52,921 nucleotides of DNA from Syncephalis fuscata S228 (lineage: Eukaryota; Fungi; Zoopagomycota): the NCBI GenBank assembly GCA_025786725.1, contig JAHLTZ010000072.1, positions 1 through 52,921 of the forward strand, read 5' to 3'. This document shows, one piece after another, positions 1 to 52,921 of this stretch. The notes below the pieces were generated by a model, which was given only the letters and a program-made list of their open reading frames with translations, was not told the DNA's origin and ran no database searches. The translations under genes were made by a program, and so were the position numbers. Every line of letters begins with the position of its first letter. The first letter of the stretch is position 1.

Positions 1-306
1 AGTTGACGTAAGTATTTATTGAAGTGACATAATATTTCTTTAATCTAACAATAATATATAAATATATATATAAATAGTACGCAACTTATGGTACTAAAGG
101 CGTGCAGCCGTCAAACACGCTGGGTCGATGGTGTACTTACCTCGGGTGAACGTGTACCGGTAGCCGATGTTGATTTCTGCATCAAACAAGACTCTATTCA
201 AGTGGCCGAGCACAAGATCGGTCGTCGTTATGGCGATTGGTTTGTACGTAATATCGGCAAAGTTGAAGATTTATTGGCCAAATTTGAAGAAAAGCCATCT
301 TCTTAA
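1..306 (+). CDS. EIF3L: Eukaryotic translation initiation factor 3 subunit L, 3' end (partial; intron 8-77, last exon 78-306)
   Basis: C-terminal peptide VDFCIKQDSIQVAEHKIGRRYGDWFVRNIGK matches the recalled eIF3L C-terminus ([31 protein letters not shown]). GTAAGT donor at 8 and TAG acceptor at 77 keep the frame. Confidence 0.85.
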
Positions 307-574
307 GAAAACTAATTATGAATGTGTCTAATACCGTTTATCGTATTAAATGTTCGTATTAAATATTATCCATTATTGACATTCATTACTATTATTACAT
401 TATTATTATATTGAATTTACTAAGGTTTTTTTATTACCTTACTCATTCCGGTTATTAGCTTTCTTGTTCATCATCATTTGCAACTATATACTTGCTATCT
501 ATCTATCTATTTATCTATTTATTTATTTAACTATTTAACCAACAACCAATACTTTCATATATTTATATGATAGA

Positions 575-3499
575 ATGGTTACGGGTGACAAGTCAAAGCG
601 ACGCTCTGGTGTCGGTTTTGTACCAGCACAGCGTTTAAAGCGTGCATCTCGTCTACGCATTCAAGTGTCCAATTCTTCACTTAAAAATAGTATAAAGGCA
701 AAGTTACAAGATGTCACTAATAGTGGTAGCCATAATGGATATAATAGCGGCCAAAACAACCATGGTCAATATAATAACCGCGATAGTTATAGCAATAGCG
801 CATCTGGTCGCGGCGAGTTAACCGAACTTACTCGTCTTATGTTGACCCGTCCCCCGCCATATCCTGCTTCACCACTACCATTAACAGGTATTATACGCAA
901 TGAGTCATTTACAAAAACTAGAGGACAGAAAATGAAACAACTTGTTAACAAATTAAGTGCCAATACATCAACAAGTGGTTATGGGACTGAAAATAACGGC
1001 CAACTACCACCTAAAGGATTGGTTGAAGTATCTCAATGTACACTAAGATTACTTGAATTGCTAAAATCCACCGAGATTGTTCAACCAGCATCCACACATA
1101 AACCATGGTAATTATAATTATACTATTAATATTAGTATATTTATTAATTAATATATCTATATAGGTTATTGTCACCACCTAATGCAGTAACATCAACATT
1201 GGCATCAGCAGAAATACAGGCAGCAACACATAAAGGACCATCACCTACCACACCTATAAGTACTCGGGCACGTCGACCATCATTAACACCAGTGCCTAAT
1301 TTCTTACCTAAAGCACCTGTTCAGTCTTCTACATTTTCATCTTCTCATGAACAACAACAACAACAGACATCTACAGATGCTGCAGAGTCGGTATTATCTA
1401 TGAACTTGTTATTAAATATACAGCGTATTATTGAAGGACTTGTACTAGGCGAATGTCTTTATCCTTTACCTTCATTGAATACATCTACATTGAATACGGC
1501 AGATCAACGACTACCACGTATGGGCAGTAGTAGCAAAAATAACAGTGGCAATATAGACTGGACACAACAGCCATGGCGATTACAACGAGCAGTTATAGAA
1601 ATAGCCCGTGAACTAGCACTACGTGGTACTCCTAATGTACTAGATGCTATTCTACCCGGTCTATTGATGTTTAAAGAAGAGAACAAAAATCATATACTTG
1701 ATTTTATAGATTACTTATTAAAAGAAGCTCAGACCGAGACGCATCACTATGCAAGTGAATGTAGTAAGTAGTCTGCCTATTCAACAGTATCAATGACTAA
1801 TAGATATAATGTATTCCAGTACTCCAACAATCATTGGATGATCCAAATCGATCTAGTCTGGCTATTCCAGTGAATACAAAGAATACACAAACTACAGCAG
1901 TATCTACTAATGTTCTAAGTATAGCTTTATTACATGACTATACTCATTCACTATTCCAGCCTTTACTATCAACACTGTTAAATGCTATTTTCCAGCCAGA
2001 TCCATCAAGTAAAAGACAGTCATTTATAGGCAAATCAGCGAGTATATCGGCATTTACACAACGTTGTTTCGACCTACTTGAACGATTGAGTCATCGATGG
2101 TCCGGTATGCCTCTGGGTTTAATTCAAGTAGCAGCTCAAAGTGATCACAGTCGAGTGATGCGAGGCAGTCTCGATCTATTACAACGAGGTTGGCCATGGG
2201 CTATGGGTCATTTTAGTGTAGCGGCCCCATTAACCTACTATCTTGATGAGGAGAGTGAAGTTATTACCGAAGAGTCCACCAAACCTCCATTTCACCATTA
2301 TATGCCTTGGTGGTTTAATAATGATTCATTAATGGACTGTGATTACTGTGAAGACCATGTTACCGGTATGGGTGCATGGTGTACAGGCTGTTTAACAGCT
2401 ATTCATATTGAATGTCTAGCTTATATGGGATTGCCTTCTAGATCCTATTCATATAAGAATCAATACGGTAGATTACAAACCTCGCAAATTATTGCGTGTC
2501 CATTAATGGTGCAGGGACAATTAATACCCAAGGATCTTGTGCCTCAGCGATCCTCAAATGATCATAATTGGCTAGCCTGTCATCTATTTACACTTGTGGG
2601 ATGTGCCGATTGCCATCGACCATTGTGGGGCACATCTCGTCAAGGTTATTATTGTAAACAGTGTGGTCGCTGTATTCATACTGAATGTTACAATACTCGA
2701 ACAAGTAAAGACGGTGAATCATGCCATAGTCCTGTTACCATGAATACTTTTATGATCGACTCTAGTTATCTACCAACCGATCTATCTACTTGGTATAGAC
2801 TTGATTCCGTACAAGATAAAAGAAGTAGCGGTTTTAATGAGATGGAAATACAAATCAAATATAATCAATTACAGTTACAGCAAAGTATGTTGGAAATCGG
2901 TCTTGAGATGACCTCTATTATTATTATTATTGATAATGATAATACAAATTTACCTCGTCACCATAACGATAACAAGAAGGAAGAAAACATTTTGACGGTT
3001 GAAATTGATCGCCTAATGTCATCACTATCAACTGGTACTATAAACTCGGTATCAAGTATTCTTTATAATTATCAACATCTAAGTTCAATTACTGATCAAT
3101 TAAAGAATACACTTCTTATGGAAGATATTCAATCAGGACTAGTTACACCAATGGAAGCAGATTTTCCCGTAACTAGTCATCAATGGCTTGTTACAACAAT
3201 GGCCAAATTATTAGGCATTTCTAAATCCATGGCTGAACAATTGCTCGATCAAATGGTATTAATGGGCAAGATTGACTATGAACATTTATATTTGGCCCAA
3301 AAGTCAATGATTGAAACCGATCGTGTCTATTACTTTCCACTGCCATCACAAATAGATCAAACGATGACACTTGAATGTTTAGTACATATTATAGAAGTCA
3401 GTCTACAAGATATTCATTTATCAATGAATGAAATGGGACTGGCCTTACTAGCGCGTACCAATAACTACTACCACAATACTAATAGTAGCAATAGTAGTG

Positions 3500-3547
<48 letters not shown>

Positions 3548-5880
3548 ATAGTAGTAGTAGTAGTAGTAGTATGCCATTCTTTTATCATCGATTAATGAAA
3601 GCCGTTATTTATTGGGCCTGTGAAGAATCAGATCGATTGGAGCAATTACATACAGATCTTACGACAGTGGGTTCTCCTAGACATCGCGTATTTGGTCTAC
3701 CTCAGATATCATCGAGTACCGCGGCGACTGTTGCCCATTCACCTTCTGATTTATCGATGGGAGCCACTGCTTATGTTAAATGTCGACATCAATTATGTAC
3801 ACGATACATTAAGCGATGGATGTATACTAATTATGAACGGAATGCTGAACAATTCAATCAGTATGTTATTGAATATATCGATTTATGGTGTCGTTCATCG
3901 GATACAGCGCCTAGAATGCCCGGTCGTCGATCTATACCGACTAAAATGGGTGCAGGCGCGCCGGCCAATACACTTGTGCCATTTGGTCGTCGTCTTGAAA
4001 TACTATTAAGATTTAGAACGAATCATTTACTATTTGATTCATTTGAAAGTTTATTTACTCAATGGATCGATTATTCGGTAAAGCGATTAAATACACTAGA
4101 TTGTTTTGGATGGACGGTAATTGACTAAACGAGTAGTTTTATATAGTTACTAATAGTATTGATGGTGTAGAATCATACAATAACCAATGTATTGCCTGTA
4201 CAGCGTGTATTTGGTGAAGGTCGCTATCGACGTATGAGTAATACGTTAATGTTTAGTGTTGATGGACAACCAAACTTTCTTTCTTTAAACGATACAAAAT
4301 TACTTATATACCAAGGAGATATTAATGTAATAGTCTCACGCTTAGCCTTTTTGCAAATGTCTGGGTAAGTAATATGATGAATACTTGTAACGATACTGAT
4401 CTTTGTTACTATATTTTATTAGATTGCCATTGACTATTAAGGTGCTTCGATGGTTGGGCCAACAATTAGCTGAACATAAGCATAAGCTATCACCAAGTAA
4501 TGCCGTTCATAGTGTTTTACTTTTATGGCGTAGTTTACTTGCATCGGGTGATCAATATAGTATATTACAAGAAAATATTTTACCTATTTATGTAGCTGCA
4601 CTACATACTGGACAGATTAACTATCTGCGTTCTGTTAATGAAGATGAAGATGCACCTATTCAGCCAGAGTAAGTTACAGTATTATTATATGTAGTTAAAT
4701 ATATAACAATTAATACACTGAATATAGGAGCCGTCTTTTATTCCATGGTATTCTTGCTTTAATGCTTTGTATTTGTGGCTGTCTACCAGAAGAAGTAGAT
4801 GCATTAGAACTATTGCCACCTGTTCAATCGCAATGCGTGTAAGTGGTAATCAGTTACTAAAACAATTTGATACTTATTTAACTATTATATGTATATTTAT
4901 ATTTATAATAGTATTCCAGAGATACGATTACCAGAGACACCTAATGTTATACAATTAACAGATAGAACACCTATTGTACAACCATTACTTGATTTTATTC
5001 ATTTAACCCGACTTGACGATGTTTATGTAACCATTCAGACTGTGGATGTACTTGTTAAACATGGTCGACGTATTGCTCAACTATCGTCATTTATGCGTAG
5101 TGTACAGCCAAAGTTATTGGCACGGTAAGTATGATGACTATTATAATTGTAATTATAATTATTAATACATTATTATTAGTACATGGTCAGCGATGCAAAC
5201 TATGAATTCATCTTTAATAGAGTTTATTCTACCGGTGTTTTTTGCTTTAATCGATGCAGAACAAGCTTATTTCTATGAATTTATCAAACAATCATTTTGG
5301 GAGACTTGGGAATTAAGGTTTGTTGTTAGCAATCTCATTATTATTACTATTTGGTATTAATATATTATAATAGATATCAAGCATTAGATTCAACTTATGG
5401 CCTATTTATTAAACTAACAGATAATTATATTGAACAATTTAGCGATAATTTATGTCAGCTTGGATTTATTGTAACTCAAATGGTTCAATGTTTATGGGAT
5501 ACGGAAGTAAGTGTTAACAGTTTTACTACATTAGCTATAACAAGTTTAGGTAATGGTGGCCATTAAATCACGTACATTATTTGAAACGATGCCTGCACCG
5601 ACACGAGCCATTACTTTCCGTTGTTGGAATGATTACTTTTCCAAAGCAGATTCTACTGAACAAAGTAGTATTTGCCAAGTAATGATACGCGTAGCGACAG
5701 CATTTCCTAGTTGGCCTAGTAAGTTGTGTATTAAAGGATAAAAGGGAATATTTATATTAATAGTGGTTTAAATAGTACTTAAATGGTCTATTTTACTTGA
5801 TGGATTGGCCAATCATTTACCTCCTATTAAGATAGGGGTAAGTTAGTTGATATATACTTAATAATTTAATTGTAATAATT

Positions 5881-5919
<39 letters not shown>

Positions 5920-8900
5920 GGGAATGGAAGGAAATCAAACAACAACTTCCGATGCTTCATTATCTGATTCATGGACACCATCTAATGAAGAAAATATTCC
6001 GGTAATTAAACAACTAATGTTAATATTATATAGTATAATAACTAATAACTATAATAATTGATATATAGACATTTCTACTTACACTTGCCTATCGTATGCT
6101 AGCCCGTAAAGTGCCTATTCCTGCCTCTGACCTATGTACACTTAAATACCTTACTTTGATACAAATGGGTTTCCGTGACTGTTTTGTACGACGAAGAACC
6201 CAAGATGTGCAATTCGGCCAACTTGACTTTGATCCTCGTGATTTACGTCAACGGGCGGTTATACAAGTATGCGTGGCAGGCATGAATGAATTACTTGATA
6301 TCTACCATATTTCTCGTACGGGTGTTGAGTTACGTGAAAATAGCGATATTCATGAAGATGAAATTATTGGTACATCTTTCATCGATATCCTACTACAGCT
6401 ATATAATTCACAAGTGGATCTTACTCAATTGGAAGATACTATGCTACGTACCTGGATAGAATCTGTTACTTTAATTACTCACAAGGTAATTAGACTAGCC
6501 AGTTAATTAATTAACTAACTAACTAACTAACTAACTATTTATCTATTAGTGTAATGTTAATGATTCAACACGAATGGACGAGATTGCCGATATTGTTAAA
6601 CAATTAGCTCTATTACTTGATGGGCCTATATCAGCCGATAACCAGCTTCTTATTATCTCTACATTCTCACTGGTTCTCCACCATGCACCTAACATTATTG
6701 CTGCGGCTCTATGGCGTGTTGTGTGTTGTGTTGGTGCCTTACTAACCCGTCTACGTAATCATACGCATAATACACTATTTAACAAGGCTCGCTACTTTTT
6801 ATCACGAGCTATTTGTAAATTTAGTGATAGTGGTATCTTTTTATTAATATTTAAGGTAAGATAGAATGGCACCAATGGTAATGACACCTATCTAATATAA
6901 TGATATAATAGAATTCTCCAGCCCCTGGTTATATGATTGATAGTGTTGAGCAATTATCGCCGGATATTGACATGTTATTTGTTTTAAAGACAGTCATTAC
7001 CGATATTGAACGGCATCCACCGGATGATTACAAATCAAGTACACCTTTACGTGAGAAACCGGTACAAGATGTACTTACACGTATTTTTACGTTAAAGACA
7101 CTTGAAAAGTCTGGTGTCTCACGGATATTGTATAATATGAGTCGTTACATTAAAGTAACTTATCCACTACCATTTAGTGATCATTTAGCGACTGGTAAGT
7201 TTTAATTATTTTATCCATTTATTTATATTAAAGCAATTCATTATTAGAATATATCAGTTTTCTTAATCGATTGGCACGTCATACTGCTAATTGGGATCCG
7301 GTGGAGTTTAACATTATACCTGTATTATCATCAGCTGCAGTAATTCTACAAGAACATCCATATCATTTTGAGGTAATATATATATATATATATATATATA
7401 TAAGTAGTTATATCCATTCTATACTAATTATATTATTATTATTATTGTTGTTGTTACTTTAGACTATGATTAATGCTTCAATGACTATATTTCGACATTC
7501 ATTACAACGATTTGAACTGTCACGCACTGTAATGATTAATATGATTATGGCATTCCGTCAATTATCAAAAAATATGCCATCACATCAAGGACATCCAAAA
7601 GAGAATCCATTTGCTTCATGCATTCTTACTGAGGTTGAGTCACGATTAATTGGTCGTTCACGTATGTTGGCTTCAACGGCTGCTAATTGTATTGAGGTAA
7701 AATTAGACATTGAAATTAACTAATTGATTAATTATTACTAAAACGATTTATAGCTTATTACACTTGATATGCAAGGCACGGTATATCTAGGTGAAGAGAG
7801 ACTAAAGGCTAAACTACTATTTAATTGCTCATTAACCGATATTTGTCGATGTGCTGCACAATATCTACGTCAACCACTATTGCTAATCGATAATGAAAGC
7901 AATTTACGCTTAGCCACGACACAATTGCTTGTGTTTAACATGGAATACAATGGCATGCAAGTAACAGAATTTCTACAAGATAATGTAAGTGTTTACTACA
8001 ATTAATAAAATGTAATGTTATAATAATGATGTCTATTAGAATAATGTTAAAGGCGCATTGCAAGCACTATGTTGGCTATGTATCGCTACACTGGCCACTG
8101 ATTCTATAGTCATGTATCGTACATTATTGGGTGCTCAGCGTATTGCTTCATTGCTTACACTTGCCTTTTCTGCCGGTCATGGCCCTGAATTTAATAATAT
8201 TTCACGATTTGGATTTATTGCCGTTAAAGCTTTATCGTTGATGTATTGCCGTATTGCCGTTGTACCTCATCTACTTAATTCGAATCTTGATGCATTTGCC
8301 GAAGGTGAAAATAGTCTTTGGCAAGAAGTATGGCCGGTGCTAAAAGATCAGTTAATTATTCTATTTAATCCAATGTTTCAACATGGTGCCATTGATTCGG
8401 TAAGTAGAAACTATTATAAATTTATTAATAAATATAAGCCAATTACTGATTTGTTATTGTTATTATTAGAATGTTGAAAGTATGTGGCATGATTTTATTG
8501 ATATGATTGTTTTCCTACAACGAGCAAATGCACATGGGCTTTCCATCTATGCGGAACAATGGCCACTATTACTTGACAAATTCATGGAACGGGTATGTGT
8601 TTGCACAGTTATTACTGTTGCTATAATATACGAATACGTCTAATTAAATACGTCTATTATTGTGGATATATTAATAGCAACGAGAACAAATGGGTGCTGT
8701 CGACGCCAAAGTATCTAACGCTCGTCGCGGCATGGATGAACCGCCGTCAGAACAACGACTTGATGTACTATTGGAACGACTGCTTACCGAGTTGATTCGT
8801 GTATCGGTATTGGCCGGTCAATCTACAACGACACCTAATGCAGGAACTACTACGACCATAGGCTCGACAGGAATGAGCATGGGAGGATCGAAGGGCGGTT

Positions 8901-9109
8901 CAAGTTCAAATGCCGCTATCAATCTTACCACTTCGTTGAGTAGTAGTGGTGGTATAACACTTGGCAGTGTTACAGCTATGCCATCTATTATGCGGTCACG
9001 TAGTCTTAGTAATCCTACTCATTCGAGTGAACGATCCATATCTGGTGGATTTATGAATTTGACAGTACCCCGATCACAGGGTCGTAGTGGTATTAAGAAA
9101 CCCACTTGA
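575..9109 (+). CDS. Large multi-exon protein (>2000 aa) with two C1 (phorbol-ester/DAG-type) Cys/His zinc fingers and a long helical C-terminal region; UNC79-like block
   Basis: Consecutive + strand ORFs (575, 1169, 1834, 4403, 4889, 5351, 5553, 6096, 6574, 6933, 7271, 7466, 7769, 8058, 8690) are joined by short GT-AG introns. C1-like motifs: HHY...CDYCEDH...WCTGCLTAIHIEC and HNW...CADCHRPLWG...GYYCKQCGRCIHTEC. Stop at 9107-9109. Confidence 0.75.
3480..3570 (+). repeat. (AGT)n microsatellite encoding a poly-Ser tract
   Basis: Directly visible AGT trinucleotide run inside the 1834-4128 exon. Confidence 0.95.
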
Positions 9110-9290
9110 TCCTACATCATTACACTAGATTATAGATGGATAATAAAGCGATGTAACAGCCTAATACTATAAGATGTAAAGATAGATATTTATTAAAAGA
9201 TAGAACCAACTCTCTTCCCTTCAATCCTATAGTGTTATATAGTCATGAATACACCTGTGTCGTATACGTGTGCTATCCTTTCTCTTTTGA

Positions 9291-11014
9291 CTAATAATTG
9301 CCATTAGATTCGGCGGCATGCCAGTCAATAGCGTAGCAAACATAAGGACGATAGTTCTTGTCGTATAAGCTCAAGTGCTGCATTTCTTCTAGATCATCGC
9401 TGGTTGCATCCGCTTTCTGTCGGTGCTTTCCTTCCAAATAGCCGTAAAGTCGATCAAGCGTCTTTTCCACCTTATCAATATGATTTGGATGAGGCTATGG
9501 AGCAATTAACATATGTTAATACTATTTACATATATATATATATATCAAGTTACCTTAATAACACCGGCCATATAGTCGGATGATAGGCCGTAACGAAGGA
9601 CCGATTCAACATAGGTTCGAATAAATTTTACATGTATCCATGATGCAAATACTTCGCCAAAATTAATATTGCACCATTCAAAAAGAGATGCCTTATAGAT
9701 AGGATCCGTATAAGTTACAATAATACGGAAACATGCAAACTTACATTAAGTGCACGCTTTGTCGCTTCAAGTTCGGCCAATTCTTGACGATCACGTTGTA
9801 GTTGCGATTCATCAAATTGAAACTCGCGTGTAATGAATCTATTTTACTTTATTAATAGCTGCCATTAGTCTTTTATAAGATTTACTTACTTTTCTTCTCG
9901 GCATTTATTTGTAAACTCAGTGACAGACTTTTGCAGCAACACCACGCTATACAATCCGTATTCCGCGTCCTCTTGAATAAGTCTGTATAATTCATTCATC
10001 AGCCTAATGGTACCAATATTGTCAAATAGTACCTACACTGATGAACGAGGTACAACACCAAACACGAGTTTTTCATATTTGGCTTGCCATTCTTTAGATA
10101 GATTACTAAGTGATCATTTAATTATATAATCTTATAAACCATTGAAATAATTACCGTGGTACAGCAACAAAAACCGTTTGCAAATACTCGGAATCTGTGA
10201 TACAGTCTTCTTGTTTAACAATACCAACTAGACTACGTACAGCTAGATTGCCACTAAATAATAATAATAATATGCTGTTTGTTAGTGGGGAATCGTAATA
10301 GCATTAAATATTTACGTTTGTTTGCGTTCCAGATTTTGCACCGATCCTTTTACATTGTTAAATTGGGTGATTTTAGTTTTTAATGCTGAATCAACATTGC
10401 CAACCGACTAAATATACATTATTCTATTAAAAAGTGGCCAATACACTATAGTTGATAAATAACTTACCTCTGCTATCATTACAACTATATCTTTCAATGG
10501 ACGATCTGGACGATATTTCGTTGTATTCCATTGAAAAGTCTTAACGTAATGATCCACCGATTCTAAATATGACGTATTATTATAATATATCAATGATGGA
10601 GTTAATGATAGCTACTATTACTTACTGTCATAGACTGTCAAGTGTAGACTTAGATGCTTTCTTTCTTCACCAAGTAGATTTCCAAGTGTATCGGCCAGTT
10701 TGTTGGCCGTTGCTTCAAGTGCTTGGTCGTATTTGACGAGCTCGTCCGATAATGTCATAAGACCGTCTAGTGACCCAGTCTATATATTTTATTCAGTTCA
10801 TTTTATTATTAGTTTACGCTTCTATTTTAACATTGTCCAATCTATTCACCTTGAATGACGGAAACTTAAGGGCGCACGTCTCAGCATACTCTGTGGGCTC
10901 CTCAGCAATGCTGCGACGTAGCTGGTGCCACGATTGCACCCTATCCTGTTCCGCTTGACCAGTGCTTGAATTGCCGGCGTTTACCGGCACGGAAATAAGC
11001 CAGTACTGCGGCAT
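9291..11014 (-). CDS. VMA5: V-type proton ATPase V1 subunit C (multi-exon)
   Basis: N-terminus MPQYWLISVP...FPSFK, then GLMTLSDELVKYDQ, VDHYVKTFQWNTTKYR, GNLAVRSL, DSEYLQTVFVAVP, NFGEVFASWIHVKFIRTYVESVLRYGL and C-terminal PYVCYAI. These are typical Vma5/ATP6V1C motifs. ATG 11014, TAG 9291. Confidence 0.93.
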
Positions 11015-11714
11015 GATGATGGCAGTAGTATAGATAGTAGATTTGTTAAAGAGCAAGGATTGTAAATAAACAGCTATAGCTTGTGTTTGATAGACGATAG
11101 AGCAATGTAACAAGCTAGGAACGAAAAGAGGAACGATAATGTTGGCGTCACCTGTTCAAGCAGGTAGAGGTCACCTGAATTAAAGCGTTTTCGTCATCAT
11201 TTTTATATTGCTATTATTAGTATTGTGTTATGTGGTGATGATGATGCTGAAAATTAGCGTATCATAATTGCTATTACTATTACTATTGTGTTATTATTAT
11301 ACACACTATTTAGTATTCAAATAATTATAGTGTATTTTAATAAAGGTGACAGCACGTACACCTCGATATTTATTCATTATTTCTACAATCGTTCAAACTA
11401 TAGAAAAGCACAGCAATAAAACGATGATAGAGATTGGTAGCATGAATAGTTGTAGCAAAAAATAAAATAAACACTCAGTGCCTAGGTATTTGAAGCAGCT
11501 GTTGGTTCATTGATGTTAAATAACAGCCATTTCTAATAAGTGGCCAATTCGAGTCATGTTATTAGTCTACGAATTTATTGGAACTAGTAGCAGTAATAAC
11601 AACAAGGATAGAATAATAGACTATCTTTGATCTATTGGCTATTATTTGATTTATGCTATTATTTGGCAACGATTTAAAATTACTATAATAAAGTACAAGT
11701 TAGTTATTAAAATT

Positions 11715-12857
11715 CTAAATTATTAATCTGCGTACCTGAGCAGAAGGGCGGATAGAACGACGAGCAGTCTGAGTCACTCTTCCGTTGTCTCTGACCGTTT
11801 CTATTACATTAAGATTGTTGGCGGCCTTAATGTTGCTTGCTCTGACGGTAATCAAATCAGCTCGTCGGACATTTTGATTAAGACGGCCGTTATCGCGTAC
11901 AGTTTCCAAAACATTGACATTGTTTAATGCACGAAGATTTCGCAGATCGACTGTAGCCAAGCCATCACGACGCACGTTTTGATTAAGGCGACCGTTATCG
12001 CGTACAGTCTCCACGGCGTTGATGTTATTGGCTGCACGAAGATTTCTTAAATCAACAGTGGCCAAACCATCACGACGAACATTTTGCGTAACGCGGCCAT
12101 TATCACGTACAGTCTCCACGGCATTAATATTATTGGCTGCACGGGCATTTGGAGCATTCACAGTGATAAGGTCGGCACGACGCACGTTTTGATTTAATTG
12201 ACCATTATCACGTACAGTCTCCACGGCATTAATGTTATTGGCTGCACGGAGATTTCGTAGATCAACTGTGGCCAAGCCATCACGACGAACATTTTGCGTA
12301 ACACGACCGTTGTCGCGTACGGTTTCCAAAACACCGAGATTGTTCAATGCGCGGAGATTGTTTAAATCAAGGGTAAGTAGACCGTCACGACGTACATTTT
12401 GCGTAACACGGCCATTATCACGTACAGTCTCCACGGCATTGATATTATTGGCTGCACGGGCATTCGGAGCATTTACAGTGATAAGGTCGGCACGACGCAC
12501 GTTCTGGTTCAGTTGGCCTTGATCGCGTACAGTTTCCACTGCGTTGACATTATTTAATAAACGAAGGTTCTGAGCACGTACAGTGATAAGGTCATCACGA
12601 CGTACGTTCTGATTTAATTGACCATTATCGCGTACCGTTTCCACTGCATTAATGTTATTGGCTGCACGGAGATTTCTTAAATCAACTGTGGCCAAGCCAT
12701 CACGACGAACAAGCTAGATGGGAAGTACATTAGCTACTAAATTATTATACAACAAAGCATTAATAAATACCCTTTGGTTTACATTTAGCACTGTTGGTGC
12801 TGCATTGCTGACGGCTACAAGTAGAGCAACAACCGAAAAAATAGATTTGATTTGCAT
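11715..12857 (-). CDS. Secreted Kex2-processed repeat protein (KEP): signal peptide plus nine 35-aa repeats each ending in RR; 361 aa
   Basis: Exon 1 (12857-12771) encodes MQIKSIFSVVALLVAVSNAAPTVLNVNQR. A 57-nt GT-AG intron (12770-12714) has a GCTAAT branch point. Exon 2 (12713-11715) encodes LVRR, 9 x [DGLATVDLRNLRAANNINAVETVRDNGQLNQNVRR-like] and a 13-aa tail. Confidence 0.9.
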
Positions 12858-13185
12858 AATTTCGAAAAATAATAGATGTTGTGTGATGAAAGTATTAACG
12901 AATAATAGCCAGTCAAGCTAAATAACGGACGACAGTTTGCGCAGTTTTTGTTTAAAAGGTTCTAGAAATAATTGCGGATTGAATATGATTTAAGCGCAGA
13001 ATAGAAAGCAGTCAAAACTATTGGAATAACAAAACGCTGCAGTAAAAGAACGCGAGATGAGATGATTGTCGAATAAAGCGAGGCTATGTTGCAATTCCTC
13101 TTTATAGTAAAATTGTAGTATTTACAAACTACTTATCGCATACAATTGTATTGGCGGAAGTGTACAAGTGTTAGTAACATTGAAA

Positions 13186-13216
13186 ACTGTATCATTAGCA
13201 TTGCTAATGATACAGT
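13186..13216. repeat. Perfect 31-bp palindrome (15-bp arms, 1-nt spacer) upstream of the KEP gene
   Basis: ACTGTATCATTAGCA-T-TGCTAATGATACAGT read directly. Confidence 0.9.
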
Positions 13217-13678
13217 CGTCAATCCAGAAACCATTTGGCGGAGCTTCATGCACAGTAAATCGTACGCGATTGCAAGTCACATTAGGTGTGGTGCCACGCC
13301 CCTTTAATTAATAAACTACCACGTGCACAACGCACGCACTTGGCACTGGCTATTTGCCATCAGGGGAAGCAAAGCGATTTATAGCTCATCATTGCGCATC
13401 ATTGTTTTATGATCGTTGTTAAAAGGGGAAAGAGCATAAGAGCCGCGGTAGCATCTTTATGTATAAACTCTATATTTGTTGCAGTACAGTGCAGCGATGT
13501 TCCGTGTAAGCTGCCATAATAGTGACATGAATTAAATTGTGCAATAATAATTGGATACATATCATTTTTATAAAACATTTTATTAAATAAACAAATAGAT
13601 AAAAAGCGAATAGTGTACGTGAAGGCTGCCAAGCTATAATGCTATTGGAATAAATTGTAAGCTAGCTACAATCTATAA

Positions 13679-15863
13679 TTATGCATAAGCTTTCAACGGC
13701 TTTGATTCAGAATTGTCGGATGGACCTGATGTCGCGACAAATTGAAGGAAACGTAAGTTATTATCCATTTTATCCTCAAAAACTGGAGCTGAAGGCCGGC
13801 TTTCTACTGCAGCATCGACTTGAGGCGTGTCCGGGCTGTTAGTTGCATAACCGTGCGGTTTCTGGAATGGTGCTTTTTCAGCTGTAAAAGCTAAATGTGC
13901 GCCTTGATCTGACTGCAAATTTTTCCAATTAGTATTAGATGTGTGCTCAATCGGATTTGGCGCTGATGAAGATTGTTCAGTTGATGTAGAAACCGATGCG
14001 GCTTGTGATTTTTCTTGCTGTTTGTTGTCATGTTGAAGAGGCTTTTGCTCGGTATCACTAGCACTATGGGTTATCGTGCCAGTCGATTGATTCGCAGACT
14101 GATATGCCATAGGTGCTGCTGTAACAGATGGTGTATTTACGTGTCCGATAAATGTGTCTGGCTTAGATTCATCATTTGCTAGATGTCCACTGCTAGTGGC
14201 AGATATGATAGACTGATTAGGAATAACGACTTGAGATGATGTTATAGGACGTTGTGGCCGTTCTTGTACTTTTCCTAATGTTTTAGTCGATGCAGGAGTG
14301 TTTGTTGCTTGAGGAACAGGTGGCTGTGAGATATTAGTATTAGTATTGTTTGGCACATCTTGTGGCTTGGGCGATTGTTTTGAGTTATTATAGTAGGCAT
14401 TTGCCTTAATATTATCACTATTACTGTGACCTTCATTAGCCACAGCATTTGTTTCGGCTTCTAGAATAGCAGTTGCTGGCTGTGCAGTAAATCCATTATT
14501 TAGGTTATGTTCAAAAGTATCAACAGTGCCTGCTTCTGACGCTAGTACACCTGCTGGGGGGTTTGTAGCTTGTGTACCATAAGCAGCGTTTTCTGCATGA
14601 ACACCGGCTAGATCAGGATGGGCTATTTTGGCTGAATCATTGCCGGGCCGCGTCGAATAAGCTGCTGCTTGTGTGTTTGTTTTTAGACGTTGTTCATCAG
14701 TAGCTAAAACTTGGAAAGCTAAGTTTGCACTGCTATTAACATCTGATGTCGATGGCTGATACTGGGGGGCTTCAGTAGCTGATTTATGTACAGTGTTGGC
14801 TGATGCATTTATAGACTGTGATGATGGAGTACTAGCGGTTGATGGTGCTGTTGTTATTTTTTCTGAAACGTTGTTTACTTCGCCTTGCGTATTATATCCT
14901 TTTGGAGCAGCTTTATTTACTTCAGCTGCATTTTCAGGTATATTTTTTTGTTTATTAGCAAAAGCTGCTTCAATTTTTGCGGCGGATGGAGTAGTCTCAA
15001 CAGTCTGAGTATTGACCATATTGGCTGCCATAGCACCATAACCATTTGATATCACAGCATCTCCACGGGCACGTTGAGTATTTGTATCATCAACTGCAGA
15101 GTATGTTAGAGATTTGGCCTTAGATGCTGGCATCGTCTCCTTATTGTTGCTGGTGTTTATGTTTGTGCTTTGTAATGCCGTAGAATCTGCCTGTAACTGT
15201 GCAAAAGAGTTTGGGCTTTCATTGTTTTGTCCATTAGAAGAGCCATAAACGCTGCGGCGTCTTTGAGGACGGTCTTCGTTAACTATATTAAGTGCACTAA
15301 CGCTTTGAAGTGCATTTAAATTAAGCAATGGAAGAAAATCCTCGCTACGACGCGCCAATCGATGCATTCCTTGTCCTGATGGCAAATAAGTCACAGCTTG
15401 GTGAGAGGTATCCAATGCGCTAAGTAGACTTTCCAAAAAGGAATAATGTTGATTCTCTGGTCTAAGCATTATAGTACGAATAGCATTGTCTGTTGTACCA
15501 AACGAATCAGCACTATCTTCAAGTGACCATTTTGAAATTCCGGATCCAGAAGGTGTGTAAGTACTTGGCCATTGGGCTAATTCGCCATCATCTTTAAAGC
15601 CAAAATGTTCTTCAATCAGATTTTGTAGCTGCAGTTGATTTATTGACTAAATAAATGTTAAATATTGAAATAAAAGCAGTTTAGCTATTTACCTTGATAA
15701 TATTTTCGTTCGACAACATTTGTTCTACCGATAAACAAGCATCAACATTTGTAGCACACTTTCTATTAAAAAATCGTAATGGCAAAGCATTGCAAGATGG
15801 TGTGATGGCGGCAGCGGCCAATACGCTAGCGGCAAAAATCAGAGTGAACTTTGTTGAATGCAT
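13679..15863 (-). CDS. Secreted Ser/Thr/Ala/Asn/Gln-rich low-complexity protein (about 712 aa) with dibasic sites
   Basis: Exon 1 (15863-15693) has signal peptide MHSTKFTLIFAASVLAAAAITPSCNA. A 46-nt intron (15692-15647) joins in frame to the 596-aa ORF. Confidence 0.8.
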
Positions 15864-16623
15864 TGTTACGAAAATGAAAATGATACAAGTGTATAACTCG
15901 AAACAATTGCTGGATTGAATATACGTGTGTCTTCAAAAGTAGGTTGATATGATAAATATTAGAGGTTGTGGTGTAGAAGCGATTAGTATTTATAGTCTAG
16001 ATTGCTTATGCAAATACTATTGCAATAATCTAACTATCATAGTATTATAACTCCTTTAGCAGTAAAAGGCAGTAAAAATCTACATTTGAAATCACTAAAC
16101 TAGTCTGTGCATTGTACAAACTTTCTATCAGTACTGCTGAGTGACGTTGCACTATACACGTAAGCATTGCTAAATCTAGGGGGAGTATTTTATTGAGATA
16201 ATGTATTATAATGAACATAGTGGGAAAATACATTAGGGGGATAATTGAAATTGGAGTACATGACGTTGCCAGCAGCAACTGGGAGTACATTTAGTGCTGA
16301 CGCAATTGGCAACGTAATAATTAATTACTAGCCAGGAGTGTTATGTACGTGTGTGGAGGTCAATTATCTGCACATTAATGTCAATAAAGTTAAATCAAAG
16401 GATTAATATTAGTTAATAATTGTCAATGGTGTTTCAAATGCGGGAAAGATTAAACAAGTGTAGATTCAACTAACAGTTCTCAGTACACACACACACACAA
16501 AAAGAGAGGCATGCATACACACTTTCAAAAACTTTCAACCTTTTCACAGTTTTCATCAAATACTGTGCACGTTCGTTCATCTATTACTTTTATACGCATT
16601 TTATTTTGCTTAACACAATCAAC

Positions 16624-17684
16624 ATGTCTGACGTCGAAGCGGTTGCTAAGAACTTGGAGGAGACTAAGCTAGATGATCAGCCTGAAAATGCTGAAGAGGT
16701 AGGATCAAAGGGGGATTGGCTGGACAGGAGAGGCGTGGTGGTTTGTTTATGCTGTAATCAAGCATTGCTAGCTGATCAAATCTTATCACGGCTAACGTGT
16801 AGACAGATCGAGTAAATAGGCTGTAGTAATGACAAGTTACTAATAGTTTTTATTGTGTGCAGGAATTGGCTTTTGACCCAAGTATGAAGAAGAAGAAGAA
16901 GAAGAAGAGGGTGGCAGATGTAGCTGCAGAAGATGCAGAGCCTACTGAAACGGCGCAGCCTGCCGAAGAGGCTGCCGAGGACGGTGAGGAGGCTGAAGAT
17001 TTTGATTTCAGTATGAAGAAAAAGAAGAAGAAGCCAAAAAAGAAAGTCCAATTTGAAGGCGAAGAGGACGAAAACGTAGGCGATGTCGATGCTGAAGCAG
17101 CCGAAGACGGTGACGAGGCATTTGGTGACGAAGCTGAAGATGCTGACGAGACAGAAGCGACCAATGTTGCTGATGAACAGGCCTGGCTTGGTTCTGACCG
17201 CGACTATACTTATCAAGAGTTGCTAGGACGAGTATTTAACATTCTACGTCAAAAGAACCCAGAGTTAAGCGGTGAAAAACGTCGTTACATCATTGCACCA
17301 CCTGTTATGGAGCGTGATGGTAAGAAGTCTGCATTCTCTAATATTGCCGATATATGCAAACGTATGAATCGTCCTATGGAGCATCTTATTCAATTTTTGT
17401 TGACGGAATTGGGTACTACTGGCTCAGTTGACGGTAGCAATCGACTTATCATCAAAGGTCGTTTCCAGCAACGTAATATGGAACATATGTTGCGTCGTTA
17501 TATTCGTGAATATGTTACGTGCAAGACGTGCAAATCACCAGATACCATTATCACCAAAGAAAATAGGCTCTTTTTTATGCAATGCGAATCCTGCGGCAGT
17601 ACACGGTCTGTTGCTACCATCAAATCAGGCTATGTTGCCCAGACTACGAAGCGTTCGGTACTTCGTCGTGCGGCTGGTCAATAA
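16624..17684 (+). CDS. SUI3: Translation initiation factor eIF2 beta subunit
   Basis: Poly-Lys boxes ([20 protein letters not shown]), [35 protein letters not shown] and the C4 zinc finger CKTCKSPDT...CESCGS. Exon 1 is 16624-16698 and the main exon is 16863-17684. Confidence 0.96.
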
Positions 17685-18455
17685 AGAATGGACGAATAAA
17701 TGGACGGGTTTATTATGTACAGCGTGTTAATGGCTGTGCTCTATCTACAAAATCTGACTTGCACTTGTGTTTACATCCTTTTATGGCCGCGTGATCATAA
17801 TCAGCGTAAACACTGCGTTTTTTAAATGAAGTAAATACAAATTTACGTATTTTTTGTTAATAGTCCAATAGTTTTAAAAACTAAAAATAATATTAATTTT
17901 TTGTATATTTGTCATTACAGCTCACTACACTTAATATTCTGAAATTAAATAATACAAGTGATAATTGTATGTAATATAACAATACCAATATTAATACCAA
18001 TAATGTTGATACTTTAATGACAATTTACATTTTTATTGTTTATGTTTTGTAATAATCTATATCGTAATTTGATGAACAATAATTAATTATTATCAATTGT
18101 TTGACATTTGTTAAAAAGACTGTTAGACAATAATTTCAGAGTTTAACAATATTATCGAACTTAATTAAACATGAGCCGCAATACATTTCAGATTGTTTAT
18201 TCGAATTTATTGGCTTAAGCTAAAATTGCAGAATTAATGATACACATATGCTTTTTGTATTTTATCTAGTTGTTTTTTACAAATATTGTAGCTCTAATTT
18301 GTAGTTGATAAACTAAAACGTTAATAAACCATTAATTCCATGTTACATACAATTGAAGTTCTGGTATTAGATTTGCTTTAATCAAATTAGCATTTAGATT
18401 CAAGTTACAAAATGCAGTCAAAACGCAGTATTTTATCAATTTCTACGCAGATAAA

Positions 18456-19175
18456 TTAAATCTTTAGTGCTCTAAGACCTTCAAGTCCAACCTTTGGTGG
18501 GGGTGGAGCTGGAGTAGATGGAGCCTTTGGGGCCGCAGCCGGAGTAGGTGGAGTGACTGGAGCAGCTGGGGGCGGGGTAGCTGGAGGAGTAGCTGGAGCA
18601 GCTGGAGGTGGGGTAGCTGGAGTTTCAGGTGCTGGAGCAGGAGCAGCTTCTGGTGTGGTAGGAGCAGATGATAAGCTAGCAGGTGGGAATGCAATACCTG
18701 CTGGAGGGAAACTAAGACCTGCTGGAGGGAATGCAATACCTGCTGGAGGGAAATTAAGACCTGCAGGTGGGAAGCTCTTGATAAGTCCCCCTAGACCTTT
18801 AATAATTTGGCTTTCCGCAACACCGGCAGGTGGGAAGGTTACGCTTGGTGGAAGAGTTAGTTGCAAAGCCGATGGGGATGGAAAGCCAGAAGGCGGGAAG
18901 CTCGTCACAATATCAGTAATTGCCTTAACAAATTGACTATCTGTGAAGCTGGCTGGAGGAATAGCAGGAGGGAAGGCGGGAGGGAAAGCAATTGGAAGAC
19001 CGGCTGGTGGCAGCTTACTAACAATACTTGCAAAGTCAATGCCCTGTTGAGTGGTAACCTTATCCGATTTACGAGAGCCATTTTGGACTGCATTAATTTG
19101 TTGTGGTGCCGCTGACACAAGTGACGTGAGACAAGCCGACACGGCGACTACCGAAATCAATGCTAGTAGACGCAT
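18456..19175 (-). CDS. Secreted proline-rich protein with FPPA(G) repeats and a Pro/Ala/Thr tail
   Basis: Signal peptide MRLLALISVVAVSACLTSLVSA, intronless 239-aa ORF, repeated FPPAG(L/I)x heptads. Confidence 0.8.
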   Translation of the reverse strand: MRLLALISVVAVSACLTSLVSAAPQQINAVQNGSRKSDKVTTQQGIDFASIVSKLPPAGLPIAFPPAFPPAIPPASFTDSQFVKAITDIVTSFPPSGFPSPSALQLTLPPSVTFPPAGVAESQIIKGLGGLIKSFPPAGLNFPPAGIAFPPAGLSFPPAGIAFPPASLSSAPTTPEAAPAPAPETPATPPPAAPATPPATPPPAAPVTPPTPAAAPKAPSTPAPPPPKVGLEGLRALKI

Positions 19176-19846
19176 TTTAATTTAAAATAAATCGAACAAT
19201 AAACTATAGAGTAGGCTAACAAGAAAGTTTTGTGCACGGGATTGCAGATTTTTCAATATTCATTTGCTCGTATATATATACATACATACATGTACATAAC
19301 ATAAATAAACATATACATTACTGGAAAAAGGAGTGTTGCTCAATGCCCCGTGCTTTTCAGCAAACTAATAATATTCAGGTTTAAAGGGGCTGCCCATTAA
19401 ATAAACAGTATGCGGGATCACTGCAGGGTATAGTCGATTAGTTGTGCTCAGTGTTTAGTGACAAGGAGTCAGGGGCTTAGAGACGGACTACAATTGGTTC
19501 AAGTATAATTAAATAACATTTGTAATCATAACTCATTTGGGAGTGTGATGGTAGGAATGGTAATATTTATGTAGTGCATAATTGACGGCGTGTAGCTTAG
19601 TGCTCTGATAGCACACTTTTATTATCCAAGCATCATGTGATGCTGTGAAATAGAATCCGGTTCATTATTCATCAATGAACAGGATTTCAAAGTGCTTTCA
19701 ATGTAGAGCTGCAGATGTGATACATCATCATTCTTCATCATGCTGTCCCAATGATGGTCACGTTTAATTCGAACGGTGATGTTCATCTTTCAAGGTCTGC
19801 GCAACTGCGTTTGAACATGAATGTGACCTTTTGAAATTACACCAGC

Positions 19847-21416
19847 ATGCTATTCGGCATCATATTTCTTTTCTATCTGTTCGCTATTTATGTAATGAAG
19901 CCTGTTCAAATCTTTTCAGTAATACTGCTTGCAGTATTTCTGCTATTGCAATTGGTTACTTTTTATTTGGCGCAGCATTACCAACACTTACCTGCGATTC
20001 GGCATCGTTCTCTCTCCTTTACCCGTATTCTATTAGTAAGCTACACCCTTTTAGTAACAAACACTTTGTTGGCACTTGGATTCCCCCAAGTTTATCCGTG
20101 CATGTTAAATCCATGGGTAGGGGGCGTTATACTTCCATCATGTTGTATGGTAGTGATTTGTCGATTCTACCGACTAGCAGCACTTTATCGATGGAATGCT
20201 CGAGAGCTACAGAATTACGTAAAACCACGGCCCGTTTCGGCACTACTGGAGAGTATAGAAGATGAAAGTTTACCTAAAGGTCGACTCTTGAAAGTTCAAG
20301 GTCAAAACGACTCTGCTACTGCCGTTACAAGGTAATGATATTAATTATAATTCACCCAGAGTTTTTGTTGATTTTATTTGTCATCACTAAAATTACAGCC
20401 ATGAAATTATGTCTTCTGCCGGAGCAATCGAACAAAAATTAGGACTCGTAGATCGATTACTTGATGCGTATACTGACCGCCGAGCTATCGCATGCACTTT
20501 GATGGTAGCAGCTATTTTGATAATACCCAGTTTATTGATTACCATTCTTCGACCGTTTCATGATTCACGGCCAATTCAGAACTGTGTCATCAACCTCATT
20601 GACATGTTACCGATACTCATTTCTACACTGTTGATTGTAGGGATTGGTGGTGGCTCTATTGCATTACGTGTGCTACAAGCACGTGATGCTTATGGTATTC
20701 GAGCTGAGCTAATCGCCTCTGTAGCTATATCCTTAATTTTAATAACCCTATCAACATTATGGGTCGTTTATTCATATGCCAGCAACTCAGGAAAACGATT
20801 AGCCAAGGATCGTCTAAAATTTTACGACATTTCCGGTTTGCTCAATGGAATTGGTTTTATTGTATGTCAGTTCCTTATTGTAAATTATCCAACATTAATG
20901 GCTAGCTGGAATGCACGAAATAGCTTGTTTGCACAAAAAGACCTTAATGCCGTAGTTATTCGAATAAGATATACGGCAACAGGTCACCTATCCTTTGTAA
21001 GCGATTTACCAGCTTATTCAAAACAATTTGAAAAGTTACTTGACGATCCCTTAGAGTTAGCGTCATTTCGTAGTTATTGTGTTGGCTCGTTTTCCATCCC
21101 GGCCTGTATTTTTTATGAAAAATTTAGTACATTACAACGACAATACAATGCGGATGATCCTAATAGCGGCGTGTTACCTCATTTACTTCCGCAGTTTGTA
21201 GATGAATTGGAGGTTTTATATCGCGACTTTATTGTTACAGGTGCTCCGTTACCACTAACATGTATATTGCATCCAGCGACACTTAATATGCTGCGCAATG
21301 CCTATAATAGGCGCCAGATATGCTACGACTTACTGAATGATGCTGTGATCCAAGTCAAACAGTATCTTTACATCTGGAGCTATCCTGACTATATAAAAGC
21401 TCAAAATAACAAATAG
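19847..21416 (+). CDS. Multi-pass membrane (7TM-like) protein with C-terminal RGS domain
   Basis: Hydrophobic helices with IRHRS, YPC and RDAYGIRAEL motifs typical of fungal 7TM-RGS proteins. RGS-like segment FEKLLDDP...FRSYCVGSFS...FYE...LYRDFIVTGAPLPL...SYPDYI. In-frame intron 20332-20398. Confidence 0.8.
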
Positions 21417-21716
21417 CTTTAATAAATTATGTATTTACTTTTTAAATATTTATTAAATGGCTAATAAGCTTACTAGTTATTACTGTATTCTTATTTAATG
21501 CTCAATGAAATTAAATTATTGCTATTTAAAAAAATAAACAGAAATTTTTATTTTATTACATACTAATCTATGCTTTTTTAACTTTGCTCTATCAAGGACC
21601 GTTTTTGCTGGCCTCTAGCTTTATTATTATAATTAAATTCGACTAATATTGCTCAGTTTGTTCATTAGCATATCGAACTCTATAATCGTTGGAATTTGCA
21701 AAAAAAATAAACAATA

Positions 21717-22153
21717 GTATCAAATAAAGTGTGTTTATTATATTGTTACAAAACCAGGTTTATGATTTTGTAATGTTTGCTTAGCAACCAAAATAGAAGA
21801 AGGGGGTAATAGATGTGGTTTATTCAAATGTTAATTACTTAAACTAATAAAAATTATTAATTTAATAGCTTAACAACTCTTGTTATCAATAAATGGCTTT
21901 ATTCAGTAATCTAACACAGAAGTCTCGACTGTATTGATATAAAAGTAAGCTATAAGTAATTAGAAGTAGAAAAGTTATTTATTTCATGTTTAGCGAGCGT
22001 ATTAAGTATTTATAGTACTATCGGCGATTAAATGGCGAGTAAATGCAAAGGACCCTGACGAGAAAACCTTAATTAAGATACAACAAAGCTTAATTTGAAC
22101 GTTGTTGAATCGTGACATTTTAAGCAATAACAACATTTAAATAGCATGTTTTA
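21717..22153 (+). repeat. Inverted repeat A, left arm (437 bp)
   Basis: Reverse complement of 28616-29052 (GTATCAAATAAAGTGTG...AAATAGCATGTTTTA). No mismatch noticed by eye. Confidence 0.92.
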
Positions 22154-22272
22154 TATAATTTTCATGTAATGTTTAAATTTATTACTATTGTCATTGCTAT
22201 TATAATAAAAGATGAATTTGTTGATTTAAAGTGCTATTTACACCAATAATACACAATTACACTAAAACAAAA

Positions 22273-25200
22273 TTAGCGCTGCATTCCAGAACGTTCTTGC
22301 GATAGCTTAGACCACGGTTTTTCTGGACCCTCTAGAATGCAACCATTTGTTAATGCTATTATACTACTAAAGCTATTTCATTACCTTGGGCTGGTTCGGA
22401 GTATCCTGAAAAACGGTTCATCAGCTTTGCGCTTTTATTGTTTCTTGCCTGCGAGGTAAGCTGGCGTGATTGCCAGTTATCTCCCCATGGATTTTGTGTA
22501 CTACGCAATGAAGGCTTAATACTACTAGATTCGCCATTAATGCTTTGTCTTTTTCGAATATTGGTTGTTGGAGACTGATTAGAAGTGTTTGGAGGCGTTG
22601 ATCGTCGCGCCTTATTCATCGATGAAACAGTAGGAGACATGTAGTTGTTGGAAAGACGATTTTGCGCTTTCTTACCACCAAGTTGTTCACGATATACTGG
22701 ACGGCCTTCTATTGATTTGGTAGGATGGAGATAGCCTAAAAAATTAATTTTTTAATAAATAATCGTTGTTAATATGTTACTTACTAAGAGATTTTGCAGT
22801 GTTGTCCGTTGAATGTATCTGCTGTGCAGCTTCACGTCCAACCCGTGCAAACATCTTATCAAGCTCTGAAAAGTATAAATGCAAATAATTCTTTAGTGTG
22901 CCATATGGAATATCTTCATTAGGTGGAATGCTGTGAAACGCAAGCTCCTTTTCTAATCGAGCATTACCTAATGGGATTTTAGGCAGACTGTTACGTCGGC
23001 TGTGTTTCTCCATAGCTCTGGCACGACGTAGGCTGTGAACAGAATGGCGGGGCCTAATACGATATATAAACGTTCCCCATGGCTGCTCATTCTTCAAGTC
23101 AACGTCGTAAAATGCCAGTTCTCGATTTAACTGAGCAGTTGTTAATGGCGTTTTTCTTGCTGTCAATCCATATGTTTTCTCGTCGTGTCGTTTATCTTCG
23201 TTTAATATTTTGCATAGCTTTTTAGAATGTGAGAATGTACCCCACGGTTGCTCCTTGTCTAGATTTACATTGTAAAATGGCAGCTCATGTAGTTGAATGG
23301 CATCCTGCGTCTTCATATCTGGCATTACTTTATGCGATTTCTTGCTTCGTTTACCCGTTGAAACAAAAGTACCCCATGGATGTTCTTTATACAAATCAAC
23401 ATCGTAAAATGGCAGCTCATGTAGTTGAATGGCATCCTGCGTCTTCATATCTGGCATTACTTTATGTAATTTCTTGCTTCGTTTACCCGTCGAAACAAAA
23501 GTACCCCATGGATGTTCTTTATACAAATCAACATCGTAAAATGGCAGCTCGTGTAGTTGAATGGCATCCTGCGTCTTCATATCTGGCATTACTTTATGTA
23601 ATTTCTTGCTTCGTTTACCCGTCGAAACAAAAGTACCCCATGGATGTTCTTTATACAAATCAACATCGTAAAATGGCAGCTCATGTAGTTGAATGGCATC
23701 CTGCGTCTTCATATCTGGCATTACTTTATGTAATTTCTTGCTTCGTTTACCCGTCGAAACAAAAGTACCCCATGGATGTTCTTTATACAAATCAACATCG
23801 TAAAATGGCAGCTCGTGTAGTTGAATGGCATCCTGCGTCTTCATATCTGGCATTACTTTATGTAATTTCTTGCTTCGTTTACCCGTCGAAACAAAAGTAC
23901 CCCATGGATGTTCTTTGTACAAATCAACATCGTAAAATGGCAGCTCATGTAGTTGAATGGCATCCTGCGTCTTCATATCTGGCATTACTTTATGTAATTT
24001 CTTGCTTCGTTTACCCGTCGAAACAAAAGTACCCCATGGATGTTCTTTATACAAATCAACATTGTAAAATGGCAGCTCATGTAGTTGAATGGCATCCTGC
24101 GTCTTCATATCTGGCATTACTTTATGTAATTTCTTGCTTTGTTTACCCGTCGAAACAAAAGTACCCCATGGATGTTCTTTATACAAATCAACATCGTAAA
24201 ATGGCAGCTCGTGTAGTTGAATGGCATCCTGCGTCTTCATATCTGGCATTACTTTATGCGATTTCTTGCTTCGTTTACCCGTTGAAACAAAAGTACCCCA
24301 TGGATGTTCTTTGTACAAATCAACATCGTAAAATGGCAGCTCATGTAGTTGAATGGCATCCTGCGTCTTCATATCTGGCATTACTTTATGTAATTTCTTG
24401 CTTCGTTTACCCGTCGAAACAAAAGTACCCCATGGATGTTCTTTATACAAATCAACATCGTAAAATGGCAGCTCATGTAGTTGAATGGCATCCTGTGTTT
24501 TCATATCTGGCATTACTTTATGTAATTTCTTGCTTCGTTTACCCGTCGAAACAAAAGTACCCCATGGATGTTCTTTATACAAATCAACATCGTAAAATGG
24601 CAGCTCATGTAGTTGAATGGCATCCTGTGTTTTCATATCTGGCATTACTTTATGTAATTTCCTGTCTCGTTTACCCGTTGAAACAAAAGTACCCCATGGA
24701 TGTTCTTTATACAAATCAACATTGTAAAATGGCAGCTGATGCTGCAGCCGTTTAAAAGATAATAACACCGGTTTGTATGTTCTCTTTCTATGTCTTTTAA
24801 GTGAATTAAATGTTCCCCAAGGCTGCTCTTCGCTCAAGTCGATGTAATAAAAAGGAAGCTCTTCTTGTAATTCCTGAGTTGATAATTGCTTATTTAGAGG
24901 TAATTGATTATCGAGTTTGGATTTGGCCAGCGCTTTTTCGGATTGTTTACGCTTTTTCAAATGACCAAGAAGCGCTACATTTTTCATACTTTGCTTATGA
25001 ATCATATTATCGAGAGTACCATATGGAATAATCAATTCATCACAGAAAGGTAGTACATTCCATTTTAGATCCTGATATTCTGCTTCTATAGTCGCATGGT
25101 CAGCTGCAATTTTTGTCGGTTCATTATTTACAAGACGTCTTTTTCCGGCAGTGGCAGCAATAGCACTCACATCCAAAGTATGGGCTGCATTCATGGCGGC

Positions 25201-27455
25201 TTCTTTGCCTTGGCCAACTAATATGTCTCCTATGTGCTGCTTTTGAGTACAGGTCAATCCCTTGGTGTATTCAGGAAATTCCGAATCAATAGCTGCCAAT
25301 TGACTTAATGGTCGCGTGCGGCCAGACGGTGAAAGTTTCGCTGTCTTAGCTTGTGCCTCATTTGACTTATCATTTGATACACCAAATGGATTTGGTGAGA
25401 AGCGACCGCCAACAGCTAACGGCACACTTGTATTAGGTGTGTGCGCAGATTGTGATGTGCGTTGTGGATAGCGTACAACTGGACCTTCTATAACACCTGT
25501 TGATACCGCTGGTGATTTTAAAGCTGATGTCGAGCCGTCTTTAACATCGTTTACATTGGCATTTTGTGTAGAAGCATTTACAAATGGCGAGTCTTCAGGA
25601 AGTGTTGGAGATTCTTCGTACGGCTTATTCTCGCGTAAATCCGATACCGGAAGAGGTTGTAGCTGACCAGCAGCTGCATTAGCCGGTAGCTGTTCTGCAG
25701 CGCCACCACCAAAACTATTTGGCGCTACTGTTATAGGAGGCTCGCCGTGTGATATGTGCGTCATATTATTCCACCAATCAAGCATTTTCTGTTCGTTGGC
25801 AGCGCGGAAAGTAACAACACGATTATTGGCACCGCCTATACTACGTCGACGCAATAAACCGCCTTTCTCTTGTTTAGTCACCGTCCAGGAAAATGGATCA
25901 GTAATTACTGTTCCATATGGCCCAACAACACACTGGTCAAGACGTAGCGAGTAAATCGGGTTTTCGTTCATTTGGTCTTCGTTCGAGCTTGATTCAGAGA
26001 AGCAATGGAGATATCCAATTGGTGAAATAACGAATTTACCAGAATTCCAATTGCCGTTGGCCATTCTGTACATAAGTGGTCCCTGTTGAATTGGCTGAAC
26101 GTGTGTAGAGTCCCGGTTTTTGTAGTACACTTGGCTGCCAATAATTGGCGACGCTGTTGGGTCAAAAAGACTGCCGCGACGATTTCGAATAAAAGCCGTT
26201 TGATCATCTTGCTCACTGATGTTGCTCATCGGCTGGCGTACATCCGAAAGATGTGTACTTACTTCGGCACAGTGATCGCTATCCCACTGCAAAAAGCTAG
26301 TGATAATTTGCTTCAATCGTTCGGTAATAGTAGCTTCGAAATTAAACAATCCTTGTTCGCGCTCATGTGCCACTTGTTGAAAAAGTGATTCAGTGTTTAA
26401 TTGCTTATCTAACTGATGCAGCACACCTAAAACATACAGATGTTGATTAAAATTATTGTAATACTCTATTATTCCTTACCTTGATTTACGACATAAGGAT
26501 CTTCTTTAGGTGATGGAGTAACTGAATTTCTGCTTAATGTACGCATCATAATAGAGCTCAATCGACTAACTCGTCGGCGTGTTTCTTTGCGCTGCTTGTT
26601 CACCGATTTGGCCGAACCGTCATGAGACCGCTTTAATTCTTCACGCTTCAACTCAATTTGCCCCAAAAGCTGACGTAAAGCTGGCTGCACCTGATTGGTA
26701 ATATAGGCGGCTCGTGCTACGTGGTAACCTTCATGGCTAATGATTGGCTCTCGTGCCTTGCTGTACAACTCTTCAAGACCACCTCGCTGCGCAAAGTCTT
26801 CGCCAAATGAAACGGACTTTTTGCGTATTTTACGGTCTTGTGTCGAAACGGTTTGGTCCACATTAACTAAAGCTTCGTACTGACTGCAAAGCGTTTTAAC
26901 AGTACGTTCAATAGTTCGAAGTCGATCACCAAACAGCTTCTGCGTGCTGGGCACATTTGGTTCCATATAAACAGTGGAAGAACGTTCGCTAATGGTTGAT
27001 TTTGAACTAGCTATGGGCTGTCGTGTTTGAGGTTGTGTTTGTGATTGTGATTGTTGTAGTGCTACATTATTTACAGGCATGGCTGGCGACGACTCAGATC
27101 CATGAGATGCAATTGACATGGTTGATGCATTGTCGAGTGTTCGTTCACGAATAGGCACTGTTGTCGGTAGTGCATCGCGAGAGAAAGGCGTACCTTTGTT
27201 CGGGAGATAATCGGTATGCTCTTCCGCTGTCTCATTCAATGTACTCATGGGTTTTGTGCTTTTCGCTTTATCTGGTGCATCATTAGTTGCTGTCCTAACG
27301 TTAGCGGTGGCATCAGCCGCAGCACGCGCTTCATTAACGCAGACTGCTGAGTCACGATGCTGCTTTAAAGAATTGGCTGTGGCATTTGCCACTATTTCGT
27401 CAGGATCAAGCTCAAAGTTACGTATTTCTGTCTGATTTGTTGCGATATCGGTCAT
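22273..27455 (-). CDS. Slm1/Ask10(Rgc)-like BAR-PH protein with a long C-terminal 44-aa tandem repeat region (4 exons)
   Basis: Exons 27455-26480, 26426-22785, 22735-22385 and 22331-22273 join in frame through GT-AG introns. Coiled-coil LFGDRL...DPYVVN precedes a PH domain (QQGPLMYR...W...FVISPIGYLHCF...PIYSLRLDQC...TFRAANEQKMLDWWNNM). Confidence 0.75.
23268..24738 (-). repeat. Coding tandem array, about 11 x 132 bp (44 aa: QLHELPFYDVDLYKEHPWGTFVSTGKRSKKLHKVMPDMKTQDAI)
   Basis: The 132-bp period is directly visible and the units are near-identical. Confidence 0.95.
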
Positions 27456-28024
27456 ATTAACAATGATTAGAAAAATTGAAAAAACTTGAACAAAAATGAT
27501 ATTGGTGCCGTTGTTAATCGTTTTTAAAAGTTGAATTTCATTGGGTAAGCGGCGTTATATTCGCTATACCGCGCGAAATTTGCTAAACATACATAATGCA
27601 AAACACAAGGTTTTACACATAAATTTAATAAAAAGTTTCATTTTTATCTATTATTTTCATTCTGTTTTTGCTATTCTGATTCAGTTTACATCTTTGTCTT
27701 ATTTTTATTTTATTTTCTTAAACAAAATAAATCAAATGGATTGGTGAAATTAATAAACCAGGTTTTAACTATATGTTGTAATAAATACTGTCGGAATTTT
27801 AATATTTTGCCTGACTAGATTCCCACCATAAATCCAACTAGTTGGTAAATTTTTGCTATATTTATTAACTTGCCCATGGGATAATTCGTTCATAGATGTT
27901 AGTATATATAATTGTACAAATATAGCTTATAAGAATGTGTTTTAATAATATGCCACTCATATATGCAATATTATACAAATTGCCATTGTTAGTATCATAA
28001 TGCTATTATTGTTATAACGGAACT

Positions 28025-28304
28025 ACTGTACTTTAACTTCCACATTTTTATTTACTCCTTTCACCATATTTTTCTTATCGCTATTTTATTGTTCTATTCA
28101 ATAATATATTATACGATAATGCTGAATATAAAGATATAAATAGCATGTGAACATCAATAAAGAACATTATTTGATCCCTAGTCTTTATTTCTCTTATTTA
28201 CATTAACACCTATTCAAGTAATCTCAACGGCATGCCGTATATTCTGGTTACAACTGTCGCCACAAGATTTTTCTGATGAAGACACCCAGCCTATCATTAT
28301 TGCA
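28025..28304 (+). repeat. Inverted repeat B, left copy (about 280 bp, diverged)
   Basis: Reverse complement similarity to 33771-34052, e.g. GCCGTATATTCTGGTTACAACTGTCGCCACAA versus TTGTGGCGACAGTTGTAACCAGAATATACGGC. Confidence 0.85.
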
Positions 28305-28615
28305 AACGCTTAGTTATAAAAAGTTTCAGTTACATATATATAATTATTTTAATTTATTAAATAAAATTTAACGTTTTTTCCTCTTTGTGCATATTTACAT
28401 TGTTACAATTACTATTTAAAGTCAACAATAAATGTATTAATATTAATACTTTGTATTATTAAGGTGTATCATTTTTTGTTTTGGCAGATGCCATTATTAT
28501 ATATTTTTAACAGCTAAAACACATTCAAAATGTTTAAATGTCACATTTATTTGACCAAATACTATAATTTAAAAGCATATCGCATTTCAATTAAATGATT
28601 TTCAATTAAACTTTG

Positions 28616-29052
28616 TAAAACATGCTATTTAAATGTTGTTATTGCTTAAAATGTCACGATTCAACAACGTTCAAATTAAGCTTTGTTGTATCTTAATTAA
28701 GGTTTTCTCGTCAGGGTCCTTTGCATTTACTCGCCATTTAATCGCCGATAGTACTATAAATACTTAATACGCTCGCTAAACATGAAATAAATAACTTTTC
28801 TACTTCTAATTACTTATAGCTTACTTTTATATCAATACAGTCGAGACTTCTGTGTTAGATTACTGAATAAAGCCATTTATTGATAACAAGAGTTGTTAAG
28901 CTATTAAATTAATAATTTTTATTAGTTTAAGTAATTAACATTTGAATAAACCACATCTATTACCCCCTTCTTCTATTTTGGTTGCTAAGCAAACATTACA
29001 AAATCATAAACCTGGTTTTGTAACAATATAATAAACACACTTTATTTGATAC
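28616..29052 (-). repeat. Inverted repeat A, right arm (437 bp)
   Basis: Reverse complement of 21717-22153. Confidence 0.92.
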
Positions 29053-29855
29053 ATAGCTTTTTAATTACTGCTAGAACTTTAAACTATTTTATTTTGATAA
29101 CACTTAAATAATAATAAAATACTACTAACCTTGAAATTAATGTTTTGTTGAAAGATAAGCAGCCATTTGCGCATATTGAAGACGTGTTATACAATATTTT
29201 GAATATAAAAATATTGTATTTTTTAAAGCAATGTGGCCAATTAGATTTTAGTCTAACTTGCAACAATAAAAATATTGCTTTAAAAATACGCCCCTATTTC
29301 TTAATTTTGATTGTAATATAATAGTAGCATTTGCTTATTGTTAGTCTTTCAACCTTTTTCGTCACAAATGCTATACGACGGTCTAATCGAATACTAAACA
29401 ACATCAACGTGTGTCATATAGATATCAATTAAACACGGCATAAAGATCTGCGTGAAACATGCCGACCTACAACGCACAGCGCATCACATATAAATATGTA
29501 ACACCGTTTGTTGCGGTACCGGCGAGTTGAAATAATGGAGCTTGGACTGTCGACGACATACATCGAGAGACTGTCCAGGTGTTATTTATACCAACATTTG
29601 GTAACAATAATACACCAGCTTCATCTTTTGATCCGACCAAAAGGCCCGATACAATGACTGATGCACACTAGTACCGTGTTATAAGCAAAAGTGTAAGCAC
29701 CATTGACTTCGATTGTAATCTAGCCAAGAGTTGGACATGATTAACACCGTGGTCAAATATCCCTCATATACAAACACAATACGTGTATCGACGAATGTAA
29801 TTGGGGCGGATATACACAGTTGTATATATTAAACATAAGCATGAACGTTATTAGC

Positions 29856-29984
29856 GACAATTATCGTCGTCCGAACTGAATCAGACAATAAAGATCATCA
29901 CAATTAAACACATGAATGTTATAATAAACATAAATATTATACAGACAATTATCGTCGTCCGAACTGAATCAGACAATAAAGATC
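29856..29984 (+). repeat. 41-bp perfect direct repeat, two copies 88 bp apart
   Basis: GACAATTATCGTCGTCCGAACTGAATCAGACAATAAAGATC at 29856-29896 and 29944-29984. Confidence 0.9.
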
Positions 29985-31223
29985 GTCAATTAAACATAAA
30001 TGTTTGTTGAGAAAAGTCAAGTCATCACTAATCGGTTTTCACCAATCTGTTTTGTTATGTCCTTTCTACATACTTATCAAAGGGGTGTTTTTTGAGTAGG
30101 AAGGGTCGTTTGTAAGGTTCAAATCACAGCACAGGTTGGGAATTGGATTAAGACGGTTAATCAAAAATGTGACAGTCTTGCCCAAATTTATGCTAATAAT
30201 TTACATCAATGGATACGGGGGCAATTCTACACGATTCCATGCAACAGCCAGTTACCCGACGGATACGCAACCAAATGCCAAACAGCCCGGTTATCTGTAA
30301 CGTTCTTTGCAAGCGCTATCCATCGATACCGGTCATACTATTCCGAGCTCCTACAGCCTTATATCGCTTTGACCGCCGCATCATTGTACCTTTACAGGAT
30401 GGCCTGCTAATTTCCCGACCGATTCCGCCGCATTGCACTGCGCCAGTCCGGGGGCCTTCCCGTCTATTCTCCACCACTTGTTGCAATATTTACGAACTTC
30501 GCCTACTTTTACGCAAACTAGGCCGTTTCACATTTTTCCCATCAAAATACTGCCATTCGACCCACAATTGCCTTATATGGACATGTCACGTGACTATAGC
30601 TGGACACTTAGCTGAACAGTTGCTCATCTACGATGACTAGAAGCATGCAAATACGCTACCTATCCAATGTTGTTGCTGCGTAATTAGTTAGTATAATGCT
30701 TTACGCATCTTCCCACACTACTATCGCTACCACATAATACAGTCTATTTACCTGCATTATTATGGCTGTATGGCCATCTATAGCGATATAGCCCAATTCT
30801 ATCTATTAATTACAATATATATAACAAAATAAACAACCAATAATTAACGTGCTAAACTTTGTCCTTTTACTCCTTTTACACACTATGTTTATACATGCAC
30901 TTTTTATACACAACTACCCCCCTCTAGCACACAGACTATCGCCGCAATACACTCTATCTGCATTCAAATGTATTCTACTCGCTCTCTTGTATAGTATAGA
31001 CCATAGCCGGCACAATTATCGCTAATATTGAAAGGCCGGCATGCGTACAATAACGGTATATTGTCACTGTTGCATCACGTGACACCTTTTTGTATATGAC
31101 ATAAATCGCCACTGTACATCAATATTTCTACATCTCAGCTTGATATTATGCTTTGTTTAGCATTATAAAACAATATAATATAATATATATATACTAAATT
31201 TTACTCGTAATCAATTTACACAA

Positions 31224-31704
31224 TTTTTTGGCCAACTTTTTTTGCAAAAAAATTTGTTCTAAATTCTATACCTGTCCTTATAACTAAGCATGGGGAACTC
31301 GAATCCGGCAATCATTTCGCTATCTTTCGGCTATATAGGCCATGATTGCTAAAAATCTGCTATTTTTGCATATTTATTGGTGTATTATCACTATAACTAC
31401 GCCATCACACAACGCGGCTACAATGTACTTCACCAATAGTCGTATATATATCATACGCATATTCATGCAAAATATCATGCAATTTGCTTGATTATACGTA
31501 AAGTTATACCTAATAATATTCGTGCTTTTAAAACTAAATTAAAAATACGTAAATTGCGTTTTTGGCCTACTTTTTTTGCAAAAATTCTTCTTCTAAATCT
31601 TATATCAGTCATTACAACTAAGCATGAAGGACTCGAATCCAGCAATCATTTTGCTATCTCTCAGTTATATAAGCCATGATTGGTAAAAAAAACCCTGCTA
31701 TTTT
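31224..31704 (+). repeat. Diverged direct repeat of about 145 bp (31224-31366 and 31559-31704)
   Basis: Shared TTTTGGCC.ACTTTTTTTGCAAAAA...AACTAAGCATG...ACTCGAATCC.GCAATCATTT.GCTATCT...GCCATGATTG.TAAAAA...CTGCTATTTT. Confidence 0.85.
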
Positions 31705-33770
31705 CACTATAATTTCAATAAATATGCCTATAATTCTAGATAATTACATCTGGTTGCACAGTATTTTTACCACCAACTTACCTTCATCTAAGACAACTGT
31801 TGTTTTAGATAAAAATATTTAATGTATTTGTTTTGGTTACACACGCATTTTACTTTTAATTTTCTATGACCATCGTCACCATCTAAATAAAGTATTTATA
31901 TGATTTTTATTATTTATAATAACTATGACTGTAATGTAGATTTATTTATTTTTGATACAAAGTGTTAATATGATTGTAGTTAACATAATACAGGTTATTG
32001 TTACTTTATATTATTAAAGTGTAAAGCTTTGACATTTGATGTTAAAAATACGTTAATATTAACACTTTGTGTTAAAAATGCACAAATGTTACTATTTATT
32101 ATAATTGAAGCAAAATTTAAAGCTTTATTTTCCTTACTTTAACCTAATAAATTATTTTTTATTAAATTAGTTAGTTAGGTAATTAGATGGATAATTAGAT
32201 AAATAATTATATATTTATGTAGTTAGGTAGTTAAATAATTAATTAGTTGATTTTTTAATTGTTTAAAATGCCATTTATTTAGTCAGATTGGCTATAGAGA
32301 AAATGGCTGTTTAATAAACAATTTTTATAACAATTATATTAATATTAATCTTACATCATAGATGTGCTCAAAATGTAATAGTAGAATATTAGAAAATGAA
32401 ACAGACCATTCAGATGCAAAAATCCACACAGTACGTAGATGCAATAACAACAAATGCGAGATAAAATGAAATATCAATCATATGGCTTTTATATATCTAC
32501 ACTATTATATATCATTATATGATAAATCGAACACATTATATTGCTATAAGTTTCAATTACATATAGTTTGTTAAGCAAGTGAGGTAAATAAGTTGATATT
32601 TACTAATAAGAAAGCTAAAACAAAAAAACAACTGCAATAGTTAGCGCGTATATACTAGACAATAAATGACATACAATATAAATAATATGCGATGCAAAAT
32701 GTACGATTAGCAGCGTTGAAGTTATTGAGCATATATGCATGATCAATGACCGACATTAGTCGACATTTATAAATAATAAAGCTAGAACAAAAATAAAATA
32801 GTTTTGGATAGAGGAGGCTAGGCGAGTATAGAATAATATATAAAATGATAAATGTATGGTAAGAAAGTATAAGAAATAATGTTGAAGTTATAGTGCATAT
32901 AATGCAATGAGTGGAATGAGTAAAGTATAATGGAACATATAAACAATAGTGTATCTAGTATGTTATAAAATGATATATAATAGTGCGAGACATGTTGGAA
33001 ATGATATAGGTAAATGGTGGATATATGCATACTGGATAACGAATCTATGATGACGAGTATTTGATGACTGATGTCACTCACCACCCATCATCATGTTCAA
33101 TAGATTGGGCGTTATTAAATATTAGTCATTTGTCCCCAAAAAAGCAATAAGTGTGATGATGTGACGATTAAATAAAACTCACCACTTGTCCCATGTTCAA
33201 AGATTGAATGTGCAGTTCAATTGCGCGAATGTTATCAAAAAAAGTCATTGACCCCCAAATCATATTAGATTATTAATAAACTGTTTACTATTAGTGTAAC
33301 AACACTTGTTACCATGATGGCTAAACTTTACTTTAACTCTCACGTCTGGAGTGTTCAAAGCAAAATTCGTTCCAATTGAAGTCGTGCTGTTATGCACAAC
33401 AAACACAGGTATAATGTTTTCATTTGATTACTTTTCAATTCACGAAGCCAATCATTATTGTTGTTGGCTATGTGTAGAAAAATTGATCGAATATTAATAA
33501 AAGGCATTGATTGCAATTTCATATCGTTCCGCAGTTGCTATTGTTGTTACTACATACAGCATAGATTCTTGCGTCTGAATGGTCTCTTTTATTTTCCAAT
33601 CTTCTACTGTTGCATTTGAGCATATTTGCAATGTAAAGTACTTGTCTATGGGCTAAAAGGTAGGACAACTAGCGTTTCTGATGTTCACTATTCTCGAGTA
33701 TTCTTGGTATCAACTTGGTAGGTACAGTTTATTTGCCAATCATTGATGAAGCAAATTAATCTCCACCATA

Positions 33771-34052
33771 TGCAATAATGATAGGCTAAGTGGTTTCACC
33801 AGGAAGATATTGTGGCGACAGTTGTAACCAGAATATACGGCATACCATTGAGGTTACTTAAACAGGCGTTAATGTAAATAAGAGAAATAAAGACTAGCGA
33901 TTGAATAATTTTTTATTGATGTTCAAATACACATGCTATTTATATTGCTATATTGGCATTATCATATAATATATTACTGAATAGAACAATAGGATAGTAA
34001 TAAGAAAAAGATAGTGGAAGGAGTAAATAAAAAATGCGGGTCAAAGTACAGT
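33771..34052 (-). repeat. Inverted repeat B, right copy
   Basis: Reverse complement similarity to 28025-28304. Confidence 0.85.
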
Positions 34053-35041
34053 GACTCCTCTAGTTTATTAATGCCTATGACTATGTACACGTGGATTCAT
34101 GTGAACAAATGGTCATTTACCTGGTCGCCATTTATATTTTGTGAATCAATTCAGTGGCCTTGGATTAGAGCCATGTGAATTTAATTATAACCTACGACTG
34201 ACAAGTTAGGATATGAATGTACCTTAATCGGTAAATGGAGCAACGTGGACGCATGGATACTGTGGGCAAATTTGCCTGAAATGGTCGACAACTTGTCCTC
34301 TTGGTGTGAAAGAGGAAAATGAGTGGCGAGTGTGAGTGTGAGTGTGAGTAGACGCAAACGACACTAATGCGCCCAATAATAGTATTGGGCTACTGCCACA
34401 CAAATACTGTTGCCATACACACACACTGTGACACACACACACACCACGATGACCACAACAACTACGGCTACTACGCATTTGTCATCTTTTATTCATTCAT
34501 CATTGATTTTCTCTCGTTTCTTTCTCTCTTCATATTCTTTTATCGTTAACTTGTTTTTTAGTCAACGGTATTATTCCCTCTTTACTTGTTATTGACTGTT
34601 CGTTTGATGGTGCGATTTATACACATTATAAAGTATAAATCGTTACTGTCAAAATATTCCTTGTCATTGTCGTTGACGACGTAAGTAACTAGGCGTGCTA
34701 CCAGTAGACACACGTGGTCTGCTTGTAACTGGATGGATTGGCGAGTATGTTTATGCACATAGCCGGTTGATATTCTGTGCGTTACAATAGTATTGCGCCT
34801 AGATGCTGGCTTGACCTGTTCGCCAGGTTGAGTGAGGGCATGGTGCATACTTGTGCGGCGTTCGGCCAAGTGCATTGCATTTGTTATACCTGTATAGCAG
34901 CTACAGTAACTCGTTCAGCTTTAACACTACAATAACAGCTAATTAATACCATCTTTCTACTATAGCAAGCAGGTTTCTATTGTGCGCAATAAGTCGGCTA
35001 GATTATTACACATCTAGCGACGCATCGCGCAAGCTAGTGGC

Positions 35042-38000
35042 ATGAGCCTGCCTACAGGCTATAGCAACGCCTCCACAGGCGGTGGAGGTGGTAGTGGCGG
35101 TAATAGTGGTGCTGCTAATTTATCAACGACCGCTGCTACTACCATCAATAATTCTGCAGCAGATCGGCTACAGCATTCTAATTCGCAAAACTCTATCAAT
35201 ACTTTGACAACTAATCCTGCTACCATGAATAATCCACAGGCTCATAATTATATGCGTGGTGGGCCTCAACCTAATACACGCCATCGTACAACTACAACAG
35301 TAACACGGGGAAATCCAAAGGACATGAATGGAGACACAATTCTTATTCTTTCGCTAATTAATCGATTAGGAGCAAAGGTAAGCTTTATTAATGGATAACC
35401 GTACAATAAAATAACTAGATTTATAACAATTATAATAACATTAATATTATCGTCTAGCTTCCATCTAATACGAGACGTCGATTGGAAGCGGTTGAATCTG
35501 ATCCTATGGTGCAGTTAACCATTCGTTCACTCGTTGATCTGTCGCAGTATCGTTTAACAACGGCCGCACACAGTTTAATGACGTTATTGGAAAATGTTAA
35601 TAAGGTATGCATTAATTTAGATAATAATTAAATTAAATAATTAACTAATCTATTGTAATAGTCAATATCAATTATAAATGACGATGGACCATCAATCGAT
35701 ATTTTACAATCACAATTGCTTATTCTAAAGGTTCTAGGTGCTTGTATGTCACATCATTGGCGCTGTCATCGCGATACACAGCGTGAACGTAATCGAGCTA
35801 CCAATAATGGATGTGATAATAATCCAATGTCTCCACATTCGGCATCAAGCGCACAATCTTTTAGAAAACGCAGCGAATCTGACATTACCATGCATCCAAC
35901 ATCAATGCCTAAATCTGAATCAAGTAGTTCAATTAATAATTTTGATACTATTAGCCATGGTAGTCATACACACTCGACTAGATCCTACACAATGGCCGGA
36001 ACAGAAGCACCAGTTGGATTGGATGCATTTGAATCGACTCGAGTGGCAACATCGCGTCAAAGCCTTGAAGCCATTGCTGCTCAAGCTCATAGTACTTATG
36101 AAGATCCGCCTGCATTGGAAGAACCGTTAGCCAAATATATATTCCATGTAGTGGCTAGTTTCTTACAAAATACCTCGCCTGATGTTTATGATGCACATGC
36201 TGCGGCTGGTGGTGCTGCATTAGCGGCAGCTATGGTAGACAGCCCCGATGTATATGGAAAAAGTACGCATCATCCAGCGTCACTTTCATCGGCTGGCGTA
36301 GGCGGTGGTGTAACGTCACCAACTGCTACTTCTCACGGCGCAGCAGGAACTGGTCGCGATTTTCTTACCTCTACCTATGCAGCATTAGCCGATGCACCGG
36401 CCGACCTGGCCTATGAAATCCATCGTGCTGCAGGTCGGGTGTTGTTCTACGTTAGTGCATCCAACTGGCCGGTAGTATTTGCCCGACTTAAAGCACGCAT
36501 TGCTGTATTGGCCCAGACATCAGACGAAAATGCCGATACAGGTGAAGTACGACTATTAGAATGGTGTAATTTGAATTCACGTCGATTGTCAATGGTACTG
36601 CAAGGTAAATAGATAGAATCGACTATCATTAATTAGCATTTATCGTCTAATACATGCTTGTTTTAGAACTTGGTACAGTTTTTCTTCAAATGAAACGTTC
36701 AGCACAACAAGTTACTGCTGTTGTATTAAGACGGTCTATTTGGAACTGGATTGAGGTTTATCCAATGGATTTCGCTCAACTATGTCGTTCACAAAAGCGA
36801 CTTGAAGGTGGTCCAGAAATTTTATTTGATCAGTGTAACTCGGTTGCCGATAGTCATCGACGTAAAATGGTATTTTGGCCATTACAAGCAATGCTACTTG
36901 TCCTCTGTCCGGATATTTTATTGAATATTGTAGAATCGGATTTGATTAAAACGACAAAGAAAACGCTATTCCTTGATTCATTGAAAAAGTCGTTAAAAAG
37001 CAACAAATCGGCTGAAGTTGCCGCCATTGCTTGTGTTGATTTGTGTAAAGCAGCCACTTACACTAATCGAGAAGAACAATTGGCACTTTCGACCATTGTA
37101 ACTGATATAGAGAATGAATTACGCGTAGGTAGTATTTTGCACACCAAATACAATAATCTAATCTGATTTAATTTAATTTAATTAGGATAAATTATTTGAC
37201 CCACAAAGACCATTCCTTACTATGAGTGGCGCGATTGATCAACGTTTAATGACCGAATGTTTAACAGCTTTATTTCGCTCAAGTCCCCACAGCACACTTG
37301 AGTCGCTAATTCCTATTTGTTTGAACGACAATACACATACCGTATTTCGACTTGTACTAGTAAAAAGTTGCTATCTAATTGCATCAGAAAAACAGCTAGC
37401 TTGGAATCCAACCATTTCTAGTATGTATTCCGTGTTGGCCACACCACTTCGCCTATTGCTGTTGCAGTCAAATATGTCACATGGACAAGAAGGTGCCATG
37501 TCATCGGCACCTAGGGGTGCTACAAATAACCGTGGACCATTTGAACGTAGATTTGGTCGACGAGCACAAGTAGCCGCTCTTTTGGCCGAAGAAGCCAGTG
37601 AACGACACGAAATTGTACTTAATATTCTTAAACTATACCGCACTGATCCACAGCTGGCCGTCTTTAACCAGAATCCGCATACGCAATACGAAGAGAATTG
37701 TAATCTTATTACGGCAATTACTAGCTGGCTACACGATCCAGATCCATTGATTCGTACTAACGCTGCAGAGGCATTGCTTGAATTGCACAAACCGGCCTTT
37801 ATTAACCAATGGGGACCACCGCATCTTATTATGAAATCATTTTGGAGTATTAGTTCACAGGTAATGCTGGCGGTGGCCCGACATATTCTTAACTTTAAGG
37901 AGCGTGAAGATGGTACAAGATATGCACTGGAATTATTGCAACAATTACTTGTACGACGTAATGAATTTCTTCGTGAACACCAAGAGCACTGCACAGTAGG

Positions 38001-41000
38001 CATGGAAATACCAGATCGTCTTAATGCTTCAGTAGCATTGGAAATTGTACTGTTAGTGCTATTATGTTCAGCCGAAACAGAGATTTGCAGTAATGCTGTA
38101 GCATGCTTTAATCATCTGGTTACTGAGGCTTATTATACCGAAGAAGCCGAAGATCCACAACATGCACAATTGACCATTGTGGAGAATCTTCGCGTCTACA
38201 TGGAATTGGCCTCTTCAGGCGGATTGGTAACTGGACGAGTTGCACAACAGAAACGAATTCGTAAAATGCTACGAATGATGGATCGACAAACACCTGGCAA
38301 TCAAGCGGCTTGGGAAGAAGCGTATAAGCGATGGCGTATGTTAATGCAAGCAGTAGCTCGTCCTATTGACGAACCAGTTATTGAAGAGCCTACACGTCGT
38401 AAGGGTATATTCCAAGATAAACTAGCAGTAGGCACTAGTGGTAATAGTACCAATATGGCCCGTTCCATCGTTGGTAATCAGCCTATGGGCGACTTTTTAG
38501 AAGTAAGCTATATAATTAGTAGTACTATAATGAGTATTAACTGCTTTATTTAGGATCGTGGCGAATGGCACAATTATACAGGATTTCTATGTGCACTTGG
38601 TGGCTGTTGTTTAAACGATACCAATATTACAAATTCAGCTTCATCACGACGATCTAATGATCCAAATCAAATGATTAGTCGCTTTATACACGAAATGGTA
38701 GAATTATTAGTATGTGAGAATGTTGTCGTACGTGAAGTGGTACAACAAACACTAGGTGCCGATCTGAGTCCGGCATTATATGGCATTCTATTTACACAAC
38801 TGGAACATGAAGTCGATCGATTTCTTACCACTGATAATGAAACATATTGCAGCGATAGGAACACGCTATTTGTAGAACAGGCCATCTCGGTTATTAAGCT
38901 CATTCTTGAACGTATGGAAACGACCAATCAAAGTTTATTAGCGGTTGATTTGGGCAAACTAATACTAAGCTTTGCTCAGTATCTTAACCGTATTAATATG
39001 AACGCTGTTGTATTGCGCATCAAGATTAAGATGTGTCAGCTTTGTGAAATACTAATGGCCAAAAGGACTTTTTATCCTTGCGTCAAGAATTAAATTCCGT
39101 AATCAAGTATTGGAGTTACTATTGAATGGACATCGGATTTCACTAGTAAACAGATAGTGGTCAACCATCAGTAGAGGATCAAGTGGCCTTCCATCGTACA
39201 GAGAAGCTACAGCGTGATCTCGATCAAGCTTGTATGAAGTCAATTGTCAGTTTATTGGCTCAATTACCACTGCAGCCATCTGATATGGAACATGAGGCTG
39301 ACGTAAGCCAGATCAAATCACGTCTATTTTACAAATACTTTTCTTCTTTCTTAAAGTGCTTAATCGATGCCGTGTACTTGAGGTCAGTATCTACATTAAT
39401 AGACCGTCAATCATTAACATTTGAATATTATTAGACGATTGATGCAGTGCACATACAACAAAAATAGCCACGATTTACAAGTATTACTACAACAGGTAAA
39501 ATGATGATTAATAGTGGTATTAGTATTAGTATTAATTATTAACAACTATATAGTCACGAGAAGCGGTTAGAGATCTGGCTCCATTGAAGATTACACTATT
39601 TAGCATATCAAATCTATTAAGCGCCAATATTGAATCAGGCTTAAAATATTCATTATCTATGGGTTATCATGATGATCCAAAGACACGTACCGCCTTTATG
39701 CAAGTATAACAAATATTTATATCAAGGTGCAGAATTTGAAGGATTAGCCGAAATGTTAAGAATGATCGTTATGATAAATTGTCGAGGTAAGTATTTATTA
39801 TATATAAATAATTGATAATTGATTTTCATTTATTATTTATTTCTAGTTACTTACCGACTCGGAATTATGTATTGCCTTATCGTTGTGTGAAGTCTGTCCA
39901 GTAGCCGATATTGAAACAGTTGGTCAGCTACTATTAACTGCAGTTGAAACACGTGGTGAAACCATTCGATATTACAATATGTCATTGAACGTGATTGGCA
40001 CGTACAGGTAATTAATATACAAAAAAAAACATTTTAATAGATACAAATTATTAATCGATATTATTATTATTATTGTTATTGTTGTATATGAAACGGCCGC
40101 TGAAGTATTTAGACGTAATTGTATGGCTACTAAATTGATGCATTTATGCACGTATGTATGGATCAGAGTATTACGAGTTACACTTCAGCCACTTATCAAG
40201 AACTCGTTGACAATTCGCAACGATGGACACTTGAACTTGATCCATCAAAACTACCACCTGGTACAGACACTAAACTAATTTGGTCAATTTACGTGAAATG
40301 TCTCAACGATTCTTGGATGTCATTGTGACATCCACGGATAAAATGCCTCGTCAATTACGAGAGATTTGTCACTTTTAAGTTCAGTTGTGAATGAACGATC
40401 CCCAAGGCGAAATGACAGCTGTGGGTGGCTTATCTTTTTACGTTTCTTTGTCCACGATCGTTCACCTGAAACACACAATCTCGCTCAGCCTGTACGCAAT
40501 AAGGAAGTGCGTCGTGGCCTATTGCTTATTACCAAGGTTATTCAGAATCTGGCTAATCAAGTATATTCGGTACTAAAGAGACGTTTATGACTTCATTAAA
40601 CGACTTTTGGACAAGAATAGGGCGTGGTCAAAAAGTTTTAAAAGATATTTCCGAGCCAGTCAATTCAATGATAGCTCTCCTGCCGTCATTGAATTAGGAC
40701 GTGTAAATACGGCTACCAGTGCTCTTTCACCCACTAGTGCTACTTCATCGTCATCGACCAGTCGTCTTAGTGAAGCAGATTTAATTCAACTTCATAAGGC
40801 CCTATATGACAATCAAGAGCGAATTAGTCGTGAAGTGGCAGCACGCCGATCTGGCCCACGATCATTAATGGTACGGGCTGACGGTAGCACCATCGACCAG
40901 GAAACTTATCAAACGGCGGCCAAACAAGCCTATGAAAAGCTATCCACAGTATTGGCCCAATTAGGACCACCGCCCGATGTTCCTCAATTGGAACCGGTAA

Positions 41001-44000
41001 TGCCTAGTGGAACGCGCTATGGTGCAGCCAATGAACTGTTCCGTGAATTCATGCAACGTAATGCACATCGTAATGTGGATAGTATTCGCTCTAAGCGTAT
41101 ATTCTATGAAGGCGGTGTATCAAAGGTGATTTAACTGATTAATAGATAAATTACCATGATCTAATAATGATGATTTATATAGGATAAAAATCCGGTATTC
41201 TATTTCATTGCACGTCGATTGATTATTGAAATGACAGATATGGAATTGTTTATTTACTTTGTTTTACATGTAAGTGAATAGACATTAATTAGCTAATTAA
41301 TTAATCATTAATTATTAATTAACTTTTATTTAGTCATTGGAACCAAAATTGGGCAAGCCATTTGAAATAGTAATTGATCTTACACATTTTGGACAGCAGA
41401 ATGAAGTACAAGAACAGTGGATTACTCAGTTTTTACAAGTTCTTCCATTTAACGCAGAACAGAATTTATCATCTGTCTATTTGTACAACGTATGTACCAA
41501 GTTTAAAAAGTTCTCTAAACGTCTACCTCGCTCTGTGAGTAGTCGACTATCCAAGAAGGGCGTGTTTATATCCACTATGAATGAACTGTATGAACATATT
41601 ATTTCTTCAGAAGTTCGTCTTCCAAAGGCTACAGGTAATTATTATCTATTGGCACTTATAATTGACTAATTATTAATATAAAATATAAAATATTTAGTTT
41701 CATTGGATGTGGAACCGGCTAAAGTATTTTCACCTGTAACGAAGATTGCACATTACAAATTGCCAATGCCAACGGTAATGAAGATTACACAGGATCATGT
41801 TCAAGTGACATCGGTAAGTTTAACGGCTCATTTATTGCTAAAAATACTAATTGATTGAATGATTAATTAGTTACGTAAACAAGAAATTCTTGGCGTTAGT
41901 GCCATTTTCAATGATGTCTATCGTATTTCTGATATTGACGATGTTCTATTAATGGTACATCGAAGTGATGATAGTGCTGTCGTTATTAAATATGATCGTG
42001 GTAATGCATCACTTACATTCTGTAGTTCTAAAGCAGAAGCCATATTTCAAGTAAGTATAGTAGTCTATTGTTGGTGTATATATATATATATATATAGCAT
42101 CACTAATATATATACAATGATTGATATGTAATTAGAGTATTCGAAGTGCACGTCAACGACAGGAACTTATTAAACCAACAAATATTCTGAACGTGTTATT
42201 CGTCCCAGTGATGTTCCAGGAACGCTACTTAACATGGCACTGCTTAATTTGGGCAGTGGCGATGCCAATCTAAGATCTGCTTCATACAATTTACTATACT
42301 CGCTATGTGTCACCTTTAATTTCAGCACAGAAAGCCAGCTATTAAGCGTTAAAGGTAATAATAATAATAATAATACGATTAACCATCATTATATTGCATA
42401 CTAAGCGTCATATAGGCATGTGCATTCCTGCCAATAGCGGATCGTTTGTCAAAGCAATTAGTGAAAAGCTAGCTAGTACAGAACCACATTTAACATTGGA
42501 ATTCCTAAGTGAATGCTTTGTCGGTCTTAACAAGTCTAGTAAGCCATTAAAGAGCTTCTGTCTAGAGTACATGACCCCATGGCTGGCTAATCTTGATCGC
42601 TTTATTCACGTCGGTAATGATGACAGTCAGCGTGGTCTTACCAAAGTAAACGAGCTATTGCACCAACTGATTGACCTGACAGTCAAAGAAACGGAAATGT
42701 ATCCAGTCGTAAAAACATATGTGTGGACACCATTAGGCCGTATGGATGATATGATTCCATTAATATTAGACGCATTTGTACCATATGCAGTTGAACGTGG
42801 TTTTAGTTCACAACAAGCTGAAGTAATGGCTAATACTACAGTCACACTTTCTTCATATAGTGTACGCGGTAAATTAATTGCTCGTTTACGCAAGGTAATC
42901 TATTATAATACGGTATTTAATAGTTATTAATGCTTATATACATATACATATACATATATATATATATATATATAGGTTATTGCCAATACATCATTGAAAC
43001 CAAAGCGTTCTCTGACTGAGCATGAATCGTGGAACGAGATTGCCGTACTTATTCGCTTTCTGTTAATGATGTCATTTGATAACCGATTGCATGTACTGCA
43101 ATATCTACCAGAATTATTCCATATTGTTTCGTTAGTTGCAGCCACTGGACCAGGCATGATTCGGGCCTCTGTACACGGAATTATTATTAATATCGTTCAA
43201 TCGCTATGTACGTCATTACAGCTGGATAGTGATAATTTACGTACGGTAAAGTTCTTATTAAGTGAGCTATCTGAACCAAAATCACTATTGCTATTTGGTC
43301 TAAATCGTACAAGTGGCAATGCTTTCATGCGTAGTATGGAGGCTACTACCGATACTCGGGAAGCCATGCCACTTACATCTCTTGAAACGATTGTCCGTAT
43401 GTTTGTTGGATGTTATGATATCAGGTGCTCCAAATACAGGTAAGCTATTGACTAGAATATACTAGAAAAAAGCATAATTAATTATGTTATCTATTTTATT
43501 TACTTTAGAATATGCCAATGCTTGGAGAGCACGTTGGATGAGTCTTGTAGCCAGTACAGCCTTCCAATTTAATCCAGCTATTCAGCCACGTGCCTTTGTG
43601 GTACTCGGTTGTCTAGCCCATGCTGCAGTCGATGACGATCTACTCTATCAGATTCTAGTGGCCCTTAAAGGTGCTTTATCGCTATTTGAGGAAGGCGACT
43701 GCAATTTAATTGTTAGCATTGTTATGTGTCTAACCAGCATTGCTGAGAACTTGGATGGCAGTTCAAAATACTTACAGCAACTGTTCTGGCTGGCCATTGC
43801 TCTTATTCAAATTGGCCATGTACCATTATTCCCAAGTGCATTGAATCTGATGGAAGTTGTATTACAAACACTTGAAGATAATGGATTCTTCCATGAAGAA
43901 TTACCGGCTGACTTTCTACTCCGTGCCCGTGAATCGCTATTTGAAGACATTGGCTACGAGAATAGCAATGATGACAACACATTGTCGAGCGGTGTGGAGA

Positions 44001-44712
44001 AGCGGCCACATGTCAACGATATGTTTACCACCAACTTTCCATTTGCCGTGGCCACCACCGTGCTTAAGGGTCTAAAACACTCGCAAACCATTACGGCCAC
44101 CACGGATGCACTTACTACCTTTTTGGAGATTAGCGCACAAGAACCGAGTAAAACGGTGGATCCCAATTTACTTGGTTATTTAGCACCATTATTACCAGGT
44201 GCAGCACGTAATTCGGCCCTTAAAGATCTATTTTGGATTAGTGCGGTGGAAAGCGACTTTGAGAACACGGAAGGTGAACAAACTTATCATTGTCTCTTTG
44301 ACAAGCTAGCCATTCCTGATCAAACGACAGCGATGCTACTGGTGGCCCTTATGATCACTATGCTTAATAGTGCCGAGTATGAAGCGGAACAACTATTCCT
44401 TTATGGCTTTTTGGCTGAAGCAGCCACTGCAATGCCTCAAGTATTTGCCATGTTCTACGATAGTCTACTACCCAAGATGAATCAAATGCTGTGCAATAGT
44501 CAAGTAGTACCGATTATCGAGTCGATTCAATCGATTCTATTTACCATGGTATCATCGCCCTACTTGAAAGGACAACGAGCACAACGAGCACCCCCGATGA
44601 ACTTGGCTTTGGTGGTCTGGCCGAGAGTGGTTCATTCCAACACGTAACGCGTGCTCAAAAGAAAACGGCAGCCGATTTGGCCAGTCGTACCGTTGAACGT
44701 ATGGTAACCTAA
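35042..44712 (+). CDS. NF1: Neurofibromin / Ira1-Ira2-like Ras GTPase-activating protein (RasGAP, Sec14-PH, HEAT); several apparent frameshifts in this assembly
   Basis: VSASNWPVVFAR, IWNWIEVYP, FWPLQAMLLVLCP, TGRVAQQKRIRKMLR, arginine finger VFRRNCMATK, FLRFF, RRGLLLITKVIQNLAN, RPSDVPGTLLNMALLNLGS, EPHLTLEFL, NPAIQPRAFVVLGCL. The C-terminus ELGFGGL...MVT* ends at 44712 in a shifted frame. Confidence 0.95.
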
Positions 44713-44942
44713 AATATTATTTTTACTTTCTACTTGGCTTCACCTATTTTGCCATTACTACTACTATTACTACTACATAGTTATAAGTAGAGTGGCAACA
44801 CTTAATAAGATGTGTGTGTGTGTGTGATTCAATACTATTCTTAAATATCGCACCAAATTTCAATTTGTTTATGTTTTATTCACTATCTTTGTTTTGAAAT
44901 AACAATGAATATAATTTCTATAACTATATGTATCAATTATCA

Positions 44943-47900
44943 TTATACTATTGTTGCTTGTCCGTATAGACTAGCGTATGTGCTATTCTCTCGTGCCATT
45001 AATTCTTTATGTGTTCCTATATTAGTTGGTAGTGTCAGTTGGTAGTTGTCAATACAACTATACAGTTGTTGCTATAGTCATGCCAGTTACCTTGTTCTAG
45101 AATATTACCGGGTACATTACCCATAACAATAATTTGATCTATATACATTAAATAGTTACATGTTATTAATGATTAGACTATTGGTCAATAGCATGTTAAT
45201 TACCGGCATGCTCAATGGTTGATATCGATGTGCAATGACCAATACCGTTCTTCCTCTCATTACTTGAGTTAACGCAGCCTGAACAGCTTGTTCAGATTGT
45301 GCTATTATTGTTTAACCGTTAATATGGCCAATTAGTGAATTATATTACACTTACCGTCTAAATAGAGTGTAGTATAAAATACAAATAATTGTATAAATAA
45401 TAATGCTGTGCAATTTCAATTTACTTACCAAGAGCACTTGTTGCTTCATCCAAAATAAGAATCTATAGTAAAATAAATAGTGTTAACAATGCTATTACTA
45501 TGATTATAATTATTATTATTTACCTTTGGATCTTTAAGTAAAGCACGAGCAATAGCAATTCGCTGTTTCTGACCTGATAGATTAATGTTAATATAAATAA
45601 TAATATTATTATTATTATTGACTTACCACCAGATAAAGTAACACCTCGTTCACCAATTTGTGTCGCATAACATATGGGAAACGATTAATAAAACCATCCG
45701 CATGTGCTCGATATGCTGCCTCTTCTACTTCAGCATCAGTTGCATCAGGTCGGCCATATCGAATATTATCGGCAATACTACCGGCAGTGGGTTCCTGATG
45801 GATATAACCAATACTGCTACGCAACATAGCAGGATCCAACTCTTGGATATTACGTCCATCAAGCATTACCTCGCCATTGTCGGGATCATAAAATCGTTCT
45901 AATAGTGCGGCTACCGTCGATTTACCACCACCAGATAGACCGCATAGAGCAACTGTTTGACCAGCTGGTACATGTAGATTAAATCCAGTCAGTACTGAAT
46001 GCTGTGCCCGTGTAGGATAAGTGAAGTGAAATTATTAAAATGAATATCGCCTAAATAGTATGTTAATGGCTATCATAATAGTATTAGTATATCGTATTCA
46101 TTACCTTGCACGACACCAAGTTGTTCACACCACGAATAGGAATGGTTGAACGTAGACTTAGACACTCGAAACAACGTGATGCTGCACCGGTAGCCTTGAT
46201 AGATTGACCGGCTAGTGCACCAAGCGATACTAGAAGACACACATTAATTAATTAAATAGATTTGGGTACAAAAGTAATAAATTTACCTAATGATTTCTGT
46301 GTACTTTGTACCGATAACAAATAGCTATCGTCATTTATAAATAATGGTTGGATAATATGCTTAATTATGCAATAGAAGTAACTCACGTCATAAGATCACA
46401 CCGGTCATGTCACCGCGTACCACGAGTGAGCCACCGTAATAAAGTACCATAAGTACCATGGATCCGATGGATATGTTGGTTAAACCTTTAAATACACGGT
46501 TACAATTGTACAGTAAGTGAAGTAAAATGATTTACCTTGGAATAGACCAATATGAAAGGCCAATTTGGTATTAGCACTAGATGCTCGATCACCCACGCGT
46601 GCAAATCGATCCAGTTCAAATGGTTCAGCTGCAAATGAACGTACAGTGCGTACATTGCCAACCACCTATTCTATAGCGTGAGTATTTACACATAATAGTC
46701 CAATAATATAGCCTACTTCACCGACAACAGCCGATGCTTCAGTTTCTGCTAGACGAGTTCGTGTCGATAATCTGCGTAGATAGGCACCATAAGCGTTTAA
46801 CAGTAAATAGATGGCCGGTAGAGAACCCGCCAGTGTAAGGGTTAATGTTGCATTTAAATGAAATAGATGGCAATACCCCACAGAAGTAGTAATAGATTTC
46901 AGTCCCTAAATTATAGTAAATTAGTTATAATCTTTATCATTCTTATCATCATCAATTACATACTTGTGTGACACATTGTTTAAATGAGTGCTAATAGACA
47001 CAATTACAGTGTTAGTTTGTATATTAATAAATTATAATTACACAATCTTACTTTAACTCGGCCACATCTTGCATTACACGTGCTGCTACTTCACCGGCTC
47101 GTTGTGCGTCAAACCATACCATATCCTGGGCCAGTACACTGGCGTATGCCTGATTTCTAAGACGCCAGGCCACACGTTCACCAGTAGACCTACCAAAGAT
47201 ATGTGTAGCCAGGTACATAGTCCTTGAAGTGCAAATAGTCGTAATAGTTTAAAAGCTGGCACTTTGAGTGCCCGCAGTCCTATAGCGGCCAATGTACCGG
47301 CACCGCCCTCAACGGCACCGCTGGTTGTTGTCAAATGACCAGCAATCACGTTAACAGCTCTCCCGTAACTCCGGGGGCCATGAGACCGACGACGGCCGCC
47401 GCAAGTGCGCTTAGTGCTACAGCTAGCAGTAATGGTGCATCCGGATAAAGCAGCGCGAGTAACTGACGCCAGAATCCATGTTCGGTGCCAATATTAGCCA
47501 GAGAAGCAGCCGTGACATCATCCTCATAATTAAGACCTTTTAATTTGCCGCTTCCTACTAAACGGTGCAAGTATCGCGATGGTATCGGTGTGGTAGCAAT
47601 TGTGACCGGTGAAGGAGTAAAAACCATTGGCGGTCAAAGCTTCACAGCGTACCTGCTGCACAGCACCAACGCCTAACCAGGTGAAGCCAACAACAGCCGG
47701 GAATTTGCAAACATGCCAGTAACTATTAAATAATTCTATATCTAACTAAGCTACGTTATACACTGTTAGTTACTCGACTTACCTTGAGCATTTAATTGAT
47801 TATGGTAATGACCATTCATACTAATAAGTGAAAAAATAGCACGTTGTTTATAGTAGAAGATGGCTAGTTAGTTAGAAACAAAGTCGCGTATCTATTCATT

Positions 47901-48059
47901 GGCCTACCGTTGTCGACTACTGCTGAATGCACGACTGGCTAAACCATACTGTTTGGGCTGAGCTGTAATTCTCTGCTTTTGCTGTTGTAGCAAGAAGCGT
48001 GTGCCAGATAGAAAGCTTGTTGAGCTCCTTGGTGAGCAGAGTCGTGACACGAAACTCAT
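44943..48059 (-). CDS. Mitochondrial ABCB-family half-transporter, ABCB8-like (many exons, apparent indels)
   Basis: Arg/Ser-rich transit-like start MSFVSRLCSPRSSTSFLSGTRF. HSFKQCVTQGLKS is ABCB8-like. Also VGNVRTVRSFA, Walker A GLSGGGKST, signature LSG/GQKQRIAIARALLKDPK, Walker B ILILDEATSALD, IAHR and GTHKELM. Confidence 0.85.
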
Positions 48060-48907
48060 GACGCAAGGAAAGAGTTAGAAAATGGAAATTAATCCATATT
48101 AGTAAAGTGGTTTATTATCGCTATTATTATATTTAGTGAGCTATTCAGCGAATAGCTAGTGAAGTCACCTATTTTATTATATATATATAGAACAGATAGC
48201 CATTTATTTAAAAAAACTTTATTCTAATCATGCATTCATTATTTAAATAGGCATTTTTTATATTTAGTTGATATTGGATGGTTTATATAAAGTGTTGTTA
48301 AATACACTGCTTTCATTTATAACTTACTATTTAATTGTTTAATATCTAGTCTCCAGCTTTATGTTTTATTTATAAGCAATTTCTTATTGTATTGCAAATT
48401 GTTGTAATCAACATATTCCATCAATAATAGCTTTGGTTTTTAGTATTATAACTAATACAAGTATTAACATTAATATATTTTTGATGCCAATGATCAATAT
48501 TGGTGCATTTTAAACATCAAATATCGCATTAGTGCATCTTTTACAACGATAAATATCAATAGTAACACATGTTTTAATAATGGCAATCATAATAATTGTA
48601 AATCTCACTAATAACTTATAATTAGCGCTATTTAACGACAGTAGTAATAACATTATTAAAATAATATGCACTAGATTCTCACTGTATTGAATCAGCCAGA
48701 ATCTTTCATATCGTACACTGCAAGTTGCTATTACAGCTGAATTCCTAGTAATTAAATAAAATATATTTATTAATACACAACAGTAATCTATACTTCATTC
48801 TATTATTTAAATTAATATATGGCATTAATAAAATATTATATACTAGCTCAAATATTTACTCATTATAATCTTAGTGTTTTTATTAGCATTAAAAATGTTA
48901 TCAAATT

Positions 48908-51547
48908 TTACCATAAAGCAGAGACAATCTTCTTGTTGTTGGCACGCTTGAAGGTGACGGTTGGCGAGCGCCAGATGTCGTAGTCAGCGTCATGATGAGC
49001 TTTACCATATGGGCGAAGTGCCATCAACTCAACGTAGTATTTGCCATCTGGAAGATCTGATGTACGTTGGCGAGCATCCAACGTAACTAAAGTTCCAGGC
49101 CATTGAATAACACTGACGGCATTTCCGGGGCTGTTGTCATTACGGCCAACCCATTCTGTGAGAGAGCCAGGAATTAAACCAAGTAGCTTGCGCGTGGTGG
49201 CGTTGTAGACACGAGCCTGTACCTTGCGAGTCGGGTATTCAATACGGTATACCAATTCAGGGAAGTCGTTATCGGCAATTTGGTAAGTAGCGGTTTGATC
49301 TGGAGTGGAGATAGTTTCGTTGGTGCGCAAGTTTTGGAATACAGGCAATTTGCCGCTGTTTCATGACGTGTAAATCTTTAAGATTGCCCTTCATACCCAG
49401 ATAAGGAACGTGAACGGCATCGTTTGTAATGTTGGCGGTGGCGCTTGTTGCAGTATTAATGACGATATATCCAGAGTAGACCCAGTGTTCAGCGGCTGGC
49501 AAGTTTTTGGGCTCAGAGATGCGTACAGTAATCTTTTCAGTTTCACCAGCGGCAATGCGAATACGAGTGGTGGAGAAGCTGACTGAAGCTGCCTCATCAT
49601 TGAGTTGTGGCTCAGGCAATGCTACACCTGTTACATCAAGGCCATTAACAGAAGCAGCAGGACGGTGAGTAATGTAGTAGTCGCGTGCACGCTTAGCGTT
49701 GTTAGTGATTCTAAGTACTTGTTGGCTTGCTGGAGCATGCTCTGTATCGTTAAGAGCAATGCGAGACGGGCTAACGAGTGTTGTGCCGTAGATAGCACGT
49801 TCGACATTAAGCAAGCCGGCGCCCTGACGTGCTACAGGACTTGTGCGCTGGTCGGCCTTGACTTCAGTGGTGGGACGTGCCGTATTCTGGAAAAGCTGGT
49901 GGATGCGTCCCAAATTCAAATTACGCTTCTTGGTGGCCTCGAGGTAAAGAGCAATTGAGCCAGCCATGTAAGGTGTGGCCATGGAGGTGCCACTGAGTGT
50001 AGCATACTTACCCATGTCAAGCGGGTAAGTAGAGTAGATCATGCCGCCAGGTGCGCCAATGTCTGGCTTCATTTCTACACGAGGGCCCGGACCCCACGAG
50101 GAGAAGGATGAGAGACGGCCAGCAGTAGGATTTTCAAAGCCAAGCTGTTCTGAGCTAAAGACAATTTGAGCCTGAGCATCATTTTGGACACCGGCGACCA
50201 AAGCTTCACCATCAGCTTGGGCAACACCGACGACAGGAATGGTGACAGCGGGGTCTTCAACACCTGGTGTAATACTGCCAAACACATTGTTGTATACAAT
50301 AACACCAATGGCACCAGCTTGTTGGGCATTTTTGGCTTTGTCGACAAACGAGCATGTGCCACGTTTGATCAAGACTACCTTGTTTTTTAGATCAACGGTT
50401 GTTGGCTTGCAGGCATCCTTGTTGTCGCCTGCATCGTAAACACTGACTGCGGCAGTCTTCATGTTAACCGCACCCTCTTTAGAGCTTGCGTATGGAAAGT
50501 GCTTGGTGGGGGCTGATGCCAATGATAAAGTATAGGCACGGTACTTGATATTGTCCAATGAAGCAACTGAAAAGGCACTGGGCGCAATCGCAGGCGAAGA
50601 TGCCTCCCAAAGACCTTTGGTAGCAGAGTTACCCATGGCGGCAACGACAATTAGACCCTTGCGGGAAAGGCGTTCAGCCACGACAGCATCGGGACTCTGG
50701 CCCCAGGAGCTATCACCACCCAAAGACAAATTGACAATATCCATCTTTTCTTTAAAGGCACGCTCTAACGCGGCAATAATCACGTCATTTTCGGCGGATC
50801 CTTTGCAGCCAAAGACGCGATAGGCACCAAATGTAACTTTGGGTGCAACACCTACAAATGTTGCATCGTCAGCACCAATGATACCGGCAACGTGTGTACC
50901 GTGTCCGGCACAAGTATCGCGGGGATCGGCATCAGGCACGGGTAGGGTCTTTCCACCAGTGTAGGCATCACCGACAAAATCCCAGCCAGTGGCTACACGG
51001 CACTTTGGGCCAAAGCAACCACCCAAGCCTGGGTGCATGTAGTCGATACCAGTGTCGATAACACCGACTCTTAAGCCAGCACCACCAAGGTTATTTTTGG
51101 TGTGCAAAATGTCGACACCAGTCATGGTGTGCGTGTATGGTAACCCCTTATCTTCAACAAAGTTGGATACTTCAAAATGAGGAACAAATACTTTGCGGAT
51201 GGGCCAGACGCGCTTGACACCGGTCATGTTTGCAACCAAATCAATATTGGTGGTGTCCAGCTCCAAGCTAAGTGCGTTCATGGAAGTGCTGAAACTAAAG
51301 CGTTCGTCAAATCCAATATTACGGTTGCGTAGTTCTTGACGAAATTGTTTTGTTGAGGTGCCACGGCAGCGGTATCCGGCTCTTCGCTGAGCTCAACCAT
51401 ATAGGCATTTTTGACAATGTTGGTAGCCGGATGATTAGAAGGTGGTGCAAGAAACCGGCTTTGGTTAGCGGAACGTTGCTGCTGGGCGAGACCGTTGCTT
51501 GCGGCCAGCATCAATAATAAGGTTGTAATAAGCGTCGACTTCATCAT
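48908..51547 (-). CDS. Secreted S8 subtilisin-like serine protease (Vpr/C5a-peptidase-like: prodomain, catalytic domain with PA insert, Fn3-like C-terminus); two apparent frameshifts
   Basis: Signal peptide MMKSTLITTLLLMLAASNGLA. Catalytic triad motifs VIDTGIDY, GHGTHVAG and SGTSMATP. PA domain LKNKVVLIKRGTCSFVDKAKNAQQAGA. The three ORFs join through frame changes near 51340 and 49355. Confidence 0.92.
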
Positions 51548-52921
51548 AAAATCGCGCAGAAATCGTAAATGGAAATAAAGAATAGAATAGAATTAAACGT
51601 CAGTTGATAGTAACAATTCAGCAGTGCTGGCGTTAAAATAATAGAATCAAGTAAAAACACGTTCGTAAACAGAGTAAAAATATCGTCAATAGAGACTAGA
51701 AATAGGTGGTGATATCGTAAAGGCAAGGTTAGTTATGTTGATGTTGATAGCAAGCCGTATACAAACTTATAGCAAGTTATATAGTATTGCAAAATGCTTG
51801 AAGCATAGGCGACTTTATTGTGCCATCACGTGCAGGCTATTGTGTCCTATGCTTTTCCAAATAAGCCATGTAATATATTGTGCCATTCAGCATTTTTGAC
51901 AAATGCACAACGTGATAGGTCATGCGTGTAACAACATTGGACATTAACCAGTGTGGGCACTGTTTTTTTTAATAATTCGGCAAACGAGATAATATAGGCC
52001 TTATTAATTTTACAAATGTTGCTAGTTTGTGAAACAATGAACTGGCAGTTTTACAGATGTACTGGTCCCGCAAACTACGACACACAAAGAAAGGGCCGAC
52101 ATTTGCCATGAAAATCTCATTTTGCCACCATTTTTATCATTAAAAAAACAGATGTTAATCTGATCCAGTGGATAAGCATTCTTACCATTGTAAATGGGAT
52201 CTGTTGGTTAAGCTAGAGTTTACTCGGGCCTAGCACGTTTACTAGCATGACATGTTAATCATAAATTTTACTCTGCAAAAGTTTTGCCTATCTATTTGTA
52301 CAACTATACAATAGTGAGGCAGATAGTGATGGTAAATAAGAGCACAGACATTATGCAACCTATGACTGTATAACATCGACTATAATCGTTGTGTTTGCTT
52401 TAAAACAAGACAGCTGATTGTTAAAATTGAACATGTATCTAATCTATGGCCCATTTACTTGTTTAATGGTTATATTAGCATGTTATCTACCAGAAAAGCA
52501 AAATATAATGGTGCAAAGTACTTTTATTGTACAAACAATCAATATTCGATATAATAGCTTGGGTACTTGGCACCTTATTTGTTTCACATATCAACGAAAT
52601 GGCCTTTATGCATCAGATTATTATAAGCCGCGTAAACCTGAAATATGTGGAACAGTACAGTACAACCATACTAATTTGAGCTCTATTGCTACCATAGTTT
52701 TTTATGAAAAATAATAACACTGAGTAATATATTGGAATTAAATGGTATTTTAGCTATATCAAAATTAACAAAAAACTTATTGTTATTACCAAATATAATA
52801 TACGAATTATTGGTGTCTTCTATTTTTACAACTATAATAAATATTCTTTTGTTCATATTTCTAAAACTGTCTCTGTTTCATAAAACATAATTATATAAAT
52901 AATATATATATTGGCCATAAA

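Follow-up and report, generated by a model that had tools for sequence, protein, structure and literature searches.

The question raised by this locus is what a fungus might do with nine related, asparagine-rich peptides strung head to tail in a single secreted precursor. The gene lies on the minus strand of the window, the 52,921-nucleotide stretch of DNA that was analysed, and a preliminary description made from the sequence alone had read it as a Kex2-processed precursor from an early-diverging fungus whose peptides might form a surface amyloid. The source is indeed such a fungus, Syncephalis fuscata (Zoopagomycota), the eIF2-beta encoded at 16857-17684 being 100 % identical in protein, and members of its genus live as obligate biotrophs parasitic on other fungi (PMC13188720; PMC6784888). 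Since the window aligns at 97-99 % to the S228 contig JAHLTZ010000006.1 of GCA_025786725.1, it represents the same species in a different isolate or haplotype. Kex2-processed repeat proteins (KEPs) are defined by a signal peptide and at least three tandem repeats of 8-100 amino acids between KR, KK, RK or RR sites (PMC7329392). The gene described here has nine 33-aa cores between RR sites behind an N-terminal signal peptide, which was called heuristically and is like the leader in three other species. KEPs are commonest in Zoopagomycota, at 11.6 per strain (PMC7329392), and the architecture alone is therefore unsurprising.

Structure of the precursor gene and its repeat array

The gene begins with an ATG at 12857 and contains two short introns (Table 1). 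Exon 1 comprises 29 codons and encodes a hydrophobic leader with a basic n-region, a best 11-residue Kyte-Doolittle mean of 3.1 and small residues before AP, so that the signal peptide reported to be hidden behind an intron is upheld as a heuristic prediction. The position of the first, GT-AG intron is common to S. plumigaleata and Thamnocephalis sphaerospora. The second intron, with canonical donor, branch point and acceptor, directly precedes the stop codon, and the product is consequently 355 rather than the 361 amino acids first proposed, the longer model running six codons into this intron. Both introns applied to S228 give 87+57+768+53+3 = 968 nt and 285 aa, which is the exact NCBI gene call. 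A single TATAAA, comparable to the possible promoter element of the window, is also found 234-256 nt upstream in two other Syncephalis species.

Table 1 Features of the precursor locus and related loci (window positions unless stated otherwise)
Feature	Position	Strand	Basis or remark
Possible promoter element TATAAA (putative)	13101..13106	-	~250 nt upstream of ATG
Exon 1: predicted signal peptide (~residues 1-19, 12857-12801) and short pro-region	12771..12857	-	Kyte-Doolittle heuristic
Intron 1, 57 nt, phase 0, GTATTT...GCTAAT...CTAG	12714..12770	-	reproduces NCBI gene length in S228
LVRR, first dibasic site, fits LxxR, ends pro-region	12702..12713	-	motif from PMC8528282
Unit 1 (35 aa = 33-aa peptide + RR), protein identical to unit 5	12597..12701	-	
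Unit 2, starts DDL	12492..12596	-	
Unit 3, starts ADL, protein identical to unit 6	12387..12491	-	
Unit 4, starts DGLL	12282..12386	-	
Unit 5, protein identical to unit 1	12177..12281	-	
Units 6 and 7, 210-nt stretch absent from S228	11967..12176	-	
Unit 8	11862..11966	-	
Unit 9, most divergent, ends ARR	11757..11861	-	
C-terminal tail, seven residues, after last RR	11736..11756	-	
Intron 2, 53 nt, phase 0, GTACGC...CTAAC...TAG, directly 5' of stop codon	11683..11735	-	matches NCBI model of S228
Stop codon TAA of two-intron model (355 aa)	11680..11682	-	
Upstream secreted, low-complexity gene (712 aa in S228)	15863-13679	-	no Pfam match
28-aa Leu/Asn-rich peptide between RR and RRR in upstream secreted gene	15263..15346	-	
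Subtilase with S8, PA and fn3_5, not a kexin	48908-51281 (domains 49269-51281)	-	Pfam
Thamnocephalis RR-delimited repeat precursor, cut by contig end	8-459 of its contig	-	

The array (12701-11757) was detected by TRF as a 105-bp repeat with a score of 581 and consists, as originally described, of nine gapless 35-aa units each closed by VRR or ARR. The units lack cysteine, as had been noted, and aromatic residues as well, and the abundance of Asn (~20 %) is accompanied by Val (13.5 %), Leu (12 %) and Ala (11 %). The peptides are ~40 % aliphatic and 18-30 % Asn+Gln, with a net charge after trimming of -1 to +1, calculated masses for the trimmed 33-mers of 3491.8-3734.1 Da and GRAVY values of -0.2 to -0.56, making them hydrophilic overall. 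The mixture is wider than the DGL- and ADL-types initially envisaged, as seven distinct 33-aa peptides are encoded including DDL- and DGLL-starting forms. The proposed alternation of polar and apolar residues holds only locally, the beta-period hydrophobic moment not being above that of shuffles (z -0.4 to 0.0), and the helical hydrophobic moment likewise does not exceed shuffles (z at most 0.85).

Units 1 and 5 and units 3 and 6 are identical in protein, as first reported, and differ at 8 and 5 nucleotides respectively, all of them synonymous. Across the array pN was below pS in all 36 unit pairs (means 0.20 and 0.66), and orthologous units of the window and S228 are separated by 12 changes at 182 synonymous sites and 2 at 553 replacement sites. 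The S228 copy has seven units: the 210 nt of units 6-7 are missing, and two of those it has (1 and 5) resemble mosaics of related ones. These patterns indicate that the peptide is under purifying selection while the copy number of the array changes; selection on the peptide, rather than recent slippage, had been put forward, and the first half of that statement stands whereas array turnover evidently also occurs.

Syntenic orthologs in other Zoopagales

Relatives of the gene were found by synteny, protein-library searches having been blank. Pfam searches of exon 1, exon 2 and the ortholog pieces gave nothing above the cut-off, and word-indexed homolog searches, run with exon 2 against candidates of 183-581 aa and with a three-species alignment, returned no match. 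A full HMMER scan of 1.84 billion representatives yielded two bacterial repeat proteins only, which we rejected as summed compositional matches lacking RR periodicity and lying in bacterial gene context. The S228 ortholog was also missing from this result, although the called S228 protein scores 393-551 bits on the profile, and the called genes at S. pseudoplumigaleata 4264-4884 (single-exon) and S228 contig 5008-5975 are missing from the searched protein collection. Because the S228 ortholog was missed too, blanks in the protein libraries do not prove absence, those for low-complexity proteins calling for particular caution, and the finding that no relative turned up in Pfam, the PDB or other databases is to be read alongside protein-library searches that overlooked a known ortholog. 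To gauge sensitivity, S. plumigaleata pieces of two units were scored on the same profile and gave E ~1e-7 to 1e-9; the S. pseudoplumigaleata fragment did not score. Metagenome, bacterial genome and viral DNA scans and Rfam produced no match, a PDB sequence search gave nothing meaningful including no match to HET-s, and the unit motifs were not found in the supplements of two KEP surveys outside their large KEP tables. All searches were run exon by exon, the early exon-2 queries carrying six intron-derived residues.

Syntenic orthologs, unannotated in both cases, are present in S. plumigaleata and S. pseudoplumigaleata, with a unit identity between species of 30-40 % (32-39 % as measured). In S. 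plumigaleata (GCA_025201365.1) an uncalled gene between V-ATPase C and the same secreted neighbour as in the window shares the leader and the intron position and continues with HVRR and six 34-aa units. As assembled this gene is broken, the intron phase being off by one, unit 3 two single bases short and unit 4 carrying two extra. The accompanying substitutions in the frameshifted copy comprise 9 synonymous and 2 replacement changes and no stops, and the flanking housekeeping exons contain no indels. The many single-base indels alongside so few substitutions suggest read error in the repeat; the copy may also have decayed recently, since the neighbouring secreted gene is fragmented as well. 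On this S. plumigaleata contig (JAIXMF010000013.1) both adjacent secreted genes are frameshifted or fragmented (4822-8638), pointing to local assembly error or joint decay. The S. pseudoplumigaleata gene, uncalled and at a contig end, has the leader, directly abutted by a 36-aa first unit with a terminal VRR, after which a second unit begins.

Further afield, the first gene upstream of eIF2-beta in Thamnocephalis sphaerospora encodes a leader and a pro-region followed by an intron, then LRR and Asn/Lys-rich 36-aa units that end DRR and begin with Gln. The Gln start might allow pyroglutamate formation. These units found no match with the S. fuscata family by hhalign or BLAST, and their sequence similarity is marginal, the profile score being equalled by 83 of 2000 shuffles; over the first 24 positions, a stretch chosen after inspection, hydropathy correlates at r = 0.75, a value reached by none of 2000 shuffles. 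We consider the Thamnocephalis gene a probable member of the family. Synteny is lost beyond Zoopagales (Tieghemiomyces, Basidiobolus), and in a related metagenome contig V-ATPase C adjoins eIF2-beta with neither secreted gene present. Across species N15, N16 and Q31 are invariant and V6 and N18 nearly so, and the hydropathy pattern and aliphatic spacing are kept despite the low identity. Together these genes make up a conserved and previously undescribed family of probable Kex2-processed repeat proteins in the Zoopagales, and the class to which it belongs is known and very diverse.

Evidence for processing at dibasic sites

Kex2 cleaves after KR or RR and favours an aliphatic residue at P4 (PMC8528282). 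In the precursor RR occurs at the unit ends and before unit 1 and never inside a unit. The residue following an RR is D, A, N, S or Q and never Pro. S. fuscata units have six Arg-rich columns; Arg is found at the terminal two in 4 of 5 foreign units and at the four internal ones in none of the five. RR persists where its acidic neighbouring partners and every other arginine have disappeared. In S. plumigaleata the final unit lacks RR and runs into the stop codon after 32 aa, the length of its sister units once trimmed. A dibasic site also ends the pro-region in three species, and in the fourth the leader abuts unit 1. Because RR is kept, internal arginines are not and RR is dropped exactly at the stop codon, we infer that the precursor is very probably processed at RR, and the Kex2/Kex1 processing assumed at the outset thereby gains support from conservation across species. 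The first site fits the Kex2 preference fully and the internal sites carry Asn, Lys or Thr at P4. Fungi reported to lack KEX2 are mainly Microsporidia and a few Dikarya. The subtilase of the window (Table 1) has an S8, PA and fn3_5 architecture reported as expanded in Zoopagomycota mycoparasites (PMC6784888).

Comparison with known repeat precursors and amyloids

Like other KEPs (PMC6339444, PMC7329392) the S. fuscata precursor has a lineage-restricted sequence; unlike them it has long, fixed-length Asn/aliphatic cores without spacers that are conserved over at least three species. S. fuscata was not included in the KEP surveys, and the S. pseudoplumigaleata copy is an uncalled gene. No DUF3328/UstYa gene was found among the neighbouring genes scanned or called, which cover part of the exons of the window. 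This agrees with the preliminary description but says little about the absence of modification, as none of 185 Zoopagomycota KEPs had DUF3328 nearby (PMC7329392 Table 1).

Among the closest known parallels are Rep1 and the repeat region of Hum3 in Ustilago maydis, likewise pre-pro-proteins with dibasic sites and Cys-free peptides of ~31-55 aa. Kex2 cuts Rep1 into products of 34-53 aa that assemble as amyloid in the wall and serve attachment and aerial growth (PMC3133707; PMC4617103). The S. fuscata units match the lengths given for the repeats of Rep1, 34-55 aa, and Hum3, 31-36 aa (PMC4617103). As in Rep1, a mixture of imperfect copies would be derived from one precursor. In contrast to Rep1, which belongs to a different phylum, the S. 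fuscata precursor has RR sites, exact-length units and hydrophilic peptides, and lacks both the 229-aa terminal fragment of Rep1 and a hydrophobin domain. Fibrils and surface activity, here only proposed for the S. fuscata peptides, have been demonstrated for Rep1. Rep1 was not returned by the HMMER profile search, whose library also missed the S228 ortholog. The bacterial amyloids FapC and CsgA share with the precursor imperfect repeats of similar length and conserved Asn/Gln; their repeats however stay covalently linked while those of S. fuscata appear to be cut free, and the S. fuscata product would travel by a eukaryotic secretory route. No sequence match to FapC or CsgA was found in Pfam, PDB or bacterial genome scans. 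In Candida albicans Ece1 and its product candidalysin, Kex2 and Kex1 release peptides of ~30 aa, as proposed here. The segments of Ece1 differ from one another and candidalysin forms a helix that is both hydrophobic and amphipathic, whereas the S. fuscata units are homologous, polar and predicted to be beta-rich.

A hydrophobin was rejected as the units contain no Cys, eight conserved Cys being needed, and there is no Pfam hydrophobin match. A precursor of the alpha-pheromone type was likewise set aside, the RR sites being followed by DG, DD, AD or SI and not by Ste13 XA/XP dipeptides.

Predicted structure and proposed function

Two AlphaFold2 (AF2) runs gave a helix-free, 35-periodic beta stack, the first with pLDDT 79 and pTM 0.79 and the second with pLDDT 75. 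Common to both are a loop at unit positions 8-12, a long strand at 13-25 and a turn at NG, the differences lying around RR. The five AF2 models ranged from pLDDT 27 to 79. AF2 is known to build confident, unrealistic beta-solenoids from near-perfect and even random repeats (PMC11795689), and because of this over-prediction we regard the beta stack as weak support. In Foldseek searches against the PDB the CsgA and FapC fibrils ranked first without significance (E 0.044 and 0.012, probability at most 0.10), the best match at E 0.012 having a probability of 0.10 and a TM of ~0.14, and the Foldseek viral library gave no match at E 0.001. FapC repeats of 38-39 aa have conserved Asn/Gln and each contribute one cross-beta layer (PMC12392863). 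By analogy the Asn/Gln/aliphatic conservation and near-neutral charge of the S. fuscata peptides would suit in-register beta stacking with Asn/Gln ladders, and the amyloid reading of the peptides is a plausible hypothesis. The analogy to repellents is tempered by the negative GRAVY values and by hydrophobic moments not above shuffles, and peptides this hydrophilic make a weak case for a water-repellent film.

We propose a model in which the signal peptide would be removed in the ER and, in the Golgi, Kex2 would cut after each RR and Kex1 trim the two arginines, releasing nine linear, unmodified, near-neutral 33-aa peptides, one copy each, with seven sequences of 3.5-3.7 kDa. The peptides would then stack in register into cross-beta fibrils, each peptide forming a layer, with Asn/Gln ladders and small aliphatic cores holding the stack together, and these fibrils would coat or glue the surface of the parasite on aerial sporangiophores, spores or the zone of contact with host hyphae, as the Rep1 repellents do. 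Gene structure, conservation and selection are directly shown by the present data. Among functions we rank assembly into a surface fibre first, at about even odds; granted processing, we put self-assembly with a surface role at even or marginally better, and the whole chain from RR-processed peptides to a self-assembled surface fibre at slightly below even.

The peptides may instead, once cut, be soluble signals or host-directed effectors, acting in self-signalling, host recognition or modulation of the Mucorales host, with the repeats only raising the dose. This would be natural in an obligate biotrophic mycoparasite, and most studied KEP products are diffusible linear peptides; the Gln-starting Thamnocephalis units also recall Coprinopsis KEP peptides, in which Gln gives pyroglutamate, and 7 kb away, with conserved synteny, is a gene for an RGS-domain membrane protein. 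That linkage may however be ordinary synteny, at 33-36 aa the peptides are long compared with fungal signals, the Ste13 XA/XP spacer is missing, and what has been conserved is an Asn/aliphatic spacing rather than a distinctive epitope, with seven variants in one precursor. We consider a soluble role unlikely. An uncut or partly cut protein forming one covalent beta-solenoid (a CsgA/FapC-like monomer, an adhesin or an ice/surface-binding rod), with RR as a structural Arg ladder, would account for the gapless units without linker and for internal P4 residues not optimal for Kex2, and the intact chain as folded by AF2 shows an unbroken periodicity of 35 residues, with a strand across VRR-DG in the first model. 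Such folds are nevertheless a known class of artefact, and a structural ladder sits poorly with the retention of RR where acidic partners and other arginines have been lost, with its omission exactly where the stop codon supplies the end, and with its presence at the end of the pro-region before unit 1 in three species, making the uncut rod improbable.

Similar size, Kex2/Kex1 processing as in Ece1 and a parasitic lifestyle could also suggest candidalysin-like cytolytic peptides damaging the membrane of the host fungus. The negative GRAVY, lack of aromatics, net charge near zero, unremarkable helical moment and absence of helix from either AF2 model all argue against this, as does the need of a biotroph for living host cells, and we judge it very improbable. 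A precursor of modified cyclic RiPPs of the dikaritin type, which would have the same architecture, was rejected and is scarcely credible here, the 33-aa cores being far longer than dikaritin cores and containing no Tyr or other aromatic residue, with no DUF3328/UstYa among the scanned neighbours nor beside any surveyed Zoopagomycota KEP. The assembling, RR-processed peptides remain the reading that we favour.

Neighbouring genes and repeats

The upstream secreted gene is well conserved in three Syncephalis species only in its leader and its Leu/Asn-rich peptide, the dibasic flanks of which are kept in two, and on this basis it may release a second peptide. The Leu/Asn peptide was rejected as a homolog of the units, having no score on the unit profile; it could nonetheless be a minor or nucleating partner of the proposed fibre. 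A single-exon gene at 18456-19175 (minus strand) encodes a secreted Pro-rich protein with FPPA-type repeats that is syntenic in three Syncephalis species and has no Pfam match. The membrane protein with a C-terminal RGS domain is encoded at 19847-21416 (plus strand), has a weak 7tm_3 match in relatives and is syntenic in Syncephalis and Thamnocephalis, making it a candidate receptor-like gene near the peptide precursor.

Elsewhere in the window 445-nt inverted repeats at 21717-22161 and 28608-29052, 99 % complementary, AT-rich and with no long ORF, flank a 6.4-kb segment holding a BAR_4/PH_20 gene. This segment has the opposite orientation in S228, which may be either a real inversion or an assembly ambiguity. 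Inside the BAR/PH gene lies an in-frame array (23267-24741) of 11 copies of a 132-bp (44-aa) unit that are 97 % identical, and the opposite strand is also open for 508 codons. A large multi-exon gene at 35042-44647 (plus strand) matched in Pfam only HEAT and, weakly, MOR2-PAG1_C on the scanned exons; its translated ORFs look like a neurofibromin/Ira RasGAP. Degenerate inverted repeats (75-88 %) pair 28045-28304 with 33771-34033 and 32371-32480 with 33508-33617 in an AT-rich, gene-poor stretch and are possibly relics of mobile elements.

Implications for mycoparasite biology

The corrected gene model and the two unannotated orthologs are new here, and the family variants from two or three other species share only an Asn/Gln/aliphatic skeleton. 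Early-diverging fungi are mostly without hydrophobins (PMC6784888), which bears on how they coat aerial structures and adhere to hosts. Rep1 is the sole KEP named as an amyloid former in the reviews consulted, and narrow searches of a limited body of literature yielded no functional surface amyloid described from Zoopagomycota or Mucoromycota. A bolder and rather doubtful extension of the model is that Zoopagales mycoparasites independently evolved a Kex2-cut functional amyloid, in which each peptide would be one layer of a FapC/CsgA-like fibre, a covalent solenoid would be converted by proteolysis to a polymer of mixed peptides, and the parasite would use the fibre as a hydrophobin substitute or as glue to host hyphae. 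If the peptides are not amyloid, the gene would be an ordinary lineage-specific KEP. If they are, a functional amyloid released by proteolysis would have arisen convergently in Zoopagomycota, and the peptides would be candidates for a factor in adhesion by biotrophic mycoparasites.
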